Below, piece after piece: positions 1 to 64,000 of a stretch of 64,000 bases of DNA. Position numbers and translations under genes: made by a program. How positions within the stretch are numbered: the first letter of the stretch is position 1; each line of letters begins with the position of its first letter. Where the stretch lies: contig CAIKAW010000006.1 of the NCBI GenBank assembly GCA_903825575.1, positions 34,168 through 98,167 of the forward strand, given 5' to 3'. The stretch is from an uncultured bacterium (GTDB taxonomy: Bacteria; Actinomycetota; Actinomycetes; S36-B12; CAIKAW01). The notes beneath the pieces are model-generated. The model saw only the letters and a list, made by a program, of their open reading frames with translations. It did no database searches and had not been told where the DNA came from.

Positions 1-933
1 ATTTGCGGTGGAGAACGCCAAGAAGATGTCGCCCGAGAAATGACTGCCGGTTGTGCCGGTACGCGCCAGGCCGAACGAAACGCGGCGGGCGAGAGCTTTA
101 CATTGCCCGGGCAAAAGCGGTGCGTCAGTTGCGACAATGGTGATGCACGAGCCTGCGCCTGCGGGCACCAACCAGTCGGAATCCTCGATTGGATTGTCAG
201 CTAGCAGTTGTTGACCTACGCGACGGCCCGTGATTACTAGTTCAGCTCGGCTGCCAAAGTTCGCTTGCATGAGCACGCCGACGGTGTACGTGCGTCCGCC
301 CAAAATGATCTGGCGTGAAGACGTTCCAGTGCCACCCTTGAACTGGTAGCAATTCATGCCAGTACCACCACCCACGGAGCCTTCGGCTACGGCCCCGGGC
401 CGCGCAGCATCAAGAGCAGCGACAGTCGTGGCCGGTTGGATGTGCGGACCGTTGATGTCGTTGAGGTAGCCATCCCAGGTTTCGGCGGCAATTGGCAGTA
501 GCCAGCGATCGGCAAGGGCTGGGTTGTTAGCGATGGACCAGTCGATGATGCCGCGGTGGACGGGTCCGATGGCGTGTGTGTTGGTAATGCCGATCGGCAT
601 GGATATCGCGCCGGCCTCGTCAATCCAGGTGGTTCCGGTCATCTCGCCGTTGCCATTGAGTGAATGCCAGCCGGCGGCGATCGCCGTACCGACCCCAGCG
701 CGACCGAGGGGCAGGATCGCTGTCACCCCCGTGCGGACCGGCCCATTGCCCGCGACGAGCGGCCCGTCCCCTGTGATCAACGTGGCGAATCCCACCTCAA
801 CCCCAGGAACGTCGGTGATTGCGTTGAAAGGGCCCGGTGTCCCAAGCAGATCGATGCCAAGTCCGCGCGCCCGAGCCTGGCCTGTTACGGCATTGGTGCG
901 GTGGTCTGGGACAAGGCTGGCTGAATCGGTCAC
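1..933 (-). CDS. Peptidase family S58 (DmpA/BapA-like L-aminopeptidase / P1 family peptidase); 3' end lies outside the window
   Basis: Not in the ORF track because it has no stop in the window. My minus-strand translation from GTG 933 gives VTDSASLVPD...GVEVGFATLITG...GVTAILP...GITNTHAIGPV...GSVGGGTGMNCYQFKGGTGTSSRQ...SGDIFLAFSTAN, open to position 1. An in-frame TAG lies 4 codons upstream of the GTG. The GGGTGM..FKGG.GTSS and SGD..LAFST motifs are typical of S58. Confidence 0.8.
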   Translation of the reverse strand, partial: MTDSASLVPDHRTNAVTGQARARGLGIDLLGTPGPFNAITDVPGVEVGFATLITGDGPLVAGNGPVRTGVTAILPLGRAGVGTAIAAGWHSLNGNGEMTGTTWIDEAGAISMPIGITNTHAIGPVHRGIIDWSIANNPALADRWLLPIAAETWDGYLNDINGPHIQPATTVAALDAARPGAVAEGSVGGGTGMNCYQFKGGTGTSSRQIILGGRTYTVGVLMQANFGSRAELVITGRRVGQQLLADNPIEDSDWLVPAGAGSCITIVATDAPLLPGQCKALARRVSFGLARTGTTGSHFSGDIFLAFSTAN

Positions 934-980
934 GTTCGGAGCCTATGGCCCCGGTCACTTGCCCGACCAGTAGCGAGATA

Positions 981-1000
981 CTCAAGCCATGGGGCTTGAG
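981..1000. promoter_or_regulatory. Inverted repeat (8-bp perfect arms, 4-nt centre) ending 5 nt upstream of the hypF ATG
   Basis: ctcaagcc-atgg-ggcttgag read directly. It occupies the position where the hypF ribosome-binding site would be, within the 72-bp divergent region between the S58 peptidase and hypF. Confidence 0.4.
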
Positions 1001-1005
1001 ATCAA

Positions 1006-3321
1006 ATGACCCAAGAACGCATTGAGGTTCGGATTTCCGGCGTCGTACAAGGCGTCGGTTTTAGACCCTTCGTTTTCGGTTTGGCTCACCAACTTCGCCT
1101 GACCGGCTTCGTCACGAATGATTCGGCCGGAGTGCGGATCCAAGCCCAAGGCTCGCGCTCGGCACTGGTGGAGTTCTTAACGCGAGTGGCAGCCGAGGCA
1201 CCCGTGTTGGCTCGGGTGGCGGCCGTGGAAACCACCCAACTAGTTCCGGTGGCGGAAGGCGATTTCGTCATCCGCCCGAGTGCGCCGAGCGCAGGGTCAA
1301 CATCGATTCCGCCCGACACGGCGACTTGCGTTGATTGTTTGGCGGAGTTGCGATCACCGTCGGACCGCCGATTCGGATACCCGTTCATAGTCTGCATCAA
1401 TTGCGGTCCCCGATACACGATCGTCACGGGCTTGCCGTATGACCGTGCCCACACCACCATGAACGAATTCCCGATGTGTGTGCCCTGCCAAGGCGAGTTT
1501 GACGATCCGACCTCTCGTCGGTTTCATGCCGAACCCACCGCTTGCTCGGATTGCGGACCGCAACTTGCATTTCGCTCTACCGAAAGATCCGCCACTGGCG
1601 CCGACGCAATTACGGCGACGGTGGAAGCGCTGCAATCCGGACAGATCGTCGCCATCAAGGGTATTGGCGGCTACCACTTGGGGTGCGATGCGCGGAATTT
1701 GATGGCGGTGGCGAGACTGCGCGAACGCAAGGGGCGCGGTGACAAGCCATTTGCATTGCTGGTGCGCGACCTAGCCACGGCTTCGAGTTTTGCGAAACTT
1801 ACTGACACCGAATCGTTGCTCCTGACCAGTAGCGAGGCGCCGATCGTAATCGCAACGGCGACCGACGCCGCGTTAGGTACCGCCGTTGCACCGGGGAACA
1901 CAACGGTAGGGGTGATGCTGCCAAGTACTCCGCTGCAGCACCTGCTCTTCGACGCCGGAGCGCCTGCAGTCTTGGTGATGACGAGTGGGAATCTCAGTGA
2001 TGAGCCCATTTGCATCGATCCAGCGGAGGCGGAGATGCGGTTAGCGGGAATCGCTGACTGCTTCTGTCATAACAACCGCCGCATCCACGTGCCTTGCGAC
2101 GATTCAGTCGTTCAAGTTTCGGGCGAAGGGCCACAACCAATTCGTCGTAGTCGGGGTTATGCGCCGCTGCCGCTGAGATTGCCAGTTAGCACCCGGCCAG
2201 TTATTGCAGTCGGCGGGGAGTTAAAGACCACGGCTGCGGTAGCCACTGGGAATCAGGTCTGGCTAAGTCAGCACATTGGTGACACCGAGAATCTTCAGAC
2301 CTTGGCGGTACTTGCTCGCACAGTGGCAACGCTCACTGAGTTGCAACACGTCTTACCCGAGGCCGTGATAAGTGATTCTCATCCGTCGTACTTGTCGCGC
2401 AAGTGGGCATCGGAGGAGGCCGTTCGCCGCGGCATTCCACACCTGATGGTGCAGCATCACCACGCGCATCTCGCATCGTTGCTTGCTGAGCACGGCTGGT
2501 CACATTCGGAAACCGTGCTGGGCGTTACGTTCGATGGGACCGGTTTCGGAACGGACGGAACAATCTGGGGCGGCGAGTTTCTACTTGGTGGGTACAAGTC
2601 GGTTGAACGCGTCGGGAGCCTGCTTCCAGTTCAGCTTCCTGGTGGGGATGCGCCCACGCGTCGACCAGCCAGGAGCGCCTTGGCACACCTGAAAGCAGCT
2701 GGGCTCCGTTGGGATTTGGATCTGCCCCCTGTTGCCGCAAGCTCGCCGAACGAGTTGCAGGTAATCGGACGGATGCTTCAGACCGGCGCCAGTTGTACAC
2801 CGACAACGAGCATGGGCAGGTACTTCGATGCGGTGGCGTCGATCCTCGGTGGCCGGCAGGACGTCGACTATGAAGGGCAGGCAGCGGTCGAGCTTGAAGC
2901 GCTGGCGACGGCATGTGACGTGCAGCCAAATGCGGAGGCTTGGACTCCAGCTGTTGAGCAACTTGGTGATCGACTTGTGCTCAACCCGCGACCGGCGCTC
3001 GTAGCCGCCATCGCCGCAGTTCGTAATGGCACAGACCAAAGATTGGCGGCGGCCAACTTCCATCTGGGCCTTGCCGCGGGTGTGGCTGAGATGGCTACTA
3101 AGGTTCGTGATCGAACTGGAGTGGCAGTGGTGGGCCTGACAGGTGGGGTCTTTGTGAATCGGTTCCTTACTGCTGCGTGTGTTGCGAGACTGAACGCAGC
3201 GAATTTCCAGGTGTTAACGCACCGGGTGGTCCCGCCGAATGATGGCGGGTTGGCCTTGGGTCAAATTGCGGTTGTGGCAGCAGGAGAATGGCGTCGGACT
3301 AGCCGGCAGATAGGGGTTTGA
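1006..3321 (+). CDS. hypF: [NiFe]-hydrogenase maturation carbamoyltransferase HypF
   Basis: 771 aa. N-terminal acylphosphatase-like domain (VRISGVVQGVGFRPFV). Two CxxC..CxxC zinc-finger pairs (CVDCLAEL..CINCGPRYT; CVPCQGEF..CSDCGPQ). YrdC-like (IVAIKGIGGYHLGCDA) and Kae1-like C-terminal domains. Confidence 0.95.
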   Translation: MTQERIEVRISGVVQGVGFRPFVFGLAHQLRLTGFVTNDSAGVRIQAQGSRSALVEFLTRVAAEAPVLARVAAVETTQLVPVAEGDFVIRPSAPSAGSTSIPPDTATCVDCLAELRSPSDRRFGYPFIVCINCGPRYTIVTGLPYDRAHTTMNEFPMCVPCQGEFDDPTSRRFHAEPTACSDCGPQLAFRSTERSATGADAITATVEALQSGQIVAIKGIGGYHLGCDARNLMAVARLRERKGRGDKPFALLVRDLATASSFAKLTDTESLLLTSSEAPIVIATATDAALGTAVAPGNTTVGVMLPSTPLQHLLFDAGAPAVLVMTSGNLSDEPICIDPAEAEMRLAGIADCFCHNNRRIHVPCDDSVVQVSGEGPQPIRRSRGYAPLPLRLPVSTRPVIAVGGELKTTAAVATGNQVWLSQHIGDTENLQTLAVLARTVATLTELQHVLPEAVISDSHPSYLSRKWASEEAVRRGIPHLMVQHHHAHLASLLAEHGWSHSETVLGVTFDGTGFGTDGTIWGGEFLLGGYKSVERVGSLLPVQLPGGDAPTRRPARSALAHLKAAGLRWDLDLPPVAASSPNELQVIGRMLQTGASCTPTTSMGRYFDAVASILGGRQDVDYEGQAAVELEALATACDVQPNAEAWTPAVEQLGDRLVLNPRPALVAAIAAVRNGTDQRLAAANFHLGLAAGVAEMATKVRDRTGVAVVGLTGGVFVNRFLTAACVARLNAANFQVLTHRVVPPNDGGLALGQIAVVAAGEWRRTSRQIGV

Positions 3322-3324
3322 AAG

Positions 3325-3597
3325 ATGTGTCTAGGCGTGCCGGGCCGGATCGATAAGATCTGGCAAGGAGACGGAGTCAGGATGGCAGCTGTCGACTTCG
3401 GGGGTGTGCGCAAGGAAGTATGCCTAGAGTTTCTACCGGACATTGAAGTCGGCGACTACACGATCGTTCACGTCGGTTTCGCCCTGACGAAACTGGATGA
3501 GAAGTCAGCCCTTGAAACGCTTGAGTTGATGCGAAGCGTCGGGCTCTTGGACGAAGAGTTCGGACTGGTCGCCGACCCGAATGAGGGACTCCGATGA
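3325..3597 (+). CDS. hypC: Hydrogenase assembly chaperone HypC/HupF
   Basis: 90 aa with the N-terminal MCLGVPGRI motif (essential Cys2). Lies between hypF and hypD. Confidence 0.9.
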
Positions 3598-4697
3598 AGT
3601 ATCTCGACGAGTTCGGTGATCCGGCAATCGCACGAGCCTTGCTTGACGACATCGCTCGAATCGTCACCAAGCCTTGGGCGATCATGGAGATCTGTGGCGG
3701 CCAGACTCACACGATCATCCGCAATGGGATCGATCAGTTGCTGCCAGGCGGTATCGAGTTAATCCATGGCCCCGGTTGTCCGGTATGCGTGACTCCACTC
3801 GAGACGATCGATCGGGCGATGGCGATAGCAGCGCTCCCTGGCGTGATCTTTGCCTCATTCGGCGACATGATTCGGGTCCCTGGATCGTCGGTGGACCTAT
3901 TCCAGATCAAAGCCAGCGGAGGCGATGTGCGCATTGTCTACTCGCCTTTAGATGCGGTTCGGATAGCGCAAGCCAATCCGGATAAGCAGGTGGTCTTCTT
4001 CGGTATCGGTTTCGAAACGACGGCCCCGGCTAATGCAATGACAGTTCAACTTGCCAAGCAACTCGGGTTACGCAATTTCTCGTTGCTCGCCTCCCACGTA
4101 CTTGTACCGCCAGCGATAACTGCGATTTTGGATTCACCGAGGCGGCGAGTACAAGGCTTTCTTGCCGCGGGGCATGTTTGCACTGTCATGGGTATGGGCG
4201 AGTACTTGCCATTGGTCGAGAAGTACCACGTGCCTATCGTCGTAACGGGGTTCGAGCCGCTCGATGTTCTGCAAGGGATTCGGATGGTGCTCGTGCAACT
4301 GGAGTCCGGACGGGCCGAGCTCGAGAACGCCTATCCTCGGGCTGTGTCGGCCGAAGGCAATCTTGCCGCGCAGGCAGTTGTTCGCGACGTCTTCACTGTT
4401 TGTGATCGTGCCTGGCGCGGAATCAGCGTGATTCCCGACTCCGGTTGGCGGGTTGCTGATAAGTACGCGGAATTCGACGCCGAACTTCGCTTCGACGTGT
4501 CGGATATCAAGGCCACTGAGTCACCGCTCTGCCATTCCGGTGAGGTTTTGCAAGGATTTCTTAAGCCCAATCAGTGCCCCGCATTTGGCCAAGAGTGCAC
4601 TCCCCGAAAACCTCTAGGGGCACCGATGGTCTCCAGCGAAGGTGCTTGCGCCGCGTACTACCACTTCCGGCGCATCCAGACTCCGGCTACTGCATGA
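3594..4697 (+). CDS. hypD: Hydrogenase formation protein HypD
   Basis: 367 aa with [18 protein letters not shown] and GFETTAP motifs and a C-terminal Cys cluster. ATGA overlap with the hypC stop. Confidence 0.95.
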
Positions 4698-5764
4698 GCG
4701 ATCGACCAGATCTCGAGAATTGGTCCTGCCCGCTCCCGCTTCGTGACCATCCAAACGTTGTGATGGGTCACGGTGGCGGCGGTCGATTGTCGGCTGAACT
4801 AGTTGAGCATTTGCTGTTGCCGGCCTTCGCCGGAACCCATGATGCCGACGTACTCAATCAACTAGGCGATGCTGCCGTGCTGTCCTTGTCCGGCCGGCGA
4901 GTTGCCTTTTCGACGGATTCCTATGTGGTGCAGCCCAGATTCTTCCCCGGCGGAAACATCGGTGACCTCGCCGTGAACGGGACCATTAACGATCTAGCAG
5001 TGTCTGGCGCCGTGCCGCTCGCGCTGTCGGTTGGACTCATCTTGGAAGAGGGCTTGGCATTAAGTGAGTTGGCGTTCATCGCAAACACAATGGGCATGGC
5101 TGCGCGCCGGGCTGGGGTATCGATCGTTACGGGGGATACCAAGGTCGTCGATTTCGGGCACGGAGACGGGGTCTACATCAACACATCAGGAATCGGGGTC
5201 GTACCTGCCGGGGTCGACCTTGGGCCCCACCGAGTGACTCCCGGAGACGCCGTAATCGTGTCCGGTGTTATTGGTCGACATGGGGTGGCTGTGCTCAGCG
5301 TTCGTGAGGGTTTGGAATTCGGCTCGGATATCTGCACCGACACCGTGCCTTTGAATGGCTTGGTCCACGACTTGCTCGGTTCTGGCGTTGAGGTCCACAT
5401 GATGCGCGACCCAACCCGCGGTGGGGTGGCCGCGACGCTAAATGAGATCGCCACGTCGGCGCGGGTGGGCGTAGAGATCGTCGAGCGCAACGTGCCGGTA
5501 CCTGATGACGTCCGGGCCGCATGTGGCTTCCTTGGTCTTGACCCTTTGTATGTGGCCAACGAAGGTTGTTTGGTTGCCTTCGTGTCCGCTGCCGATGCCG
5601 ACCAAGCCATCGCGGTCATGCGCAACCATGAGTTTGGTCGGGACGCGACGTTAATCGGCTACGTGACGGGCGACCATGTTGGAACTGTCGTGGCCCGGAC
5701 CTCCATCGGTGGCCAACGAGTGGTCGATCTTCCGTTAGCTGAGCAACTGCCGAGGATCTGTTAG
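4694..5764 (+). CDS. hypE: Hydrogenase expression/formation protein HypE (carbamoyl dehydratase)
   Basis: The ORF-track start at 4574 would overlap hypD by 124 nt. The internal ATG at 4694 overlaps the hypD stop (ATGA) and gives [18 protein letters not shown]-synthase-like fold. C-terminus ends LPRIC, the PR(I/V)C motif. Confidence 0.9.
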
Positions 5765-5782
5765 CGGGATGGATTGCGTTAC

Positions 5783-6592
5783 TTAGACGTCCCACCACAA
5801 AGTCGCCAACTCGCGCCGGGCATTTTGGTCGGACGACGCCATCGCCGCAGCCACTTCAGCTTCGCGTTCCGCAGGCAGGCAGAGGCGAATTCGCATGAAG
5901 TGGGCTTGCTTCTCGAGCGTCAGTGGCACTCGAGTCGAAAAGTCCTCATCTGGCCAAACTTCTAGATTTGCTTCGATGCCGGCTTCACGCGCGACAGCCA
6001 GCGCGTCAGCGGCGGATGGCGCCAAGGGGCGGTCCACGTTCCAGAAATGCTTCCAAAGTGGCGACATGCGCGTGAGTGGATGTACGACTGGAAGTTCGAG
6101 CACAACGCGGTGCCTAGCGTGCTGACCCAAGCGCAGCAGGAACGGGCCCAATTCCGGAACGTTGTAGACGACGTGGTGGCACACCACGACATCGGCTTCC
6201 GGCGCCCGATCGGCCGCTTCCGGCCAGTCGCCCAGCACCTGTTCGTGGACAAGACCGCGCTCTCGGGCGGCAGCTGCGAACTGCTGCAGCATCTCGGCCT
6301 GGTGGTCGATTCCAACGACGAGACCAGCTCGGTCTGCCAGAGCCAGCGCGGCTCGGCCTCCACCACAGCCCACATCCAAAACGCTTCCGCCCTCAGGTAG
6401 GGCCTCACGGGCCCTCCGATGGGAAGGTGAGTCGGGGATCGCTCCAGTCACGGTGAATATCTCAGGCGGGTGAATCCATGGCGATTGGGGGGCTTGCGCG
6501 AGAATTTCGGCGGGTATTGCCCAGGCGGCTAGGTCTGAACGCCACTTCTTTGAGGCTGCAGTCACGATCGACACGCTAGTTGAGGCGATCAC
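5783..6592 (-). CDS. Class I SAM-dependent methyltransferase
   Basis: 269 aa with SAM-binding motif I, VLDVGCGGGRAALALA. Convergent with hypE. Confidence 0.7.
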   Translation of the reverse strand: MIASTSVSIVTAASKKWRSDLAAWAIPAEILAQAPQSPWIHPPEIFTVTGAIPDSPSHRRAREALPEGGSVLDVGCGGGRAALALADRAGLVVGIDHQAEMLQQFAAAARERGLVHEQVLGDWPEAADRAPEADVVVCHHVVYNVPELGPFLLRLGQHARHRVVLELPVVHPLTRMSPLWKHFWNVDRPLAPSAADALAVAREAGIEANLEVWPDEDFSTRVPLTLEKQAHFMRIRLCLPAEREAEVAAAMASSDQNARRELATLWWDV

Positions 6593-6648
6593 GCCCTACG
6601 CAGCGGGTAGTGTCTCTCGAACTTGCCGGCAACGAATTCAGGTGACTC

Positions 6649-7680
6649 ATGGAACCCCTAGAAGGCCTTCCCGGCGAAGGATCAGCCAGCGCCCCGCACG
6701 CTGATTCGATTGCCCGGACTCGGCTCTACCGCGGCGGCCACCTGGCGGCCGAACATTTCGCGGTGATGGAGATATCCGAACTCCTAGCTGATCCAGACAC
6801 CTTCGTCTGGGTGGACCTACTGGCACCTGAAGCGCACGATTTGGCGCTGATCGGCGAGGAACTTGGCCTGCACAAACTGGCGATTGCAGATGCGGTTGGG
6901 GTCCGCCAACGTCCAAAACTTGATCGCTACGCCACGCACGAGTTCCTCAACATGTATGCAGCGAAGCTGGACCGCACCACGGGTGAGTTGTCGCTGAGTG
7001 AGTTATCTGCCTTTATTACTCCTCGAGCCTTGGTTACCGTGCGAAAAGACAAGTCCTTTGATATCTCCGCGGTCGTACAACGTTGGGACTCTTCGCAAGA
7101 CCTTGCCATAAATGGCGTCGGCTTTCTGCTGCACGGACTGGTAGACCAAGTGGTCGATGGGCATTTCGAGGTTGTCCAGGATCTCGATGATGAGATAGAG
7201 AAACTCGAAGACCTGCTGTTCGACGAGCGCCAGCACGACTCAGAAGTTCAACGGCGCAGCTTCGAACTGCGAAAATCGCTGGTTACCTTACGTCGGGTTG
7301 TGTTGCCGATGCGCGAAGTCGTAAATGCGCTAATGCGACGCGACGTGGAATTGGTCGATGCTGCGATGATGCCCTACTACCAGGATGTTTACGACCACGT
7401 TTTGCGGGCGTCTGAATGGACGGAATCGCTGCGCGATCTGGTCACCACGATCCTGGAGACCAACCTCACCTTGCAAGGCAACCGGCTGAACGTGATTACC
7501 AAACAGGTAACCAGTTGGGCTGCGATTATTGCCGTGCCAACTGCAATCACCGGGTTCTATGGCCAGAACTTGCCATATCCTGGTTTCGGCACGACAAGTG
7601 GCTTGTTGTGGTCGTGCGGCCTAATCGCTGGTATGTCGGTTGTGTTGTACATAGTCTTCAAGCGCAAGAACTGGCTCTAA
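6649..7680 (+). CDS. corA: CorA-family divalent cation transporter (non-canonical GQN motif)
   Basis: 343 aa. CorA-like cytoplasmic domain and two C-terminal TM helices, with loop motif FYGQNLPYPGF in the place of the usual YGMNF. Confidence 0.8.
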   Translation: MEPLEGLPGEGSASAPHADSIARTRLYRGGHLAAEHFAVMEISELLADPDTFVWVDLLAPEAHDLALIGEELGLHKLAIADAVGVRQRPKLDRYATHEFLNMYAAKLDRTTGELSLSELSAFITPRALVTVRKDKSFDISAVVQRWDSSQDLAINGVGFLLHGLVDQVVDGHFEVVQDLDDEIEKLEDLLFDERQHDSEVQRRSFELRKSLVTLRRVVLPMREVVNALMRRDVELVDAAMMPYYQDVYDHVLRASEWTESLRDLVTTILETNLTLQGNRLNVITKQVTSWAAIIAVPTAITGFYGQNLPYPGFGTTSGLLWSCGLIAGMSVVLYIVFKRKNWL

Positions 7681-7700
7681 GTCCATTGGAAGGATTTGGC

Positions 7701-9713
7701 ATGTCAGTGCGACAGCGATTAGTCGTCGCGAGTGCGCTCATGCTCTTTCTGGAACTCGCGCTCATCCGATGGCTCGGTGCCCACCTGCTCCACCTGTCGT
7801 ATTTCTCGAACATTGTGCTGCTCGGTTCGTTCCTTGGCATTGGCGTCGGCTTTCTGCGGGCGCGGCCCGACCGAAAACCGCCGCTGTACTTTCCGGTAGT
7901 TCTGACCTTGCTCCTTGCCTTAGTGCTGATCTTCCACGGAGGCATCGATCGCTCGGGCACTGACCTGATCTACTTCACGGCTGTCGCTACTACGGGACTA
8001 CCCCGGTGGCTAACCCTTCCAAGTGTCTTCCTGCTAGTTGCGTTGGCGTTGGCGGGTCCGGGAGAAATGGTCGCCGCCTGTTTCCTTCGTCTCCCTCGCT
8101 TGGACGCCTATAGATTTGATCTTCTTGGCAGCTTGATCGGCACTTTGCTGTTCGCCCTCATGTCGTTTCTCGGAACGTCACCGCTGGTTTGGGGTTTGAT
8201 CATTGCGGGCGCGATGGTGCCACTTTTGCCGCTGAGAAGTTCGGCGATGGCATCGGCGGCCGTGATTGCCAGCGTTGTCCTCATGGCTTGGGGGTCGCTG
8301 AATCCACACATAATTTGGTCCCCCTATTACCAGATTGAGGTGATTCCGGGGATCGCGCATCCGACGGGAGGGGCGCAATATCCCGTGGTGTCGATCCTGG
8401 CCAATGGGGTACCTCATCAGGCGGTCGTGCCTCTCGATGTGCGGTTGGCGCAAGAGCCTTTCTACCGGCTTCCCTACACCCGGTCTGCCAACGAGCATCC
8501 GGCCAGTGTTCTGGTAGTTGGAGCGGGCAATGGTTCGGACGTTGCGCTTGCGCTGCGACAAGGTGCCGAATCGGTCGATGCTGTTGAAATTGATCCGAGG
8601 ATCCGTGAGCTTGGAGTACGACTACATCCGCAACATCCGTATCAGGATCCCCGCGTTCATTCGATCGTGGGCGATGGCCGTGCCTTTCTTCATAACACCA
8701 AGCACAAGTACGACCTGATTGTCTTTGCGCTGCCCGACTCGCTGACTCTGGTTGCCGGCTCGAACCAGTTGCGGTTGGAGTCCTACCTGTTCACGGTCGA
8801 GGCGATGCAGGACGTACGCAAGCATCTAAACCCCGGCGGAACATTCGCTATGTACAACTACTACAGGCAGGACTGGCTAGTTGGTCGCTTGGCGCTAACA
8901 GAGGCAACCGCCTTCGGACACGTGCCGTGTGTCGATACGTATCAAAATCGCAGCGCAGTGATGGTTGTCGGCTTGGCGCCGATTAACCAAGTGTGTGCGG
9001 CTGCAACACTTGAGAGTACCCAGGCACTCTTGGCTACAGCCCCAGCACCAGCGCATGACAGCCGACCTTTTCCTTACTTGAAAGACCAGAGCATCCCGTC
9101 GACCTTCCTCGTCATAATTGGGATGATTTTGGTGATCAGCCTGTTGCTGGTCAGACTTGCGGGTGGGCCGTTGCGCCGACTGTTGCCATATGCGGACCTA
9201 GCGTGTTTGGGCGCCGCCTTTCTACTGCTGGAAACTCGCGCGGTCACTTGGGCGGCACTCCTGTTCGGCACGACGTGGCTCGTCAATGCAATTGTGTTCG
9301 CCGGTGTCCTTGTGATGGTGCTGGCTGCGGTGGAACTGACGCGACTGCTGCCTAAACGCCCAACCAGGCCGTTTGCTTTTCTGCTTCTCGGGGTAACACT
9401 GCTCGTCGCTTGGGCGGTACCGACGTCTTGGCTGTTGTCGTTGCCGCTGGGGACTCGGATGGTTGCAGCAGTGGTGATCGCATTTGGTCCGGTGTTTGCA
9501 TCCAACATTGTCTTTGCCACGCGCTTTGCAGATACGACTGATGGGACCGGGGCGTTTGCGGGGAATCTGCTCGGGGCGATGATCGGAGGATGTCTTGAAT
9601 ACCTTGCTCTGATAGTCGGTTATCCTGCGTTGCTTGGCGTGGCTGGGTTGCTCTACTTGGCCGCTTTTGCCTTGACTCCTCGCCTGCGCCTCGGCTCTTT
9701 TAACACAGTCTGA
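7701..9713 (+). CDS. Polytopic membrane protein with an embedded spermidine synthase-like (class I methyltransferase-fold) domain
   Basis: The track ORF starts at 7416 inside corA. The ATG at 7701 follows ggaagga and gives MSVRQRLVVASALMLF. Multiple hydrophobic segments lie on both sides of a soluble core with VLVVGAGNGSDVALALRQGAESVDAVEIDPRI. Confidence 0.7.
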   Translation: MSVRQRLVVASALMLFLELALIRWLGAHLLHLSYFSNIVLLGSFLGIGVGFLRARPDRKPPLYFPVVLTLLLALVLIFHGGIDRSGTDLIYFTAVATTGLPRWLTLPSVFLLVALALAGPGEMVAACFLRLPRLDAYRFDLLGSLIGTLLFALMSFLGTSPLVWGLIIAGAMVPLLPLRSSAMASAAVIASVVLMAWGSLNPHIIWSPYYQIEVIPGIAHPTGGAQYPVVSILANGVPHQAVVPLDVRLAQEPFYRLPYTRSANEHPASVLVVGAGNGSDVALALRQGAESVDAVEIDPRIRELGVRLHPQHPYQDPRVHSIVGDGRAFLHNTKHKYDLIVFALPDSLTLVAGSNQLRLESYLFTVEAMQDVRKHLNPGGTFAMYNYYRQDWLVGRLALTEATAFGHVPCVDTYQNRSAVMVVGLAPINQVCAAATLESTQALLATAPAPAHDSRPFPYLKDQSIPSTFLVIIGMILVISLLLVRLAGGPLRRLLPYADLACLGAAFLLLETRAVTWAALLFGTTWLVNAIVFAGVLVMVLAAVELTRLLPKRPTRPFAFLLLGVTLLVAWAVPTSWLLSLPLGTRMVAAVVIAFGPVFASNIVFATRFADTTDGTGAFAGNLLGAMIGGCLEYLALIVGYPALLGVAGLLYLAAFALTPRLRLGSFNTV

Positions 9714-9863
9714 GCGTGTTTGGGGGTCACTTAGTGAAACTCCCCTCAAGCAGTAAATCTGGTCGACGTTGGTCGTTGCGCTGATCGATCTCTAGTGGGA
9801 TAAAGGTCGCGGTGCCAGATCACTTACACGATCTGCGTGAATGAAACCTCGAGAGGGACGGCG

Positions 9864-11564
9864 ATGAGTCAGTCGACAGCGGGTGCGGCGAGCGTTGATA
9901 GCAAAGGCCTCAAGCCAGGGGCGCTTGGGCTCGTAGGCAGCGTTGTCGTCGGGATGGCTTCCACAGCACCGGCCTACTCGTTGGCTGCCAGCCTGGGCTT
10001 CGTGGTGGCTGCGGGCGCCGGTTTGAAGGCTCCGGCAATTATGTTGCTGGCGTTTGTTCCAATGTATTTCATCGCAGTGGCGTACAAGGAACTTAACGAA
10101 GCCGAGCCTGACTGCGGTACTACCTTCACCTGGGCGACGCGCGCGTTCGGACCAGTAGTTGGCTGGATGGGCGGTTGGGGAATCATCGCCGCCGACGTGA
10201 TCGTTATGGCGAACTTGGCCCAGGTTGCTGGCTCGTACTCCTACCAACTCGCTGATCAACTTGGCCTGCACAATTCCCTGGCCGGTAGCACTTTCTGGTC
10301 GACGGTCGCGGGTTTGATCTGGATCGCGATCATGACTTACATCTGCTACCGAGGAATCGAAGTATCGGCGCGGATTCAGTACGCCCTGTTGTCTATCGAG
10401 ATTGTCACGCTGGTGATTTTCGGGATATTTGCATTGAGCAAGGTTTACGGCGGGCACGGAGCGGCTTCTTCGGTGAAGCCCAGTCTTGCGTGGCTGTGGC
10501 CTGGCGGCCTATCGGTGTCCCAAGTAATCGCTCCCGCAGTGCTGGCGGCCGTCTTTATCTACTGGGGCTGGGACACCGCGGTAGCCACCAACGAAGAAGC
10601 CGACGACCCCGGCCGAACACCCGGTCGGGCTGCCGTGATCAGCACGATGCTGTTGCTGCTGACCTACATCCTGGTTTCCACGGCGGCGGTCTCATTTGCT
10701 GGTGTCGGCACCACTGGCATTGGTCTCGGCAACGCGGACAATTCCTCGGATGTGTTCAATGCCATTGGCCCTGAGCTGTATGGAACCAGTGTCATGGGCA
10801 AGATTGGCCTAGCCCTCTTGGCTATATCGATTCTGACGTCGGCGTCGGCTTCGACGCAGACAACGATCCTTCCAACTGCGCGTACGGCGCTCTCGATGGC
10901 CGTCTACCGGGCGATCCCAACCCGTTTTGCTCGGATCCACTCCAAGTACATGACTCCGACGTGGGCAACTATCGGAATGGGAATCGTTTCAGCAGTCTTC
11001 TACCTGGCGATGACTTGGCTCAGTCCGACGATCTTGCTTGCCTTGATCGGTGCAATCGGACTTCAGATCGCTTTCTACTACGGATTGACCGGTATTGCGT
11101 GCACGTGGTTCTACCGCAAGACCCTTACATCCTCAGTTCGACACTTTTTCATGCGCGGGCTCATCCCACTTGTCGGTGGTGTCTTCCTATTCGTGATGTT
11201 CCTGTATGCGACGAACACCTATGGCAAGGCCGACAACCTGACCGATGCGAGCGGAGCCAACGTCACGATCTTCGGCATCGGCGCAGTGGCCGTGGTGGGT
11301 GTCGGCGCACTAGTGCTTGGCTTGGTCCTGCTCGCCGTTCAGTGGATAGCCGCTCCGGCGTACTTCAAGGGCCAGACCCTGCCGCGCCGCAGTCACGGGG
11401 ACCTATTGCTGGTTGGCGAAGTGCCGCCTAGCGTCGATCCGTTGACACTTCCCGACTCCCGTGAAGCGACGATCATCGCGCCTGACCTGTCGAACTTGCC
11501 CGCTGGCCTTCAGGCCGTTGATCCCGTAACCGGCGAGACGTTCGATTCACCCGAATCTGGCTGA
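9864..11564 (+). CDS. APC superfamily amino acid/polyamine permease
   Basis: About 12 predicted TM segments with APC-like sequence (GSVVVGMASTAPAYSL...). The ATG at 9864 is preceded by gagggac. The track start at 9837 is an alternative. Confidence 0.8.
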   Translation: MSQSTAGAASVDSKGLKPGALGLVGSVVVGMASTAPAYSLAASLGFVVAAGAGLKAPAIMLLAFVPMYFIAVAYKELNEAEPDCGTTFTWATRAFGPVVGWMGGWGIIAADVIVMANLAQVAGSYSYQLADQLGLHNSLAGSTFWSTVAGLIWIAIMTYICYRGIEVSARIQYALLSIEIVTLVIFGIFALSKVYGGHGAASSVKPSLAWLWPGGLSVSQVIAPAVLAAVFIYWGWDTAVATNEEADDPGRTPGRAAVISTMLLLLTYILVSTAAVSFAGVGTTGIGLGNADNSSDVFNAIGPELYGTSVMGKIGLALLAISILTSASASTQTTILPTARTALSMAVYRAIPTRFARIHSKYMTPTWATIGMGIVSAVFYLAMTWLSPTILLALIGAIGLQIAFYYGLTGIACTWFYRKTLTSSVRHFFMRGLIPLVGGVFLFVMFLYATNTYGKADNLTDASGANVTIFGIGAVAVVGVGALVLGLVLLAVQWIAAPAYFKGQTLPRRSHGDLLLVGEVPPSVDPLTLPDSREATIIAPDLSNLPAGLQAVDPVTGETFDSPESG

Positions 11565-11591
11565 ATCAAGAAGCAAGTAGCCTTAGCCAGC

Positions 11592-12548
11592 GTGAGGTCC
11601 TTCCGTAACTGGTTGCGTCGACTGGCCGTGCTGGTTGCGGGTTTGGCGGTCCTGTTGACGCTGTCCTCTTTCGGTTACAACGCATTGACTGGCTCACCGG
11701 TAGCCGCACCGACTGGGCTGAAGTATGTCAAGACCGGATCGTTCCTCACTCGCTACAAGACCTGGGGTACGGCGGGTTCTCCGGTTGTTCTAGTTCACGG
11801 GTTTATCGAGTCCGCTGACACTTGGGATCCGGTGGCCGAGTTGCTGGCAACTAATCACCGCGTCTATGCGTACGACGAACTTGGGTTTGGCTATACGCAG
11901 CGAATCTCGCAGATCGATCTAGCCGCCGAAACCAAACAGCTGCTTGATTTCTTGGCCGAGATGGGGCTCACGCGCCCGCTCTTGGTGGGGCATTCAGCCG
12001 GCGCTGCCGTCATCGCCGAAGCAGCACTCCAAGACCCAACCGCCGTCGGGGGATTGGTGTTTCTTGACGGGGATGCGCTATCGCTGGGTGCTGGCCCGCC
12101 GGCCGCAGTGACTACGCTGATGATCAATCCATTCCGAACTACGTTTCTTCGGCTTGGGATTCGCTCGGACTACTTAATTCGAGCGGTCTACTCCTCTCAG
12201 TGTGGGCCTAGGTGCGCGCCTCTGGACGAGGCCGGGATTCAACAATGGCGCCGCCCGCTTCAAGTCCCGGGAGCGCTGGAGGGTTTGTGGTCGCTCAGTC
12301 GACACGGCGGGCTCGGACTGCCGATGTCCGAGGTGGCAAAGGTCAGCCTGTTGCCTGTGCCTAAGGGAGTCATCTTCGGAGCTGCAGATGTCGTCTTCGG
12401 AACGTCAGCGGCTGCGCAGACCGCCACGCGGATTGGCGCTCCGGCTCCCATCATCATCGCGGGCGCGCGTCACTTGACCTTGATCAGCCATGCCCAAGTT
12501 GTGGCGGCAGCAATTTCGGCCGTTGCTGCAAAGATTCGAGCCAGTTAA
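11592..12548 (+). CDS. Alpha/beta hydrolase
   Basis: 318 aa with an N-terminal signal/anchor, an HGF oxyanion region (VVLVHGFIES) and the nucleophile elbow VGHSAGA. Confidence 0.75.
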   Translation: MRSFRNWLRRLAVLVAGLAVLLTLSSFGYNALTGSPVAAPTGLKYVKTGSFLTRYKTWGTAGSPVVLVHGFIESADTWDPVAELLATNHRVYAYDELGFGYTQRISQIDLAAETKQLLDFLAEMGLTRPLLVGHSAGAAVIAEAALQDPTAVGGLVFLDGDALSLGAGPPAAVTTLMINPFRTTFLRLGIRSDYLIRAVYSSQCGPRCAPLDEAGIQQWRRPLQVPGALEGLWSLSRHGGLGLPMSEVAKVSLLPVPKGVIFGAADVVFGTSAAAQTATRIGAPAPIIIAGARHLTLISHAQVVAAAISAVAAKIRAS

Positions 12549-13387
12549 CTAGTGATGTCCTTCGTCGTGAAGCGAGCCCAGGCCAAGCTGCCAAAGATTG
12601 CAATGTAGCCCAGTTGCAGAGCTGACCAGGTAAGCAGCGTCCCAAAATTGATTTGCAGCCGAAGTAGTTCGCCGAATCCGAGCCAATTGTGAGTGAAAAG
12701 CCACTGTCTCGACGCGCCCAATTGGGGAACGGCGTCCAACACTTCGACGATGATCGTGACGGCAACGGTGGCCGCCATGGCCGCGATAGGACCTTCCGTG
12801 AGGGTGGAGATGAACAATCCAAGGGCAACCAAGCCGGTTAGGGCGAAGGTCACGTAAGCGATGACACCCAAAGTTCGGAGCACACCGGAACCGACTGAGA
12901 CCGTGTCTCCCGACAGCAGGGTGAGTGGGTGAATCCCAAACAAGATGGCCCCGGTGATCAGGCCAGATACGGCAACCATCGCCAAGGCAGCGGCGCTATA
13001 CGCAAGAACGGCCAAGGCCTTGACGGCCAGCAGCCTGCCCCGGCCCACAGGCACCGTGAGCAGGTATCTGAGGGTCCCTATGTTGGCTTCGCCGGCGATG
13101 CTGTCCCCGGCAACTACTCCGATTGCAAGTGGAAGAAACAAAGGTAGGCAAACGCTGAGTGCGGTGTAGACCAGAAATAGGCCGTTGCCGGTCACCTGCC
13201 CTAGGAAGTCTGGGCCAGCGCCAGGCGGCGGTGCTGAAACCTTCACGGCGATGCCAATGAGCGCCGGCGGCCCGGCCAGTACCGCGAGCAGGGCCTGGTT
13301 CCTTCGGCGTCGAAAGACCAGTGCCAACTCACTGCGGATTAGACGGCCGAGATGGCCTGGTTGCGTTGCCGGTTCAACTAGCGACAT
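12545..13387 (-). CDS. ABC-2 type transporter permease
   Basis: 280 aa with about 6 TM segments. Overlaps the upstream ATPase gene by 14 nt. Confidence 0.75.
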   Translation of the reverse strand: MSLVEPATQPGHLGRLIRSELALVFRRRRNQALLAVLAGPPALIGIAVKVSAPPPGAGPDFLGQVTGNGLFLVYTALSVCLPLFLPLAIGVVAGDSIAGEANIGTLRYLLTVPVGRGRLLAVKALAVLAYSAAALAMVAVSGLITGAILFGIHPLTLLSGDTVSVGSGVLRTLGVIAYVTFALTGLVALGLFISTLTEGPIAAMAATVAVTIIVEVLDAVPQLGASRQWLFTHNWLGFGELLRLQINFGTLLTWSALQLGYIAIFGSLAWARFTTKDITS

Positions 13388-14339
13388 CGAAACCCTCGCC
13401 GGTAAGGCTGACGAAAAGATCTTCGAGAGCAGGCCGGGTCTGGGAAATACCTAGAACTGGAACGTCCGCGTTGACCAGGGCCCGGGTGATTTCGTCAACC
13501 CCGTGGCCGCACATGTTGGCCGTAACCGTCCCCTTGCCTAGGCCGGCTAGAACGTCCGAAAGCCCCAGCCTCGAGAGCACATGTTGCGCCGGGCCCGTAG
13601 CGTTTGTGAACAACAGCAAGCGGGGTTCGGCGCCGGCGAGAACTTCAGTCAAGGTTCCTTGGGAGATCAGCCTTCCGGCGCTCATGATGCCCACATGGGT
13701 GGCCACCTGTTCGACCTCGGCCAGCAGGTGGCTCGACACCAAGATGGTCGCGCCGTCTGCGGCGAGGGAGCGAATTAGGTGGCGCACTTCGCGCGTGCCT
13801 TGCGGGTCAAGGCCATTTGTCGGTTCGTCCAAGATCAACAACTTCCGGGGTTGCAACAGCGCGGCGGCGATCCCCAAGCGTTGCTTCATTCCCAGCGAGT
13901 ACTGCCGGTAACGCTTCGAGGCCGCAGCGGAAAGGCCGACTCGGCTCAAGGATTCGGCTATGCGTTCGGAGCTGCTGTGCGGATTAGCTGTTCGATCAGC
14001 GGCGTCAAGGCGTCGTAGGTTATCGGCGCCCGTGAGATAGGGGTGAAATGCCGGACCTTCAATGAGCGCGCCTACGCTCGGCAATACGAGGGCAGCTGAG
14101 CGAGGCATCGCGGAACCAAGGAGGTGAATGCTGCCCTCGTGCGCTGAAATCAGTCCGAGCAACATGCGGATGGTTGTTGTCTTGCCGGAACCATTTGGAC
14201 CAAGAAAGCCGTAAACCGCTCCAACTGGTACCCGCAAACTGACTTGGTCCACAGCTACTTGGTGGCCGAATCGACGAGTTAGACCCTCGCTAGCAACTGC
14301 TAGCGCACCGCCCCCGATATCCGGTACGCCTTGGGTCAC
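13374..14339 (-). CDS. ABC transporter ATP-binding protein (ABC-2 / DrrA-like)
   Basis: Walker A GPNGSGKTT, signature YSLGMKQRL, Walker B LLILDEPTNGLD. Confidence 0.9.
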   Translation of the reverse strand: MTQGVPDIGGGALAVASEGLTRRFGHQVAVDQVSLRVPVGAVYGFLGPNGSGKTTTIRMLLGLISAHEGSIHLLGSAMPRSAALVLPSVGALIEGPAFHPYLTGADNLRRLDAADRTANPHSSSERIAESLSRVGLSAAASKRYRQYSLGMKQRLGIAAALLQPRKLLILDEPTNGLDPQGTREVRHLIRSLAADGATILVSSHLLAEVEQVATHVGIMSAGRLISQGTLTEVLAGAEPRLLLFTNATGPAQHVLSRLGLSDVLAGLGKGTVTANMCGHGVDEITRALVNADVPVLGISQTRPALEDLFVSLTGEGFDVAS

Positions 14340-15447
14340 AGGCCACGACCGCTGGCAGCAACTTGCTGCAGCGATGCTGGGGAAACTGCGCCCACGTAAA
14401 GCCGCCCATCAGATGTAAGGAGAGCCGAGAACAACGAGGTGCTCAGAATCCGCCCTTCCGGGACGCTGGTGGCGACGCGATTGACTAGGTCAAGCAAAGA
14501 AGCGCCAGGGCCGCCGCTGGTGGTGTTGGGCATGGCCACTTGCGTGGCAGCGAACACGGCTGTCCAACCAGTGCCAAGAAAGTTCGGTGATCCCGAAGGA
14601 GCGCTGGCGCCCGATGGCGCGGCGCCCAGCCCGCTCGAGTGCGTCGGGACATGACCTTCGGTCAGTTGCGCGCCCGCCGGAGTCTGAAAATCGAAAGTGG
14701 CGGCGGAAGGTGCTGCGAAGTCGATGGAGGTGAAACCGGTTTCGAAGGCGGGAGCGCCACCGTTTCGGCCGAAGATCTCTACCCGCAACGGCAAATTAGT
14801 GGTGCCATCAATCGCAATCGTGATGCGCCCGATCAAGGTGCGACTATCGCGCGGAGTCAGAACCAGTTGGTAGACGCCTCGATTGGCTACCCATTCGGTC
14901 GAGTCAACGCTGACCTGGGTCGACGGATCCAATCCGGACACAAGTTGATTGGCAACGGTTATTGGGTCAAGGATCGGATTGGCGGCTTGCGTTTGGTCAG
15001 CGGCCATCCGTGGGGTCAAGGCGCCTAGCTCATAGTGCGTCACAGCATTTGTCGCAGATCGATAAATCCAAAGGTCTGGTCCCGAGCGGATGATGTCGCT
15101 CTCGGAGAGTTGGCCCAGGACTGCTATTCGCTGGTGGGTCGGTCCGTCGATCCAGATTCGCAAGGTGTGGGACCCGGTCAGCGCGCTGGCGAGATCCAAG
15201 GACGATGCAGTGCGACCGTCGGACGGCAGTTCCGGCAGCCCTAGTCGGGCAGTTTCGACAATAGTTCCCGAAAGCACGTCCGTCTGTGCAGTGGCAATTG
15301 CTGCCAAAAGTGCCTGGGGAGTCCGAGGTGGCAGCCCCGGATGTCCGGCCCCACTGGCAACACCCGGCAGTATCGCGATACCGGCCGTCGCCACCAGTGC
15401 TCCGGTGGGGACTGCCCATTGCCACTTAACCCTGCTTGCCCAGGCCA
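14336..15447 (-). CDS. Secreted LolA/RseB-like (outer-membrane lipoprotein carrier fold) protein
   Basis: The C-terminal ~370 codons of the 614-aa track ORF. GTG at 15447 gives a signal-like N-terminus, VAWASRVKWQWAVPTGALVATAGIAILPGVASGA. The remaining upstream part is antisense to the histidine kinase. The start codon is uncertain. Confidence 0.55.
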
Positions 15448-15583
15448 CAAAACCATTATGCGCTCGACTTCCCGAAGCCGCATTTACGAATACAATTCGT
15501 GTCCAAACGGTTGCGCTTGGTAGGTTCCTCGCCGGTAACCTTGACCTGAGGGGTACCTGAGAGGAATAGGCGGGTGAGTCGCG

Positions 15584-17509
15584 GTGGCGAGGACTGTGCC
15601 CGGGCACTCCGACGCGACCCTGACCGCTGCAGCCCGCTGGACGCCTTCCCGGTATGAAGCCCTTGTGGCGGCGGCGTTGGACGCAATCGTCATCATCGAC
15701 AGTGACGGCCGGGTCATCGAGTTCAACCCTGCCGCTGAGGCCCTTTTCGGGTACAGCCACGACGATGTAGTCGGGCAACAGATGGAGAACCTGATCGTGC
15801 CCGAGCGTCTCCGCCATGCGCACAATGGCGGCATCGCGCGTTACCTTGCCACCGGAGAGGGTCCGGCGCTGAACCGTCGTGTGGAAGTGCCAGCAATCCG
15901 GGCCGATGGCACCGAAATCATCGTCGAACTCATTGCAATTCCCCTTGAGACAGACGGTCGCGTCGAGTTCGCCGCATTCCTGCGCGACTTGACCGAAGTT
16001 CGTCGGGCGAACGAATCGGTGGCCCGGTCGGAAGAGCGCTATCGGACGCTGATCAATCGGGCCCAACAAAGCATCTCCATTCTTGATGCCGATGGAAACT
16101 GGGTAACGTCGACCGGGTCGGCATTCCTTGGACATCCGGCAGGCTTCGACCCGCCTGGTGGCATCTTCGCGCTTATCCACGCAGACGATCGCGAACGCGC
16201 CCTTAGTGCCTTTGCCAATGTGGTGGCGGGGAGCCGAGCCCCTGACGAGATAAGCGACTTCCGAGTGCGCAATAGCGACGGCGAATACCGGACTTGCGCG
16301 GTCTCGGGGGAGAACTTGCTGGCTGATCCAAGTATCGAGGGGGTTGTCCTTCGAGCTTGGGACGTAACCGAGGAACGGGCTCGCGAATCGTTACTACGTA
16401 TGGTCAACGCACAACTTCGCACGGTCATAGGTGTATTGCCGCTAGCGGTCATGGTCGAGGACGCCCAGGATCGGGTCGCAATGGTCAACGAGCTCTTCGT
16501 CAAATTGATGAAATGGGACGGGTCGCCCGATGACTTGGTTGGCACAGACCTGCATGGGCCGTCTGTGTGGCCGGTGCACCTGTTTGAGGATCCGGTTGAG
16601 TATGCCCGCAGAGCACAGCAGCTTCACGATGAGCGCAACCGAGGAACAGACGAAATTAAGATGCTGGACGGTCGGGTCTTTCGACGAGACTGCATTCCGA
16701 TCGAAGTTGAGGGCTCGTTCGCCGGGTTACTTTGGATGTATCGCGAAGAGACCGAAGAATTCAACTACATGGCCGCGTTGGCAGAACAAAACCGGGCGTT
16801 AGAACAGTTGACCCGACTGAAGAACGAGTTTGTGGCGACGGTGTCTCATGAACTTCGCACGCCCTTGACTTCGGTGATCAGCTTCGGCGGGTTGCTGCGC
16901 GAACCAGAGGTCGGCGAGTTGAACGAGGAACAGAGTGGGTTGCTGGACGTCATCGATCGCAATGCCCAGCGACTCCTGCGCCTCATCGGCGACCTGCTGC
17001 TCCTGGCCAAACTCGAGTCGAACTCCCTATCCATCGAATTGGAGACTCTTGACCTGCCGACCATCGTGCTACACGCGGTCGCGGAAGTTGCACCCTCGGC
17101 GCGCCTGGGCGACGTCCTCGTAAGTGAGGAAATCGGGCTTGGCCCGCGATATGTAGGGGACGCAGTGCGACTGCATCAGGTGATGAACAATCTGTTAGAT
17201 AACGCCGTGAAGTTCACCCCAGCGGGGGGCAACGTGCGGGTTCATTTGAGCTCGGATCCGCAGGCTTGGACTCTGACAGTCGCCGATAGCGGGATCGGTA
17301 TTCCTGCAGGAGAACAACACCGGGTCTTCACAAGCTTCTACCGGGGATCAAACACTCGAGATCGCAAGGCGCCCGGCACTGGGCTGGGTTTGGCGATCAC
17401 CAAGGTGATCGTTGAACTCCACGGGGGTAGCATCAGCGTCGCAAGTGAGCAGGGGGTCGGCACGACCATGACCGTCATCCTTCCAATCAGGGCAGGGGGA
17501 GCGTCTTAG
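15584..17509 (+). CDS. Soluble PAS-domain sensor histidine kinase (three PAS-like modules, HisKA, HATPase_c)
   Basis: 641 aa with no TM segment. H-box VSHELRTPLTSV, N-box NLLDNAVKFTP and G-boxes DSGIGIP / GTGLGLAI. Confidence 0.9.
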   Translation: MARTVPGHSDATLTAAARWTPSRYEALVAAALDAIVIIDSDGRVIEFNPAAEALFGYSHDDVVGQQMENLIVPERLRHAHNGGIARYLATGEGPALNRRVEVPAIRADGTEIIVELIAIPLETDGRVEFAAFLRDLTEVRRANESVARSEERYRTLINRAQQSISILDADGNWVTSTGSAFLGHPAGFDPPGGIFALIHADDRERALSAFANVVAGSRAPDEISDFRVRNSDGEYRTCAVSGENLLADPSIEGVVLRAWDVTEERARESLLRMVNAQLRTVIGVLPLAVMVEDAQDRVAMVNELFVKLMKWDGSPDDLVGTDLHGPSVWPVHLFEDPVEYARRAQQLHDERNRGTDEIKMLDGRVFRRDCIPIEVEGSFAGLLWMYREETEEFNYMAALAEQNRALEQLTRLKNEFVATVSHELRTPLTSVISFGGLLREPEVGELNEEQSGLLDVIDRNAQRLLRLIGDLLLLAKLESNSLSIELETLDLPTIVLHAVAEVAPSARLGDVLVSEEIGLGPRYVGDAVRLHQVMNNLLDNAVKFTPAGGNVRVHLSSDPQAWTLTVADSGIGIPAGEQHRVFTSFYRGSNTRDRKAPGTGLGLAITKVIVELHGGSISVASEQGVGTTMTVILPIRAGGAS

Positions 17510-18201
17510 TGACCAAGATCCTTGTGGTCGAAGATGAGCCCGACATCTTCCAGGCCGTGCAAGCGATTCTGCAGCGACGCAATTTCGAGGTTGTAATGGC
17601 GGAAGACGGCCCGACCGCGTTACGACTGTTCTACGACATTCGACCCGACTTGATCATTCTTGATTTGGGACTTCCGGTGGTCGACGGTTGGCATGTGCTT
17701 TCTCGAATCCGTGATTTTGCCAACGTGCCGGTTATCATTCTGACGGCCGCTGGCCGCGATGAAGACAAGGTGCGAGGCTTGCGTTCTGGGGCCGATGACT
17801 ATCTGACCAAGCCGTTCTCCAATTCCGAATTGGTGGCTCGGGTGGAGGCATTGCTTCGACGCGCTGGAGACCCGCATTGGACCCAGCCGGAATTTGGCGA
17901 TGGCCAGTTGGTCATTTCGCCCGGTCGTCGGACCGTCACGGTAGACGGATTAGATGTGGCTCTGACGCCATTGGAGTTTCGGCTGCTATCAGTTTTGGTT
18001 CGAAACGCAGGCCAACTTCTCGGAGTTGAGCAGTTGCTTTCGCTGGTCTGGGAGGATTCCAGCGGTATTGGAGCCGAGCGTGTGAAGTACACAATCTTGA
18101 GACTACGACGCAAACTTGGTTGGGATGACCCCTCGTCGTCACCGATTGAGTCTGTTCGCGGTGCTGGCTATCGCTACAAATCGGTCCGAAGCGGCAGCTG
18201 A
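17509..18201 (+). CDS. OmpR/PhoB-family response regulator
   Basis: 230 aa. Receiver domain (KILVVEDEPD, LIILDLGLP, LTKPF) plus a winged-helix C-terminus (LTPLEFRLLSVL...VRGAGYRY). Its GTG overlaps the kinase TAG by 1 nt. Confidence 0.9.
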   Translation: MTKILVVEDEPDIFQAVQAILQRRNFEVVMAEDGPTALRLFYDIRPDLIILDLGLPVVDGWHVLSRIRDFANVPVIILTAAGRDEDKVRGLRSGADDYLTKPFSNSELVARVEALLRRAGDPHWTQPEFGDGQLVISPGRRTVTVDGLDVALTPLEFRLLSVLVRNAGQLLGVEQLLSLVWEDSSGIGAERVKYTILRLRRKLGWDDPSSSPIESVRGAGYRYKSVRSGS

Positions 18202-19262
18202 TGTCCAATAATCAGGACCTTGAACGGATCGCACGCATTCTGGTCGTGGAAGACGACGATGACCAGCGGACGTACCTCATGCATGTGCTTCGCCGCCTTG
18301 GCAACCTTGAACCGATCGGCGTCGGCGACCCTGAATCAGCGCTGGAACTGTTAGCAAATGAACACTGGGATCTACTCATAACCGACCTGATCTTGCCTGG
18401 ACGCAACGGGTTGAATCTGGCCGATGAGGCTCAGGAACACCACGGCGGTCTTCCGGTAATTGTCGTGACTGCGCACCCATCGTTTGAGACTGCGGTCGAA
18501 GCGGTGCGGGCCGGCGTCAGCGATTTCCTAGTCAAGCCCCTCGATGCTGACCGCCTGCTGGCTGCCGTTGACCGGGCGCTATCGGGTTTTCACCGAGTAA
18601 CTTCGCGGGTCCTTGCTATTGGCGCTCATCCAGACGACGTCGAACTCGGTTGCGGTGGGGCTTTGGCTCTACATCGAATCCACGGTGACGAGATAACGAT
18701 CTTGACGATGAGCCAAGGCGCTGAAACCCCGGACCTTGAACATCGGCTCAAGCAAGCTGCGCTGTCCGCGCAGCGACTGGGAGCCACCCTGATCATGCAC
18801 ACTCTTCGGGAAACGATGATCGCGGAGTCACCAACGGTAGATGAACTAATCGCCGCTGCGATCAGTGAGATCCGCCCAGACACGGTTTACGTGCACACAC
18901 CCCAAGACGTTGTAACCGACCACCGAGCTGTGAATGCAAGCACCCGCCGGGTGGCCCGAGCTGTGCCTAGATTGCTTTGCTATCAATCGCCTTCCTCGAC
19001 TGTGGATTTTCACCCGGTTGAGTTCATCGGAATCGATAATGGACTCGATTCGAAGCTAGGCGCATTGGGAGCATTCTTGGAAGCGGCCCCAGACCGCGAA
19101 TACCTGTCGCCTGAAATGGTTCGCGCAACAGCACGCTACTGGGGGCGGTTCGCGTCGGCGAAGTACGCCGAGCCATTTGAGGTAGTGCGGGACCGATTGG
19201 ACCGTCGTACGGATCGACTGGATTTGCCCGTCGGGCGTCCCACTCGCGCCGGGCGCGGCTGA
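18201..19262 (+). CDS. Response-regulator receiver domain fused to a PIG-L/LmbE-family deacetylase domain
   Basis: 353 aa. The N-terminus has ILVVEDDDD, DLLITDLILPG, VIVVTAH and FLVKP. The C-terminus has VLAIGAHPDDVELGCGG and a later TDH. Its ATG overlaps the upstream TGA (TGATG). Confidence 0.8.
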   Translation: MSNNQDLERIARILVVEDDDDQRTYLMHVLRRLGNLEPIGVGDPESALELLANEHWDLLITDLILPGRNGLNLADEAQEHHGGLPVIVVTAHPSFETAVEAVRAGVSDFLVKPLDADRLLAAVDRALSGFHRVTSRVLAIGAHPDDVELGCGGALALHRIHGDEITILTMSQGAETPDLEHRLKQAALSAQRLGATLIMHTLRETMIAESPTVDELIAAAISEIRPDTVYVHTPQDVVTDHRAVNASTRRVARAVPRLLCYQSPSSTVDFHPVEFIGIDNGLDSKLGALGAFLEAAPDREYLSPEMVRATARYWGRFASAKYAEPFEVVRDRLDRRTDRLDLPVGRPTRAGRG

Positions 19263-19277
19263 AACGAGCTAACCAGA

Positions 19278-21011
19278 GTGTTGCTCCGATTGCTTGGGCC
19301 AAGACTTCGGCCTTACCGAGGGACCGTCGTCGTGATTGTTTCTCTGCTGCTGCTCCAAGCGATCGGGAACCTCTACCTGCCGACGCTTAACGCAGACCTG
19401 ATAAACAACGGTGTTATCCGCAGCGACCTGGCCTATGTTTGGCGTGCGGGACAGCAAATGCTGCTGGTTGTTATAGCTATTGCGGTTGTCTCATTCGCCG
19501 GAGTCTGGCTCTCCTCACGCGTTGCGATGGCGGTGGGACGGGATTTGCGTAAGGAGGTTTTCGACTCCGTACTCGATTTTGCAGAAGACGAATTCGCCAA
19601 TTTCGGTAGCGCTTCGTTGATCACCCGCAACACGAACGACGTCCAACAGATTCTCAATTTCGTACAGGTTGCCCTAACCGTCATGGTGCTTGCGCCGATC
19701 CAAGCAATTGGTGGGATCTTCATGGCGATGCGCCAAGATTTGCGACTCTCGACTCTATTGGCCGTGGCGGTCCCACTATTGGCCGTAGTAATTGGCGTTG
19801 TTATGGCGCGAGCGGTGCCACTGTTTCGAACACTCCAGGTCAGGATTGATGCAGTCAATCGGGTCCTGCGAGAGCAGATTACGGGTATTCGAGTCATCCG
19901 AGCTTTCGCGCGGGAAGACTTCGAGACGCAGCGCTTCGAGAAGGTCAATCGAGATTTGACGAGCAATGCCCTCGGGGTGAATCGACTGTTTGTCGTTGCG
20001 ATGCCGGCCATGATGCTGATTCTCAACATCTCGACGGTGTCTGTGATCTGGTTCGGTGGGCACCTCGTTGAGCGAGGTCAATTGCAGATTGGAACCCTCT
20101 CCGCCTTCCTCAGTTACATCATGCAGATTCTGGTATCTGTGCTGATGGCTGTAATGGTCATCATTCTCGTCCCGCGTGCGAGTGCTAGTGCAGAGCGGAT
20201 TGCGGCGGTCCTGGCCGTAGTCCCGAGCATCAGTGACCCCGTCAACGCTGTGGTTCCTGGGCAACCGAGAGGAGGGGTGGAATTCCGGTCGGTCTCGTAC
20301 AGGTATCCGGGTGCGGCAGACGCTGTGGTTGCCGACATTTCATTGCTGATTGAAGCCGGATGTTTTACGGCGATAGTCGGGTCAACCGGATCCGGGAAGA
20401 CGACCCTGCTGAACTTGATTCCGCGGCTGACTGATGCTTCGACTGGTTTGGTGCTAGTGGACGGGATTGACGTCCGCCAACAAGGACGCAATGCCTTGTG
20501 GTTCGGGATTGGTCTGGTGCCACAGCGGCCGTACCTATTTGCCGGCACCGTAGCCGACAACGTACGGCTAGGCGCCGACTCGGCTTCCGACGAAGATGTT
20601 TGGTGGGCTCTGGAGGTGGCTCAGGCGCGGGATTTTGTGGTTGAACTCCCTGGCCAACTTCAGGCCAACGTCTCCCAAGGTGGGGGTAACTTTTCCGGCG
20701 GCCAGCGCCAGCGGCTAGCCATCGCCAGAGCGGTCGTTCGTCGACCGCGGCTATACCTGTTCGACGATAGTTTCGCTTCGTTAGATGCCCAAACCGATGC
20801 GAATTTGCGCGCTGCGTTGCTTCGGGAATTATCGGGTTCGACAGTTGTCGTAGTGGCTCAGCGAATCAGCACCATCCTTGATGCCGACCGAATTGTCGTA
20901 CTTGAGGCGGGTCGGGTAGTTGGGGTTGGAACGCACGGTGAGTTGCTCGAGTTGTCGGCGGTTTATCAGGAGATTGTTGTCTCACAACTGGGTCCGGTGG
21001 CAAGGTCATGA
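19278..21011 (+). CDS. ABC exporter, fused permease/ATPase (half-transporter 1)
   Basis: 577 aa. Six-TM exporter domain, Walker A GSTGSGKTT, signature FSGGQRQRLAIARA and Walker B LYLFDDSFASLD. Confidence 0.9.
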   Translation: MLLRLLGPRLRPYRGTVVVIVSLLLLQAIGNLYLPTLNADLINNGVIRSDLAYVWRAGQQMLLVVIAIAVVSFAGVWLSSRVAMAVGRDLRKEVFDSVLDFAEDEFANFGSASLITRNTNDVQQILNFVQVALTVMVLAPIQAIGGIFMAMRQDLRLSTLLAVAVPLLAVVIGVVMARAVPLFRTLQVRIDAVNRVLREQITGIRVIRAFAREDFETQRFEKVNRDLTSNALGVNRLFVVAMPAMMLILNISTVSVIWFGGHLVERGQLQIGTLSAFLSYIMQILVSVLMAVMVIILVPRASASAERIAAVLAVVPSISDPVNAVVPGQPRGGVEFRSVSYRYPGAADAVVADISLLIEAGCFTAIVGSTGSGKTTLLNLIPRLTDASTGLVLVDGIDVRQQGRNALWFGIGLVPQRPYLFAGTVADNVRLGADSASDEDVWWALEVAQARDFVVELPGQLQANVSQGGGNFSGGQRQRLAIARAVVRRPRLYLFDDSFASLDAQTDANLRAALLRELSGSTVVVVAQRISTILDADRIVVLEAGRVVGVGTHGELLELSAVYQEIVVSQLGPVARS

Positions 21012-22975
21012 GCGGGTTCGGCGGAGGGCAACGGGGTCCTGGACCTGGTGGTCGTGGGCCGATGGGTGGAGGCCCAATGGGCCCTCCGGGAGCCGCTACC
21101 GCACCAAGGCTGGTCTTGCGCCAACTCCTTGGAAACCTCAAGGTGGAGCGACCGGTAATGCTGGCGGCGCTCGCCTTGAATGCCGTTGGGGTGCTCTTGA
21201 CCATCAGCGGACCGCGGTTGCTCGGCCACGCGACCAATATCGTCTTTGAGGGAATCGTCGGCAAGCGGTTGCCGACCGGTATGTCTAAGAGTCAGGTGCT
21301 TGCACACCTGAGGGCTACCGGTCAGGGAAGACTTGCTGATCTGCTTGGCCCGATGAACGTGATACCGGGCGCAGGGGTGAATTGGTCGGCATTCCGTACG
21401 TCGATTGTCGTGGTGTTAGCTGCCTACTTGCTCGGCTCGGTCTTCAGTTGGGCGCAGGGCTACTTGTTGGCCGGGGTCGCACAACGCACCGTCGCCAAAC
21501 TTCGAACCGATGTGGAGACAAAGATTCATCGAGTGCCGCTGTCCTACCTCGACAGTCAAGAGCGCGGCGAACTGCTCTCCCGCGTTACCAACGACATCGA
21601 CAACATTGGCACCACCTTGCAGCAGGGGATGGGGCAACTGCTCAATTCAGTCCTGACAATCATTGGCGTCATCGGGCTGATGTTCTGGATCAGTCCGCTA
21701 CTAGCCGCTATTTCCTTGCTAGTGCTGCCGGCTTCGGGATTGGTCACTTGGTTGATCGCGCGGCGGTCGCAGCGCGAGTTCTCTGACCAATGGGCGAGAA
21801 CCGGTCGACTCAACGCCCACGTCGAAGGCGTTCACAGCGGGCATACGATCATTCAAGTTTTCGGGGCAACGCAACACGCCAAAGCCGCCTTCGACGAGCA
21901 AAACCAGGCCCTGTACCACGCGAGTTTCCGTGCCCAAGTGCTTTCCGGGATTGTCCAACCGGCGATGGGTTTCATTGGCTACCTGCACTTCGTCGCCATC
22001 GCCGTCATTGGCGGTTATCGCGTCGCGGCCGGTGGCCTGCTCTTAGGTGACCTTCAAGCTTTCATCCAGTATTCGAGGACGTTCACCATGCCGATCACTC
22101 AGATCGCGTCGCAACTAAACCTGCTGCAATCTGGTCTGGCTTCGGCGGAGCGAGTCTTTGACCTACTGGATGCACCAGAAGAAGTGGAGTTGGAAGGGGC
22201 ACCTGAAATCGAGCTGTCTAACCTTGGCCAGATCTCATTCGACGGTGTGGACTTCGCGTATCGGGAAGCCGAGCCGGTCATCACCGGACTAGATCTGGTG
22301 ATTGAGCGAGGCCAAACGATCGCCATCGTTGGGCCGACGGGAGCCGGTAAGACGACACTCGTCAATTTGCTGCTGCGCTTCTATGACGTCTCGGCCGGAT
22401 CGATTCGGATCGATGGAATAGACATCAGGACTCTTCCGCGCAAGCAATTGCGACAGATTTACGCCATGGTGCTGCAGGAAACTTGGCTATTTGCTGGAAC
22501 CATCCGGGAGAACGTTGCCTATGGGCGGCTCGGAGCGAGCGATGCGGAGATATTGGACGCGTGCAGAGCCGCCCGGGTCGATCGCTTTGTCCGAACCCTT
22601 CCAGCTGGCCTAGACACCGTAATAGACGAGTCGGCCGAGAACATCTCATCCGGCGAGAAGCAACTAATCACGATTGCTCGGGCTTTCCTTGCAGACCCCA
22701 GCGTTCTGATCCTGGACGAAGCGACCAGCAATGTTGATACCCGAACCGAAGTGGTGATTCAGGAGGCAATGTCGCAGTTAAGGCATGGCCGGACAAGTTT
22801 CGTGATTGCCCACCGACTCTCGACGATCAGAGGTGCGGACCTGATCGTTGTGCTTGACCACGGCCGGGTTGTGGAGGCCGGTCGCCACGAAGAGCTTCTC
22901 TTGGCCGAGGGGGCATACCACCGCTTGTACGCCCGTCAATTCAGTGGCAGCCGAGATTCAGCCGACTGGCTGTAA
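21008..22975 (+). CDS. ABC exporter, fused permease/ATPase (half-transporter 2) with a Gly/Pro-rich N-terminal extension
   Basis: 655 aa. Walker A GPTGAGKTT, signature SSGEKQLITIARA and Walker B ILDEATSNVD. ATGA overlap with the upstream gene. N-terminus is MSGFGGGQRGPGPGGRGPMGGGPMGPPGAATAP. Confidence 0.9.
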   Translation: MSGFGGGQRGPGPGGRGPMGGGPMGPPGAATAPRLVLRQLLGNLKVERPVMLAALALNAVGVLLTISGPRLLGHATNIVFEGIVGKRLPTGMSKSQVLAHLRATGQGRLADLLGPMNVIPGAGVNWSAFRTSIVVVLAAYLLGSVFSWAQGYLLAGVAQRTVAKLRTDVETKIHRVPLSYLDSQERGELLSRVTNDIDNIGTTLQQGMGQLLNSVLTIIGVIGLMFWISPLLAAISLLVLPASGLVTWLIARRSQREFSDQWARTGRLNAHVEGVHSGHTIIQVFGATQHAKAAFDEQNQALYHASFRAQVLSGIVQPAMGFIGYLHFVAIAVIGGYRVAAGGLLLGDLQAFIQYSRTFTMPITQIASQLNLLQSGLASAERVFDLLDAPEEVELEGAPEIELSNLGQISFDGVDFAYREAEPVITGLDLVIERGQTIAIVGPTGAGKTTLVNLLLRFYDVSAGSIRIDGIDIRTLPRKQLRQIYAMVLQETWLFAGTIRENVAYGRLGASDAEILDACRAARVDRFVRTLPAGLDTVIDESAENISSGEKQLITIARAFLADPSVLILDEATSNVDTRTEVVIQEAMSQLRHGRTSFVIAHRLSTIRGADLIVVLDHGRVVEAGRHEELLLAEGAYHRLYARQFSGSRDSADWL

Positions 22976-23093
22976 GAGTCACCCAGACGGCTGAATATCT
23001 CTGGTGGGGACCATGACTCGGGGTTTACCGCCCCTTAACGCCGGCCGATCTAACCTTCGTATTGACAGTTTCCAACTAGCTGGGGGTTCCAAA

Positions 23094-23954
23094 GTGACAT
23101 CATTCGTTCGCCGGGCGGCCATTGCCGCCGTAACCACGACTGCCGTGGTGGCGCTAGGGATGGCTGCTCCAGCCGTCGCTTCTGCTTCCACCGGCCATTC
23201 GGCCATCCACAAGATTGCCGCCCACCACGCTCCGGTCGCCCTTACCGCTGACCAGCAGACATTGGTTAGCGCCTTGGCGGCTGACAAAGCTGCAGCGAAG
23301 ACCGCGATCAAGGCTGCAAAGCAAGCTTTCAACGCAGATGCCGCAGTGGTGGCTGCTAAGGCCGCCCGCGACGCGGCATTTGCAGCAGCCGTCAGCCAGT
23401 CGGACTTCCTGACCGCATTGCAGGCGTACGACGCTGCCACCTCCGCTGCGGCAGCCACCCGTGACGCCGCAATCCAGGCAGCCAAGGACGCCCAGTGGGC
23501 GGCCGATGACGCTGCTTTCGTGGTCTACGACACCGCGACCACACCGGCTACCCAAGCCGATCGTGAGACGTACAGGCAGGCCGTGCACGCGGCTGACCTA
23601 GCCAAAGCTGTAGCTAACGCCGCCGCCAAGGCCACCTTCCGGACCAACACGCTGGGCGCAAAAGCTCAGTTGCTGGCCGACATGAAGGCCGCAGCCGGCG
23701 ATGACACAGCAATGGATGCAGCTGAGGCTGCTTTCCGCACCGCCACCGCAGCCGACCGCGCCACGCTGAAGGCAGCGTTGGCCGCCGACTGTGCGACCGC
23801 CAAGGCTGCTAAGGACGCTGCCGTTGCGGCGTACGAGGCCAGCACCGGCGAAACCTCGGCCCCGACGTACCCGTTCCTGCGTCATGGGCATGGGCATGGG
23901 CATGGCCATGGCCATGGGCACGGTCATGGTCACGGTCACGGTCACGGTCACTGA
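23094..23954 (+). CDS. Secreted alanine-rich protein with a C-terminal (His-Gly)n tail
   Basis: GTG at 23094 is preceded by ctggggg and gives a Sec-type signal, VTSFVRRAAIAAVTTTAVVALGMAAPAVA|SAS. The track start at 23004 is an alternative. The body is Ala/Lys/Asp-rich and predicted helical. It ends RHGHGHGHGHGHGHGHGHGHGHGH. Confidence 0.7.
   Translation: MTSFVRRAAIAAVTTTAVVALGMAAPAVASASTGHSAIHKIAAHHAPVALTADQQTLVSALAADKAAAKTAIKAAKQAFNADAAVVAAKAARDAAFAAAVSQSDFLTALQAYDAATSAAAATRDAAIQAAKDAQWAADDAAFVVYDTATTPATQADRETYRQAVHAADLAKAVANAAAKATFRTNTLGAKAQLLADMKAAAGDDTAMDAAEAAFRTATAADRATLKAALAADCATAKAAKDAAVAAYEASTGETSAPTYPFLRHGHGHGHGHGHGHGHGHGHGHGH
23883..23951 (+). repeat. Coding dipeptide repeat: 23 residues of alternating His-Gly (12 His, 11 Gly)
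   Basis: cat ggg cat ggg cat ggg cat ggc cat ggc cat ggg cac ggt cat ggt cac ggt cac ggt cac ggt cac, followed by TGA. Synonymous codons vary along the repeat. Confidence 0.95.
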
Positions 23955-23966
23955 GATATAGCAAGG

Positions 23967-23998
23967 CAAGGGCCCCAGCCGTTCGGCTGGGGCCCTTG
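23967..23998. terminator. Putative bidirectional intrinsic terminator hairpin (14-bp perfect stem, GTTC loop)
   Basis: caagggccccagcc-gttc-ggctggggcccttg lies between convergent genes ending at 23954 (+) and 24058 (-). There is no clear U-tract on either side. Confidence 0.65.
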
Positions 23999-24057
23999 CG
24001 TATTGGCTTGTCCCGGAGCCTATTCCGCCGGGTCAGGCCTGAGTCGTAGGCGCGAAG

Positions 24058-24276
24058 TCAGCGCACAGTTTCGGGGTCGTTGAGCAGGCGGTCCGATTCA
24101 TCGACGATGTCGGCGGCAATCCCGGCCAGCGCATCTGCATGCTCACGAGCGTGGTGAGCGCAGAAAAGCAGTTCGCCGCCCGAGGTCAACTTGACCAGGA
24201 CATAGGCCTGCGCGCCACAGCGGTCGCAGCGATCAGCGGCCGTAAGTGGCGTCGTAGGCGTCAACGTCGAGGTCAT
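24058..24276 (-). CDS. Small conserved actinobacterial zinc-ribbon-like protein (DUF7455-like)
   Basis: 72 aa from the ATG preceded by GGAGGGG; the track TTG start at 24288 is less likely. Contains CDRCGAQAY...FCAHHAREH. Divergent from the topoisomerase subunit B gene. Confidence 0.65.
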   Translation of the reverse strand: MTSTLTPTTPLTAADRCDRCGAQAYVLVKLTSGGELLFCAHHAREHADALAGIAADIVDESDRLLNDPETVR

Positions 24277-24542
24277 TTGCCCCTCCAAAGTAGGTATCCG
24301 TACAACATCCTTGCACCTGCTGGTTGTTCCCGATCCCAGATTTGGCTTTGGTTCGCTCTTGGCGCAGCAATTGGTGGGCTGAGCCTATGCATTTGGCGTC
24401 TGGAGTAGGGGTTGTGCTGTCGGCGTGTCGCAGGGCGCGCCGTGAACTCGCGCAGTGGGGGCGGACAACTAGGCTCACTCATAAGCCGATCGCCCCAGCA
24501 CCGGCGGCGCGAAATGGATTCAGGTCCCCCTAGGAGCAAAGC

Positions 24543-26645
24543 TTGGCTAGCCGCCGCGAGAGTTCCGAGAACCGCCCGCCAGCTGGCGCTGGTGGTTTAT
24601 CGGGTGCATACACGGCCAAGCAATTGGCCGTACTTGAAGGTCTGGATGCGGTTCGTAAGCGCCCGGGCATGTACATCGGATCTACCGACAGCCGAGGTTT
24701 GATGCACTGCGTTTGGGAGATCATCGACAACGCGGTCGATGAAGCCCTGGCGGGTCATTGCACCCGAATCATCGTTGTACTGCACCCCGACCGGTCCGTC
24801 GAGGTGCAAGACAACGGCCGGGGCATTCCCGTCGATATTGAGCCAAAGACCAAGCTAACCGGGGTCGAAGTCGTGCTAACCAAGTTGCACGCTGGCGGCA
24901 AGTTTGGAGGTGGCTCCTACGCGGCTTCCGGGGGACTGCACGGGGTGGGTGCCAGTGTCGTCAACGCCTTGTCTGAGCGCTTAGACGTGGAGGTTGATCG
25001 CGACGGGAAGATCTATGCGATGTCTTTTCGCCGCGGTGTGCCCGGGGTCTTTGAAGAGCCCACGCCTGATTCGGCTTTCTCCAAGGCTGGCGGCTTGCGG
25101 GTGGTCGGCAAGGTCATCCGGAAGAACACTGGTACCAGGGTTCGTTTTTGGCCGGATCGGCAATTGTTCACGTCGGATGCCGAGGTGTCCTACGAGGACC
25201 TTTCGGCGCGGGCTCGACAGACTTCGTACCTCGTGCCTGGCTTGATCCTCGAGCTTCGCGACGAGCGCTCTGGACCGGTCGAGCCGGAGGTTTTTGAGCA
25301 TCGGGGTGGAATTGGTGAATTCGTCGATTTCATGTGTGTCGACGAAGCCGTAACTAGCACGATTCGCCTGCGCGGGGTAGGGCACTTCAAAGAAACGGTG
25401 CCCGTGCTCGACGGCAAGGGACATCTGACCTCGCAAGAAGTTGAACGCGAACTGGCGGTGGATATAGCACTGCGCTGGGGTGTTGGATACGACACCGACG
25501 TTCGGTCCTTCGTGAACATCATTGCAACACCTAAGGGCGGCACACACCTAGTTGGATTTGAAAGAGCGCTCGTCAAGGTGCTCAATGACGGACTTCGGGC
25601 AGCCAAGGTGCTTCGTGCGGGGGAAGACAACGTCGCCAAAGAAGATGCTATGGAAGGTCTGGCCGCGGTTGTCACTGTGCGCCTGCCGGAACCGCAGTTT
25701 GAAGGACAGACCAAGGAAGTTCTCGGCACTCCGGCCGCGGCGCGGATCGTGGCGCATGTGGTCACAAAAGAGTTGACTGCCTATCTCGAATCCCCTCCCC
25801 GTGGCGAGAAGGTTTCGGCCCGTGCCTTACTGGACAAAGTGGCCAACGCGTCGCGCACTCGGCTGGCCGCGCGTGCTCACCGTGATGTTCAGCGACGCAA
25901 AACGGCGCTGGAATCATCGGCGTTGCCGACCAAACTCAAGGACTGCCGAAGCGACGAAACCGAACGCTGCGAGTTATTCATTGTTGAGGGCGATAGCGCC
26001 CTTGGTACCGCCAAGAACGCTCGAAATTCGGAGTTCCAGGCGATCTTGCCAATTCGCGGAAAGATCCTGAACGTTCAGAAGGCCTCGATCGCCGACATGC
26101 TTAAGAACACAGAGTGTGCCTCGATCATTCAGGTGATCGGGGCCGGTTCTGGCCGCTCATTTGACCTTACCCAAGCCCGTTACGGCAAGATCATTCTGAT
26201 GTCCGACGCAGACGTTGACGGTGCGCATATTCGTTGCCTGCTGCTTACGCTGGTTCACCGTTACTTGCGGCCGCTTCTAGACGACGGGCGGATCTACGCG
26301 GCGGTTCCACCGTTGCACCGGGTTGAGACAACTGGCGGGAAGGCCGCCGAGATTCGGTACACGTACTCCGACGCAGAGTTGCGCAAGTTGCTCGCCGAGT
26401 TAGACAAGGCGGGGCGACGTTACAAGGAGCCGCAGCGGTACAAGGGCCTGGGCGAGATGGATGCTGACCAGTTGCGGGACACGACCATGTCGCCGAGTTC
26501 GCGAACCCTGCGCCGGATCACGATGGCTGACGCGGAAGCTGCCGAATCCGTGTTCGAACTACTGATGGGGAGCGACGTGCCTCCGCGCAAGGAGTTCATC
26601 GTTGCGGGGGCGCTTGGGCTGACCAGGGACCGGATTGACGCCTGA
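24543..26645 (+). CDS. parE: Type IIA DNA topoisomerase subunit B (topoisomerase IV ParE-like)
   Basis: 700 aa. TTG start with AGGAG 6 nt upstream. GHKL ATPase motifs (VRKRPGMYIGST, EIIDNAVDE, GGLHGVGASVVNALS). Toprim motifs (ELFIVEGDSA, ILMSDADVDGAHI). Not adjacent to its A subunit. Confidence 0.9.
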   Translation: MASRRESSENRPPAGAGGLSGAYTAKQLAVLEGLDAVRKRPGMYIGSTDSRGLMHCVWEIIDNAVDEALAGHCTRIIVVLHPDRSVEVQDNGRGIPVDIEPKTKLTGVEVVLTKLHAGGKFGGGSYAASGGLHGVGASVVNALSERLDVEVDRDGKIYAMSFRRGVPGVFEEPTPDSAFSKAGGLRVVGKVIRKNTGTRVRFWPDRQLFTSDAEVSYEDLSARARQTSYLVPGLILELRDERSGPVEPEVFEHRGGIGEFVDFMCVDEAVTSTIRLRGVGHFKETVPVLDGKGHLTSQEVERELAVDIALRWGVGYDTDVRSFVNIIATPKGGTHLVGFERALVKVLNDGLRAAKVLRAGEDNVAKEDAMEGLAAVVTVRLPEPQFEGQTKEVLGTPAAARIVAHVVTKELTAYLESPPRGEKVSARALLDKVANASRTRLAARAHRDVQRRKTALESSALPTKLKDCRSDETERCELFIVEGDSALGTAKNARNSEFQAILPIRGKILNVQKASIADMLKNTECASIIQVIGAGSGRSFDLTQARYGKIILMSDADVDGAHIRCLLLTLVHRYLRPLLDDGRIYAAVPPLHRVETTGGKAAEIRYTYSDAELRKLLAELDKAGRRYKEPQRYKGLGEMDADQLRDTTMSPSSRTLRRITMADAEAAESVFELLMGSDVPPRKEFIVAGALGLTRDRIDA

Positions 26646-26661
26646 GAAGTAGACTGCCAGC

Positions 26662-27789
26662 GTGGCTGATCAACTTGCCCCCGAATGGGACCTTGAGCGC
26701 ACCCGATTGGCGCTTGCGGGTACTCGGCTTGGGCTCTGGGAATGGAATATGGAAACCGGCGCGGCCGTCTACGACGAACGCTGGGCCCAGATTGTCGGGC
26801 TTGAATTAGTCGACCTGCCGCCAGCCACGATCCAGACTTGGCGCCTACTGGCTCATCCTGAGGATTTGCGAGTTGCAGAATTCGAGATGCAGCGCCATGC
26901 CAAGGCCGAGACCGACCGATATGAGGCCGATATCCGCCTGCGTCATGCCGACGGCAGTTGGATTTGGGTGCGGGACCGTGGCTTGGTCGTTGAGCGAGCA
27001 GCAAATGGCCAAGCGGTCAGGATGGTCGGAACCCACGAGGACATAACCGAAAGCGTTCTGGCGCATCAGGAGCTAGTGGCATCCGAACGTCGCTTCGCCT
27101 CGATGTTCTACGACCACGAGGCCGTAATGCTTCTAGTAGACCCAGGCACCGGGCTGATTATCGACGCCAATCGGGCGGCTGCCAGTTTCTACGGCTATGA
27201 CCAGGACGAACTCCGGGAGATGTCGATCACCGCAATAAACATCTTGCCCCCAGATCAGGTTTCGACCCGCTACCACGAGGCATCTGCCCGCAAACGGGAG
27301 CATTTCGTGTTTCCGCACCGGCTCGCCGATGGAACCGTGCGCACGGTTGACGTGCACTCGTCGCCAATCGAGGAGCACGGAAGAGTCGTCCTGTTTTCGA
27401 TCATCTTGGATGTTACTGAAGATGAGCAGCACCAAGCCGAAACCCGGCAAGAATCGGTGGTATTCAAGAACATTCCCGACGCGGTTGCCGTAATCGGCCC
27501 AGACGGAACGGTCCTGCGTATCAACTCGGCCTTCTCGGCGATCTCTGGCTGGTCCGACACTCAGATTGTGGGCAGCGGCATCGAAGTATTTGTAGCCTCG
27601 GTTGACTTCGGCGTGGCGGAACTGGCCGCTATCGTCCGTGGCGGCAGCACCGTCAGGCAAGAACTGCAATTGCGATATGCCACCGGTGCCGTGACCACTC
27701 GTCGGGTCAGTTTTAGTCCCTTTGCCGGCCCGATGGGTGACCCGGCCGGTTGCATCATGTTGGTTACGCCCGCGACTGATCCGGAATAG
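26662..27789 (+). CDS. Stand-alone multi-PAS domain protein (no recognisable output domain)
   Basis: 375 aa with three PAS/PAC-like modules (LGLWEWNMETGAAVYDERW...; RRFASMFYDHEAVMLLVD...; FKNIPDAVAVIGPDGTVLRINSAF...). Starts 16 nt after the parE stop. Confidence 0.75.
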   Translation: MADQLAPEWDLERTRLALAGTRLGLWEWNMETGAAVYDERWAQIVGLELVDLPPATIQTWRLLAHPEDLRVAEFEMQRHAKAETDRYEADIRLRHADGSWIWVRDRGLVVERAANGQAVRMVGTHEDITESVLAHQELVASERRFASMFYDHEAVMLLVDPGTGLIIDANRAAASFYGYDQDELREMSITAINILPPDQVSTRYHEASARKREHFVFPHRLADGTVRTVDVHSSPIEEHGRVVLFSIILDVTEDEQHQAETRQESVVFKNIPDAVAVIGPDGTVLRINSAFSAISGWSDTQIVGSGIEVFVASVDFGVAELAAIVRGGSTVRQELQLRYATGAVTTRRVSFSPFAGPMGDPAGCIMLVTPATDPE

Positions 27790-27893
27790 GTCGAATATCA
27801 CAAGGCTCGGGACCAGGGTCCCTGCCCAGGGGCGGCTATGACCGGGCATTATCTGTTGCGGAGCGAACCTCAGATCGAAAATCAGGAGTTGCA

Positions 27894-29249
27894 ATGGTGT
27901 GGCGGGTAGCAATCGTCGGCGCTGGTCCCTCAGGTCTGTACGCAGCCGATGCGCTGACATCGCAGTCCGATGTTCCCGTTGAGGTAACGGTGCTTGATCG
28001 GCTCCCGGTGCCTTTTGGGCTGGTGCGCTACGGAGTTGCGCCAGATCACCTCTCGATCCGATCGGTTCGCGGCACCTTAACCAAGGTGCTCGAACGCCCT
28101 CAGGTCACTTTTCTTGGTGACGTCGAAGTGGGCAAAGACGTCTCCGTGAGTCAGCTTTCTGAACTCTTCGACGCGGTCATCTATACCTTTGGCGCGGCTC
28201 GAGATCGCGCGCTAGGGGTGCCCGGTGAAGAACTCGCCGGCAGCGTCGCCGCGACTGATTTGGTCAATTGGTATTGCGGACATCCGGATGCCCCTTCCGC
28301 CGAAGTGGAGGCCGAAGTTGCTAGCGCCCGGCAGGTGGTTGTCGTCGGTGTGGGCAACGTGGCTGTTGATGTAGTCCGAGTGCTCGCAAAAACCAACGCC
28401 GAACTCGATCACACCGACATTCCTCAACATGTGCTCGACGTACTAGCTGCGTCGAACATTGAAGACATCTACCTCCTCGGTCGCCGGGGACCGGTGCAGG
28501 CGGCCTTCACTACCAAGGAATTGCGCGAACTCGGTGAGTTGGCTGAAGTTGACGTAGTTGCGAACCCAGCCGATCTGGTACTCGACCCGGTAAGCCAGGC
28601 GGCGTTGGCGGACGACCGGGTCGCGACACGCAACGTCGAGGTAGTACGTGAATGGACCACCCGGATGTTGAGCGGGAAACCTCGACGGATACATATGCGA
28701 TTCCTGACGCGACCTATTCGCCTTATTGGCGAAGGGCACGTCAGCGCAGTAGAAGTTGAGCGAACCAAGATTGATGAGAATGGCGCGGCCGTCGGGACTG
28801 GTGAATTCGAAACAATTCCGGCGCAGTTGGTCGTCCGCTCCGTTGGTTATCGCGGGGTCGGACTCCCGGGGTTGCCTTTCGATGAGCGACGCGCAGTCAT
28901 TCCGAGCATCGAAGGCAGGGTGGTGGACGCTGTGGATTCAACGCAGATTCGACCCAGAGAGTACGTTTCGGGTTGGATTCGCCGAGGTCCAAGCGGAATC
29001 ATTGGCACCAATAAGAAGGATGCAACTGCGACCGTGGCCTCTGTGCTGGCAGATTCTGCGACTTTGGCACCTGCGGCCGGTGGCGGCCGATTGGCACTGC
29101 AGGCGCTGCTCGCCGATCGTGGCATCGCGCCGATCGACTTCGCAGGTTGGGAGCGCATCGACGCAGCAGAAATCGCACTTGGCGCAGAGCGAGGCCGCGA
29201 CCGGACGACGTTACACACCCGCGAAGGCTTGCGGGTCGCAGCGCTCTAG
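27894..29249 (+). CDS. fprA: NADPH-ferredoxin reductase, FprA/adrenodoxin-reductase type
   Basis: 451 aa with an N-terminal FAD motif (VAIVGAGPSGLYAADAL) and a second Rossmann motif (VVVGVGNVAVDVVRVL). Confidence 0.8.
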   Translation: MVWRVAIVGAGPSGLYAADALTSQSDVPVEVTVLDRLPVPFGLVRYGVAPDHLSIRSVRGTLTKVLERPQVTFLGDVEVGKDVSVSQLSELFDAVIYTFGAARDRALGVPGEELAGSVAATDLVNWYCGHPDAPSAEVEAEVASARQVVVVGVGNVAVDVVRVLAKTNAELDHTDIPQHVLDVLAASNIEDIYLLGRRGPVQAAFTTKELRELGELAEVDVVANPADLVLDPVSQAALADDRVATRNVEVVREWTTRMLSGKPRRIHMRFLTRPIRLIGEGHVSAVEVERTKIDENGAAVGTGEFETIPAQLVVRSVGYRGVGLPGLPFDERRAVIPSIEGRVVDAVDSTQIRPREYVSGWIRRGPSGIIGTNKKDATATVASVLADSATLAPAAGGGRLALQALLADRGIAPIDFAGWERIDAAEIALGAERGRDRTTLHTREGLRVAAL

Positions 29250-29265
29250 GTGTGGTTAGTGGGAT

Positions 29266-30201
29266 CTACCAGCCTGCGATGGGTTGGGGCTCGGCGGCAA
29301 TATAGGTCACTCCAGCGACGGGCTGCCCGCCGCAAGACTCGGACCGCGGATCTAGGTTCTGTGCGCTCACTTTGACTCGCCAAGCTCGTCCATCGCGGTG
29401 ACGAACTTCGGTGTGCCACATTTCGCCAACGATCTTGCTTGCGGTCGGCCACGGGACCGCTCTGCCTGAGGAATCAACTCGCAAGCCGTCCAACGCTTCT
29501 AATTCAGATACTGCGTAGGCACCGCGCACCGCCAACTCCGCCGCCTGCAGCGGTTGTGGCAAAGACGTGCGTCCGCGAGTCGAAGCCACCACGGTGTGTC
29601 CGAGCCGTGCTTGGGTTAGCACAGCTTGCGCCGAAGGAGCATCCAGACGACCGTGCATCACTCCGTATGGCAGGAGTAGCGCTGTCGGGGCAAAGCGGTG
29701 GCCGTTCAGGTGGGTGGTTTCCCAGACGTGCTCAGGTTCTAGCGCGCCGACCTCGGTAATCAACGCGCGTCCGAGCCGCGTGCAGCAAGCATCCCGTTTG
29801 CCGTTCTGGCAGATGAACAGGTGCGGAGTCAGATCAGTCTTGCCAAGCGGTGGCAGTTCGCAGCGGCCAACGCCCGTGAGATCAATATCTAGAAGTACCT
29901 CGAGATCGGGAAGGTCAGCGATGCGTTGCCGCACACCTCCGGGGGCGACGTGTGCAAACCAAACTCGCCGCAATGTCGGGTCGGAGGTGCGTTTGGGTCG
30001 CCGGGCCAACAACACTCGCGTGTTGGAATCGGCCGTGCGGGCTGCAAGTGCTGGACCAAGGATGGGACCCAAGGAACCGTCCAACAGCGGGTGTTTGCCC
30101 CAAGGCCCTGGTGCCTCGATGATCACCCAGCCCGAGATCGCCGGAGCGGTGGCCGCTATTGGTTCAGTCGCGGCCGCTTCAGTGCAGAAACCCGTACTCA
30201 C
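29266..30201 (-). CDS. Sucrase/ferredoxin-like family protein (thioredoxin-like [2Fe-2S] fold)
   Basis: 311 aa with the characteristic [16 protein letters not shown] motif. Its start overlaps the parC stop by 4 nt. Confidence 0.7.
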
Positions 30202-32672
30202 CCGCCAACTCCTGGAAGCACGCGAATCGAGCCGCCGACTCCAGACACCGGGCTAGGCAGGGACGTACCGGACCCGTCGCGCCTAGCGTCCGGGCCTGGC
30301 AACTCGACTGGCTTACCTGTCGCGCTCGCGGCAGCCGGTCCGTGAGCTCCGCCAGTGCCAACCCAGGCCAAGAGCAAAACGTCTTCGCCGCGCAGGAAGC
30401 GGTGACAACGCACGCCACCCGTGCCCCGCCCCTTGGCCGGGTAGGCGGCGAACGGGGTCACCTTGGCCGACCCGGGCTCGGTGCCGGGCAAAGCGCTGCT
30501 ATTACCAGAGATGGTCACGACTTCGCCGCGCTCGTTCGGGTCGATGGCGCCAAAGTGCAGCACACTGGCGTCCTGATCAAGTCGGATGCCTGCCATGCCC
30601 GCTGCGCTCCGTCCTTGCGGGCGGACACTTTTCGCAGGGAAGCGCAGAAGTTGTGCATCCGATGTGATCAACACCAATTCGTCCGTATCCACAACGTCAA
30701 TCGCGGCAACGACAAAGTCCCTGTCGCGCAGCGATATGACTTCCCAACTGGATCGATTCCCTACCGGTTCGGTGGCGACCCGCTTGACGATGCCTTGTGC
30801 CGTGCCAAGGGCCAGAGTTGTTGGAGCGTCGACGAGCAGTGTCGCCAGACCGACTACGGATTCTCCGGGTGCAAGTTCGATGAAGGCGCCGAGAGGTGCC
30901 CCGCCGGAAACGTTTGGTCGGGAGGCCGTTGGCGGCAACGTCGGTAGTTCTAGGACTGACAGCCGAATCACGCGGCCGCCAGATGTGACAACGCCGACAT
31001 CTCCGCGTGCGCTGGCAACTGCGGTGGCGGCGATGACATCGTGCACCGCTCTGGGGCCATCGCTCGGCGGCACTTCCAACGTGGTGGTTCTGGCCACCAA
31101 ACCGGTGCTCGACAGCAGCACCAAACACGGGTCATCTGAAACTTCCATGGGAACTGCCCGAGTTGGTTGGGCTACGCCATCGGCTTCAAGTAGGACAGTG
31201 CGACGAGGAGTAGCAAAGTTCCTTGATACCTCGGCTAGTTCGGTCGAAACCAACGTCCGCAAGGTTGTCGGGTGATCGATGATGTCCGTCAATGCTTGCA
31301 TCGCGCGACTTAGTTCATCGCGTTCGGTTTCTAGCTCGAGACGTGAGAATTTGGTCAGTCGACGTAGCGGCATTTCCAAGATGTACGAAGCTTGGATCTC
31401 GCTGAGATCGAATACGGACATCAGTCGTTCGCGGGCTGAGGCAGTGTCGTCGCTGGAACGGATCAGCGCAATGACTTCATCGATGTCGAGAATGGCAACT
31501 AGCAGGCCCTCGACTAAGTGGAGTCGCTCGCCGGCCTTACGTCGACGGTACTGCGAACGTCTCCGTACCACTTCGAGACGATGATCGACAAAGACCTGGA
31601 GAAGTTCAAGTAGTCCGAGAGTACGAGGTTGTCCGTCGACTAGGGCCACGTTATTGACGGCGAAAGAATCTTCTAGTGGAGTAAGGCGAAATAGTTCAGC
31701 GAGCACAGCTTCAGGGTGGAAGCCGCTCTTGATCTCGATCACTAGCCGAGTACCGCGGCGGCCGTCGCTGAGGTCAGTCATGTCGGCGATGCCTTGGATC
31801 TTCTTGTTCTGATGTAGGTCCTTTATTCGTTCAAGGACTTTCTCGGGCCCAACGTTGAAGGGCAGTTCGGTGACGACAATTGCTCGTCGTCGCGGTGACA
31901 CCTGCTCGATCGTGGTGGTGGCTTGGATTCGAAAACTGCCGCGCCCGGTTGCGTAGGCCTCGCGGATGCCATCAAGGCCAACGATCCGTCCACCGGTCGG
32001 CAGGTCTGGTCCGGGTACAAAACGTAGCAAGTCATCCAGAGTTGCCGCTGGATGATCGATCAAGTGCCGAGCCGCCGCGATCACTTCGCCAAGATTGTGC
32101 GGTGGCAGATTTGTAGCCATGCCGACGGCGATGCCGGCCGCGCCGTTTACCAACAGGTTCGGGATCGCGGCAGGCAGCACCACGGGTTCAACGTCACGGC
32201 CGTCGTAGTTACCGGTGAAGTCCACGACGTCTTCGGCCAAAGAATCCGTCATCGCCATGGCTGCCTGCGACGGTCGACATTCGGTGTAGCGCATGGCCGC
32301 AGGTCCGTCATCCGGTGACCCGAAATTGCCATGACCATCGATCAGCGGTAACCGCAACGAGAATGCTTGCGCCATGCGCACTAGTGCGTCGTAGATGGCT
32401 CCATCGCCATGTGGGTGCAATCGGCCCATGACTTCGCCGACCACGCGTGCACTCTTGACATGTGCCCGGTCTGGACGCAGGCCGGATTCGGCAAGTTGGT
32501 AAAGGATTCGGCGCTGCACTGGTTTAAGTCCATCACGGGCGTCGGGCAGCGCCCGGGCGTAGATAACCGAGTACGCGTACTCAAGGAAGCTTCCTCGCAT
32601 TTCCTCCGAAACATCGATATCGACGATGTGATCGGAGGCGGGTGCGGGCGGGCTGGTACGTCGGGGCGACAT
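30198..32672 (-). CDS. parC: Type IIA DNA topoisomerase subunit A (topoisomerase IV ParC-like)
   Basis: 824 aa with [29 protein letters not shown] and the active-site region AAMRYTE. I found no QRRGGKG GyrA-box in the C-terminal domain. Confidence 0.9.
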
Positions 32673-32716
32673 TTCACTCCTGGACTACGACTGGGCGAAG
32701 TCCTATTCTCGCCGCC

Positions 32717-33622
32717 TCAGGGACGGGCGCCGACTCGCGACACGGCTAGGGCGGCGGTCCGATTCGCCGCTGCCAGCGTGGTGGCGACGTTGGCACCGGA
32801 ATGCCAGGTGGCAAGGAGGCCGGCTGCGAAAGCATCGCCGGCCCCGGTCGTATCCACGACCGAAAGTGCCAATGCGGGCGAGAAGACCGGCTCAGCCTTG
32901 GCCTTGAACCAGGCTGCGCCTTGGCTTCCGAGCTTGACAATGACGTCCGGGAACTGGTCGGCAAGGACCTGACCAGCCTCCAGTGGATCGGTGGCGCCAG
33001 TCAAGGCGCAAGCTTCGGCTTCGTTAGCCAAAAGCAGCCCAACCCCACCGATCCAGTCGAGGAACCGATCTGGACCGATGTCCAGCAGTGGCCCACTTGA
33101 AGCCGGATCAACGCTGATAGTCATTCGGCGAATTCGAGCCAGATCCAGGGCGGCCAGTCCCGCTAGGCGTGAACTTGCAGTTAGCAGTGAATAGCCAGAC
33201 AGGTGCAAATGCGCGCCAGGACGAAAGAAATGGTCGGGAAGATCACTTGGGACAAGGTTGGCGTTAGCGCCCGCATCCGGCAACATGGTGCGTTCACCGT
33301 CGGGGCCCACGATCACAACACAGGTTCCGGTTGCAGCAACCGGATCAATGGGCACGTGCAATTCGACGCCCGCTTCCAGCAGCTCCAAAGTTGCAGCGCG
33401 CCCCAGCGCATCGTCGCCAACTCTGGCGACAAAACCAACTGTTGCACCACCAGTCGCAAGCCAGGCCGCGGTGTTTGCGCCGCCACCGCCACCGTGGGTT
33501 GAGATTGTTGCTCGGGTGTCGCTGCCGTATCGCAATTGCTGCGCGGTGCGAGCAACGACGTCGGTGAGTAGCTCGCCTATAACTACGAACTCTGGATTGG
33601 GCGAATCGTCGAGTTCCTTCAC
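32717..33622 (-). CDS. psuK: PfkB-family carbohydrate kinase (pseudouridine kinase-like)
   Basis: 301 aa with ribokinase-fold motifs (GGGGANTAAWLA; DTTGAGDAFAAG). Overlaps the psuG stop. The psuK assignment rests on gene context only. Confidence 0.65.
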   Translation of the reverse strand: MKELDDSPNPEFVVIGELLTDVVARTAQQLRYGSDTRATISTHGGGGGANTAAWLATGGATVGFVARVGDDALGRAATLELLEAGVELHVPIDPVAATGTCVVIVGPDGERTMLPDAGANANLVPSDLPDHFFRPGAHLHLSGYSLLTASSRLAGLAALDLARIRRMTISVDPASSGPLLDIGPDRFLDWIGGVGLLLANEAEACALTGATDPLEAGQVLADQFPDVIVKLGSQGAAWFKAKAEPVFSPALALSVVDTTGAGDAFAAGLLATWHSGANVATTLAAANRTAALAVSRVGARP

Positions 33623-34527
33623 GGTGAACCATCCGCGAGTTCTACAGCTACTTCCGCTGCGAATTTCGCGTTGCGTAGCACCAGTTTCACGTTGGCAGTC
33701 AGAGTCGCGCCATGCGTTGCTTCGTGGAAGTAAGCCAACAGGAATGGCGTAACGTCTCCACCTTCAACTCCGGTTCGCTTGGCCTCGGCCAACCCTTGCA
33801 GTAGAACCTGGTCGTGGACCGACGGTTCGATCGCATCTTCGGCAGGCAGGGGGAGGGCGGCGACAATGGCGGGTTGAAGACCTAGTGAGGTGCGCGCGCG
33901 CCAGATGTCGGCGACTTCGCGGGCTGAATCCACGCGCCAAGGGACCGGTTGCCCTGAATCGCGCAGATAGAAGCCGGGGAACCGATGGGTGCCTACGCCC
34001 AGCACAACCACGCCGAGCGTTTCAAGCCGTTCTAAGGTCGCGGGGACATCAAGGATCGACTTAACCCCCGCGCACACAACGACCATGGGAGTTTGAGCCA
34101 GTGCGTGCAGATCAGCGCTTTCGTCGTAAGCCACTCGGTGCACGCCACCGAGCCCACCGGTGGCAAATACCGCAATTCCGGCCCGATGGGCGATCGCGGC
34201 GGTCGATGCCACGGTGGTGGATCCACAGACTCCCCGGGCAATAAGGACTCCGAGGTCTCGGGTCGATGCCTTAACGATTGCCTCGTTGCGGGCGAGGATG
34301 AGCAATTCTGGCGGTGTCAGGCCCACGTGAATCACGCCATCGAGGACCGCAATCGTCGCTGGCACGGCACCGCCGTCTCGAACAGCCTGCTCGATCTCTT
34401 GGCCAATTCGCTCGTTATCCGGGCGCGGCAGGCCGTGACTGATGATCGTGGATTCCAGCGCGACGATTGGCTTGCCAGTGGACAGCGCGGCGTCGACTTC
34501 GGGGGAAAGGCAGAACGGGGTGGCCAT
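33619..34527 (-). CDS. psuG: Pseudouridine-5'-phosphate glycosidase
   Basis: IndA/PsuG-like sequence (VALESTIISHGLPRPDN..., FATGGLGGVHR). Start trimmed to the ATG at 34527 (MATPFCLSPEV); the 354-aa track ORF has an implausible N-terminal extension. Confidence 0.85.
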   Translation of the reverse strand: MATPFCLSPEVDAALSTGKPIVALESTIISHGLPRPDNERIGQEIEQAVRDGGAVPATIAVLDGVIHVGLTPPELLILARNEAIVKASTRDLGVLIARGVCGSTTVASTAAIAHRAGIAVFATGGLGGVHRVAYDESADLHALAQTPMVVVCAGVKSILDVPATLERLETLGVVVLGVGTHRFPGFYLRDSGQPVPWRVDSAREVADIWRARTSLGLQPAIVAALPLPAEDAIEPSVHDQVLLQGLAEAKRTGVEGGDVTPFLLAYFHEATHGATLTANVKLVLRNAKFAAEVAVELADGSP

Positions 34528-34566
34528 GACCACACACGTTACGGGGCGGATAGATACGGTTGGCAC

Positions 34567-37230
34567 GTGGGCACCGACGAGTACCCGGCACAGTGGGAGG
34601 CGGACGTCGTCCTCCGCGACGGCAGCACCGCTCATGTTCGCCCAATTAGGCCCGATGATGGCCCGGGTTTGGTTGAGTTCCATTCTCGGCTCTCACCTGA
34701 AACCATCTACTTCCGGTTCTTTGCGCCGTACCCGCAATTATCCGAGCGCGATGTCAAGCGGTTCACGAACGTGGACTACACAGATCGTGTCGCATTGGTT
34801 GCGTTGGTCGGGTCGGAGTTTGTAGGGGTAACTCGGTACGACCGAATAGCACAGACATCCGCCGAAGTGGCCTTCACGATTCGAGACGACTATCAAGGTT
34901 ATGGCTTGGGATCTGTGCTTCTGGAGCACATTGCTATGGCCGCCCGTGAACGTGGCATTGAAACTTTTGTTGCCGAAGTGCTGCCAAGCAATCGGCGCAT
35001 GCTTGCAGTTTTTGTTGATGCTGGCTACACCACCAAGCAAGAGTTCGACGACGGCGTAATCAGCATGCAGTTTCGAATCGAGCCCACCGCTGCATCGCGT
35101 GCAGTACTAGAGGACCGCGAGCATCGTTCCGAAGCCAAGTCAATCCAGCGACTGATCGCCCCAGAATCTGTAGCGGTGGTGGGAGCTAGCCGGACGCCCG
35201 GGGCGGTGGGACACGAAATGCTGCGGCACTTGATCGCATCAGGGTTCACCGGACCGATCTACCCCATCCATCCATCCGCTGAGCAAGTGCTCGGACTGCC
35301 TGCCTTCCGCAGCGTCAGCCAAGCCCCCGGCCAAGTCGACCTGGCCATTGTTGCTGTGCCCGCTGCCCGGGTTTTAGAGGTAGTTGAGGATTGCGCCAGC
35401 GCAGGCGTTAAGGGGTTGGTCGTAGTTTCGACCGGATTTGGCGAGTCCGGCTCTGATGGTGGTCATCTCCAACGTGAACTGGTGAGTCTTGCCCGCGGTA
35501 GCGGGATGCGGGTCGTTGGACCGGCGTGTTTGGGGTTAATCAACACTGATCAGCAGGTCCGACTCAACGCATCGCTGGCTCCGATTCAGCCGCTCCCGGG
35601 CAAGATTGGCTTCTTCTGCCAGACGGGCTCTCTTGGTGCGACGATCCTTGACGCCGTGCGCCGCCACGGTCTGGGTTTGTCCACGTTTGTAAGCGCAGGT
35701 AACCGGGCCGATGTCAGTGCCAACGACTTGCTGCAGTACTGGCAGGAGGATCCGGCAACCGACGTTGTGCTCTTGTACCTGGAGAGCCTGGGCAATCCAC
35801 GAAAGTTCACGCGGGTCGCACGTCGCCTTGCTGCCGTCAAACCGATCGTGGCGGTCCGGACTGCGCGAAACACTCAGGCCTACCCACTCGGAGACCGCAT
35901 TCGGCGGACTTCGTTAACGCCGGCGGCCGTCGATGCGCTCTTTGCTCGCGCTGGGATTATTCAAACCGACACGCTTCAGGAGTTATTCGATGTAGCCGGG
36001 CTGCTGGCGTGCCAAGACTTACCCGAAGGCGATTCGGTTGCGGTGATTGGAAATTCCACTGCGTTGGCAGTGCTTGCGGCGGCGGCCTGTGAGGGAGCAG
36101 GACTGCGAGTGGTGGGCGAGCCGATGATCTTGCCGGTGGATGCCACTGGCGAATTGGTGGCTGCACAACTAGCAGCAGTTCTGGCCGACGCCAACGTGCA
36201 TTCGGTCCTACTTTTGCATGTGCCACCACTGGGTGGTGCGGATGATCAAGTGAGGACCGCATTAATCGCCGCATCCATCGGATCGCACAAACCTCTAATT
36301 GCGGTGCTCCCCGCAGCCGGTGAGGCCGCGCGATTGCTAGTCGTTCCCGATGAATCTGGTGCGGCAGGGGCGGGTTCGGTCCCGGCCTTTTCGGATATTG
36401 AAAGCGCAGTGCGCGCCTTGACCCAACTAACTGGCTATTCCGATTGGTTACGCACTCCGCGTGGGCAGACACCGGAGTTTGCCGACGTCGATACAGTTCG
36501 GGCCCGCGAATTGATCGAGGCGTGGATGTCGGAGGGTTCTGGCCTTGGCCAGTTGCCTCCAGATCGCGCGGCGCAGTTGCTGGGTTGCTACGGAATTGAC
36601 GTGTGGCCGCAGTTACCGGCTGCCGACGAAGACGAAGCGGTGCACCAGGCGACGACGTTGGGATACCCGGTGGTGCTGAGGACTCAGGTTCCGGAACTGA
36701 GCCAGCGCGGCGATCTGGGGGGAGTCCGCCTCAATCTTGAAAATGAACGGGCAGTTCGGACAGCTTTTCGCTCAATGCTGGCGAAATTGGACGTTGTTGC
36801 GGCCGGCAGGCTTGCGGTTCAGAAGCTGGCACCACTGGGCGTCGCGTGTGTTGTGGCTTCGGTCGAGGACGAACTTTTCGGCCCCGTCGTTTCGTTTCGG
36901 GTTGGAGGGGTCGTCACGGCATTACTTGACGACCGGGCGTATGCGGTGCCTCCGATCACTGACCTTGATGCTCGTGATCTCGTCCGGGCGCCTGGGGCCG
37001 CCCCAATGTTGACCGGCGCCACTGGCGGCGACGCGGTGGATCTTGGTCGGCTTGAAGACCTCGTGCTGCGGATCGGACGGCTAGCTGAAGACTTGCCTGA
37101 GGTGGCGTCCCTTGACCTAGATCCGGTGGTTGTATCGGGACACGGGCTGGCTGTTTTGGGTGCTGACCTCCGGTTAGGTGAGCCTCGCACGCGGGCGACC
37201 GAGGCTCGCAAGCTTCCTGCTTCGCTTTGA
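34567..37230 (+). CDS. Bifunctional GNAT acetyltransferase / ADP-forming acyl-CoA synthetase-like protein (Pat-type protein acetyltransferase)
   Basis: The 1045-aa track ORF overlaps psuG on the opposite strand. GTG at 34567 gives an N-terminal GNAT domain (FTIRDDYQGYGLGSVLLEHI), then a CoA-binding domain (VAVVGASRTPGAVGHEML), a ligase-CoA domain and an ATP-grasp domain. The start is approximate. Confidence 0.75.
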   Translation: MGTDEYPAQWEADVVLRDGSTAHVRPIRPDDGPGLVEFHSRLSPETIYFRFFAPYPQLSERDVKRFTNVDYTDRVALVALVGSEFVGVTRYDRIAQTSAEVAFTIRDDYQGYGLGSVLLEHIAMAARERGIETFVAEVLPSNRRMLAVFVDAGYTTKQEFDDGVISMQFRIEPTAASRAVLEDREHRSEAKSIQRLIAPESVAVVGASRTPGAVGHEMLRHLIASGFTGPIYPIHPSAEQVLGLPAFRSVSQAPGQVDLAIVAVPAARVLEVVEDCASAGVKGLVVVSTGFGESGSDGGHLQRELVSLARGSGMRVVGPACLGLINTDQQVRLNASLAPIQPLPGKIGFFCQTGSLGATILDAVRRHGLGLSTFVSAGNRADVSANDLLQYWQEDPATDVVLLYLESLGNPRKFTRVARRLAAVKPIVAVRTARNTQAYPLGDRIRRTSLTPAAVDALFARAGIIQTDTLQELFDVAGLLACQDLPEGDSVAVIGNSTALAVLAAAACEGAGLRVVGEPMILPVDATGELVAAQLAAVLADANVHSVLLLHVPPLGGADDQVRTALIAASIGSHKPLIAVLPAAGEAARLLVVPDESGAAGAGSVPAFSDIESAVRALTQLTGYSDWLRTPRGQTPEFADVDTVRARELIEAWMSEGSGLGQLPPDRAAQLLGCYGIDVWPQLPAADEDEAVHQATTLGYPVVLRTQVPELSQRGDLGGVRLNLENERAVRTAFRSMLAKLDVVAAGRLAVQKLAPLGVACVVASVEDELFGPVVSFRVGGVVTALLDDRAYAVPPITDLDARDLVRAPGAAPMLTGATGGDAVDLGRLEDLVLRIGRLAEDLPEVASLDLDPVVVSGHGLAVLGADLRLGEPRTRATEARKLPASL

Positions 37231-37283
37231 TTGAGCGCTAAATCGGTTCGACTTTCGCATCCGGCGCCGGAAGAATCACGTCC

Positions 37284-38528
37284 ATGTCAGGGGATCAAGC
37301 CAATCGGGCCGCGCTCAAGCGAATGTGGGTGGGCGTGGCTTTGGCGTCCATTGGACAGGGCCTAACGCTTCCGTACTTGCTCGTCTACCTGCATCAAGTC
37401 CGGGGGCTGTCCACCGGCATGTCCGGTGTTGTGATCGCCTACATGGCGGCATTGGGACTGTTTGCTACACCTGCGTTCGGGTGGGCGGTTGATCATTTCG
37501 GCCCAGGCCGCGTTATGACGCTGGGACTGGTTGGCGAGTCAATCTCGGTTTTGTTGTTGACCCAGATTCGGAGCGTGACATCGGCCTTTGTCGTGGCCAC
37601 AATCATGGCCGTCGGGCAGTCCGGGGTGTGGCCCCCGCAAACTGCGCTGTTGGCCAGAATCTCGCCCGAAGGCAAACGCCAACGGGTCTTTGCGTTCCAG
37701 TTCCTGTTGCTGAATCTTGGCCTTGGGATCGGTGGCCTGATTGCGTCGGTGATCATTGATGTGCATCGGCCGATCACGTTCACGCATCTGTACTTTGTGA
37801 ATTTCCTTGCCTACGCCGGATACACGGCGGTGAGTGTCACCCTTTGGCGAGTCGGCGGACCGGCTCCACAACCGGCGGCCCACGACGGAGTGGGTGGCTA
37901 CCGGGAAGTTGGTAGCGATCGGGTGTTGCGCCGCTTGGTGCCGGCCATGCTGCTGATATTGATTTGCGGCTATGGACAGTTGGAAGTTGGCTTTACCGCC
38001 TACGCCACCACTGTCCTGCATGTTTCAGCAGCTTGGCTGGGGATTGCCTGGTCAGCCAACACATTCACGATTGTCGCTGCTCAGTGGGGAATGCTCCGGC
38101 TTGTCCGTGGCCGTTCCCGTAGCAGCGTCATGGTGTGGTCTGGACTTCTGTGGGCCTTGTGCTGGGTATTGGTCGGGGTGGCCGGCTGGCTTCCCTCTGG
38201 GGCCGCCGAGCCCATCGCGTTGCTCCTTGCGCTGGGCGTTTTCGGCTTGGGCGAAACGCTGTGGTCGCCCACCGTCCCGGCTTTGCTAAATGATTTGGCG
38301 CCGGAACATTTGCGTGGGCGCTACAACGCGGTTTTGGCGACCAATTGGACGATGGCGGCCACCCTGGGACCGCTCTTGTCCGGTTTGCTTATCGGTGGTG
38401 GGTTGGGCACTTGGTGGGTCTGGGGCATCGCGGCCGGGTGCCTTGTCGGGTCGCTAGCCGTAGGCGGAGTCAGACACCTGTTGACCCCAGCCCAAGACGG
38501 CAGGGGCGTCGACGTCGCCGTGCCCTAG
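37284..38528 (+). CDS. MFS transporter
   Basis: 414 aa with about 12 TM segments and MFS-like loops. Confidence 0.75.
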   Translation: MSGDQANRAALKRMWVGVALASIGQGLTLPYLLVYLHQVRGLSTGMSGVVIAYMAALGLFATPAFGWAVDHFGPGRVMTLGLVGESISVLLLTQIRSVTSAFVVATIMAVGQSGVWPPQTALLARISPEGKRQRVFAFQFLLLNLGLGIGGLIASVIIDVHRPITFTHLYFVNFLAYAGYTAVSVTLWRVGGPAPQPAAHDGVGGYREVGSDRVLRRLVPAMLLILICGYGQLEVGFTAYATTVLHVSAAWLGIAWSANTFTIVAAQWGMLRLVRGRSRSSVMVWSGLLWALCWVLVGVAGWLPSGAAEPIALLLALGVFGLGETLWSPTVPALLNDLAPEHLRGRYNAVLATNWTMAATLGPLLSGLLIGGGLGTWWVWGIAAGCLVGSLAVGGVRHLLTPAQDGRGVDVAVP

Positions 38529-38550
38529 CCAAGGGTGCGAGGATGGCAGC

Positions 38551-39132
38551 ATGCAGCCAACGATTGAGGCCCAGCTTAGGGACGACATCCAGCGCAGCGG
38601 GTACTACCCCGAATTGGTCTTCGATGCGCTAACCACCGCACTTGCGGGTGAGTTGGTGCGTTCGTATGTAGTCCACCATGAAGCCGCCTTCGACCACGAC
38701 GAACTACGTCGTCACGCAACTGTCTTAGCCCTAACACCAACGCGCTTGATTGTCGGGCACACCGACGAGCACGCTGCCGACGAATCCTGCCCCGACCCGT
38801 ACGCCACGGCGTCAACCGAGGCGGTGCGACTTGAACGGGTTGATTCGGTGGTTGTAACGAGAGTTGCCGCTCGTCCCGCCGCCTATCGCAGTGGTGCCGG
38901 CCTGCGCGAAGTGTTGCTGACCATCGGTTGGGGGGCAGTGTCCCGCATCGATCTTGAACCGGCGGGCTGTGCTGACCCGAACTGTGAGGCTGACCACGGC
39001 TATACCGGTGCTGCCAGTAATGATGATTTGTCGCTGCGAGTTTCCGAGGCGGCCGATGGGGCCGATGTCGTCGCCCAGGCGTTGACGTTTGCTGCTGCCT
39101 TGTCGGAGGCGACAGCCGCAAGATTGCGGTGA
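38551..39132 (+). CDS. Conserved actinobacterial protein (DUF5998-like)
   Basis: 193 aa starting LRDDIQRSGYYPELVFDAL. It lies immediately upstream of, and overlaps, an alkaline-phosphatase-family gene, which I recall as a conserved pairing. The family name is from memory. Confidence 0.5.
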   Translation: MQPTIEAQLRDDIQRSGYYPELVFDALTTALAGELVRSYVVHHEAAFDHDELRRHATVLALTPTRLIVGHTDEHAADESCPDPYATASTEAVRLERVDSVVVTRVAARPAAYRSGAGLREVLLTIGWGAVSRIDLEPAGCADPNCEADHGYTGAASNDDLSLRVSEAADGADVVAQALTFAAALSEATAARLR

Positions 39133-40259
39133 GCGTTTCGCCGTCACCTGACGAACCCAGTCCGCCGGACTACGAGCGCGGCTCGCTCGCTGACGTGTTG
39201 CCGGCCGTGGCCGTTGGGCTCGGTATCACTGGCTTCAGCCCTCGAATCCGAGTAGAACCTGCCGACCGTGCAGTGGTACTCCTTGTCGATGGACTCGGGG
39301 CCCGGGCCTTAGCGCAATATGTCCAGACTGCTCCGACATTAGGCAGATTACGCAGTCAACCGCTCATCAGCGGATTTCCGTCTACGACCGCGGTTGGGAT
39401 TGGGTCCTTAGGAAGCGGGCGTCAACCAGGGACTCATGGCTTGGTCGGAACGATGTTTGTTGTTCCCGAATGGGGAGGCATGCTTGCCCCGTTGCGCTGG
39501 GGAGCGTCCCCAAATCCGATCGCCACCAATCCGAACCGAACGGTCTTCGAAGCCGTAGCTGCGCAAGGCGTCGCCGTGCACGCGGTGGGAGCGACGAAGT
39601 TCGCTAACTCAGGCCTGACGGCTGCCGTCCTAAGGGGTGCCGAGTATGTCGCCGCTGACTCAGTCGACGAACTCGTCTTGCGCACGGGTGAAGTCGTACG
39701 AAAGGCCGAGCGCAGTCTCACGTACGTGTATTGGGCTGATCTGGACAAGATCGGGCATGTTCACGGCGTCGGATCGGCGAAATGGCTCGAAGGTCTAGAC
39801 ATCGTCGACCAACTCGTGGCCAATCTGCTGGCGCAACTGCCCGCTGGAGCGCGGCTGCATGTAACCGCAGACCATGGCATGGTCGAATGCGCGGAATCAG
39901 ACGTAATCGATATCGACACCCAAGCCGGGTTGTTGGACGACGTTGAGCGAATCGGTGGCGAGCCTCGAGCTCGACACCTCTACGTTCGCGAGGGTGCGCA
40001 GGACCACGTCATCGGAGTTTGGCGGACCGCCTTGGGGGATCGAGCCTGGGTGTTGAGTCGAGATCAGGCGGTGGACCTGGGCTGGTTCGGCCTAGTTGAT
40101 CCCGACCTAACAGATCGAATCGGCGATGTCGTCGTGGCGGCTCGCGGTAGAACTTCGTTGGCCTCGCCGCAGACAGATGCCCGGCTTTCAAGTCTGCTGG
40201 GGCAGCACGGCTCGTTGTCGCCAGACGAGATGGACATCCCGCTACTCACCGGTGGCTGA
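39129..40259 (+). CDS. Alkaline phosphatase superfamily protein (nucleotide pyrophosphatase/phosphodiesterase-like)
   Basis: 376 aa with LLVDGLGA, FPSTTAVGIGSLGSG and TADHGM motifs, typical of type I phosphodiesterase/AP-family metal sites. Confidence 0.7.
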   Translation: MSVSPSPDEPSPPDYERGSLADVLPAVAVGLGITGFSPRIRVEPADRAVVLLVDGLGARALAQYVQTAPTLGRLRSQPLISGFPSTTAVGIGSLGSGRQPGTHGLVGTMFVVPEWGGMLAPLRWGASPNPIATNPNRTVFEAVAAQGVAVHAVGATKFANSGLTAAVLRGAEYVAADSVDELVLRTGEVVRKAERSLTYVYWADLDKIGHVHGVGSAKWLEGLDIVDQLVANLLAQLPAGARLHVTADHGMVECAESDVIDIDTQAGLLDDVERIGGEPRARHLYVREGAQDHVIGVWRTALGDRAWVLSRDQAVDLGWFGLVDPDLTDRIGDVVVAARGRTSLASPQTDARLSSLLGQHGSLSPDEMDIPLLTGG

Positions 40260-40341
40260 GGCGTTAGTCTCCACGTCTGGTCTGGTGGCGAAACTGACTT
40301 CCGGACCGGCCTGTCAAAATCACGGTATCGGTGCCCTGGAG

Positions 40342-40989
40342 GTGGATGTGGCTGAACTGGTCTTCTTCGCCGGGACGATGGATTGCGGCAAGTCCACGCT
40401 TGCCCTCCAGACCGACCACAATCATTCTTCGCGAGGTCGGCGTGGAGTGGTGTTCACGCGAAACGATCGGGCCGGGTTCGAACTCCTTTCGAGTCGCCTC
40501 GGGTTGCAAGTACCCGCGGTCGAAGTCGACGCCGAATTCGACTTCTGGCAGTACGTCGTAGATCACCTATCGCGCGGCGATCGCATCGATTACCTAATCT
40601 GTGACGAGGCCCAGTTCTACTCCCGGCGCCAGGTTGAGGACCTGGCCCGTATCGTTGACGACTTAACCGTCGATGTCTTCGCCTTCGGTATCACGACCGA
40701 CTTTCGAACGGCACTCTTCCCCGGTAGCGCGCGGCTTATTGAACTGGCCGATCGCGTGCAGGTCCTTCAGGTCGAGGCGCTGTGCTGGTGTGGGCGGCGG
40801 GCAACCCACAATGCCCGGACGCTGGACGGGGTTATGGTCGTGGAAGGCGAGCAAGTAGTTGTTGGCGACACCAACGCTGGGGCTGAAGTCGGGTACGAGG
40901 TCTTGTGTCGCCGCCATCACGGTCAACAACGCACCGCAGCGAGCGCTAAGGCCTCACACATGTCGGCCACGCCACTGCCGTTCGATTGA
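40342..40989 (+). CDS. tdk: Thymidine kinase
   Basis: GTG at 40342 gives VDVAELVFFAGTMDCGKSTLALQ (P-loop). C-terminal zinc motif CWCGRRATHNAR...VLCRRHH. The track ORF start at 40126 overlaps the previous gene. Confidence 0.85.
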   Translation: MDVAELVFFAGTMDCGKSTLALQTDHNHSSRGRRGVVFTRNDRAGFELLSSRLGLQVPAVEVDAEFDFWQYVVDHLSRGDRIDYLICDEAQFYSRRQVEDLARIVDDLTVDVFAFGITTDFRTALFPGSARLIELADRVQVLQVEALCWCGRRATHNARTLDGVMVVEGEQVVVGDTNAGAEVGYEVLCRRHHGQQRTAASAKASHMSATPLPFD

Positions 40990-41775
40990 TCAGTCCTCTG
41001 GGCGCTTAGCTCCGAATAGGATTTCGTCCCAACTTGGCACACTGGCGCGCTTACGCCGGGTGCGAGCTGCCGGTTCGACCGCGACAGGTTCGGGATCAAA
41101 GAGCACGCTCGGTTTGGGACGACTTTCCTGAACAACGGGTGCGGTCGGTGGTGCTGGCTCAGCTGCCACCGACTCGGGCTCAGGTGTTGAAGGCAGTGCG
41201 ACAAGTCGCGGACGTTCTTCGTCGACGTCGTCGATGAGACGTTTGGCGACATCATCGAAGGCAGTAATCGTGCGATTGACGTGGTCATAAGTCCAAGTGG
41301 CGACAATTGCGCCGCCGCGCTCGCTGTAGGTCAGCACCAACGTCCAACGTCCATCGTCACGTCGATATGCATCCCATTCGACATCGTCCTTATCAACGCC
41401 TGACGAGGCCAACTTCCGTTCGACAAGTTCGCCGAGGGTTACCGGGTGACCGGGACGGCGAAGTTCGACGGTCTGAGCACGCTCGGCTATCCACGCCCGT
41501 TCCTGCAGCACTGGCCCTTCGTATCTGCGAACTCGATCCAAAGAGATATTGCCATCAGCGGCAACTTGTTCGGCGGTTGCTCCGGAACGGATGCGCGCTT
41601 GAATCTCACGCGGGCGCAAACCATCGGCCGAGGCTTCAAGTTGTCCGAGACGGGACCGGTCGCGGCGAACAGCGGTCGCAAGCCGCTCATCGATAGCGAG
41701 CGTGTACTCCTGGCCATCGGCAGCGGACAGGAGCAAATGATCGTCGGACAACCCGACGAACGTCAGCTCGCGCAT
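40990..41775 (-). CDS. sepH: Septation protein SepH (DUF3071)
   Basis: The ATG at 41775 is preceded by AAGGAGG and gives MRELTFVGLSDDHLLLSAADGQEYTLAIDERL..., with an HTH-like region and a disordered C-terminal tail. The track's upstream extension is rejected. Confidence 0.8.
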   Translation of the reverse strand: MRELTFVGLSDDHLLLSAADGQEYTLAIDERLATAVRRDRSRLGQLEASADGLRPREIQARIRSGATAEQVAADGNISLDRVRRYEGPVLQERAWIAERAQTVELRRPGHPVTLGELVERKLASSGVDKDDVEWDAYRRDDGRWTLVLTYSERGGAIVATWTYDHVNRTITAFDDVAKRLIDDVDEERPRLVALPSTPEPESVAAEPAPPTAPVVQESRPKPSVLFDPEPVAVEPAARTRRKRASVPSWDEILFGAKRPED

Positions 41776-41830
41776 GCCTGACCTCCTTGGGACGCGTGGT
41801 GCAGACGGGACCAGTGAGTACCGACGGGGG

Positions 41831-43087
41831 TCAGTCTCGCGCTTCCGGGCCCCCGGGTAAAGCACCGGGGTCGGTGCGCCCTGACGGTGTGGCCGCGGCC
41901 GGGTGGTAACCAGCGCGAATCTCATGTCTGCCCGTGAAAGCCGAAAGCAGGGCAAGCAGCGTTGCTGCCGAACCGACGATGAAGGCCGCGTGCGCACCGT
42001 GGGCATCGATAATGGCGCCCGCCAAGGTGGCGGCCAAGGCGATCCCAACCCCGATACCTGTCGAAGCCCAGGACAAGGCTTCGTTAAGTCGACCCTCTGG
42101 GGCGCTGCCTTCGACTAGCGAGAAACCGGCAATCAGCGTTGGGGAGACGGCGATACCGGCAACCAGAAAGAGCATCGACGCAACTGGAACACTGGGGGCA
42201 AAGTAGAACGGTGCCGAAACCAATGTGAGCACTGTCAGCGACAGCAGGAACGCCTTCGGCAGGGGCGTGGCCTGTTTGCGAGCTCCGAACGCGAGTCCGC
42301 CAACCAAGCTTCCAAGCGACCACAAGGCCAACATCGGGCCCGCATAAGCACGCGAGCCATGCTCCTGAGCGAAGGCCACCGCCGTGACCTCAAATCCGCC
42401 GAATAGCCCGCCGATCAAAACGAACACCGTGACAAGCACTGGCATCCCACGCGCAAGAAGTAGTGGACTTTCGTCGCGTCGTTCGGCCGAGGTCGGGATC
42501 GGTTCGGTCCGGGGCTGCAATTGCAACAAGATCGCGCCAGCAGCAACAAAGCACATGCTCAGCAGCAGCGGCAACGGGGCCGCCACCGAAACCGAGAGCA
42601 GGGTGGCGGCGGGTGGACCGATGATGAAGACAACCTCATCGAGCAAACTTTCGAGCGCGTAAGCGGTCTGCAACCCAGGCGTTCCGGTCAGCAAGTAAGA
42701 CCAGCGAGATCGAATAAGCACAGCGAAGTTCGGAACCAGAGCCCCTGCAAATGCGGCGACCATGACAAATAGCCAAGTGGGCCAATGAAACTCAACCAGT
42801 GATACGAACACGCCAACTCCGGCAATGTGACCGATAGCCAGCCAGGGAAGCATCCGAGATTGGCCCCGCCGGTCGATCAATCGGGCCAGAGTTGGTCCGG
42901 CAAACGATCCGGACAGCACGAACGTCGCCGAAGTTGCCCCGGCTAGACCGTAGGACCCGCCCCTCGCGGTTATTAGCAGGACCGTTCCCAGACCTTCGAG
43001 CGCCATCGGGAGTCGGCCGATGAGCGCTGAGGCGCTCATGGCGAATGCCCCAGGCAGGCGCAAGATCCGCGCATACTTACCAAACAT
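41831..43087 (-). CDS. MFS transporter
   Basis: 419 aa from the ATG at 43087 (MFGKYARILRLPGAF...), with about 12 TM segments. The Arg/Pro-rich upstream extension of the track ORF overlaps hemH and is rejected. Confidence 0.75.
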   Translation of the reverse strand: MFGKYARILRLPGAFAMSASALIGRLPMALEGLGTVLLITARGGSYGLAGATSATFVLSGSFAGPTLARLIDRRGQSRMLPWLAIGHIAGVGVFVSLVEFHWPTWLFVMVAAFAGALVPNFAVLIRSRWSYLLTGTPGLQTAYALESLLDEVVFIIGPPAATLLSVSVAAPLPLLLSMCFVAAGAILLQLQPRTEPIPTSAERRDESPLLLARGMPVLVTVFVLIGGLFGGFEVTAVAFAQEHGSRAYAGPMLALWSLGSLVGGLAFGARKQATPLPKAFLLSLTVLTLVSAPFYFAPSVPVASMLFLVAGIAVSPTLIAGFSLVEGSAPEGRLNEALSWASTGIGVGIALAATLAGAIIDAHGAHAAFIVGSAATLLALLSAFTGRHEIRAGYHPAAATPSGRTDPGALPGGPEARD

Positions 43088-43173
43088 GGCGCCAACGTAT
43101 CGGTTCGCACTCTGATACGTCGGGGGACAACCCCGAGGGGGGCTTGGCGCCGTGGCTGAGCGAAGATTGGCCA

Positions 43174-44196
43174 ATGGACTACGACGCGCTCCTGTTGCTC
43201 TCATTCGGCGGCCCTGAAGGTCCCGACGATGTGGTGCCGTTCTTGGAACGAGTGACGGCCGGGCGGGGGATTCCCCCCGAGCGACTTGTCGAAGTCGGTG
43301 CTCATTACGCCGAATTCGGTGGGCGTTCACCGTTGAATGACCAGAATCGCGCGCTCCTTGAAGGCTTGCGAACTCGGCTACCTGAACGTGGAGTCGATCT
43401 ACCGGTGTTCTGGGGAAACCGCAACTGGCATCCACTCGTGGAAGAAACTCTTCGAGAGATGTCGGATCAGGGCATCAAGCGCGCTGCGGTCTTTGCAACG
43501 AGTGCCTATTCGTCCTATTCGGGTTGCCGCCAGTACCAAGACGACCTAGCAGGTGCTCAAGCCGCATTGCGTTCAGCCGGACTGGTGGTTCCCGAGGTGA
43601 TCAAACTTCCGCCTTATTGGAATCGCGATGGATTTGTGCTTCCTCAGGTGGATGCCCTAATCGCCGCGTGCAAGCAACTAACTCTGACTTCTAGTGACCC
43701 GTTGCCTCGGGTGCTGTTCACAACACACTCGATTCCCACCAGCGCGGCCGCAAACAGTGGTCCAACTGCTGGCGGGGGAGCGTACGTCGTCCAACATCAG
43801 GCGGTGGCTGCCCGAATAGCTGCGGCGACTGGGCTTGCGTTCGGGCGCGAAATTGAGTGGGAACTGGTTTTTCAATCGCGGTCAGGCCCGCCGAGTGTGC
43901 CTTGGCTGGAACCTGACGTTGGCGATCGCATTCGCGAGATCGCCGTCACTGCAGTGCATAAGTCCGTTGTGATATCACCAATCGGATTTACTAGCGACCA
44001 CATTGAAGTGCTGTGGGACTTAGATCGGGTGGCGTTGGGGATCGCCAATGAAGTCGGGTTGTCGGCCGTCCGGGCGGCCACAGTTGGAACCGACGCGCGA
44101 TACGTCGACATGATCATCGACTTGCTGGCCGAAACTCCTAGAAGCTGTGATGCGAATTGCTGTCCAAGGCCGCAGCGTCCCGCGGTAAGGCCATGA
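43174..44196 (+). CDS. cpfC: Ferrochelatase (coproporphyrin ferrochelatase type expected in Actinomycetota)
   Basis: 340 aa from the ATG at 43174 (MDYDALLLLSFGGPEGPDDVVPFLE...) with the typical ferrochelatase N-terminus, ending in a Cys-rich tail (SCDANCCP). Confidence 0.85.
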   Translation: MDYDALLLLSFGGPEGPDDVVPFLERVTAGRGIPPERLVEVGAHYAEFGGRSPLNDQNRALLEGLRTRLPERGVDLPVFWGNRNWHPLVEETLREMSDQGIKRAAVFATSAYSSYSGCRQYQDDLAGAQAALRSAGLVVPEVIKLPPYWNRDGFVLPQVDALIAACKQLTLTSSDPLPRVLFTTHSIPTSAAANSGPTAGGGAYVVQHQAVAARIAAATGLAFGREIEWELVFQSRSGPPSVPWLEPDVGDRIREIAVTAVHKSVVISPIGFTSDHIEVLWDLDRVALGIANEVGLSAVRAATVGTDARYVDMIIDLLAETPRSCDANCCPRPQRPAVRP

Positions 44197-44996
44197 CAGA
44201 CCTTGGGGAGTTGCGCGATTTGGCTCTTGTTGCGGCCCGTGAGGCGGGCGAGTTGCTACTGCACGGGCGCCCCGCGCATTTGACGTACGAGACTAAGAGC
44301 ACCGCCACCGACGTAGTAACCGACATGGATCGTGCCAGCGAAGCACTGCTGGTCAACCGATTGTTGGGTCAGCGCCCAGACGATGGAGTCATTGGCGAGG
44401 AAGGTGCATCCCGAGCGAGCACCACGGGCATAACTTGGGTGCTGGATCCGATTGACGGAACTGTGAGCTATTTGTACGGGCAACCAATGTGGGCAGTTTC
44501 CGTGGCCGCCGAGGACGAACTTGGAGGGGCTGTTGGGGTGGTGCATGTACCGGCCCTTGGCGAGACCTACGTTGGGGTTCGTGGTGCTGGGTCGGTGCGC
44601 ATCAATTCCCAGGGCGAGCAGTCATTGTTTCGAAGTGACGCTGTCGCACTTTCCATGGCAATGGTAGGCACCGGTTTCGGGTACGACTCGAACCGACGGC
44701 GAGCCCAAGCCCGAGTCTTGCTTGAGGTGTTGCCGAAGTTCCGGGACATCCGTCGGCCTGGCGCAGCTTCCATCGATATGTGCTGGGTCGCCGACGGACG
44801 CTTGGACGGCTATTACGAACGTGGACTTTCACATTGGGACTATGCGGCCAGTTCGATCATCTGCCGGGAAGCAGGGGTTAGCGTGCTCGGGCTAAATGAC
44901 GCACCCCCCAACTCTGACATGATCATCTGTGCTGTTCCCAGTTGCGTTCAGGAGTTGCACGACATCTTGGCTCAGGCCCGAGCTAACGAGGACTAG
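44193..44996 (+). CDS. Inositol monophosphatase family protein (SuhB/ImpA-like)
   Basis: ATGA overlap with the ferrochelatase stop. IMPase motifs ATDVVTDMDRASE, WVLDPIDGT and a later WDYAA. Confidence 0.85.
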   Translation: MTDLGELRDLALVAAREAGELLLHGRPAHLTYETKSTATDVVTDMDRASEALLVNRLLGQRPDDGVIGEEGASRASTTGITWVLDPIDGTVSYLYGQPMWAVSVAAEDELGGAVGVVHVPALGETYVGVRGAGSVRINSQGEQSLFRSDAVALSMAMVGTGFGYDSNRRRAQARVLLEVLPKFRDIRRPGAASIDMCWVADGRLDGYYERGLSHWDYAASSIICREAGVSVLGLNDAPPNSDMIICAVPSCVQELHDILAQARANED

Positions 44997-45511
44997 TCGA
45001 TGCGCCGCATTTCGGCGCGGTAGCGACGGCACTTTTCGACGTAGTGTGCCGCCGAATCAGAAATCAGCGCTCGGTCGGCGGCACCGAGCCTAAGTTTGGC
45101 GGGGATCCCGATAGCAAGCGCGCCAGTTGGAACATCGAAGTCATTCGGCACGACTGCGCCAGCACCGACCAGCGCCCACGAGTGAACGACCGCCCGATGT
45201 AGCACCACAGCCCCGGATCCGATCAGGGCATCGTCGGACACGTGGCAGCCTTCTAGATGAGCAAGATGGCCCACGACGCATCGCTCACCGACAATGGTTT
45301 CAAGCTCGGCCGTGCAGTGCAGGACCGCTCCGTCTTGAATGGACGTTTCGGCACCAACAACGATCCGACTGTTGTCGCCTCTGAGCACAGTTCCAGGCCA
45401 GATGCTGGCAAGTGGTCCGATCAGCACGGCACCAATCACTACGGCATCAGGGTGGACGAAGGCTGTCGGGTCGATCTGCGGAATCAGATCTCCCAGCGCA
45501 TAGATAGCCAT
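44993..45511 (-). CDS. Gamma-carbonic anhydrase-like / hexapeptide-repeat (LbH) protein
   Basis: 172 aa from the ATG at 45511 (MAIYALGDLIPQIDPTAFVHPDAVVIG...) with left-handed beta-helix repeats. Confidence 0.8.
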   Translation of the reverse strand: MAIYALGDLIPQIDPTAFVHPDAVVIGAVLIGPLASIWPGTVLRGDNSRIVVGAETSIQDGAVLHCTAELETIVGERCVVGHLAHLEGCHVSDDALIGSGAVVLHRAVVHSWALVGAGAVVPNDFDVPTGALAIGIPAKLRLGAADRALISDSAAHYVEKCRRYRAEMRRID

Positions 45512-45708
45512 TCGACCCCTTCCGTGGCGCTTTGCCGAGTGCGGCGCGACCAGGGGGAAAGTATGGCGTTCGTCACTTGTCATGCCCAGTGCCGGGTCAA
45601 TGCTCACAATTGTCAGCCAGATGAGGCACAATGCGGTGCCCGGACGGGCAGGTACTTGCTGGTCCAGACGTTATAGGCCCAGAACCGCGATTCCTGGGGG
45701 ATCCAGAT

Positions 45709-46008
45709 ATGGCAACAGATTACGACGCTCCACGTAAGACCGACGACGAACTCGCCGAGGACAGCATTGAGGAGCTCAAGGCCCGCCGGGTCGACAAGGG
45801 CGCCTCAACCGTTGACGTCGATGAGGTCGAGTTGGCTGAGACTCTCGAACTGCCGGGGGCCGATCTTTCAGATGAGTCCCTGACCGTTCGGGTCATCCCA
45901 CGTCAGGCTGACGAGTTCACGTGCTCTCAGTGCTTCCTCGTGCACCATCGCAGCCAGTTGGCCCGCGAAGTTGGCGGCCAGCCGGTCTGCCGAGACTGCG
46001 CCGCCTAG
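45709..46008 (+). CDS. DUF4193-family protein
   Basis: 99 aa: MATDYDAPRKTDDELAEDSIEELKARR...FTCSQCFLVHHRSQL...CRDCAA. This is a conserved small actinobacterial protein. Confidence 0.75.
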   Translation: MATDYDAPRKTDDELAEDSIEELKARRVDKGASTVDVDEVELAETLELPGADLSDESLTVRVIPRQADEFTCSQCFLVHHRSQLAREVGGQPVCRDCAA

Positions 46009-46010
46009 AC

Positions 46011-46793
46011 ATGGCTGGCGTCCCGACTTCGTCGGACGACGTCAACTCGGGTGCTGCCAACTCTGCTCAGGGCGCGTCCGACGCGGAACTAATCGCTGCC
46101 TTCGAACGGCTGGAAGGGTCGGGCTCCACTTCAGAACGTTCTCGGGCGCTTTTGGGATTTGCCGGCTTGCTCGCTTCGCGGCTGCGGCGAATCGGCGCTC
46201 GGGTTTTAACTGGTGGACGTCCGCTGGCCGATTTGCTACTTGAACTTGCTCCGCACCTTTCGGTGCGCGATCTGCCCACGCTGCAGAAGCACTTCCCAGA
46301 TCGCGAAGCGGAAGCCTTAGCCGATGTACTGGTGCTAAATGCCGCCCGAGCTACGGCAGCTGTGGGGGTAGCTGGCGGTGCTGCCGCGGCAGCGGAATGG
46401 GCCGCCTTCCCGACGTTGGCGGCAGTGCCAATTCAGATTCTGGCTGAAACCGTTGCCGTAGCGCTGATTGAGGTCAAATTGGTTGCCGAACTTCATGCTT
46501 GCTACGGGATGTCCGCACCGGGGGAGCCCACCCAACGAGGGGTTGCCTACGTGATGGCTTGGGCGCAACGACGCGGAATCGATCCCATGAGCCCGACTCG
46601 AGTCCCCATGGTGCTTGGGATTGCCGGACGGCGCCAGGTTGCCCACCGGCTTGGCGGGCGGCTGGCCCGCAATCTGGGGACCTTGGCACCCATGCTCGTT
46701 GGCGCCCTAGTGGGGGCCCGCTGGAACCGATCTGAAACTCAACGATTGGCCGGAGCGGTGCGCTCTGATCTTCGCAGTCGACTAGTTCGCTAG
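46011..46793 (+). CDS. Conserved hypothetical protein (Ala-rich, possibly membrane-associated)
   Basis: 260 aa from the ATG at 46011, directly after the DUF4193 stop. Coding-like composition. I recognise no family. Confidence 0.5.
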   Translation: MAGVPTSSDDVNSGAANSAQGASDAELIAAFERLEGSGSTSERSRALLGFAGLLASRLRRIGARVLTGGRPLADLLLELAPHLSVRDLPTLQKHFPDREAEALADVLVLNAARATAAVGVAGGAAAAAEWAAFPTLAAVPIQILAETVAVALIEVKLVAELHACYGMSAPGEPTQRGVAYVMAWAQRRGIDPMSPTRVPMVLGIAGRRQVAHRLGGRLARNLGTLAPMLVGALVGARWNRSETQRLAGAVRSDLRSRLVR

Positions 46794-47036
46794 ACCCGTC
46801 GATCTGGTCGGGGTGAGGACTCGCGTAACTACCACGTCTATTACGGCGACCACGGCTGCTGTCGTAACGGCCCACGCGACGATGTTGAGCAGCCGCGCCT
46901 CTTCATCAGTTCGATCCGGCGGAGCTTGCCCAAAGGCGAGGCGGTAGCCGGTTTCCAGGCCACGCTTGACCGCCCAGGTGGCACCCATTGCAATTGCGGG
47001 CACCAAGAACTTGCTGGCACTTGGTTTGCTATCCAT
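46782..47036 (-). CDS. DUF4235-like small membrane protein
   Basis: 84 aa from the ATG at 47036 (MDSKPSASKFLVPAIAMGATWAVKRGLE...) with two hydrophobic helices. The family name is from memory. Confidence 0.5.
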   Translation of the reverse strand: MDSKPSASKFLVPAIAMGATWAVKRGLETGYRLAFGQAPPDRTDEEARLLNIVAWAVTTAAVVAVIDVVVTRVLTPTRSTGLAN

Positions 47037-47038
47037 GG

Positions 47039-47557
47039 CTACATCGTGGCATGAACATCGCGCGCCTGGGTGAGTGCGGCAGCTAATCGTTCTGGGTGCC
47101 GGCTGGTAACCAACCAATACGGGTGCGGATCCTGCGGGTCGGCGACAACCACGGCGACGGCACGTCGGGCGACCGCCAGCCGAAGACACAAGTAGGCATC
47201 CGGATCGGTTGTTGGGCCCCGCAGCGAGCGGGTCGCTGCTTCTGTCAAGACTTGAATCTCCCCGACGAATCGCAATGGAAGCCGAGCTGGCCCAGCCCTA
47301 AAGACTTGATCATCAATGCGAACGATTGGAGCAGCCCGAAACCACAGAATTCCGCCCAACACCGCTTCGGAAATTGCGGTGGTAATCCAGCCAATTGTGG
47401 CCCCCAGGAAATGTCCATAGGCGATGCCGAGAGCGCCGGCCAAAGCGATGGTGAACAACCACCAAATTAGTGGCGGCACCAGGCGTTCTCGGTAACTGAC
47501 GACCTTGCCGTCGATACCCTCGCGCTGTTCGCCAGCGCCGCGAGGAAGTTTGGTCAC
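47039..47557 (-). CDS. DUF3093-family membrane protein
   Basis: 172 aa with YRERLVPPLIWWLFTIALAGALGIAYG followed by a soluble C-terminus. Conserved next to dut in Actinomycetota. Confidence 0.65.
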   Translation of the reverse strand: MTKLPRGAGEQREGIDGKVVSYRERLVPPLIWWLFTIALAGALGIAYGHFLGATIGWITTAISEAVLGGILWFRAAPIVRIDDQVFRAGPARLPLRFVGEIQVLTEAATRSLRGPTTDPDAYLCLRLAVARRAVAVVVADPQDPHPYWLVTSRHPERLAAALTQARDVHATM

Positions 47558-47600
47558 CCAGCAAGAGTGTCAGGCCCTAAGTCGTCGTCAGACTCGCGGG

Positions 47601-47606
47601 TAGGGT
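47601..47606 (+). promoter_or_regulatory. Candidate -10 hexamer (TAGGGT) placed for a leaderless transcript of the thioesterase gene
   Basis: TANNNT-type hexamer 6 nt upstream of the ATG at 47613, with no Shine-Dalgarno sequence between them. Confidence 0.3.
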
Positions 47607-47612
47607 CAGAGC

Positions 47613-48200
47613 ATGTCAGCACGCATCGGTCGGGTAACGGTTCCACCTCCTGACCTCTCGATCCCGCTTCGGCATCCGGACGCGCCCGCGCCCGGCGCGC
47701 CAATGCCAGTCCATTGGAGTCAATGCGTCTGCTGTAGTCCAACCCATCCGGCGGGCCTTCAGCTGTCGCTGATTGCAGGGGAAGGACTCACCGTGCACGG
47801 CCAATTTGAAATCACGGCGTTGCACCAAGGAGCACCGGGGTTGGCCCATGGAGGCCTGCTCTCGGCGGCCTTAGACGAAAGCATGGCGACGTTGAATTGG
47901 TTGGTCGGCGCCCCATCGGTGACAGCTCGACTTGAGATCGATTTCCGCCGCCCAGTCCCCGTCGGCACAACCCTGCACATAATCGCATCGGTCGTCGCTG
48001 CTGATCAGCACAAGGTGTTCACCCGTGCCGACGGTCATTTGGATTCGGCCGGTGGTCCGGTGGCAATTTCGGCGACCGCCCTTTTCGTGCAGGTCCCCGG
48101 GGACCATTTCGTTCGTCATGGCCGCGGGATAGATATCCAAGCTGCCATGATCGAACGAGACGAGCGCCTTTCGCAGCGCGACTTTGAGGTGAATCCATGA
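47613..48200 (+). CDS. PaaI-family (hotdog-fold) thioesterase
   Basis: 195 aa containing [20 protein letters not shown]. Its stop overlaps the dut start. Confidence 0.7.
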
Positions 48201-48727
48201 GTGATCAAGGCGTTGGCGAGGTCCGCGTCTTGATCACGCGGCTGGATGCCGACTTGCCGCTGCCCAGTTATGCCTACGCCGGAGACGCTGGTGCGGATTT
48301 GTATACAACTCTTGATCTCGTACTCGAACCTGGCGAGCGCCGAATGGTGCCGACTGGCATAGCGCTAGCGCTACCGTCTGGGTACGTCGCCCTGGTTCAT
48401 CCGCGTAGCGGCTTGGCGATGCGCAATGGGCTGTCGATCGTCAATGCCCCCGGCACGGTTGACGCCGGTTTTCGCGGCGAATTGCAAGTGTGTCTGATCA
48501 ACCTCGACCGGATCGAACCAATTAGGTTGCGGCGCGGCGATCGAATTGCTCAACTCGTGGTTCAGCGGGTTGAGCGGGCCAAGTTCATCGAGGTTGAGCG
48601 ACTGCCTGGCTCGGACCGTGGGGCCGACGGCTTCGGTTCGACGGGCACGGGCGGACCGCTTCCTTCCCGGCGCGGCGTTGGGGACGCCGAGGCGGGTACG
48701 GTGGAGTCCCAGATCCCGGTCGAGTAG
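48197..48727 (+). CDS. dut: dUTP diphosphatase
   Basis: 176 aa with dUTPase motifs [26 protein letters not shown] and GFGSTG. Confidence 0.95.
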
Positions 48728-48735
48728 GGGAGCAC

Positions 48736-49443
48736 GTGTTCCGTCGCAAGCGTGATGAAGAGGTGTCGAACGACGCCACGCCGCTCGAAGTTGACCCCGC
48801 TGCTGACTCGGTGCCCGACCAGAGTGCTGCCGAGGCTTCGCTTCCCAAGTCGGGTCCATGGGACCTTAGTGAGGCACCGACGGATCGCCCGCGCATTGAC
48901 TTGGGGGCCCTGTTACTTCCAGCAATCGACGGGGTCGAAATCCAACTGCAGGTCGACGGTTCCGGCGCAGTGATCGCGGCCACCGCGATGCTGAATGAGT
49001 CGAGCGTGCAACTAATGGCTTTTGCCGCGCCTCGGTCGGAGGGCATGTGGGAACAGGTTCGCCGGGAGTTGCGGGGCGCGATCGCCAGTTCTGGCGGACT
49101 CGTCGACGAGGCTGATGGCCCGTTCGGCGCCGAATTGCGAGCCACCGTGCCGATGCAGGAGCCCGATGGCTCCGCTGTTCGTCAACCGACGCGTTTCGTC
49201 GGAATAGATGGTCCGCGGTGGTTCTTGCGCGCCATGCTGTCAGGGGCCGCCAGCGCGCCAGGGGGAGACGAGGTTGCTGAGGCGTTTATCCGGGAAGTGG
49301 TCGTTGTGCGCGGAACCCAGGCTCACGCCCCGGGCGACGCGCTGCCATTGCGTTTGCCGACCGAAGCGGTCGCGCCGACGATTCCCGGAAGACCTCCGCT
49401 TGCACCATTCCAGCGTGGTCCGGAGATCACCGAAATTCGGTAG
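48736..49443 (+). CDS. DUF3710-family protein
   Basis: 235 aa: MFRRKRDEE...GPWDLSEAP...IDLGALLLP. Conserved position downstream of dut. Confidence 0.7.
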   Translation: MFRRKRDEEVSNDATPLEVDPAADSVPDQSAAEASLPKSGPWDLSEAPTDRPRIDLGALLLPAIDGVEIQLQVDGSGAVIAATAMLNESSVQLMAFAAPRSEGMWEQVRRELRGAIASSGGLVDEADGPFGAELRATVPMQEPDGSAVRQPTRFVGIDGPRWFLRAMLSGAASAPGGDEVAEAFIREVVVVRGTQAHAPGDALPLRLPTEAVAPTIPGRPPLAPFQRGPEITEIR

Positions 49444-50145
49444 GTGCAATGGCTGCCGGTGACGTCGCCGTGCGTGGGTTATCGTGCGCAGGTGAGCGAA
49501 CCGGGCAGTACCCATCATGAGTCCGAGGTAGCCGCCGAACTAGCGGTCCTTACGACCGCGGTTGGTGGCTGGCGCGGCATGCTTGATAGCGGTCTTCCCA
49601 GCGTCGTATTTGTCATTTGGTTCATCGCTGACGGGCGAGTCCTGCGACCAGCGCTGCTGGCCGCACTGGTTATGGGGGCCCTGTTACTAGCGCTGCGGTT
49701 GGTGAGGCGACAACGAACTACCCAAGCGCTAGCCGGCTTCGTGGGACTGCTGCTGTCTGCGTACGTGGCACGGGCCACTGGCAAGGCAGCGAACTTCTAC
49801 CTACTTGGGCTGCTGACCAACGCAGGTTACGGCTTGGCATTGGTGGTTTCGATTCTTGTTCGCTGGCCGCTGCTAGGGGTCGCGGTGGGCGCGATGCGCG
49901 GGGATCTTTCGACCTGGCGGAATGATCCGATCCGGCGACGGGTCTACACGGTGGCGACGTGGGCCTGGGTGGGCCTTTTTACAGTTCGGCTCGTCGTTGA
50001 GGTGCCGCTGTACTTGCTGGGCTGGGTCGGTCCACTCGGCGTGGCCAAAATTGCTCTCGGCCTGCCGCTTTACGCACTCGTCGCGTACCTGACCTACCGG
50101 CTGTTGGCTCCCACTCTGCGGCCTGGAGTGGATTCAGCCACCTAG
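49444..50145 (+). CDS. DUF3159-family membrane protein
   Basis: Multi-TM protein (LPSVVFVIWFIADG...). GTG at 49492 is an alternative start. Confidence 0.65.
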   Translation: MQWLPVTSPCVGYRAQVSEPGSTHHESEVAAELAVLTTAVGGWRGMLDSGLPSVVFVIWFIADGRVLRPALLAALVMGALLLALRLVRRQRTTQALAGFVGLLLSAYVARATGKAANFYLLGLLTNAGYGLALVVSILVRWPLLGVAVGAMRGDLSTWRNDPIRRRVYTVATWAWVGLFTVRLVVEVPLYLLGWVGPLGVAKIALGLPLYALVAYLTYRLLAPTLRPGVDSAT

Positions 50146-50790
50146 CATCGCGGCAAGTTCGTCTTCTCGTTCGGCTGGTGCCACAAAGAGCAACTCGTCG
50201 CCGGCCTGCAATGCATCATCAGCGTGAGGAGTGATCACATGCTGCCCACGAATGATGGCAACTAGGGCCGTGTCGATTGGCCAAGCCATGTCTCCAACAC
50301 GTCGACCCGCGCATTCGCAGTCGCTAGCAAGAGTTAGCTCAACAAGGTTTGCGCTTCCCTGTCGGAAGGTGAACAGGCGAACAATGTCGCCGATGCTGAC
50401 GGCTTCTTCGACCAATGCTGACATGAGTCGCGGAGTGGAGACTGCGACATCTACGCCCCAAGACTCGTCGAACATCCACTCGTTCTTCGGGTGATTCACA
50501 CGCGCTACGACTCGTGGCACGCCGTACTCGGTCTTGGCAAGAAGCGAAAGCACAAGATTGACCTTGTCGTCGCCAGTTGCAGCGATCACGACTTGCGCCG
50601 TATTCAGTTCGGCTCGTTCCAAGGTGGTCAGCTCGCAAGCATCCGCCGTTATCAGCGTCGCTCCGGGCACCCCGCCCCCAGGAGCCAAATCAGTGTCGCG
50701 GTCAATCAACAACACGTCGTGCTTATTCTCGACGAGCTCTGCCGCTATGGAGCGGCCAACTTTTCCTGCGCCGGCAATGACAATTCTCAT
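50134..50790 (-). CDS. TrkA-family potassium transport regulatory protein (RCK: TrkA-N + TrkA-C)
   Basis: 218 aa starting MRIVIAGAGKVGRSIAAEL (Rossmann GxGxxG). Confidence 0.9.
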   Translation of the reverse strand: MRIVIAGAGKVGRSIAAELVENKHDVLLIDRDTDLAPGGGVPGATLITADACELTTLERAELNTAQVVIAATGDDKVNLVLSLLAKTEYGVPRVVARVNHPKNEWMFDESWGVDVAVSTPRLMSALVEEAVSIGDIVRLFTFRQGSANLVELTLASDCECAGRRVGDMAWPIDTALVAIIRGQHVITPHADDALQAGDELLFVAPAEREDELAAMLGG

Positions 50791-51452
50791 TAGTGAGCTC
50801 CAGGTCCGGCGGCGAACGACAATTCGATCTGGGCGCGATCTTCGGCACGGAAAAGGGCGTGGATTAGATCGCCCTCCTGAATGACAAGTTGAGCCGTGGT
50901 CAAAATTGGTTCGCCCCGTCGGGTAACGAAGCCAATCGTCGCCGGAGATTGTTCGGCCAGCTCCAGTACTCGTTGACCGACCCAGGCTTCGCCGACATGA
51001 ATCTCAGCCAGCACCATCGCTCCGGTCGAGTCTGTCCATTCCTCTTCAGCGCCCGAGGGGATAAGCCGACGCATCATCTGGGTGCTAGTCCAAGACACGG
51101 TCGCAACCGTCGGAATCCCAAGGCGTTGATACACCTCAGCGCGCTTGGGATCGTAGATCCGCGCCACGACGTTCTCGACTCCGAAAGTCTCGCGGGCCAC
51201 TCGGGCGGCGAGAATGTTCGAGTTGTCACCGCTTGACACGGCAGCGAACGCCTCAGCGCGGGCAGTACCCGCAGCTTCGAGGGTGCCGCGGTCGAAGCCG
51301 ATGCCCTTGATGGTTTCGCCACGAAACCCGCCATGCAGACGCCGAAAGGCAGCGGGCTCTTGATCAATTATGGCCACCGAGTGGCCAAGGTTGTCGAGTC
51401 TGTTCGCCAACGTGGCGCCCACTCGGCCACACCCCATGATCACCACGTGCAC
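50790..51452 (-). CDS. TrkA-family potassium transport regulatory protein (second paralogue)
   Basis: GTG at 51452 preceded by aaagga gives VHVVIMGCGRVGATLANRL. The upstream extension of the track ORF is rejected. Confidence 0.85.
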   Translation of the reverse strand: MHVVIMGCGRVGATLANRLDNLGHSVAIIDQEPAAFRRLHGGFRGETIKGIGFDRGTLEAAGTARAEAFAAVSSGDNSNILAARVARETFGVENVVARIYDPKRAEVYQRLGIPTVATVSWTSTQMMRRLIPSGAEEEWTDSTGAMVLAEIHVGEAWVGQRVLELAEQSPATIGFVTRRGEPILTTAQLVIQEGDLIHALFRAEDRAQIELSFAAGPGAH

Positions 51453-51575
51453 GGTGGGTCCTTTGCTGTTTGGTCGGGCCAATCCCGGCGGTAGCACAAT
51501 ACTCCCCGCGCCTGCTAAGACAGGTGGCAACCATGCCCTGATTACCGAATCCTTGCTATCGGCGATGATGCGCGC

Positions 51576-52796
51576 ATGGGAAGCAACGAATTCGCGCCGG
51601 TTCCAGTGGGAACATTGCTTGATGTTCGAGTCGGAGACGTCGCACACGGTGGCCACTGTGTGGCACGTCACGAAGGACAGGTTCTGTTCGTCAGGCACGG
51701 ACTACCTGGCGAATTCGTGCGCGTTCGCGTCAACTCGGCCGGCGGGGGCGGCCGGTTCTTGCGGGCGGATGTAGTCGAGGTGCTCGAGTCTGAAGACGTT
51801 GGACGAGTCTCGGCTCCGTGCGAATATGCCAAACGTTGTGGCGGTTGCGACTGGCAGCACGTCTCCCTCGCGCGGCAGCGTGAGCTGAAGGCGGAAGTTG
51901 TGAATTCGGCTTTGTCTCGAGCCTTGGGTCGTTCAATTGAGGTAACCGTTGAACAGGTGCCAGGGGATTCGTTGGGGCTCGGCTGGCGGACCAGGATCCA
52001 GCTGGCCGTAGGCGCCGATGGGCGGGCTGGCCTAAGTGCACAGCGATCCCATGAAGTGATCCCGATCGACGACTGTCTACTTGGCCACCCGGACTTGCAA
52101 CTTGCCAAGGTGCTGTCCCAACGTTGGGCAGGAAGTTCCCAAGTAGTGGTCGATGTCGATGGCAGGGGAGGTCGTGAGGTATCCAAGGTGCCCGGCCCTC
52201 GCGGTCCGGACGTGCATCGCACGGCAGCTGGGCGGGATTGGGTGGTGCCAGGTGCCGGTTTCTGGCAAGTACACCCGGGGGCCGCTGATGTCCTTGTAGC
52301 TGCGGTTACCGAAGTCGTAACCCCAAAGATTGGCGAACACATTCTTGATCTGTACGCCGGGGTAGGACTTTTGGGCGGCTCGCTGGCGGGCGCTGTGGGT
52401 GCCACAGGACGGGTGGATCTTGTTGAATCCGGTCGGGCTGCCGTACGCGCCGCCGGAACGAATCTGGCTGACCTAAGTCAAGTTCGAGTGCACTATGGCG
52501 AGGTAGGCAGTTGGCTGGCGCAGCGACGGATTAAGCGAGCTGACGTAGTCGTGCTGGATCCGCCGCGGAGCGGGGCCGGCACCCAAATTCTGGCCAAGTG
52601 CATCGCGTTGGCTCCGAGGGTGATCTGCTATGTGGCTTGCGACCCGGCGGCCTTGGCTCGCGATGCCAAGATGTTGGCCGAAGCAGGTTGGGAACTATTC
52701 GCCTTGCGAGCCTTTGACTTGTTCCCAATGACTCAGCACATCGAATGTGTTGCAGGTTTCCGCCCAGTTCAGGCGCCCGGCGGTAGCAACTCATAA
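51576..52796 (+). CDS. TRAM-domain class I SAM-dependent RNA (uracil-5-) methyltransferase (RlmD/TrmA-like)
   Basis: 406 aa. N-terminal TRAM-like beta barrel (DVRVGDVAHGGHCVARHEG), Cys cluster CEYAKRCGGCDWQH, SAM motif ILDLYAGVG, and C-terminal VLDPPRSG and YVACDP. Confidence 0.85.
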   Translation: MGSNEFAPVPVGTLLDVRVGDVAHGGHCVARHEGQVLFVRHGLPGEFVRVRVNSAGGGGRFLRADVVEVLESEDVGRVSAPCEYAKRCGGCDWQHVSLARQRELKAEVVNSALSRALGRSIEVTVEQVPGDSLGLGWRTRIQLAVGADGRAGLSAQRSHEVIPIDDCLLGHPDLQLAKVLSQRWAGSSQVVVDVDGRGGREVSKVPGPRGPDVHRTAAGRDWVVPGAGFWQVHPGAADVLVAAVTEVVTPKIGEHILDLYAGVGLLGGSLAGAVGATGRVDLVESGRAAVRAAGTNLADLSQVRVHYGEVGSWLAQRRIKRADVVVLDPPRSGAGTQILAKCIALAPRVICYVACDPAALARDAKMLAEAGWELFALRAFDLFPMTQHIECVAGFRPVQAPGGSNS

Positions 52797-55144
52797 CTTG
52801 GGTTGGCCATCGCAAGATGCCCATCAGATTCGCCGACCATGCCGGTAAGTCGAATTGAGGTGCCGGGCTTGATCCCCGGGATGCTGTGGCGGCCATAGAA
52901 CCGCGCCTTGATCCCGCCGGAACTATCCCAAACCTCCACCTCGAGCGCCTGGTGTCCGGACAAAGGCGTAACGCGGATCGCATGCACCTTGCCCTCGACT
53001 AACGCCCGCTGGCGCCACGTAAGGGACCCAATCGGCAGGCGGGCGTTGTCGTCGGCCGCGGCGGGGTTGTCAGTAGGCACAGTCAGGAGCTCGATGCCAG
53101 CTGCGGTGGGGGCCGGTAGATGTCGCGAAGCGTCTTCAGCCGCAGTGAGTACGGCAGTCCAGCTGTCGGAGGGGGTCGGGTTGTCCTGCTCGCTCAACCA
53201 TTCAGCTGCTCGAACGTTGTAGGGCACGATCGTGGCAGCCACTCGAGGCACCGAACTTAGGGCGTCGGCGATCTTGTCAGCCGTGTGGTCGTGCAGGATC
53301 CGTCCCAACAATGGGGAGTAAACCCGACGAGGCAACAGGACGCTGACCTGTGCGCGAGGGTCCGCTGCTTCTTCCAGAGCAAGTTCCATTACAGATCTGA
53401 TGAGGCGACGATCGGGGCAGTCGATGATCTCCAGCGACGTCCCTGTGGCACTCGTGCTAGACCACTTGGCCTCTAGATCTTGCGCATGTTGCCCATCGAG
53501 CATGAAGTGCACAACTCGCAACTTGGCAGCTTTGAAGCTACGTGCGTAGTTCAGTGTCCGCAAGGTTGCCAGGTCGATCGAGTCGACCAAGACGATGACC
53601 ACTTGATGGGCGGCCAGCGCCGCCCGCGGCTGGGAGACGGCGGCCTCGAGGATCTTCTCCTCGGCCACATATTCGCGATGCAATCGCAGCAGCAACAGGC
53701 TCAGAATCGGGAAGAGCAGCACGACGAGCCAGGCGCCTTCGGTGAACTTGGTGATAACAAAGATGATGACCACCAGCAACGACAGCGCGCCGGATGACAT
53801 GTTGATCGCGATCTTTCCGCGATAGCCCTTTGGTTTGTTTGTCTGGAAGTACTTCGACATGCCGAAGCCCGCGAACGTGAAGGCGGTAAAGACTCCGATT
53901 GCGTAGAAGGCAACCAAACTGTTGACATTCGCATTGGTGCCGATCAGTAGTGCCATCGAGGCAATAAACAGCAGCGTGATTCCGTTGCTGAAGGCCAGTC
54001 GGTGGCCGCGCTTGAGTAGCCACCGAGGTAGGAATCCGTCATCTGCAACGAATTTGGCAAGGAAAGGGAAGCCGTTAAACGAAGTGTTTGCTCCGGTCCA
54101 AAGGATCAGCATGGTTGCGAGTTGAACCATGAGGAAGAGGACGTGGCCAACAGGTCCAGTCCCAAGGGCCGCGTGAGCGACCTGGGAGATGACGGTCGGG
54201 GTACCGCTGTAGTACGGAACTGCATGAGTAACGTGAGCCAACCACGAAACCCCAGCCACTAGGGTCCCAAGCGTGACGCTCATGATCACGAGCGTGCGTC
54301 GAGCATTGATACCGGTCGGCTCTTTGAACGCACTCACGCTGTCTGAAATCGCTTCAAGTCCAGTCAGCGATGAGCCGCCATTCGCAAAAGCACGCAGCAA
54401 GTAGAAGATTCCGACCATGCTCATGAGGCCGTGGCTGCTCTGGATTGTGTACGCGCCCGGCACGTAAGGGTTTATATGGCCGACTGAACCAGTTATTTCG
54501 CGAAAGATCCCAACTCCGATGACCAAGAACATCGAGCCGGCAAAGAAGTAGGTGGGGAAGGCGAAGAACTTGCCCGCCTCCTTGATGCCGCGCAAGTTTC
54601 CCAAATAGAGAATTGCTACGACGGTGCACGTGATGGGAAGGGCGGCGGAGTTCGGGATTGCCGGTATCGCAGAAATCACGGCGGCCGTCCCAGCAGCCGA
54701 CTGGACGGCGACGGTGACGATGTAGTCGAGCATCAATGCAACAGCGGCAAGTTGCGCGATCACAGGTCCGAAGTTTGCCCGCGCTACCACGTAAGAGCCG
54801 CCGGACTTGGTGTACACCATGACAACTTCGCGGTACGACAGTGTGGTGAGGACAAGGACGCCGAGGACCACAGCGGTCATGGGCATCAAGATGCTGAACC
54901 CGGCGATCCCGAAGGCCGGCAACAGGCTGATCAGGATCTCTTCAGTGCCGTAGGCTGACGAAGAGATGCAGTCGCTGGAGAGCACCCCTAGGGCGATCTT
55001 CTTGGAAAGCCGTTCGTGCTGCAATTGGTCGGTGGTCAGCGGCGGCCCGAGGATGCGCCGCTTCATTCGATAGCGTCGGGATTCGCGAAGCGCCACGCCT
55101 CGGTCGGTTAACGGAGTAATCCCAGTGGGAATCAGATTCGGCAC
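52769..55144 (-). CDS. APC-family permease-like membrane protein with a cytoplasmic extension ending in an OB-fold-like domain
   Basis: 791 aa. About 12 TM segments in the N-terminal ~480 aa, then a soluble region. The last ~90 aa read WRQRALVEGKVHAIRVTPLSGHQALEVEVWDSSGGIKARFYGRHSIPGIKPGTSIRLTGMVGESDGHLAMANPSYELL. Confidence 0.8.
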   Translation of the reverse strand: MPNLIPTGITPLTDRGVALRESRRYRMKRRILGPPLTTDQLQHERLSKKIALGVLSSDCISSSAYGTEEILISLLPAFGIAGFSILMPMTAVVLGVLVLTTLSYREVVMVYTKSGGSYVVARANFGPVIAQLAAVALMLDYIVTVAVQSAAGTAAVISAIPAIPNSAALPITCTVVAILYLGNLRGIKEAGKFFAFPTYFFAGSMFLVIGVGIFREITGSVGHINPYVPGAYTIQSSHGLMSMVGIFYLLRAFANGGSSLTGLEAISDSVSAFKEPTGINARRTLVIMSVTLGTLVAGVSWLAHVTHAVPYYSGTPTVISQVAHAALGTGPVGHVLFLMVQLATMLILWTGANTSFNGFPFLAKFVADDGFLPRWLLKRGHRLAFSNGITLLFIASMALLIGTNANVNSLVAFYAIGVFTAFTFAGFGMSKYFQTNKPKGYRGKIAINMSSGALSLLVVIIFVITKFTEGAWLVVLLFPILSLLLLRLHREYVAEEKILEAAVSQPRAALAAHQVVIVLVDSIDLATLRTLNYARSFKAAKLRVVHFMLDGQHAQDLEAKWSSTSATGTSLEIIDCPDRRLIRSVMELALEEAADPRAQVSVLLPRRVYSPLLGRILHDHTADKIADALSSVPRVAATIVPYNVRAAEWLSEQDNPTPSDSWTAVLTAAEDASRHLPAPTAAGIELLTVPTDNPAAADDNARLPIGSLTWRQRALVEGKVHAIRVTPLSGHQALEVEVWDSSGGIKARFYGRHSIPGIKPGTSIRLTGMVGESDGHLAMANPSYELLPPGA

Positions 55145-55208
55145 AGGCGGAGTCTAGGCCCCAGGGGTAGGCCTGGAGGGACTTGACCCGAGCGTGGTGA
55201 CGTGAGGT

Positions 55209-55224
55209 ATCTTGATATCGAGAT
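55209..55224. promoter_or_regulatory. Imperfect palindrome centred on GATATC upstream of acn; candidate operator overlapping a candidate -10
   Basis: atcttGATATCgagat (7 of 8 arm positions pair). TTGACC at 55183-55188 and TATCTT at 55208-55213 are 19 nt apart. The acn SD (gaaggagg) follows. Confidence 0.3.
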
Positions 55225-55244
55225 AAATTGGCGAAGGAGGTCAA

Positions 55245-57899
55245 ATGAGCGACACATTCGGCGCACGGGGGACGCTGAGCGTAGCCGGCGTCGACTACCA
55301 AATCTTCCGGCTTTCTGCCGTGCCCGCTGCAGCGCGCCTGCCATTCACCCACAAGGTGCTGCTCGAGAACCTGCTGCGCACCGAGGACGGCCTCAACGTG
55401 ACAGCTGAGCAGATTCGGCTCCTGGTCGAGTGGGATCCCAGCGCTGAACCCGAAGATGAAATCGCATTTACTCCGGCCCGGGTGCTGATGCAGGACTTCA
55501 CGGGGGTGCCCTGCGTGGTTGATCTGGCCACGATGCGCGAGGCAGTGCTGGCGCTAGGTGGCGACCCAAGCCGAATCAATCCACTTGCGCCGGCCGAATT
55601 GGTAATTGACCACTCGGTTGTCGCCGATTTCTTCGGCAGCGAGAAGGCATTCGGGCTAAACGTTGACTTGGAATACGAGCGCAACTTCGAGCGCTACCAA
55701 TTCTTGCGTTGGGGCCAGACTGCGTTCCGTGAGTTCAAGGTGGTTCCGCCGGGCACCGGAATCGTGCACCAGGTAAACATCGAGAACCTTGCCCGTGTCG
55801 TGATGGTGCGCAATGGCTTTGCTTATCCAGACACGTGTGTTGGAACCGATTCACACACCACGATGGTCAACGGATTAGGAGTGCTTGGCTGGGGCGTCGG
55901 CGGCATCGAAGCCGAAGCAGCGATGTTGGGTCAGCCGGTCTCGATGCTTATTCCTCGGGTAGTCGGATTCAAACTGACCGGGGACCTGCCAGCCGGCACT
56001 ACGGCAACCGATCTGGTTCTCACGATTACCCAGTTGCTGCGCCAGCATGGAGTCGTCGGCAAGTTCGTCGAGTTCTATGGCGAAGGAGTCGGCGCAGTCC
56101 CGCTCGCAAACCGGGCCACCATTGGAAACATGAGCCCCGAATACGGCTCCACCGCAGCGATTTTCCCGATCGACGAAGAGACTCTGAAGTACCTTCGGTT
56201 GACCGGTCGCGAGGAATCTCAAATCGAGTTGGTTGAGGCCTATGCCAAGGCGCAGGGTCTTTGGCACGACCCTTCGAATGAAGCGGTCTACTCCGAATAC
56301 ATCGAACTTGATATGGGCGATGTTGTGCCCTCGATTGCTGGACCGAAGCGTCCTCAAGACCGACTCCCGCTGGCTGGGGCGGCTTCGGCCTTTGCTGACG
56401 TGTTGCCCACGTACACCGAGACAGTGCACGCGACTGCGGAGATCCAGATTGACGGACAAAGTTCGACAATCGGCCACGGGGCCGTGGTTATTGCTGCCAT
56501 CACCTCTTGCACCAACACCTCTAATCCATCGGTGATGATAGGTGCCGGGTTGCTGGCGAAGAAGGCAGTCGAGCGCGGTCTTACAACGCAACCGTGGGTG
56601 AAGACGACGCTCGCCCCTGGTTCAAAGATTGTCTCGGACTATTACGACCGAGCCGGGTTGACGCCCTACTTGAACAAACTCGGATTCGACCTGGTGGGGT
56701 ACGGCTGCACCACGTGCATCGGCAATTCTGGTCCCTTGCCTGAGGTTGTGAGCAGCGCCGTCAATGAGAAGCACCTTGCGGTAGCCGCCGTGCTCAGCGG
56801 AAACCGCAATTTTGAAGGACGTATCAACCCAGACGTAACCCTGAATTATCTTGCGTCACCGGCATTAGTTGTTGCTTACGCAATTGCGGGTCGGATGGAT
56901 ATTGATCTGACTTCGGAGCCGCTGGGGACTGACTCAGCTGGCTTGCCGGTGTACTTAAGCGACATTTGGCCGTCGTCTGCAGAGGTTGAGGCAGTGGTCG
57001 AATCCGCGATTGATACCGAAATGTTCGAGGCGCGCTACGCCGATGTCTTTGCCGGTGACGAGAAATGGCGGTCGCTGCCCATCCCAACCGGGGACATCTT
57101 TACTTGGGATGCTGAGTCAACTTATGTGCGTCGGCCCCCGTATTTTGAAGGCCTAACCCGAGAATTGACACCCGTTGTCGACATCGTTGGGGCCAGAGTG
57201 CTGGCCAAACTTGGGGATTCGGTGACGACTGACCACATCTCCCCCGCCAGTTCGATCAAGGTTGATAGTCCGGCCGGACGCTATCTGAAAGAGCATGGGA
57301 TTGCGGTTGCTGACTTCAATTCGTACGGTTCCCGGCGAGGTAATCACGAAGTGATGGTTCGCGGCACCTTCGCGAACATCAGGCTCCGTAACCAGTTGTT
57401 GCCTGGAGTTCAAGGCGGCTTCACCGTGGATTTCACCAATGGTGACTCAGCCCAAGTAACGATCTTCGATGCTGCTGAGTCTTACCGAAGTGCCGGAGTG
57501 CCTTTGATTGTTTTGGCTGGCGCTGAATATGGGACTGGGTCCTCGCGTGACTGGGCTGCAAAGGGAACAGCTTTGCTCGGTGTGCGGGCAGTCATCGCAC
57601 AATCGTATGAACGCATTCACCGATCCAACCTCATTGGGATGGGCGTGCTGCCGCTTGAGTTCCTTGCTGGAGATTCCGCAGACACCCTTGGTCTTAGCGG
57701 TTTCGAATCATTCGCCGTGCATGGAGTCACCGAACTTAACGCAGGTATCACGCCGCGGTTAGTTCAGGTGGAAGCCACGGCAGCGGATGGTTCGGTCACA
57801 ACTTTTGCGGCCACTTTGCGGATTGATACGCCGGGGGAGGCCGAGTACTACCGGCACGGTGGAATCTTGCAATACGTGCTTCGCTCGCTTCTCGACTAG
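55245..57899 (+). CDS. acnA: Aconitate hydratase A
   Basis: 884 aa with full-length aconitase/IRP-like sequence and the cluster-ligand region [12 protein letters not shown]...[12 protein letters not shown]. Confidence 0.95.
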
Positions 57900-57901
57900 G
57901 T

Positions 57902-58279
57902 GTGATGCGAACTCAGCCGGGGTGGCCGAGGGCCTTGCCGCCCCCGGATACCCAAGACTGGGATGGCCTCGCTGTGGCGTGGTTGTTGGACTTGGCGCCC
58001 GGGGATTGGCGCGGGCTGCCTGCAGTTGCGAAGCAGCCACTGGTGCTGGCGCTGCTTGTTGCCGATCATGTTGCTGCCACCCGTTCAGGAATGCGCGCCA
58101 GCGTCGCTGGGCTGCGTTCCAAGGTGGGCGGAGTCTTGAGCGCGCCCCAGGCCGAAGCCGCCGTGGCGGCATTGCTGGGGGAGGAGGCCAGGCTCGAGCG
58201 CGTTGCAAGGGAAGTGGGACTGGTCATTGTTGCAATCGAGGGGACCCAGCGCCGGCCAGCTTCGCGGCCGGGCACCTAG
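57902..58279 (+). CDS. Hypothetical protein
   Basis: 125 aa. Starts 2 nt after the acn stop (GTG 57902 or ATG 57905). Coding-like codon usage. No family recognised. Confidence 0.45.
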   Translation: MMRTQPGWPRALPPPDTQDWDGLAVAWLLDLAPGDWRGLPAVAKQPLVLALLVADHVAATRSGMRASVAGLRSKVGGVLSAPQAEAAVAALLGEEARLERVAREVGLVIVAIEGTQRRPASRPGT

Positions 58280-58306
58280 ACTTACCTGGACCTTCCGAAA
58301 GGGGTT

Positions 58307-60241
58307 GTGGTGGGGCTGCTCGACCAGATTCGTGAACCAAGCGATGTTCGCCGGTTAACGCCAGCTGAACTGCCTGTGCTGGCCGCCGAAGTGCGCAGTT
58401 TTCTTATCGATGCCGTTTCTCGGACCGGCGGTCACCTCGGGCCAAACCTCGGTGTTGTTGAATTAACGATCGCTTTGCATCGGGTCTTTGACTCACCAAC
58501 CGATGCGATTCTCTGGGACACAGGTCACCAGTCATACGTCCACAAGCTCCTTACCGGTCGGGCTTCCGGGTTTGGCTCGCTTCGCCAACGGGATGGGCTT
58601 TCTGGGTACGGCAGCCGCGCTGAGAGCGTGCACGACATCATCGAGAACTCGCACGCGTCGACGGCCTTGTCGTATGCCGACGGAATCGCGAAGGCTTGGA
58701 ACATCCGCGGCGAGCTAGGGCACAGGCATGTGGTGGCTGTCGTTGGCGATGGTGCACTCACGGGTGGGATGGCCTGGGAAGCGTTGAACAACATTGCGGC
58801 CGCGAAAGACCGGGGACTGGTAATCGTCGTAAATGACAACGAGCGTTCGTATGCGCCGACTATCGGCGGATTGGCTCATCACTTAGCGACACTTCGCACC
58901 ACGAGAGGCTACGAGAAGTTCCTCAACTGGGGTAAGCGAACATTGGGTCGGACCCCGGTATTCGGTATGCCCATGTACGACGCCTTACACGGGCTGAAGA
59001 AGGGCCTTAAGGATGTCGTTGCGCCACAAGGGATGTTCGAGGACCTTGGGCTGAAATACCTTGGCCCAGTGGACGGCCACGATGTGGTTGAAGTTGAACG
59101 CGTGTTGCGCCTTGCTCGTGCTTTTCCTGGACCGGTAATCGTGCACGTGATTACCGAGAAGGGACACGGGTATGGACCCGCTGTTTCTGATGAGGCTGAT
59201 CAATTTCACGCGGTAGGCGTAATCGACCCGGAGACCGGGTTTCCGCTGACGCCGGGTGGTCAGACATGGACCGCCGAATTCGGGTCGGCACTTGTCGAGA
59301 TCGGACGCGAGCGCGATGACGTTGTCGCAGTCACCGCAGCCATGTTGGCGCCAACCGGGTTGGACAAATTCGCGGCGGCATTCCCTGACCGGACGTTCGA
59401 TGTCGGGATTGCCGAACAGCATGCCGTGACCGCCGCTGCTGGCCTGGCATTCGGCGGGATGCACCCTGTGGTTGCGGTGTATGCGAGTTTCCTGAATCGG
59501 GCCTTTGATCAGGTCCTGCTGGATGTGGCACTGCATCAGGCCGGTGTCACTTTTGTACTTGACCGCGCTGGAGTCACTGGCGACGACGGGCCAAGTCATA
59601 ACGGGGTTTGGGACATTGCTGCGCTGTCGATCGTCCCGAGATTGAGATTGGCGGCTCCACGAGATGGTTCCCAGCTGCGCGAACTGCTTGGCGAAGCTGT
59701 CGCGGTGAGCGATGGGCCAACCGTCTTGCGATTTCCGAAGGGAAGACTGGTTGCCGATATTCCGGCCGTGTCCCGAACTGGTGATGTGGACATCCTCCGG
59801 CACGCAAGTGCCGCCGGGAACACAACGCAGTCACCTCAGGTGCTGTTGGTAGGCGCTGGTGCATTCGCCGGGCTGGCCTTAGATGTGGCCGACGGGTTGG
59901 CGGCACAGGGCATCGCGGCCACGGTCGTGGATCCGCGTTGGCTTCTTCCGGTGCCGCCGGAAGTTTTGGCGCTCTCGGCGATGCATGATCTGGTGGTGAC
60001 GCTTGAGGACGGCGTTCGCGGCGGGTTCGGCAGTGCGGTTGCCAGTGCTTTGCGCGACGCAGGAAGCAACGTACCCCTGCTTGATTTTGGTACCCCACGC
60101 CAATTCTTGACCCAGGGAACACGTACCCAGGTCCTTGCTGCAGCCGGGCTTCAGGCGCAGGACGTTACTCGCGCCATCGTCGAGGCAGTAGCGAAGAATT
60201 CGATCGAGTCAGCGGGGGACGCTAGCTACGCCGATCGGTAG
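58307..60241 (+). CDS. dxs: 1-deoxy-D-xylulose-5-phosphate synthase
   Basis: 644 aa with [18 protein letters not shown] and the ThDP motif [16 protein letters not shown]. Confidence 0.95.
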
Positions 60242-62302
60242 GAACCGTCGCCCGTTGATCCGTTCGCTGACTCCACTGCGGTCCAAGTAGGGGCTAATCC
60301 CACCCAAGTGGAAGGGCCACCCGGCCCCGAGTATCAGACACAGGTCGATGTCCTGAACGGCGGCAACGACCCCTTCGTCCAGCATGAGTTGGATCTCTTC
60401 GGCCAGCGCCTCGACCGCGCGGTCATGGACCTCGGTAGCGGTCCACGGCGTTGTTCCCGTTCCAAATGCCACGGCTACCTGTGGATCGACAACCTTCTGT
60501 CCGTCAACCCACATCCAGACCGACGACTTGCCTGCCTCCACCAGATGAGCCAGTCCGGGGGAGGTATGGAAGCGGTCTGGGAAAGCTTCGGCAAGGGTGC
60601 CCGACACGTGGTGGGCCACTGCCGGACCGACCAATGCAAGCAGGTCGAATGGGCTCATGGGTAGACCGAGGTCGTCGAGAGCGCGATCGGCAACTTCAGG
60701 AGTGGTTCCTGCGTCGGCCGCGGCCGTTACCTGTGCCATTAACCGGGTCAGCAGACGATTCACAACAAAAGCAGGGGCATCTTTGACTAGGACACAGGAC
60801 TTCTTGAGTTTCTTGCCGATTTCAAAGGCCGTGGCAAGGGTGACCTCATCCGTGTGGTCGGCGCGTGCAATTTCCAGCAAGGGCATGACTGCGACCGGAT
60901 TGAAGAAGTGCAACCCGACGAATCTCTCTGGCGCCGGCATTCCTTCACTCATGGCCGTGACCGAAAGCGAGGAAGTATTTGTTGCCAGAATGCAAGTGTC
61001 GCTCACGATGGCTGCAACTTCGGCAAACACGCGGCGCTTGATCGAGAGCTCCTCGAATACGGCCTCCAGTACCAAGTCGCAATCGGCGAACGCCGACTTA
61101 TCGACCGATCCACTTACCAATGCTCGCAGTCGATTTGCCTTGTCTTGGCTGATGCGTTTCTTCTTCAATAACTTAGCAATCTCGGCATGAATCCCTGCCA
61201 CCCCAACGGCGACTCGGTCAGCGTCCAAGTCGTTGATCACAACTGGCACTTCGAAACGTCGAACAAAGAGCAGCGCGAGCTGGGCGGCCATCAGTCCAGC
61301 GCCGATGAGGCCGACCTTGTTGATGGCACGAGCCAATTTCGGGTCGGGGCGTCCGATCGGCTTCTTGGCCCGGCGCTGCACGAGATCGAAAGAGTAAAGT
61401 CCGGCTCGTAATTCCTCGCTCATTACCAAGTCGGCAATTGCGTTGTCTTCGGCGGCGTAGGCGGTGGTTCGATCGGATGTGCGGGCAGCTTCGATCAAGT
61501 CCAGGGCTCGCATCGGGGCTGGAGCGGCGCCGTGCAGGCGCTCGGCTACTGCTGACCGTGCGGCCGAAACAACGGCGGCCCAGGTGGCTTCATCGTCCAA
61601 CGAGCGGCGGCTCACGCTTAGCTGTCCGCTTACGACATCGGCTGCCCATAGAAGCGACTGAGCCACGAAATCGGCGGGCTCGAACAAGACATCGGCTAGC
61701 CCCAATTCAAGCGCGTCACTTGGTTTGAGTTGCTTATTCATATTGAGCGGGTTCTCGATGATTACTTTCGTCGCGTTCGCAACGCCAATCAGTCGAGGCA
61801 GCAGGTAGGCCCCGCCCCAACCCGGAATCAAACCCAAGAAGCATTCGGGAAAAGACAATGCTGCCGCCCCGGACGAAACGGTTCGGTAGTCACAGTGAAG
61901 TGCGACCTCTAGTCCACCGCCCATGACTGCGCCATTGATGAACGCGAAAGTGGGGATCTCAAGGTCGCCAAGAAGGCTAAATACCGCATGGCCTCGTTGG
62001 GCAATAGCTAAGGCTTGGTCACGAGTCTGGACTGAGCCGATCCCTGTCAGGTCAGCTCCCACGGCGAAAATGTGGGGCTTTCCGGTTATTGCCAAAGCGA
62101 CGAGGTCGGGCTGGGCCGCAACTTCATTAATGGCAAGTTCGAGAGAGGCCAGACCACCCGCGCCAAAAGTGTTTGGCTTGGTGTGATCGTGCCCATTATC
62201 GAATGTGATTAGAGCCGCTCGGCCGCCGCGGCGAGGCAAGTCGACGTAACGAAGTTTGGATTCGGTGACAACCTCTGCGGGAAGTTCGTAGGTGGCGCTC
62301 AT
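60209..62302 (-). CDS. fadB: Fatty-acid oxidation multifunctional protein (enoyl-CoA hydratase / 3-hydroxyacyl-CoA dehydrogenase)
   Basis: The ATG at 62302 overlaps the fadA stop (ATGA) and gives [11 protein letters not shown]. Crotonase N-terminal half, then an NAD-binding region ([14 protein letters not shown]). Confidence 0.9.
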
Positions 62303-63507
62303 TTCGAGGTGCCTCCGTCGTGGTTGGGGTTCTCCCAGATGACTGTGCCGCCCATACCTAGGCCGATGCACATGGTGGTCAACCCGTACCTGACTTCAGG
62401 ATGAACAGCGAATTCGTCGGCCAAATAGGACATCAGGCGAATACCGCTGGCGGCCAATGGGTGGCCAACGGCGATAGCACCGCCCAACGGGTTCACTCGC
62501 TCGTCATCGTCGGCGAGTCCGAAGTGATCGAGGAATGCGAGCACTTGTACGGCGAACGCCTCGTTGATCTCAAAGCGTCCAATGTCATCAATGCTCAGAC
62601 CGGCCTTACGCAGCGCCTTTTCCGTTGCTGGAATTGGGCCCACCCCCATGATTTCGGGTTCGACGCCCGCGAATGCATATGAGACCAGTCGCAAGCGTGG
62701 GGTTAACCCCAAGGACAATGCGACATCTTCCGCGACCAGGACTGCACCGGTCGCCCCGTCGTTAAGTCCGGCTGAGTTGCCGGCCGTGACTCGGCCGAAA
62801 GGACGAAATGGTGTCTTGAGCTCGCCGAGGGCTGCCAAGGTAGTTCCCGGACGCGGCGGTTCGTCTACGTCGGAAAGAGTCCAGGCTCCGCCGGCATCTC
62901 GAATGCCAACGGAAACTAGTTGGCGTTGAATCCGACCTTGGTCATAGGCGCTTGCCGTTTTGGCCTGCGACGCGGCAGCGTACGCGTCAGCCCGGGCCCG
63001 AGTCAGGTGTGGGAATCGGTCGTGGAGGTTTTCGGCGGTCTTGCCCATCTGCAAAGCATCTGGGTCGACGAGGCGCTCGGCCAGGAATCGCGGATTCGGG
63101 TCCACCCCTTCGCCCATTGGGTGGCGGCCCATGTGTTCGACCCCGCCAGCTAGCGCGACGTCATACGCGCCGATGCCGATACCGGCGGCGACGTTGGTGA
63201 CCGCTGTCATCGCCCCGGCACACATTCGGTCGACTGAATAGCCCGGGACCGTTCTAGGAAGACCGGCCAGAATCCCAGCGCTACGCCCGATAGTTAGCCC
63301 TTGGTCGCCGATTTGAGTCGTTGCTGCAATCGCGACTTCGTCGATTTGCTCGGGCGGAAGTTGGGGGTTTCGCCGAAGCAATTCGCGCAGGACGGCGACG
63401 ACTAAGTCATCGGCCCGCGTCTGCGCATATCGCCCGGTCGGCCCGGACCTACCGAAGGGGGTACGTAGCGCATCGACGAGCACGACAGAACGACCGTAGC
63501 CAGCCAC
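62299..63507 (-). CDS. fadA: Acetyl-CoA C-acyltransferase (thiolase)
   Basis: 402 aa. GTG start after ggagga. Active-site regions VDRMCAGAMTAV, NEAFAVQVL and the C-terminal CIGLGMGG. Confidence 0.9.
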   Translation of the reverse strand: MAGYGRSVVLVDALRTPFGRSGPTGRYAQTRADDLVVAVLRELLRRNPQLPPEQIDEVAIAATTQIGDQGLTIGRSAGILAGLPRTVPGYSVDRMCAGAMTAVTNVAAGIGIGAYDVALAGGVEHMGRHPMGEGVDPNPRFLAERLVDPDALQMGKTAENLHDRFPHLTRARADAYAAASQAKTASAYDQGRIQRQLVSVGIRDAGGAWTLSDVDEPPRPGTTLAALGELKTPFRPFGRVTAGNSAGLNDGATGAVLVAEDVALSLGLTPRLRLVSYAFAGVEPEIMGVGPIPATEKALRKAGLSIDDIGRFEINEAFAVQVLAFLDHFGLADDDERVNPLGGAIAVGHPLAASGIRLMSYLADEFAVHPEVRYGLTTMCIGLGMGGTVIWENPNHDGGTSK

Positions 63508-63554
63508 ACTTCCTCCAGGTTTTGCAGGCCAAGTTGTAACTTCGACCGGACTTG

Positions 63555-63584
63555 ATGCTACTCGCCAGTAACCTTGCTTGTCAG
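63555..63584 (-). promoter_or_regulatory. Candidate sigma-70-type promoter for fadA-fadB
   Basis: On the minus strand: CTGACA, 18-nt spacer, TAGCAT, about 48 nt upstream of the fadA GTG. Confidence 0.25.
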
Positions 63585-63594
63585 GTGCGATGCA

Positions 63595-64000
63595 CTAGCT
63601 CTTGGCCACCGGCAGGCGCCAGTGTTGCCAAACTGATCCGAGCGAGCTAGCCGGATCCGGAGACACCGGTGAATCCAGGACAAATCCGATGCGGGCGAGC
63701 AAGTTCGCTGACGCCTTGTTGCCGACTTCCACATCTGCTGTCACTGCCAGCACCGCTGGCCAGCCCAGCAACCAGTCCACCACCGCTCTTGCCGCTTCGC
63801 TGCCGTAGCCGTGCCCCCGTGCCCCTTCGCCGAGCCCGTACCCGATTTCGACGTCAATCTTTGCCGCTTCATCGTCAATGTTACGAAGATCGCATTTGGG
63901 GCCGATCTCGCCAATTACTTCGGCGTCTCGCAGGATGAACCAACCGGCATTCACATCTGCCGACGCCAGCGCCGCCATGCCGAGGGCAGCAAAGGTGTCG
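63595..64000 (-). CDS. GNAT-family N-acetyltransferase (RimJ/RimL-like); 5' end probably outside the window
   Basis: Contains IGYGLGEGARGHGYGSEAARAVVDWL and NKASANLLARIGF. The reading frame stays open upstream of the track ATG at 63978 to the window edge. Confidence 0.7.
   Translation of the reverse strand, partial: DTFAALGMAALASADVNAGWFILRDAEVIGEIGPKCDLRNIDDEAAKIDVEIGYGLGEGARGHGYGSEAARAVVDWLLGWPAVLAVTADVEVGNKASANLLARIGFVLDSPVSPDPASSLGSVWQHWRLPVAKS

Follow-up and report, generated by a model that had tools for sequence, protein, structure and literature searches.

The 64,000-nt stretch of DNA analyzed here (the window) harbors five genes encoding a sensor kinase, an OmpR-type regulator, a receiver domain fused to a PIG-L deacetylase domain (REC-PIG-L), and two half-ABC transporters (ABC1 and ABC2). 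This arrangement raises the question of whether one cytoplasmic signal controls transcription, deacetylation, and the export of the deacetylation product, as a sequence-only reading had proposed. The evidence favors, with moderate confidence, a lineage-specific juxtaposition of a conserved trio (kinase, regulator, and REC-PIG-L) and an accessory pump of known type over an integrated deacetylate-and-export system.

The same-strand arrangement, coordinates, and junctions reported earlier are all confirmed by the ORFs and by direct reading of the sequence (Table 1). The kinase and regulator genes overlap by 1 nt at 17509 (TAGTG), as do the regulator and REC-PIG-L genes at 18201 (TGATG). REC-PIG-L and ABC1 are joined by TGA, 15 nt, and GTG (19262/19278), and ABC1 and ABC2 overlap by 4 nt at 21008 (ATGA). 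Public gene calls on the same DNA place the ABC starts later (559 and 632 aa), leaving gaps of 69 and 65 nt. However, ABC homologs with 59–60% identity are 576–577 and 651–658 aa long, align with 100% query coverage, and have the identical 4-nt overlap; the long forms and tight junctions are therefore accepted. A minus-strand ORF (14336–16180) overlaps the kinase gene only on paper. Its real start lies near 15448 (the gene call in relatives is 370 aa), and thus a 135-nt divergent intergenic region remains, which presumably holds the promoter of the five genes. A sigma-70 consensus scan gave no match in this region, such a consensus being uninformative for a high-GC actinobacterium. The physical packing is operon-like, as claimed, and the ABC pair is probably co-transcribed with the trio, which would place it under the promoter of the latter.

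Table 1. Features of the five-gene locus and of the haplotype comparison, in window coordinates
Feature	Position	Strand	Basis
Sensor kinase gene	15584-17509	+	641 aa ORF
OmpR-type regulator gene	17509-18201	+	230 aa ORF
REC-PIG-L gene	18201-19262	+	353 aa ORF
ABC1 half-transporter gene	19278-21011	+	577 aa ORF
ABC2 half-transporter gene	21008-22975	+	655 aa ORF
Divergent intergenic region, LolA-like/ABC-2 operon (minus) versus kinase gene	15449..15583	.	ORF limits
ABC-pair segment, 3659 nt, replaced by 52 nt in sister haplotype	19254..22912	+	blastn L081-L084 vs window
Last 63 nt of ABC2 coding sequence, non-coding in ABC-less relatives	22913..22975	+	blastn, sequence
Raised-divergence block, ABC-plus versus ABC-minus haplotypes	15400..24200	.	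400-nt sliding identity

Pfam also confirms the proposed domains of the kinase, regulator, REC-PIG-L, and half-transporters, with every domain assigned to the five proteins exceeding the curated cut-offs. The kinase (PAS, HisKA, and HATPase_c in Pfam) is built from three PAS-like modules (about residues 20–142, 148–268, and 272–398), a HisKA domain with the H-box SHELRTP, and HATPase_c; residues 271–634 give a PnpS-like match in NCBIfam. Two of the three PAS modules originally described pass the Pfam threshold. The third (about 272–398) falls below it (PAS_8, 18.4 bits; PAS_4, 16.7 bits) but is recovered against PAS1 by profile–profile comparison, with profiles built from seven orthologous kinases (95% probability, E = 4e-8), and hhalign backs PAS2 and PAS3. 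The cytoplasmic assignment of the kinase holds, as no transmembrane segment is present (maximum 19-residue Kyte–Doolittle mean of 1.58). The regulator belongs to the OmpR/PhoB family and has a Response_reg and a winged-helix Trans_reg_C domain (Pfam; NCBIfam).

The third gene product harbors an NtrC-like receiver (about residues 11–130; Response_reg in Pfam) fused to a PIG-L/LmbE-fold metallo-deacetylase domain (about 135–333; PIG-L in Pfam). Response regulators with enzymatic outputs include the methylesterase CheB, the diguanylate cyclase PleD, and the phosphodiesterase PorX. REC-PIG-L shares with these the fusion of a receiver to a catalytic domain, and its receiver active-site residues are complete (D18, D19, D62, T90, and K112); it differs from them in that its output is a PIG-L deacetylase domain. 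Literature searches found no description of this combination and no characterization of the architecture. PleD and PorX are weak, low-TM full-length matches (TMq 0.32–0.33, rmsd 14–26 Å), and the fold search returned no full-length solved-structure match. The top Foldseek matches of the AlphaFold2 model (pLDDT 90.2) are BshB (6P2T, E = 3.9e-13), TT1542, and BC1534.

The fold is shared with the LmbE-like/PIG-L deacetylases BshB, MshB, TT1542, and diacetylchitobiose deacetylase, as are the AHPDD motif and the second histidine of HxDH; unlike these enzymes, the window protein has a fused N-terminal receiver domain. The metal ligands H143, D146, and H241 and the catalytic base D145 are all retained, as is R182. 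In contrast, the surrounding pocket is remodeled, with V238 where 118 of 121 family members have histidine, E204 where 119 of 121 have aspartate, and the further lineage-specific changes G176T/G177P and E185Q. Position 238 aligns with the substrate-binding residue H144 of MshB (H110 in BshB), the alanine variant of which retains ≤1% activity; the residue matching MshB D95 is a glutamate in the window protein (PMC4101496). Purifying selection on REC-PIG-L is nonetheless strong, whether or not the haplotype carries the pump (dN/dS 0.025 between the two haplotypes), and the PIG-L domain alone (0.034) is as tight as the receiver. Despite its remodeled pocket, the protein probably remains functional with a changed or different substrate. 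Distant family members have lost metal-site residues (H143R in 17, D145G in 28, and H241R in 15 of 151 representatives), and thus pseudo-enzyme evolution occurs in this family.

REC-PIG-L proteins form a populated family of about 187 clusters at 50% identity. Gene neighborhoods were surveyed by crude ORF calling and tblastn at 58 independent loci picked by sequence similarity. The typical REC-PIG-L gene heads a cassette encoding an ATP-grasp ligase (52/58), a PHP phosphoesterase (44/58), a PgaC/IcaA-like membrane glycosyltransferase (GT2, 44/58), and an ORF of about 55 aa, almost always immediately downstream and on the same strand. The hosts include Microbacteriaceae, Cellulomonas, Streptosporangiaceae, Thermoleophilia, and Legionella, among others. 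The GT2 is closest to PgaC/IcaA with an NCBIfam score of 128.6 bits, which is below the curated cut-off, and BcsA-type cellulose synthases are among its PDB matches.

A kinase lies within 5 kb of REC-PIG-L at 37 loci, and an OmpR-type regulator is also present at only 5–7 of the 58; the branched trio thus characterizes a sub-clade rather than the whole family. Two loci, L087 and L090, have the kinase, regulator, and REC-PIG-L genes in the order of the window (45/63/49% and 44/63/47% identity, respectively), the kinases aligning over 93% of their length, while L089, L027, and L033 carry rearranged or variant trios. The trio-bearing relatives outside the window's lineage belong to other actinobacterial lineages and have the ATP-grasp gene downstream, usually together with the PHP and GT2 genes. 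This recurrence makes one kinase acting on two receivers a plausible conserved design, and synteny thus backs that part of the original proposal. Conservation of gene order, the test that the original proposal set for itself, extends to the trio and stops at the ABC pair, as no ABC1 or ABC2 homolog was found within 5 kb of REC-PIG-L at any of the 58 loci. The window protein aligns with family members over its full length (41–49% identity), and the nearest of these share its upstream kinase and regulator; the window differs in lacking the three biosynthetic genes, in having the ABC pair downstream, and in its diverged pocket. Neither tblastn nor profile HMMs (E ≤ 1) detected a cassette gene in the 64 kb. 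The cassette might be located elsewhere in the genome, in which case a "loss of pathway" would be the wrong description.

Both transporter genes encode ABC_membrane and ABC_tran domains. By far their best solved-structure matches are mycobacterial Rv1273c/Rv1272c (PDB 8WCW, 9IQE, and 9KWI), tandem half-transporters in the same order and with the same 4-nt gene overlap, orthology being judged from scores and motifs. ABC1 is the counterpart of Rv1273c (8WCW chain A, E = 3.9e-162) and ABC2 that of Rv1272c (chain B, E = 2.3e-196), with TM287/288 ranking far behind. The proposed heterodimer of two half-transporters is supported. ABC1 provides the Walker A/B half of a degenerate ATP site, in which the Walker B motif LYLFD is followed by aspartate instead of glutamate and the switch residue is a glutamine (VAQR). 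MsRv1273c has the same substitutions (D497 and Q528; PMC12038006). ABC2 provides the Walker A/B half of the consensus site (ILDE, with the switch histidine in IAHR) and, like the second mycobacterial subunit, is canonical except for its signature motif, here ISSGE (PMC12038006). Its ABC_membrane match (residues 53–362) is about 310 residues long, whereas the profile has 274 positions, and the domain may carry an insert between TM1 and TM2. The MsRv1273c/72c transporter has been assigned to isoniazid efflux (PMC12038006), an assignment in conflict with the copper uptake reported for this type (PMC13202654). Neither paper was found to link it to a two-component system, whereas the window pair lies in a putative operon behind one. 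In L094 and L095, a MarR gene overlaps and precedes the homologous pair; other pairs elsewhere stand alone as a two-gene unit.

The pump is also variable among close relatives. The five-gene order is stable, with the ABC pair present, in at least eight contigs of the window's own haplotype, while the nearest relatives (97% amino acid identity in REC-PIG-L) keep the whole trio and lack the pair. Four sister contigs (L081–L084) are 98–99% identical to the window in the flanks but lack the 3.66 kb that holds the pump; their alignment stops at 19253 and restarts at 22913, with shared breakpoints (blastn; sequence read). In L081, the remnant of the ABC2 3′ end reads ...AAYHRLYARQFSGSRDSADWL followed by a stop in frame 1. 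This decayed remnant is evidence for loss of the ABC pair in the sister haplotype, and the linkage is therefore ancestral for the window's small lineage. Within the raised-divergence block, nucleotide identity per 400-nt window is 87–97% versus a background of 98–99.5%, and dS between haplotypes reaches 0.22 (kinase), 0.39 (regulator), and 0.54 (REC-PIG-L), compared with 0.02–0.05 for flanking genes.

These observations bear differently on the possible roles of the pump. An integrated pathway, in which a cytoplasmic signal drives transcription and deacetylation and the ABC heterodimer secretes the deacetylated product itself or something derived from it, is consistent with the tight junctions (just 15 nt separate REC-PIG-L from ABC1), the order kept within the haplotype, and the ancestral linkage. 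It is made improbable by the lack of a comparable exporter within 5 kb of the 58 other REC-PIG-L genes, the continued constraint on REC-PIG-L where the pump was lost, the unrelated neighbors of ABC homologs (a MarR gene or nothing), and the assignment of the characterized family member to isoniazid efflux and copper uptake rather than glycoconjugate export (PMC12038006, PMC13202654). On these grounds, and with the pair missing in the closest relatives, the suggestion that it exports the deacetylation product is not upheld. A regulator swap is doubtful but deserves more weight: in this haplotype the two-component system, through its OmpR-type regulator, would replace MarR, and the pump would be induced by stress, drug, or metal through autoregulated read-through, leaving REC-PIG-L a bystander to the pump. 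The MarR-preceded pairs show a portable two-gene module that gains local regulators, and the pump is packed operon-like behind two-component genes. Conversely, the sigma-70 scan gave no promoter, no binding site was identified, and sister genomes drop the pump yet keep the whole trio, which places the main role of the latter elsewhere; this explanation overlaps the favored juxtaposition more than it contradicts it.

A separate proposal concerns the enzyme itself. REC-PIG-L could have ceased to be an enzyme in the window's lineage, adjusting instead, as a scaffold or phosphate sink, the phosphoryl flow between the kinase and the OmpR-type regulator. The loss of the near-invariant histidine at position 238, D204E and the other pocket changes, the absence of partner biosynthetic genes from the window, and the pseudo-enzymes elsewhere in the family point in this direction. 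The intact metal ligands, catalytic base, and R182, as well as a PIG-L domain more constrained than a mere sink seems to require, argue against it, and this role is considered unlikely.

Under the favored juxtaposition, the locus would comprise two modules that differ in origin and evolutionary stability. In module 1 (15584–19262), the cytoplasmic kinase would autophosphorylate on an intracellular cue and act as phosphodonor for both the OmpR-type transcription factor and REC-PIG-L, whose phosphorylated receiver is proposed to gate a zinc-dependent LmbE/PIG-L-fold de-N-acetylase. Because REC-PIG-L heads the cassette in other lineages, its ancestral job was most likely to remove, under signal control, the N-acetyl group from a GlcNAc-bearing intermediate of glycan or glycoconjugate synthesis. 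In the window's lineage, where the cassette is missing from the 64 kb, the remodeled yet constrained protein is a putative deacetylase and, judging from the selection acting across both haplotypes, is probably functional without the pump. Module 2 (19278–22975) would be a heterodimeric ABC transporter of the Rv1273c/Rv1272c type with one degenerate ATP site, an accessory passenger rather than a functional partner of the deacetylase, given its absence from sister genomes and from the 58 other REC-PIG-L loci surveyed, although a lineage-specific functional link to the trio would be compatible with the gap of only 15 nt and with the pair having been present ancestrally in this lineage. The REC-PIG-L trio would thus represent an uncharacterized enzyme-output signaling module, and the pump a known type.

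The genes for a PAS histidine kinase, an OmpR-type regulator, a receiver fused to a PIG-L/LmbE deacetylase (REC-PIG-L), and two half-ABC transporters (ABC1 and ABC2) lie in a row, and the positions assigned to them by the sequence-only reading match the six-frame ORF list exactly. All four claimed junctions are borne out when the sequence is read, and the claimed domains are recovered by Pfam above curated thresholds for all five proteins, the third PAS module of the kinase aside. Public gene calls on near-identical contigs start both ABC genes later; the long forms are matched end to end by homologues of 59–60% identity that have the same 4-nt overlap. No promoter-like site and four weak terminator-like sites came out of scans of positions 15200–24600; shuffled sequence gave more. 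Both scans are uninformative for a high-GC actinobacterium, and they neither support nor split the operon.

Positions of the five genes, their junctions, and neighboring features (window coordinates)
Feature	Position	Strand	Content
Kinase	15584-17509	+	Pfam PAS, HisKA, HATPase_c
OmpR-type regulator	17509-18201	+	Pfam Response_reg, Trans_reg_C
REC-PIG-L	18201-19262	+	Pfam Response_reg, PIG-L
ABC1	19278-21011	+	Pfam ABC_membrane, ABC_tran
ABC2	21008-22975	+	Pfam ABC_membrane, ABC_tran
Kinase stop/regulator start	17507-17511	+	TAGTG, 1-nt overlap
Regulator/REC-PIG-L junction	18199-18203	+	TGATG, 1-nt overlap
REC-PIG-L/ABC1 junction	19260-19280	+	TGA + 15 nt + GTG
ABC1/ABC2 junction	21008-21011	+	ATGA, 4-nt overlap
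Collinear with pump-less haplotype	8199-19253 and 22913-32856		
Segment replaced in pump-less haplotype	between 19253 and 22913		3659 nt, against 52 nt in L081-L084
Raised-divergence block	~15400-24200		87-97% nt identity to L081 (400-nt windows)
Second divergent block	9000-10200		87-92% nt identity to L081
Divergent operon	12545-15448	-	370-aa secreted protein, ABC ATPase, ABC-2 membrane protein
Gene directly after ABC pair	23094-23954	+	~286-aa protein, apparently secreted
Topoisomerase region	24543-32672		GyrB-like gene (700 aa), then PAS-only protein (375 aa); opposite strand GyrA/topoisomerase IV-like (824 aa)

Together, the kinase and the regulator form an ordinary two-component pair. 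The kinase harbors HisKA (70.4 bits) and HATPase_c (111.4 bits) domains with an H-box that translates as SHELRTP, and the adjacent gene encodes an OmpR-family protein with Response_reg (100.8 bits) and Trans_reg_C (64 bits) domains. Two of the three PAS modules claimed for the kinase pass Pfam thresholds; the third (residues ~272–398) has too low a Pfam score and is accepted because a profile–profile comparison, based on seven orthologous kinases, matches it to PAS1 with 95% probability (E 4e-8). No 19-residue window of the kinase reaches a Kyte–Doolittle mean of 1.6, in agreement with the claimed absence of a transmembrane helix, so that the kinase can fairly be read as soluble.

REC-PIG-L combines a receiver (84.6 bits in Pfam against a cut-off of 30.2) with a PIG-L domain (63.7 bits against 28.2). 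The receiver has D18, D19, D62, T90, and K112, each conserved in 109–118 of 121 family sequences. The AlphaFold2 model of the protein is confident (pLDDT 90.2, pTM 0.78), and the folds nearest to its C-terminal domain in Foldseek are those of BshB, TT1542, BC1534, and the diacetylchitobiose deacetylase Dac, the top matches having a probability of 1.00 and the best four target-normalised TM-scores of 0.71–0.79. Model and Pfam agree on an LmbE-like alpha/beta fold; no solved structure of the full REC-LmbE architecture was matched by Foldseek. The metal ligands H143 and D146 (of the AHPDD motif) and H241 (the second histidine of HxDH) are kept, as is the catalytic base D145. All four are invariant or nearly so across the family, and they fall in the same motifs when the protein is aligned to TT1542 and Dac.

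The substrate pocket is a different matter, 14 of the 15 positions that depart from a family consensus of at least 85% being located in the PIG-L domain. The conserved substrate-binding residues listed for MshB are Arg68, Asp95, and His144 (PMC4101496), of which REC-PIG-L has one intact. R182, the equivalent of Arg68, is retained; E204 stands for Asp95 (D204E; Asp in 119 of 121 family sequences), and V238 occupies the position of MshB His144 and BshB His110, the first histidine of HxDH (H238V; His in 118 of 121). The H144A variant of MshB has at most 1% activity according to the same LmbE review (PMC4101496). Additional pocket changes in the window's lineage are G176T, G177P, and E185Q. Since the metal ligands and the base are kept, these changes suggest that the substrate is different or the activity lower, and not that the metal site is dead.

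About one third of the more distant representatives at 50% identity (P0273–P0391) have lost deacetylase metal ligands or the base; H143R occurs in 17, D145G in 28, and H241R in 15 of 151 representatives in an automatic, uninspected alignment. This suggests a pseudo-enzyme branch within the family, to which the window's copy would not belong. Separately, a Rhodoglobus metagenome-assembled genome (locus L035, ~4728–6873) has tandem REC-PIG-L genes, and its upstream copy harbors an asparagine at the His238 position (NQDH).

REC-PIG-L proteins are widely annotated in databases, yet uncharacterised as far as could be found: full-text searches of the literature outside subscription journals returned nothing relevant on a characterised REC-LmbE/PIG-L protein or on the genes that usually accompany it. 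A word-indexed search recovered 1117 relatives at E ≤ 1e-5, with both domains in 120 of the 120 listed, and an exhaustive search of representatives at E ≤ 1e-30 gave about 187 clusters at 50% identity. In GTDB species representatives, at least 558 relatives were confirmed among the first 600 pattern matches. Those listed are mostly from Actinomycetota (Microbacteriaceae, Cellulomonas, Blastococcus, Streptosporangiaceae, Thermoleophilia, and Acidimicrobiia), with a few from Legionella, Lysobacterales, Longimicrobiales, and Polyangiaceae.

For the neighborhood survey, ORFs were called around the anchor gene, neighbors were clustered, and homologues within 5 kb were counted at 58 independent full-length loci. 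An ATP-grasp gene is present at 52 of these, PHP and GT2 genes at 44 each, a histidine kinase at 37, and an OmpR-type winged helix at seven; the complete same-strand trio of kinase, regulator, and REC-PIG-L occurs at five. Precomputed Pfam annotation of public contigs gives the order as REC-PIG-L, a PylC-like ATP-grasp protein, PHP, Glyco_transf_21/GT2, and an ORF of ~55 aa (for example, at 9067–12537 of L087, a locus from another lineage in which glmS comes after the cassette; also at most of the loci L085–L090 and L001–L062). The top NCBIfam model for the GT2 is PgaC/IcaA, though with a score far under the cut-off, and BcsA-type cellulose synthases are among its PDB matches; the ATP-grasp protein falls into PRK12767, the “carbamoyl phosphate synthase-like” group. 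Mycothiol and bacillithiol are synthesized through glycosyltransferase, phosphatase, LmbE-deacetylase, and ligase steps, and the cassette recalls a similar logic. No ATP-grasp, PHP, or GT2 gene was detected anywhere in the window by tblastn or by profile HMMs at E ≤ 1.

The trio itself is conserved beyond the window. In L087 and L090, which represent other lineages, REC-PIG-L comes after a PAS kinase (652 aa) and an OmpR-type regulator (227–231 aa) in the same order as in the window, with identities to the window's kinase, regulator, and REC-PIG-L of 45/63/49% and 44/63/47%, respectively. Variants of the trio occur in Arachnia (L089), Miltoncostaea (L027), and Mycobacteriales (L033). A full-length homologue of the triple-PAS kinase is found directly upstream of REC-PIG-L without the regulator at three loci (L001, L002, and L009), and a PAS hybrid kinase with an Hpt domain adjoins it at two (L085 and L086). 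The presence of a PAS kinase beside REC-PIG-L at these loci makes the pairing a recurrent one, and the branched version with an extra OmpR-type regulator is the mark of one sub-clade. The cassette, with no ABC exporter, follows REC-PIG-L at all of these kinase-linked loci. Conservation of gene order therefore holds for the trio in other lineages and fails for the ABC pair, homologues of ABC1 or ABC2 occurring within 5 kb at none of the 58 loci.

The three genes of the minus-strand operon, which is divergent from the kinase, have homologues 6.5–9 kb upstream of REC-PIG-L in L085 (25%, 51%, and 39% amino acid identity), which hints at an old synteny between the two loci. The secreted protein encoded there gives weak LolA/DUF2092/MucB-like matches. 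On the other side of the five genes, a 72-aa DUF7455 gene is found upstream of the GyrB-like gene, and the order of genes in this region amounts to a topoisomerase subunit pair interrupted by sensor-domain and other genes.

ABC1 and ABC2 are tandem half-transporters, each with a transmembrane and a nucleotide-binding domain, and by sequence the pair is a member of the known Rv1273c/Rv1272c-type family. The top PDB matches are chain A of 8WCW for ABC1 (E 3.9e-162) and chain B for ABC2 (E 2.3e-196), at 544 and 657 bits compared with 442 and 452 bits for TM287/288. The 8WCW structure is that of the Rv1273c/Rv1272c homologue from Mycolicibacterium smegmatis, which has been described as pumping out isoniazid and as having one degenerate nucleotide-binding site (PMC12038006). 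Copper uptake was assigned to the Mycobacterium tuberculosis pair in a later paper (PMC13202654), so that the published accounts disagree on the physiological substrate. The asymmetry of Rv1273c/Rv1272c (Asp497/Gln528 and Glu553/His584; PMC12038006) recurs in the window's pair. ABC1 has the degenerate site, with LYLFD-D (Asp for the catalytic Glu after Walker B) and VAQR (Gln for the switch His), and ABC2 is canonical in LILD-E and IAHR with a non-canonical signature, ISSGE. The ABC_membrane match of ABC2 covers 310 residues against a model of 274 positions, leaving room for an insert after TM1, which might correspond to the extracellular domain of the second subunit in this family. Homologous pairs of 59–60% identity form units of two genes: a MarR gene comes before the pair in L094 and L095, and the pair in L096 is stand-alone.

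The pump is accessory even among close relatives. The five-gene form is found on at least eight contigs, three of them 99.7–99.8% identical to the window in DNA, and a sister haplotype with a 97%-identical REC-PIG-L (L081–L084) is collinear on both sides of the pair and lacks the pump. The sister contigs keep the final 63 nt of the ABC2 coding sequence, readable as ...AYHRLYARQFSGSRDSADWL followed by a stop, and this 3′ remnant indicates that the pair was lost there rather than gained in the window's lineage. Insertion of the pair by a mobile element was rejected on account of the same remnant, with its recognisable C-terminal peptide, and of the lack of an obvious GC break. When the 52-nt scar was locally aligned with the deleted 3.66 kb, the score was no better than the shuffled mean, and no simple explanation by microhomology or an internal remnant emerged; the 3′ coding remnant alone is clear. 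Synonymous divergence from L081 is 0.02–0.05 in flanking genes (98–99.5% nucleotide identity) and rises toward the indel, from 0.22 in the kinase to 0.39 in the regulator and 0.54 in REC-PIG-L; divergence peaks beside the ABC indel, which sits in a block of about ten times the genome background in synonymous divergence. The two forms are either an old polymorphism or the outcome of recombination that brought one of them in from a more distant relative.

The presence and absence of the pump within one species constitute a natural experiment on its dispensability. Between the haplotypes, the kinase has a dN/dS of 0.07, the regulator of 0.03, and REC-PIG-L of 0.025 (0.012 in the receiver and 0.034 in the PIG-L domain), and such low values indicate that selection keeps the receiver-deacetylase with or without the pump. 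Given the 0.025 of REC-PIG-L and its intact frame, a decaying pseudogene was rejected. The sequence-only reading had coupled deacetylation to export; the comparative evidence does not support such wiring, and selection on REC-PIG-L regardless of the pump is the strongest argument against an obligatory coupling. Taken together, the comparison shows an arrangement best read as a local accident of gene order and not as a new deacetylate-and-export system.

Two further differences between the haplotypes concern other genes. The second divergent block, unrelated to the first, spans the end of a 765-aa ORF (Spermine_synth in relatives) and the start of an amino-acid permease gene. The gene directly after the ABC pair, whose product is without a family match, is fast-evolving (dN/dS 0.21, with indels) and ranges from 290 to 313 aa among contigs.

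In the proposed mechanism, a cytoplasmic signal would be sensed by the PAS kinase, which would pass phosphate to both receivers; it is the synteny of the three genes across lineages that speaks for this phosphotransfer. The OmpR-type regulator would adjust transcription, its own operon probably being among the targets. Phosphorylation of the REC-PIG-L receiver, which is NtrC-like in its best NCBIfam matches, may gate the deacetylase, as happens in other regulators with an enzyme output. Ancestrally, the enzyme would have taken the N-acetyl group off a GlcNAc-bearing intermediate, and the freed amine could be acylated by the neighboring ATP-grasp ligase in a pathway around the PgaC-like membrane synthase. 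In the window's lineage this context would be gone, at least locally, and the pump would merely ride on transcription of the operon.

A further-reaching, if rather unlikely, reading is that REC-PIG-L proteins are unstudied phosphorylation-gated de-N-acetylases through which a signal controls a pathway that is widespread, though mostly in actinobacteria, and makes an aminosugar-containing polymer or glycolipid with a PgaC-like synthase, an ATP-grasp ligase, and a PHP phosphoesterase. The window's protein would then be a derived member whose pathway has been lost and whose rebuilt pocket (H238V, D204E), being under strong selection, would imply a new substrate, in a species with an old two-haplotype polymorphism for an Rv1273c/72c-type pump. 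A lineage-specific link between the new substrate and the pump might exist on this reading.

The value of the locus lies in the uncharacterised REC-PIG-L family, its cassette, and the pump haplotypes, and not in the five-gene unit as such. The family should be approached through its conserved cassette with the PgaC-like synthase, for which Leifsonia, Microbacterium, Cellulomonas, or Legionella would serve as culturable hosts. To our knowledge, few response regulators have an enzyme output rather than a DNA-binding domain; CheB, PleD, RpfG, and PorX each revealed a new signaling logic. The receiver-deacetylase is a new variant of this type and, if the proposal is true, an LmbE/PIG-L deacetylase gated by its receiver would extend the enzyme-output regulators to the post-translational control of aminosugar metabolism.

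Follow-up and report, generated by a model that had tools for sequence, protein, structure and literature searches.

The window, that is, the whole 64-kb stretch of DNA that was analysed, carries an open reading frame (18201..19262, + strand) with an ATG start that encodes a protein of 353 aa with two domains. This gene is third in a run of signalling genes and is followed closely by two transport genes:

15584..17509, + strand: soluble sensor histidine kinase, PAS-PAS-HisKA-HATPase_c, 641 aa, the presumed phosphodonor (Pfam HATPase_c 3.9e-32, HisKA 1.3e-19, PAS_9 3e-18)
17509..18201, + strand: OmpR/PhoB-type DNA-binding response regulator, 230 aa (Pfam Response_reg 6.5e-29, Trans_reg_C 1.3e-17)
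18201..19262, + strand: REC-PIG-L/LmbE response regulator, 353 aa (Pfam, AF2 model, fold comparison)
19278..22975, + strand: two ABC exporter genes (ABC_membrane + ABC_tran; Pfam), the first beginning 16 nt downstream of the REC-PIG-L gene

The TAG stop of the kinase gene and the GTG start of the OmpR-type regulator gene overlap by one base at 17509, as do the TGA stop of the latter and the ATG start of the REC-PIG-L gene at 18201, and the three genes are translationally coupled. The histidine kinase contains no hydrophobic segment and no TM segment was predicted in it. It may phosphorylate both regulators, in which case the OmpR-type protein would form the transcriptional branch, and the REC-LmbE protein a second, non-transcriptional branch, of one pathway.

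The ABC exporters were considered as a functional partner or substrate route and were rejected, as both genes have been cleanly deleted in a 97% sibling (locus L084), where the second gene survives as some 95 nt of its 3′ end, while the REC-PIG-L gene stays under purifying selection.

Architecture of the two-domain protein

The protein divides into the following parts:

18231..18590, + strand: receiver domain, residues 11-130, NtrC/LuxO/FleR-like, with D18/D19, D62 (18384-18386), T90, F109 and K112-P113 (Pfam, NtrC alignment, Foldseek)
18606..19196, + strand: LmbE/PIG-L fold, residues 136-332, with a 5-residue linker to receiver helix alpha5 (Pfam, alignments, AF2)
19206..19259, + strand: Arg-rich, disordered and unconserved C-terminal tail, residues 336-353 (pLDDT <50; dN/dS 0.26)

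The initial annotation, made from the sequence alone, had proposed a receiver fused to a PIG-L/LmbE deacetylase. The fusion itself was borne out, with both Pfam domains above cutoff (Response_reg at residues 13-123, E=6.9e-24, 84.6 bits vs 30.2; PIG-L at residues 138-250, E=3.2e-17, 63.7 bits vs 28.2) and both folds recovered in an AF2 model (pLDDT 88.5, pTM 0.71) in which disorder is limited to residues 1-7 and 335-353. The motifs picked out earlier were likewise all in place: EDDDD at residues 17-21, D62 in LLITDLILPG, T90 in VIVVTAH, FLVKP at 109-113, AHPDD at 142-146 and DVVTDH at 236-241.

The receiver part of the model has the five strand/helix pairs of a (beta-alpha)5 fold, and Foldseek matched the N-terminal half to the receivers of VicR, ArlR and PmrA with a TM of about 0.9. 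Alignment with the NtrC receiver (1dc7) placed D18/D19, D62, T90, F109 and K112 on NtrC D11/D12, D54, T82, Y101 and K104, respectively. Every signature residue of a canonical receiver is therefore at its NtrC-equivalent position, as had been claimed, and the possibility of a degenerate receiver falls away with the phospho-acceptor present, D62 lying on NtrC D54. No AAA+ or HTH domain follows the receiver, and the matches to NtrC, LuxO and FleR are confined to it, which rules out an NtrC-type sigma54 activator. Phosphorylation of D62 would be expected to flip the T90/F109 switch, and the signal could then pass through helix alpha5 and the linker to the LmbE domain.

Superposition of the model on LmbE-type enzymes, suggested as a check at the outset, matched the C-terminal half to TT1542 (1uan; TM 0.79, rmsd 2.2 Å) and BshB (6p2t; TM 0.75). 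With BshB, BcZBP (BC1534) and TT1542 (6p2t, 2ixd, 1uan), zinc deacetylases of the LmbE family that stand alone, the window protein shares the fold (TM 0.75-0.79), the AH(P/A)DDxE and xDH metal-binding motifs and, in this copy at least, the Arg, and with TT1542 also a C-terminal RYWG...YAEPF motif. These solved enzymes differ from it in having no receiver, as well as in the pocket residues described below.

The LmbE active site

Five elements of the LmbE domain bear on its activity:

18624..18638, + strand: AHPDD motif, with zinc ligands H143 and D146 and general base D145, all kept (BcZBP alignment; family-invariant)
18744..18755, + strand: R182-L-K-Q185, in which R182 corresponds to BcZBP Arg53/MshB Arg68 and the E185 of the family is replaced by Gln (relatives and alignments)
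18810..18812, + strand: E204, at a family-invariant Asp position (BcZBP Asp76, MshB Asp95; relatives and alignments)
18906..18923, + strand: DVVTDH in place of the family's DVHQDH, with V238 and T239 as replacements and D240 and H241 kept (alignments)
19080..19085, + strand: E294-A295, in place of the conserved S-Q of the family and of the BcZBP/TT1542/Dac enzymes (relatives and alignments)

In the TT1542, BshB and BcZBP alignments, H143, D145, D146 and H241 fall on BcZBP His12, Asp14, Asp15 and His113. The earlier assignment of a zinc-binding His and Asp and a catalytic Asp to AHPDD was thus correct (H143, D146 and D145), and so was the choice of the later DH for the third ligand, H241 being BcZBP His113; an alignment in search of a missing zinc ligand or base found H143, D146, H241 and D145 all retained. 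The same annotation noted a Val in place of the Glu that normally ends AHPDDE. A Val is indeed there, but it carries no weight, because the consensus of the family is AHPDDVE and BcZBP reads AHADDVE, with the Glu one residue later.

Beyond the metal centre the pocket departs from the canonical pattern, the window signature being HDD-TP-R-Q-E-VT-DH-A vs H143 D145 D146 G176 G177 R182 E185 D204 H238 Q239 D240 H241 Q295. Val238 replaces a conserved His (BshB His110, MshB His144) found in 117 of 118 relatives, and Glu204 an Asp found in all 118; Gln185 stands where Glu is 99% conserved in the family, G176/G177 have become TP and S294-Q295 have become EA. The solved enzymes contrast with the window protein at three of these sites (Val for His110, Glu for Asp76, EA for SQ). 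Besides the three zinc ligands and base D145, D240 is retained, and the window copy still has R182. Strongly conserved columns deviate at 14/75 positions in the PIG-L domain vs 1/20 in the receiver; no PIG-L domain among 118 relatives diverges more than this one (0.476 vs 0.588 ± 0.025), while the receiver is typical of them (0.391 vs 0.411). The statement that both halves look functional consequently holds for the receiver but is wrong or overstated for the PIG-L half, in which the active-site His is Val238 and the Asp is Glu204.

The first view of the protein, a fully functional GlcNAc deacetylase of the MshB/BshB type switched by receiver phosphorylation, draws on Pfam scores far over threshold for both domains, on the zinc ligands and catalytic Asp, and on the canonical receiver. 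For this protein we consider it improbable. Val occupies the position of an LmbE-wide His, accompanied by D204E, E185Q and the GG to TP and SQ to EA changes; the BshB1 equivalog cutoff was missed (TIGR04001, 62.2 bits vs 182.5), and similarity to MshB (4ewl, E=0.13) is restricted to the N-terminal ~60 residues.

In MshB and BshB, a substrate-binding role has been described for the residues that are replaced in the window (PMC4101496), and the LmbE fold hosts other chemistries, such as that of the GalB hydratase (5cgz) among the structural matches. Together with the retention of the zinc triad, D145 and D240 in so divergent a PIG-L domain, this would fit a neo-functionalised protein, in which the LmbE domain is an active, phosphorylation-gated zinc amidohydrolase with a pocket rebuilt for a non-GlcNAc or modified substrate after leaving a polysaccharide operon. 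Such a course is rather unlikely in our judgement. His110/His144 and Arg53/Arg68 are catalytic machinery in every characterised member, beyond any part in specificity, with MshB H144A left with <=1% of activity and activity abolished in BshB R53A (PMC4101496).

The wider family and its operon

The PIG-L output was initially thought unusual, which is true among studied regulators; the architecture, however, is abundant and automatically annotated, e.g., by JGI as ‘LmbE family N-acetylglucosaminyl deacetylase/CheY-like chemotaxis protein’. At 50% identity the family falls into 187 clusters, species-representative genomes contain 567 confirmed matches, and both domains are present in 120/120 of the 90%-identity clusters among the matches listed. 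The bare REC-LmbE architecture, widespread and named by annotation pipelines, will not surprise a specialist. Enzymatic outputs as such are known from other response regulators (CheB, PleD, RpfG, PorX, RssB). CheB, with a receiver N-terminal to its hydrolase domain, is the textbook phosphorylation-gated enzyme; the window protein resembles it in this arrangement, but the catalytic fold and chemistry of CheB, a Ser hydrolase, are unrelated. Fusions of bacterial receivers to ordinary metabolic enzymes have also been noted earlier (PMC5847659). Within the limited literature covered, we found no experimental or comparative account of the REC-LmbE family, and nothing relevant on the combination of ATP-grasp, PIG-L/LmbE and glycosyltransferase.

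An ATP-grasp and/or GT2 partner gene occurs within 8 kb of the REC-PIG-L gene in 70 of the 82 evaluable loci. In the majority of these 70, ATP-grasp, PHP and GT2 genes lie immediately downstream on the same strand, and in one (L002) the genes of this canonical operon overlap. The GT2 protein matches TIGR03937 (1.4e-35) and has, besides several predicted TM segments, the QRLRW motif of processive synthases. Canonical members, found for example in Leifsonia, Microbacterium, Cellulomonas, Blastococcus and Legionella drozanskii, share one fixed active-site signature. Their LmbE domain would be a zinc de-N-acetylase, its partners an ATP-grasp ligase, a PHP phosphoesterase and a processive GT2 synthase of the membrane, and a GlcNAc glycan may be made, then deacetylated, then re-acylated. 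A phosphorylation-switched GlcNAc deacetylase is probably the correct reading for these members. The operon is comparable to NodC/NodB/NodA and PgaC/PgaB in joining a PgaC/NodC-like processive GT2 to a de-N-acetylase and an amide-forming ATP-grasp enzyme, but NodB and PgaB are CE4 enzymes rather than LmbE proteins, and the GT2/ATP-grasp operon is absent from the window. What appears to be new is that the canonical members mark an uncharacterised operon for glycan modification, widely distributed and directly controlled by a two-component system.

The window protein has the two-domain architecture and receiver type of the canonical proteins, with 40-50% identity to them, and the gene order (histidine kinase, OmpR-type regulator, REC-PIG-L) recurs at four canonical loci (L003, L032, L038, L053). 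It differs in having neither the signature H-D-D/GG/R/E/D/HQDH/Q nor the three biosynthetic partners. Homologues of the ATP-grasp, PHP and GT2 proteins were not detected by tblastn (1e-10) within the 64-kb window, and they are absent from the sibling contigs too; they could lie elsewhere in the genome, 64 kb of which were covered. This stretch without a glycosyltransferase or ligase partner also weighs against the fully functional GlcNAc deacetylase, and, since both the usual partner genes and the key active-site His are lost, an ordinary deacetylase is probably not what the gene encodes. For the rebuilt amidohydrolase, too, a candidate substrate pathway is absent nearby, the adjoining ABC exporters being deleted in the sibling. 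The window gene may be an orphaned and remodelled descendant of the canonical form, which kept the metal centre and general base while the catalytic/substrate-binding His, the invariant Asp and a number of further residues invariant in the family were replaced.

Selection and recurrent erosion of the output domain

At a dS of about 0.5, dN/dS is 0.032 for the PIG-L domain and 0.024 for the receiver, and six variants of the lineage are intact, with neither truncation nor frameshift. These two observations rule out a decaying pseudogene, and the low dN/dS indicates that the PIG-L domain is still constrained. Within the 97-100% identity lineage, R182W, L183R, K184T and Q185L are polymorphic, the equivalent of Arg53/Arg68 being Trp in two 99%-identical relatives. 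The enrichment of polymorphism around former active-site positions is only marginal (p=0.05).

Our verdict is that the product of the window gene is a true response regulator with two domains, a member of the large REC-LmbE family, whose output is probably remodelled or pseudo-enzymatic rather than that of a canonical deacetylase. The reading that we favour, though tentatively, is that GlcNAc-type deacetylase activity has been lost or strongly reduced and that selection keeps the zinc-binding LmbE fold as a module for binding or oligomerisation under the control of phosphorylation, with residual catalysis at most. RssB, a receiver joined to a PP2C-like pseudo-phosphatase adaptor that has lost its catalytic residues and acts through binding, offers a model for it; RssB has another fold, however, and the window protein keeps its metal ligands, so it would be a partial pseudo-enzyme at most. 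The intact zinc ligands, D145, D240 and R182 of the window, and the conservative nature of D204E, would argue against a loss of activity, as does the activity that MshB H144A retains (PMC4101496). Strong purifying selection is equally compatible with an active enzyme, and a dN/dS of 0.032 can likewise be counted in favour of an amidohydrolase with a rebuilt pocket. Conservation would, though, be expected of a freshly optimised pocket, and R182W and the three adjoining polymorphisms in so close a lineage fit this poorly.

Across the family, a zinc ligand or the base is altered in 43 of 150 cluster representatives. D62 and K112 of the receiver are both present in 42 of these 43, which suggests that a non-catalytic role is common for the LmbE fold in receiver fusions; the RssB model would extend to these proteins. 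Eroded sites were found at 6/12 partner-less loci vs 1/70 partnered ones (Fisher p=1.7e-5, with kinship ignored and loci partly ascertained by the HQDH pattern). Position 204 is Glu in 7 of 14 variants that keep the zinc site vs 5 of 43 that have lost it, where the residues are scattered. This pattern looks like remodelling rather than decay, and the recurrence of D204E where the zinc site is kept can be cited for the neo-functionalised amidohydrolase.

A further explanation is that the receiver alone matters, acting as a drain for the kinase's phosphoryl groups and thereby tuning the OmpR-type regulator, with a functionless LmbE domain in the process of being lost. One kinase and two receivers do share an operon, and catalytic-site erosion with an intact receiver is recurrent in the family. 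Such a phosphate sink is nevertheless very improbable, given that dN/dS is as low in the LmbE domain as in the receiver, that the C-terminal RYWGRF...EPFEV motif persists even in those variants that have lost the zinc site, and that truncations and frameshifts are missing from all six lineage variants.

The REC-LmbE proteins as a whole could represent an undescribed, two-state class of regulator: either a gated zinc de-N-acetylase controlling an ATP-grasp/PHP/GT2 glycan pathway, or orphans, arisen repeatedly and independently, with a non-catalytic output. The window protein, its metal site intact and its catalytic His gone, would be a transitional form. We hold this wider proposal with more doubt than the reading of the window protein itself. 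The repeated erosion of the output-domain site with partner loss, the receiver staying intact, also appears to be new, and provides a clean natural series from enzyme output to pseudo-enzyme signalling module. As regards annotation, the label ‘PIG-L deacetylase’ is unsafe for the window protein as long as no activity test supports it.

In the NJ tree the eroded copies are dispersed and polyphyletic, and they share only 39-43% identity with the window protein; this ruled out a single paralogous clade of partner-less eroded copies that includes the window. Of two eroded variants (P0210 and P0179), one lies on a contig too short to show its neighbourhood and the other has only housekeeping neighbours (peptidase M1, AccA), with the same synteny as locus L050.

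The receiver-PIG-L fusion

The REC-PIG-L open reading frame at 18201-19262 (+) runs unbroken for 353 codons from an ATG, and each of the sequence strings cited in the initial annotation was found at its implied position. Pfam assigned residues 13-123 to a receiver domain (E = 6.9e-24) and residues 138-250 to a PIG-L domain (E = 3.2e-17), both far over the gathering threshold. An AlphaFold2 model, with 49 family sequences as alignment input, was confident (mean pLDDT 88.5, pTM 0.71), with disorder confined to residues 1-7 and the Arg-rich tail 335-353. In Foldseek searches against the PDB, the N-terminal half resembled isolated receiver domains (TM about 0.9) and the C-terminal half resembled TT1542 (1uan; TM 0.79, rmsd 2.2 Å), B. 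subtilis BshB (6p2t; TM 0.75) and BcZBP (2ixd); no solved structure there combined a receiver with an LmbE fold. The Pfam domains, the model and the Foldseek matches establish that the fusion is real and not a chance match.

The nearest solved receivers were those of LuxO, FleR and NtrC. Alignment to NtrC equates D18/D19, D62, T90, F109 and K112, all conserved family-wide, with NtrC D11/D12, D54, T82, Y101 and K104, bearing out the acidic pair, phospho-acceptor Asp, Thr and Lys proposed previously. By these residues the window receiver is canonical and can be expected to accept a phosphoryl group. We regard the protein as a genuine response regulator, with something in its LmbE half almost certainly under phosphorylation control. 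The NCBI name of a relative at 97% is ‘MAG: response regulator [Actinomycetes bacterium]’.

A PIG-L output had been considered unusual, but protein and genome searches showed the architecture to be very common. A search of 5.8 billion proteins gave 1117 matches at E ≤ 1e-5, with both Pfam domains in 120/120 among the matches listed; exhaustive phmmer against 1.84 billion 50%-identity representatives gave 187 clusters at E ≤ 1e-30, the alignment spanning both domains in 122 of the best 150; and scanning a single genome for each GTDB species gave at least 567 confirmed matches. Hosts include Leifsonia, Microbacterium, Cellulomonas, Blastococcus, a Streptomyces, Solirubrobacterales, Legionella drozanskii, L. 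rowbothamii, Marinicella and Polyangiaceae. The general idea of receivers fused to metabolic enzymes is established (PMC5847659). Enzyme-output response regulators are a known kind, and annotation pipelines have already catalogued this fusion, many homologues carrying the JGI name ‘LmbE family N-acetylglucosaminyl deacetylase/CheY-like chemotaxis protein’; a literature search on the receiver-LmbE/PIG-L fusion found no paper. What makes the gene interesting is not so much the fusion as the family pattern of an operon-embedded catalytic form with recurrent eroded signalling forms, together with an apparently undescribed ATP-grasp/PHP/GT2 glycan operon under two-component control.

The operon of canonical family members

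An ATP-grasp and/or GT2 partner lies within 8 kb in 70/82 evaluable loci, a set partly ascertained via the HQDH pattern. Most partnered loci carry, downstream on the same strand, genes for three enzymes: ATP-grasp ligase (about +1 kb), PHP phosphoesterase (about +1.9 kb) and a GT2 synthase of ~500 aa (about +3 kb). A gene for a small single-TM protein comes after the GT2. A PAS kinase is often nearby, either at about +5.4 kb or upstream, where it comes with an OmpR regulator in four loci (L003, L032, L038 and L053). In locus L002 the operon genes overlap by 4-14 nt. The GT2 is PgaC/NodC-like (TIGR03937, 1.4e-35), with several predicted TM segments and QRLRW, a motif of processive synthases. 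Nearly all partnered loci share a 13-site signature (H143 D145 D146/G176 G177/R182/E185/D204/H238 Q239 D240 H241/Q295), and R182, E185, D204, H238 and Q239 are intact in every partner-associated locus except L065.

The operon, with a PylC-like ATP-grasp and usually a PAS histidine kinase nearby, was seen at L002:10001-14414, L003:10001-13955 and about 55 further loci (L004-L070) from Actinomycetota, Thermoleophilia, Legionella, Marinicella and Polyangiaceae. A literature search on this operon found nothing, and the conserved gene set is apparently undescribed. We infer that the operon removes N-acetyl groups from a GlcNAc-containing glycan, which the ATP-grasp enzyme afterwards re-acylates. 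NodC/NodB/NodA and MshA/A2/B/C follow a similar logic; here a two-component system would control the deacetylation directly.

The LmbE half of the window protein

No ATP-grasp, PHP or GT2 homologue occurs anywhere in the 64-kb window. Aligned with BcZBP, BshB and TT1542, by profile and in pairs, the active-site residues mapped cleanly.

Active-site residues of the window protein and their BcZBP equivalents
H143, D146, H241: BcZBP His12, Asp15, His113; zinc ligands; kept
D145: BcZBP Asp14; general base; kept
D240: BcZBP Asp112; kept
R182: BcZBP Arg53; conserved Arg; kept in the window
E204: BcZBP Asp76 (MshB Asp95); conserved Asp; changed to Glu
V238: BcZBP His110 (MshB His144); conserved active-site His; changed to Val

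The proposal of an intact deacetylase site thus stands for the zinc ligands and base, none of which is missing, and for the later DH motif as the source of the third ligand, H241; it fails at the further catalytic-site His, now V238. The Val of AHPDDV, queried in the initial annotation, is irrelevant, since the family consensus reads AHPDDVE and BcZBP itself carries AHADDVE. According to a review of LmbE enzymes (PMC4101496), the superfamily conserves the residues that MshB numbers Arg68, Asp95 and His144; MshB H144A and D146A retain at most 1% activity, and in BshB R53A abolishes activity and H110A significantly decreases it.

Compared with 118 relatives, the window protein deviates at 14/75 strongly conserved PIG-L columns (G176T, G177P, E185Q, D201T, D204E, T213V, H238V, Q239T, A247S, V250R, A251V, S294E, Q295A and I149L) and 1/20 receiver columns. 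In mean identity to the family, its PIG-L half ranks last of all 118 members (0.476 versus 0.588 ± 0.025, minimum 0.497); its receiver is typical (0.391 versus 0.411 ± 0.044). The gene is not decaying: comparison with the 97% sibling (dS about 0.5) showed purifying selection, with dN/dS of 0.024 for the receiver and 0.032 for PIG-L, both below the 0.072 of the kinase. That the protein serves purely as a phosphate sink seems very improbable. Among six 97-100% identical variants, residues 182-185 all vary (R182W in two, L183R, K184T, Q185L), as does residue 294; polymorphisms beside lost family-conserved positions were marginally enriched (p = 0.05). The 182-185 changes (window 18744-18755; proteins P0268, P0001, P0269, P0271-P0273) fall at the start of the helix bearing the Arg53/Arg68 equivalent.

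R182, E185, D204, H238 or Q239 was altered in 6/12 partner-less versus 1/70 partner-associated loci (Fisher p = 1.7e-5, kinship ignored, in the same partly HQDH-ascertained set), and in 5/8 versus 0/56 when only receiver-containing proteins were counted (p = 7e-6, kinship ignored). Eroded copies are polyphyletic, on long branches within otherwise canonical clades, and several still adjoin kinase or receiver genes. Partner-less copies remain linked to signalling genes; L054:7905-11134 combines REC-PIG-L with a stand-alone receiver and a PAS kinase, and L026:7017-11056 has a hybrid kinase that includes an Hpt domain and is transcribed divergently. This hybrid kinase is also present at canonical L002 (6692-11005).

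Fully canonical sites were found in 88/150 cluster representatives. Another 14/150, including the window protein and its sibling P0001, keep the zinc site and have lost peripheral residues, and 43/150 have an altered zinc ligand or base (e.g., A[RL]PGD ... xxNR), 42 of these 43 keeping D62 and K112. From their residues, these 43 look like pseudo-deacetylase response regulators. The C-terminal RYWGRF...EPFEV motif is kept in all classes. Within the altered-zinc group (P0150-P0265, e.g., P0210, P0224, P0255, P0183, P0242), AHPDD becomes A[RL]PGD and HQDH becomes xxNR or xxSR. In a Longimicrobiales-type lineage an M1 peptidase gene comes after REC-LmbE, with AccA farther on (L050:9971-14251, L086:1237-5668); L050 keeps the zinc ligands and P0210 has lost them, so that the two make up a second erosion series of independent origin.

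Within this uncharacterised family, the window gene is an orphan and a divergent member. We tentatively favour a deacetylase function that is strongly attenuated or lost, the zinc-binding fold being kept for a phosphorylation-dependent binding or oligomerisation role, for which the pseudo-phosphatase domain of RssB offers an analogue. This is favoured because the lost residues include catalytic machinery and not just specificity determinants, because R182 is polymorphic within the lineage, because no substrate pathway is linked, and because the family repeatedly proceeds to metal-site loss with the receiver preserved. The main rival, a rebuilt and still active zinc hydrolase with a new substrate, draws on a metal centre that is still intact, on how strongly the domain is constrained and on the conservative, recurrent nature of D204E, and we consider it somewhat unlikely. 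The phosphorylation-gated canonical GlcNAc deacetylase originally proposed is probably right for canonical family members and improbable for the window copy.

Operon and surrounding genes

REC-PIG-L closes a run of three translationally coupled genes, with a one-base stop/start overlap at both junctions (TAGTG and TGATG).

Genes flanking REC-PIG-L
15584-17509, +: PAS-PAS-HisKA-HATPase kinase, 641 aa, no predicted membrane segment
17509-18201, +: OmpR/PhoB-type regulator
19278-22975, +: two ABC exporter genes, starting 16 nt downstream of REC-PIG-L

The operon holds one kinase and two receivers, and the kinase would pass phosphate to both. In L084, the 97%-identical sibling contig, both ABC exporter genes are gone, about 95 nt of the second gene's 3' end lying directly after REC-PIG-L; the exporters are therefore not obligate partners. 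Comparison of window 19278-22975 with L084:11062-11288 marks the loss as a recent deletion polymorphism.

The remaining window is ordinary actinobacterial chromosome (hypF/D/E, CorA, topoisomerase IV-like genes). At 1006-5764 (+), hypF, hypD and a hypE-like gene (AIRS domains) precede a methyltransferase and CorA, likewise an ordinary chromosomal context. A mechanical 614-aa ORF at 14336-16180 (-) overlaps the kinase gene; public gene calls there are 352 aa with no Pfam match, in the same orientation as two ABC-2 transporter genes (12545-14339, -) and pointing away from the kinase operon. The Ala-rich 316-aa ORF at 23004-23954 (+) has no Pfam match and ends in a long C-terminal (His-Gly)n repeat (HGHGHG...); sibling-contig homologues of 290-313 aa suggest that the repeat varies in length. 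Finally, a 375-aa PAS-only protein (26662-27789, +) is encoded directly 3' of a GyrB/ParE-like gene, with a DUF7455 gene upstream, an arrangement kept in sibling contigs.

What the first reader, a model, noticed from the sequence alone, without database searches (positions are those of the whole stretch)
23094..23954. Secreted alanine-rich helical protein ending in a 23-residue perfect (His-Gly)n tail
A Sec-type signal peptide (cleavage near AVA|SAS) is followed by about 230 residues dominated by Ala with periodic Lys/Asp/Thr. This suggests long amphipathic or coiled-coil helices. The exact C-terminus is HGHGHGHGHGHGHGHGHGHGHGH. Twelve imidazoles at strict i/i+2 spacing form a strong candidate site for Ni, Zn, Cu or Co binding outside the cytoplasm. 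The His and Gly codons vary (CAT/CAC; GGG/GGC/GGT), which points to selection on the peptide rather than recent DNA slippage. The gene sits directly after the HK/RR/deacetylase/ABC operon and ahead of a strong hairpin. Any link to that operon, or to the Ni-dependent hyp genes about 17 kb away, is speculation.
Basis: partly seen in the sequence, partly recalled or inferred. Interest (0 to 1): 0.55.

Follow-up and report, generated by a model that had tools for sequence, protein, structure and literature searches.

The report
Exported helical protein with variable His-Gly tail
A real, conserved gene of an uncultured lake actinobacterium encodes an exported four-helix protein whose C-terminal His-Gly tail changes length between strains but always stays histidine-rich, so it is most likely a metal-binding tail on a member of an unnamed protein family.

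Summary
Window 23094-23954 (+) encodes a 286-aa protein with a signal peptide, a 38%-Ala helical body and an exact (HG)11H C-terminus.

The gene is real:
- dN/dS against a syntenic orthologue is 0.15-0.26.
- The identical product occurs on at least 7 independent metagenome contigs.

It belongs to an unnamed family with 55 cluster representatives and no Pfam, NCBIfam or PDB match. Members share a signal peptide (often twin-arginine) and a roughly 200-residue core made of two duplicated helical hairpins. Their disordered ends are about ten times richer in His than the core.

The tail behaves as a hexanucleotide microsatellite. Near-identical strains carry (HG)11H or (HG)9H, and one product is six residues shorter. 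A diverged orthologue instead ends in HGHGHDHGHDHGGFGHGHDHGGFGHGH. The next relatives carry R[G/A]CxCGGG[D/E] at the same place. The sequence drifts, but the ligand-rich character is kept.

My best reading, at moderate confidence, is an extracytoplasmic metal-binding protein. It resembles ZraP, SmbP and PacL1 in layout but is not homologous to ZraP or to the Pfam families of all three.

I found no support for links to the ABC genes or to hyp. Which metal it binds, and its physiological role, remain untested.

The parts
23082..23086 (+). Shine-Dalgarno-like GGGGG, 7 nt before the GTG start
   Evidence: Read from the sequence. The orthologue L015 has GGAGG at the same place.
23094..23954 (+). 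Complete coding sequence: 286 aa plus the stop codon
   Evidence: dN/dS against orthologue L015 is 0.26 over codons 1-263 and 0.15 over codons 1-232. The family HMM hits only this ORF in the window, E = 9e-55.
23094..23186 (+). Signal peptide, residues 1-29 or 1-31 (cleavage at AVA|SAS or ASA|STG), with twin arginine R6R7
   Evidence: Sequence inspection. The RR motif is shared by 19 of 35 family members. AF2 pLDDT is below 50 here.
23193..23231 (+). His-rich N-terminal segment of the mature protein, GHSAIHKIAAHHA (4 His in 13 residues)
   Evidence: Across the family, the N flank is 10.8% His against 1.0% in the core.
23247..23540 (+). Helical hairpin repeat 1 (residues 52-149; helices 52-98 and 102-149)
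   Evidence: AF2 pLDDT above 95. hhalign of the first half against the second half gives probability 98.5%, E = 1.8e-15.
23544..23846 (+). Helical hairpin repeat 2 (residues 151-251; helices 151-200 and 204-251)
   Evidence: Conservation shows a 3.65-residue periodicity.
23847..23882 (+). Linker GETSAPTYPFLR between the core and the tail
   Evidence: Conserved TSAPTYPFLR in orthologue L015. It aligns with P-x-Y-x-x-R in P0001, P0003 and L008.
23883..23951 (+). (HG)11H tail, encoded by a hexanucleotide repeat that varies in length between strains
   Evidence: Other alleles: one synonymous SNP at 23906 in L005 and L006; (HG)9H in L019; a product 6 aa shorter in ERZ1426828; and HGHGHDHGHDHGGFGHGHDHGGFGHGH in L015.
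23966..23999 (.). 15-bp GC-rich hairpin between this gene and the convergent DUF7455 gene; likely a bidirectional terminator
   Evidence: dG -38.3 kcal/mol, z = -5.6. It is conserved in L015, with one C-G to G-C compensatory pair.

Best explanation
**What it is.** The gene encodes an exported protein of about 25 kDa once mature. I read it as a high-capacity, moderate-affinity binder of divalent transition metals outside the cytoplasmic membrane.

**Shown**
- The preprotein has an N-terminal signal peptide with a twin arginine.
- The body is predicted with high confidence to be four long helices. They arose by duplication of a two-helix hairpin and have 11/3 periodicity.
- Both ends of the mature protein are predicted to be disordered and are His-rich: 4 His in 13 residues at the N end and 12 His in 23 at the C end.
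- The C-terminal tail is encoded by a CAYGGN repeat that gains and loses units between strains.
- Orthologues and close relatives keep metal-ligand residues (His/Asp, or Cys/Glu/His) at this position even though the sequence changes.

**Inferred**
- Imidazoles at i/i+2 spacing chelate Ni(II), Zn(II), Cu(II) or Co(II). With 2-4 His per ion, that is roughly 3-6 ions per tail.
- The protein therefore buffers, scavenges or hands over metal in the cell envelope, as ZraP or SmbP do in Gram-negative periplasms.
- The helical core supplies solubility, oligomerisation or a partner-binding surface.
- Repeat slippage changes capacity between strains.
- The metal involved, and whether the role is acquisition or detoxification, are not determined.
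For: - **Gene under purifying selection and recurrent in nature.**
- **Tail never lost or frameshifted.** It is intact in five alleles. All differences between repeat units, and the single between-strain SNP in the gene (position 23906), are synonymous.
- **Diverged orthologue L015.** It keeps 11 His in 27 residues, with Asp added.
- **Closest relatives.** P0001, P0003 and L008 end in RGCNCGGGEHI, RGCGCGGGDRL and RACHCGGGERL at the aligned position.
- **Family-wide His distribution.** Among 34 homologues, His is 10.8% of the N flank, 8.5% of the C flank and 1.0% of the core. There are 14 HxH motifs in 2,415 flank residues and none in 7,120 core residues.
- **HGH runs recur in separate branches.** They appear in P0008, P0011, P0014, P0020, P0030, P0060 and P0061.
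- **His after the cleavage site.** Ten family members have His directly after a predicted AxA cleavage site.
- **Disorder.** The tail and the N end have pLDDT below 50.
- **Published chemistry.** G(HG)x peptides bind Cu(II), about 1 uM for four His (bioRxiv 10.1101/2025.03.26.645443). The IRT1 HGHGHGHG loop binds Zn (bioRxiv 10.1101/2024.09.03.611018). Mycobacterial GroEL1 tails such as GHGHGHGHHHH bind Cu(II) (PMC10170517). The PacL1 C-terminal DLHDHDH motif binds Zn (PMC9374683).
Against: - There is no experimental datum for this protein or for any family member.
- No metal transporter, metal-responsive regulator or recognisable metal-regulator operator lies next to the gene in any of the loci inspected.
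- The promoter scan found nothing.
- More distant family members, such as P0023, P0025, P0031 and P0035, have no His-rich flanks. Metal binding therefore cannot be the function of the conserved core.
- The length polymorphism is also what a neutral microsatellite would show.
- The family has no homology to any characterised metal-binding family.
Confidence: 0.5

Rival explanations
1. The tail is a functionally neutral microsatellite. A CAYGGN repeat arose at the disordered C-terminus of a helical envelope protein and expands and contracts by slippage. The protein's function lies wholly in the helical core and has nothing to do with metals.
For: - Near-identical strains differ in unit number.
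- Identical units sit in runs.
- No homologue outside the immediate lineage has a long HG run.
- Distant family members lack His-rich ends.
- Hexamer slippage is in frame by construction, so intact frames alone prove little.
Against: - The diverged orthologue has replaced much of the repeat by point changes and a 27-nt duplication, yet keeps 11 His and adds Asp.
- The next relatives carry a conserved Cys/Gly/acidic motif at the same position.
- All substitutions seen inside the repeat are synonymous. Only 4 of the 18 possible single changes per unit are synonymous.
- His enrichment at both ends recurs across the near clade.
Confidence: 0.2
2. The His-rich ends serve attachment or assembly rather than metal homeostasis. 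Partly protonated or metal-bridged imidazoles would tether the helical protein to anionic cell-wall polymers. Alternatively they would drive pH- or metal-dependent oligomerisation of a structural or chaperone-like envelope protein.
For: - The protein is exported and has no sortase, lipobox or membrane anchor.
- The long-helix core has no enzyme-like features and no fold match.
Against: - There is no direct evidence.
- The Cys-containing tails of the nearest relatives suit metal or disulfide chemistry better than electrostatic tethering.
- This reading overlaps the main explanation, because it still needs metal or proton binding by the tail.
Confidence: 0.15
3. The tail binds haem or another tetrapyrrole, in the manner of a histidine-rich protein. 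Alternatively, the Ala/Thr-rich 11-residue-periodic helices act on ice or on surfaces, and the tail is incidental.
For: - The composition (38% Ala, 10% Thr) and the 11/3 periodicity recall, from my own knowledge, type I antifreeze helices.
- The contigs' record names read like lake-sample codes; the habitat was not checked.
Against: - The conserved positions are Ala, Phe/Tyr, Arg and Asp facing a core, not a Thr ladder.
- There are no haem-related neighbours. The ferrochelatase gene at 43045 is 19 kb away and unrelated in context.
- Neither idea was tested specifically.
Confidence: 0.05

Closest known systems
ZraP (E. coli/Salmonella periplasmic zinc-binding stress protein; Pfam PF13801 Metal_resist, CpxP/Spy-like)
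   Same: - It is an exported, all-helical protein with His/Gly-rich ends.
- E. coli ZraP starts A|HGGHGMW after its signal peptide and ends GGCGGGGHMGMGHW. Compare the family's A|HGH and GRHGWHS N-termini, and its CxCGGG and (HG)n C-termini.
- It lies next to a two-component system.
- It chelates Zn in the envelope (PMC8264917).
   Different: - There is no detectable homology: hhalign probability is 1.7%, and PF13801 does not hit any of 35 family members.
- The protein here is twice as long, with a duplicated hairpin.
- There is no LTxxQ motif.
- The host is an actinobacterium.
- The tail is a long perfect repeat that varies between strains.
PacL1/DUF1490 (PF07371), the actinobacterial partner of the metal-efflux P-ATPase CtpC
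   Same: - It is specific to Actinobacteria.
- The layout is similar: an N-terminal hydrophobic helix, an Ala-rich helical region, a disordered stretch, and a short C-terminal His/Asp metal-binding motif (DLHDHDH) that binds Zn at about 6 uM (PMC9374683).
   Different: - PacL1 is about 90-100 aa, is membrane-anchored with a cytoplasmic body, and is encoded next to a P1B-ATPase.
- Here there is a cleavable-looking signal peptide, a 200-residue core and no P-ATPase anywhere in the window.
- There is no Pfam DUF1490 match.
[quoted passage not shown]
   Same: It is a periplasmic protein that can be purified by Ni(II) affinity chromatography (PMC7137794). From my own knowledge, it is a helical, His-rich protein that binds several divalent ions per molecule.
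   Different: - In SmbP the His residues are spread along the repeats of the helices (from my own knowledge), not concentrated in disordered tails.
- Only one of 35 family members touches PF16785, at E = 0.047, which is chance level.
His-rich C-terminal tails of cytoplasmic metallochaperones and of mycobacterial GroEL1
   Same: These are low-complexity HxH-type tails that bind Cu(II) or Ni(II). GroEL1 tails such as GHGHGHGHHHH occur in Actinobacteria (PMC10170517).
   Different: - Those proteins are cytoplasmic, and the tail is attached to a well-known fold.
- This protein carries an export signal and an uncharacterised core.

Membership tests
ZraP / Metal_resist (PF13801) | Sequence match to the PF13801 or LTxxQ helical-hairpin profile | tested here: not met
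   PF13801 hits E. coli ZraP at 4.8e-23. It hits none of the 35 family members at E <= 0.1. hhalign of the family profile against ZraP gives probability 1.7%.
ZraP / Metal_resist (PF13801) | Export signal, with His/Gly(/Cys)-rich N- and C-terminal segments on the mature protein | tested here: met
   The signal peptide was identified by inspection. His-rich flanks are shown. The ZraP termini were read from the K-12 genome.
ZraP / Metal_resist (PF13801) | Zn-dependent expression through a cognate two-component system, and repression of that system | not testable with these tools
   A histidine kinase and response regulators lie upstream, in both the window and L015. Regulation cannot be read from sequence, and other family members have no such neighbours.
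PacL / DUF1490 (PF07371) | Pfam DUF1490 match | tested here: not met
   No Pfam family hits the window protein at E <= 0.01. PF07371 is not among the 25 families listed for the 35 members at E <= 0.1.
PacL / DUF1490 (PF07371) | Encoded next to a P1B-type ATPase | tested here: not met
   No P-type ATPase domain appears among the window ORFs scanned, nor in the called genes of related loci.
PacL / DUF1490 (PF07371) | C-terminal His/Asp metal-binding motif after a disordered stretch | tested here: met
   The window has (HG)11H. Orthologue L015 has HGHGHDHGHDH.... pLDDT is below 50 in this region.
SmbP (PF16785) | Pfam SMBP match | tested here: not met
   There is no hit for the window protein. 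One of 35 homologues matches at E = 0.047.
Csp copper-storage four-helix bundles | Cys-lined core of a four-helix bundle | tested here: not met
   The whole protein has one Cys. Conserved core positions are Ala, Phe, Tyr, Arg and Asp. The Csp features are from my own knowledge.
Tat-exported proteins | Twin-arginine motif in the n-region followed by a weakly hydrophobic h-region | tested here: inconclusive
   An RR-x-hydrophobic-hydrophobic pattern is present in the window protein and in 19 of 35 members. No Tat-signal model hit was returned by Pfam or NCBIfam. No dedicated predictor was available.
Unnamed family defined here (window protein plus P0001-P0061) | Signal peptide plus a roughly 200-residue duplicated helical-hairpin core, with conserved (Y/F)D-x-AT and ATG motifs closing each hairpin | tested here: met
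   The profile search found 55 representatives at E <= 1e-3 and 11 at E <= 1e-30. The internal duplication is shown. The window ORF scores 9e-55 against the family HMM.

The most novel reading that the evidence does not exclude
The protein would be the founding example of a new, actinobacteria-wide family of exported helical metallochaperones or metal buffers. Its metal-binding capacity would be set by a hypermutable in-frame hexanucleotide repeat. Strains of one lake population would then carry tails with 9 to 12 His, and sister lineages would swap His/Gly, His/Asp or Cys/Gly ligand sets at the same position. That would be a contingency-like way of tuning envelope metal handling to local trace-metal supply.
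Probability: 0.25. Interest if true: 0.65.

Novelty: new variant of a known kind. Interest (0 to 1): 0.42.

Why it matters
- **An uncharacterised family gets a testable function.** If the reading holds, a widespread actinobacterial protein family with no Pfam or NCBIfam match and no named member would have a testable function in extracytoplasmic metal handling. Envelope metal chaperones of the ZraP, CusF or SmbP kind are, to my knowledge, little described in this group.
- **A natural experiment in ligand number.** The strain-level length variation of the ligand array shows how the number of ligands evolves. It could be followed directly in lake metagenome time series against trace-metal data.
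- **A practical use.** The protein is a naturally exported carrier with a built-in affinity tail.
- **If the tail is neutral.** The finding is then an ordinary coding microsatellite on a hypothetical protein.

Tried and rejected
1. **Word-indexed homology searches.** The whole protein and the body alone were swamped by low-complexity candidates and returned only 2 and 5 hits. The exhaustive profile search was needed instead.
2. **Tail-only searches.**
   - A 40-aa query gave no scored hit.
   - The PDB search with the tail gave only noise.
   - I therefore could not measure how common long (HG)n tails are in public proteins.
4. **Conserved partner gene.** A 183-aa gene precedes the homologue in both L009 and L012, but the two proteins are unrelated. 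I rejected this.
5. **Conserved neighbourhood across the family.** I rejected this too.
6. **Functional link to the two ABC exporter genes.** I rejected it because orthologue L015 has lost them.
7. **Link to hypF, hypD and hypE.** The only evidence is that they lie in the same window.
8. **ZraP homology.** Tested and rejected.
9. **Promoter and regulator site upstream.** The consensus scan found none. The only inverted repeat found spans the ABC stop codon.
10. **ATG 23013 as the start codon.** Rejected because of the frame-breaking indel in L015.
11. **Genome and metagenome pattern scans.** Each confirmed only one extra relative.

Full report
**1.

- **ORF.** On the + strand an ORF runs from GTG 23094 to TGA 23952-23954. 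It gives 286 residues and ends in exactly HGHGHGHGHGHGHGHGHGHGHGH.
- **Repeat.** Tandem Repeats Finder reports a 6-nt unit in 11.7 copies at 23881-23950. The units are CATGGG x3, CATGGC x2, CATGGG, CACGGT, CATGGT, CACGGT x3, CAC. Every difference is a synonymous third-position change.
- **Body.** The 231 residues between the signal peptide and the tail are 37.7% Ala, 10% Thr, 8.7% Asp and 6.1% Lys.
- **Upstream.** A PAS histidine kinase, an OmpR-type regulator, a receiver-PIG-L fusion and two ABC exporter genes lie upstream on the same strand.
- **Downstream.** There is a 15-bp hairpin at 23966-23999 (dG -38.3 kcal/mol, z = -5.6). Beyond it lies a convergent DUF7455 gene.
- **hyp genes.** hypF, hypD and hypE are at 1006-5764.

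**2. It is a real gene, and GTG 23094 is its start**

- **Recurrence.** The identical product, as called from ATG 23013, is on at least 7 contigs from several metagenome samples.
  - L003 and L007 are identical to the window across the gene.
  - L005 and L006 differ from the window by 0.16-0.19% over 14-21 kb. Within the gene they show one difference, at 23906: a synonymous GGC/GGG change inside the repeat.
- **Orthologue.** A more diverged syntenic orthologue, L015, was reached through the neighbouring receiver-PIG-L protein.
  - dS is 0.17 and dN/dS is 0.26 over codons 1-263.
  - dN/dS is 0.15 over codons 1-232.
  - The frame is therefore under purifying selection.
- **Start codon.** Upstream of the GTG, L015 has a 1-nt indel that breaks the frame from the ATG the gene callers used. 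It also has GGAGG 7 nt before the GTG. Homologues begin at the equivalent residue.

**3. It belongs to an unnamed family**

- **No known match.** Pfam, NCBIfam and PDB sequence searches find nothing for the window protein.
- **Family size.** An exhaustive profile search finds 55 cluster representatives at E <= 1e-3 and 11 at E <= 1e-30. Full-length members are 250-310 aa.
- **Taxonomy.** The only taxonomic labels recovered are 'Candidatus Nanopelagicales bacterium' (L002) and 'Actinomycetes bacterium'.
- **Predicted structure.** AlphaFold models built with 3 and with 35 sequences agree.
  - Residues 52-251 form four long helices: 52-98, 102-149, 151-200 and 204-251. Core pLDDT is above 95 and pTM is 0.75.
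  - Residues 1-46 and 263-286 have low confidence.
- **Internal duplication.** The two halves of the core match each other (hhalign probability 98.5%, E = 1.8e-15).
- **Periodicity.** Both hydropathy and conservation peak at 3.65 residues. That is 11/3 rather than heptad packing.
- **Fold search.** Foldseek finds no significant PDB neighbour.
- **Signal peptide.** It carries a twin arginine here and in 19 of 35 aligned members. 'Sec-type' is therefore not settled.

**4. What the relatives say about the tail**

*(a) Near-identical strains differ in unit number.*
- L019 has (HG)9H and lacks two CACGGT units.
- A contig in ERZ1426828 encodes a product six residues shorter than the window's (307 against 313 aa as called). 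No DNA was available for it.
- Slippage is therefore recent.

*(b) The diverged orthologue L015 keeps the linker but changes the tail.*
- The linker TSAPTYPFLR is retained.
- The tail is HGHGHDHGHDHGGFGHGHDHGGFGHGH: 11 His, 3 Asp, and its own 27-nt duplication with synonymous differences.

*(c) The next relatives lack His-Gly but keep a ligand motif at the aligned position.*
- These proteins are 44-51% identical to the window protein.
- P0001 ends RGCNCGGGEHI. All 12 full-length or C-terminal members listed from its 22-member cluster contain this motif.
- P0003 ends RGCGCGGGDRL.
- L008 ends RACHCGGGERL.

*(d) His clusters in the flanks across the family.*

| Region (34 homologues, window excluded) | His content |
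|---|---|
| N flank | 10.8% |
| C flank | 8.5% |
| Core | 1.0% |

- There are 14 HxH motifs in the flanks and none in 7,120 core residues. HGH occurs in seven members on different branches.
- Ten members have His directly after a predicted AxA cleavage site.
- The more distant branch, with ...LPF-x-V ends, has no His-rich flanks.

*What this shows.* The exact HG run is private to this lineage and unstable in length. A ligand-rich, glycine-rich, disordered end is a conserved trait of the near clade.

**5. Context**

- **Family neighbourhoods.** Neighbourhoods of family members are unrelated to one another. An apparent conserved 183-aa upstream gene turned out to be a coincidence.
- **ABC genes.** The orthologue L015 lacks both ABC genes. 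It keeps only the last ~70 nt of the second one, plus the inverted repeat that spans its stop codon. The ABC link is therefore dispensable.
- **Two-component genes.** The gene stays downstream of the kinase, regulator and receiver-PIG-L genes in both lineages. That is only two closely related data points.
- **Metal genes.** No P-type ATPase or other metal transporter apart from CorA was found among the window ORFs scanned. Nothing connects the gene to hyp.

**6. Mechanism**

The best-supported reading is an exported helical scaffold with two disordered, His-rich ends that chelate divalent transition metals in the envelope.

The chemistry is established for close sequence analogues:
- G(HG)x peptides bind Cu(II), about 1 uM for four His (bioRxiv 10.1101/2025.03.26.645443).
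- The IRT1 HGHGHGHG loop binds Zn (bioRxiv 10.1101/2024.09.03.611018).
- Mycobacterial GroEL1 tails such as GHGHGHGHHHH bind Cu(II) (PMC10170517).
- The PacL1 DLHDHDH motif binds Zn at about 6 uM (PMC9374683).

What remains inference:
- Binding by this protein, the metal involved, and whether the role is scavenging, buffering or hand-over are all untested.
- The main rival is a neutral coding microsatellite. The evidence in (b) to (d) above weighs against it without excluding it.

**7. Comparison with known systems**

- **ZraP.** It is the closest in how it would work.
  - I read the E. coli K-12 sequence. It starts A|HGGHGMW and ends GGCGGGGHMGMGHW, and it lies next to zraSR.
  - Membership fails. 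PF13801 hits ZraP but none of the 35 family members. Profile comparison gives probability 1.7%.
- **PacL1/DUF1490.** It is an actinobacterial analogue in layout. It differs in size, topology and P-ATPase linkage, and there is no Pfam match.
- **SmbP.** One homologue gives a chance-level hit, E = 0.047.

**8. Verdict**

This is a true and tidy observation. It describes a previously undescribed family member that carries a familiar kind of metal-binding low-complexity tail, here in an extreme and strain-variable form.

I rate it a new variant of a known kind, of moderate interest. Confidence in extracytoplasmic metal binding is about 0.5.

Noticed in passing
window 19278-22975; L015 11063-11287: The two ABC exporter genes between the receiver-PIG-L gene and the His-Gly gene are absent from the syntenic relative L015. 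L015 keeps only about the last 70 nt of the second ABC gene. This is a presence/absence polymorphism caused by deletion.
   Followed up: partly
window 22953-22999: A 20-nt inverted repeat (85% complementary, 7-nt loop; dG -27.7 kcal/mol, z = -2.8) spans the stop codon of the second ABC gene. It is retained almost unchanged in L015 even though the ABC genes are gone there. It may be a terminator, an attenuator or an operator for the downstream gene.
   Followed up: partly
window 13013-33954 compared with L015: Synonymous divergence between the window and L015 is strongly mosaic. dS is 0.02 for topoisomerase IV subunit B, 0.03-0.05 for the PAS and Pyr_redox genes, 0.22-0.54 for the kinase and the two regulators, and 0.57 for the last 31 codons before the tail. 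This suggests recombination breakpoints in and around the gene.
   Followed up: partly
family members P0001, P0003, P0004, P0014, P0015, P0017, P0021, P0032, P0058, P0059 (N-termini): His is the first residue after a predicted AxA signal-peptidase site in ten family members. Several of them read H-x-H. A mature N-terminal His is the hallmark of histidine-brace or ATCUN-type Cu/Ni sites. The window protein itself does not have it.
   Followed up: partly
window 23109-23114 (R6R7) and family signal peptides: A twin-arginine motif of the form [ST]-x-R-R-x-hydrophobic-hydrophobic is present in 19 of 35 aligned family members. Export may therefore go through Tat rather than Sec.
   Followed up: partly
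P0001 cluster, P0003 and L008 2-526 (C-termini): The closest relatives share a conserved C-terminal motif, R-[G/A]-C-x-C-G-G-G-[D/E]-x-[L/I]. It sits where the window protein has its His-Gly tail.
   Followed up: partly
window 18201-19262: One protein fuses a response-regulator receiver domain to a PIG-L (LmbE-type) deacetylase domain. It is encoded directly after an OmpR-type regulator and a PAS histidine kinase.
   Followed up: no
window 1006-7680: hypF (771 aa), hypD and a hypE-like AIR-synthase-type gene lie here, followed by a methyltransferase and a CorA-type transporter. No hydrogenase structural genes were seen among the ORFs scanned.
   Followed up: no
window 34093-37230: A 1045-aa protein combines GNAT acetyltransferase, CoA-binding, succinyl-CoA-ligase-like and ATP-grasp domains. 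It looks like a Pat-type protein acetyltransferase.
   Followed up: no
window 1-64000: There is no tRNA gene and no Rfam family at gathering threshold anywhere in the 64 kb.
   Followed up: yes
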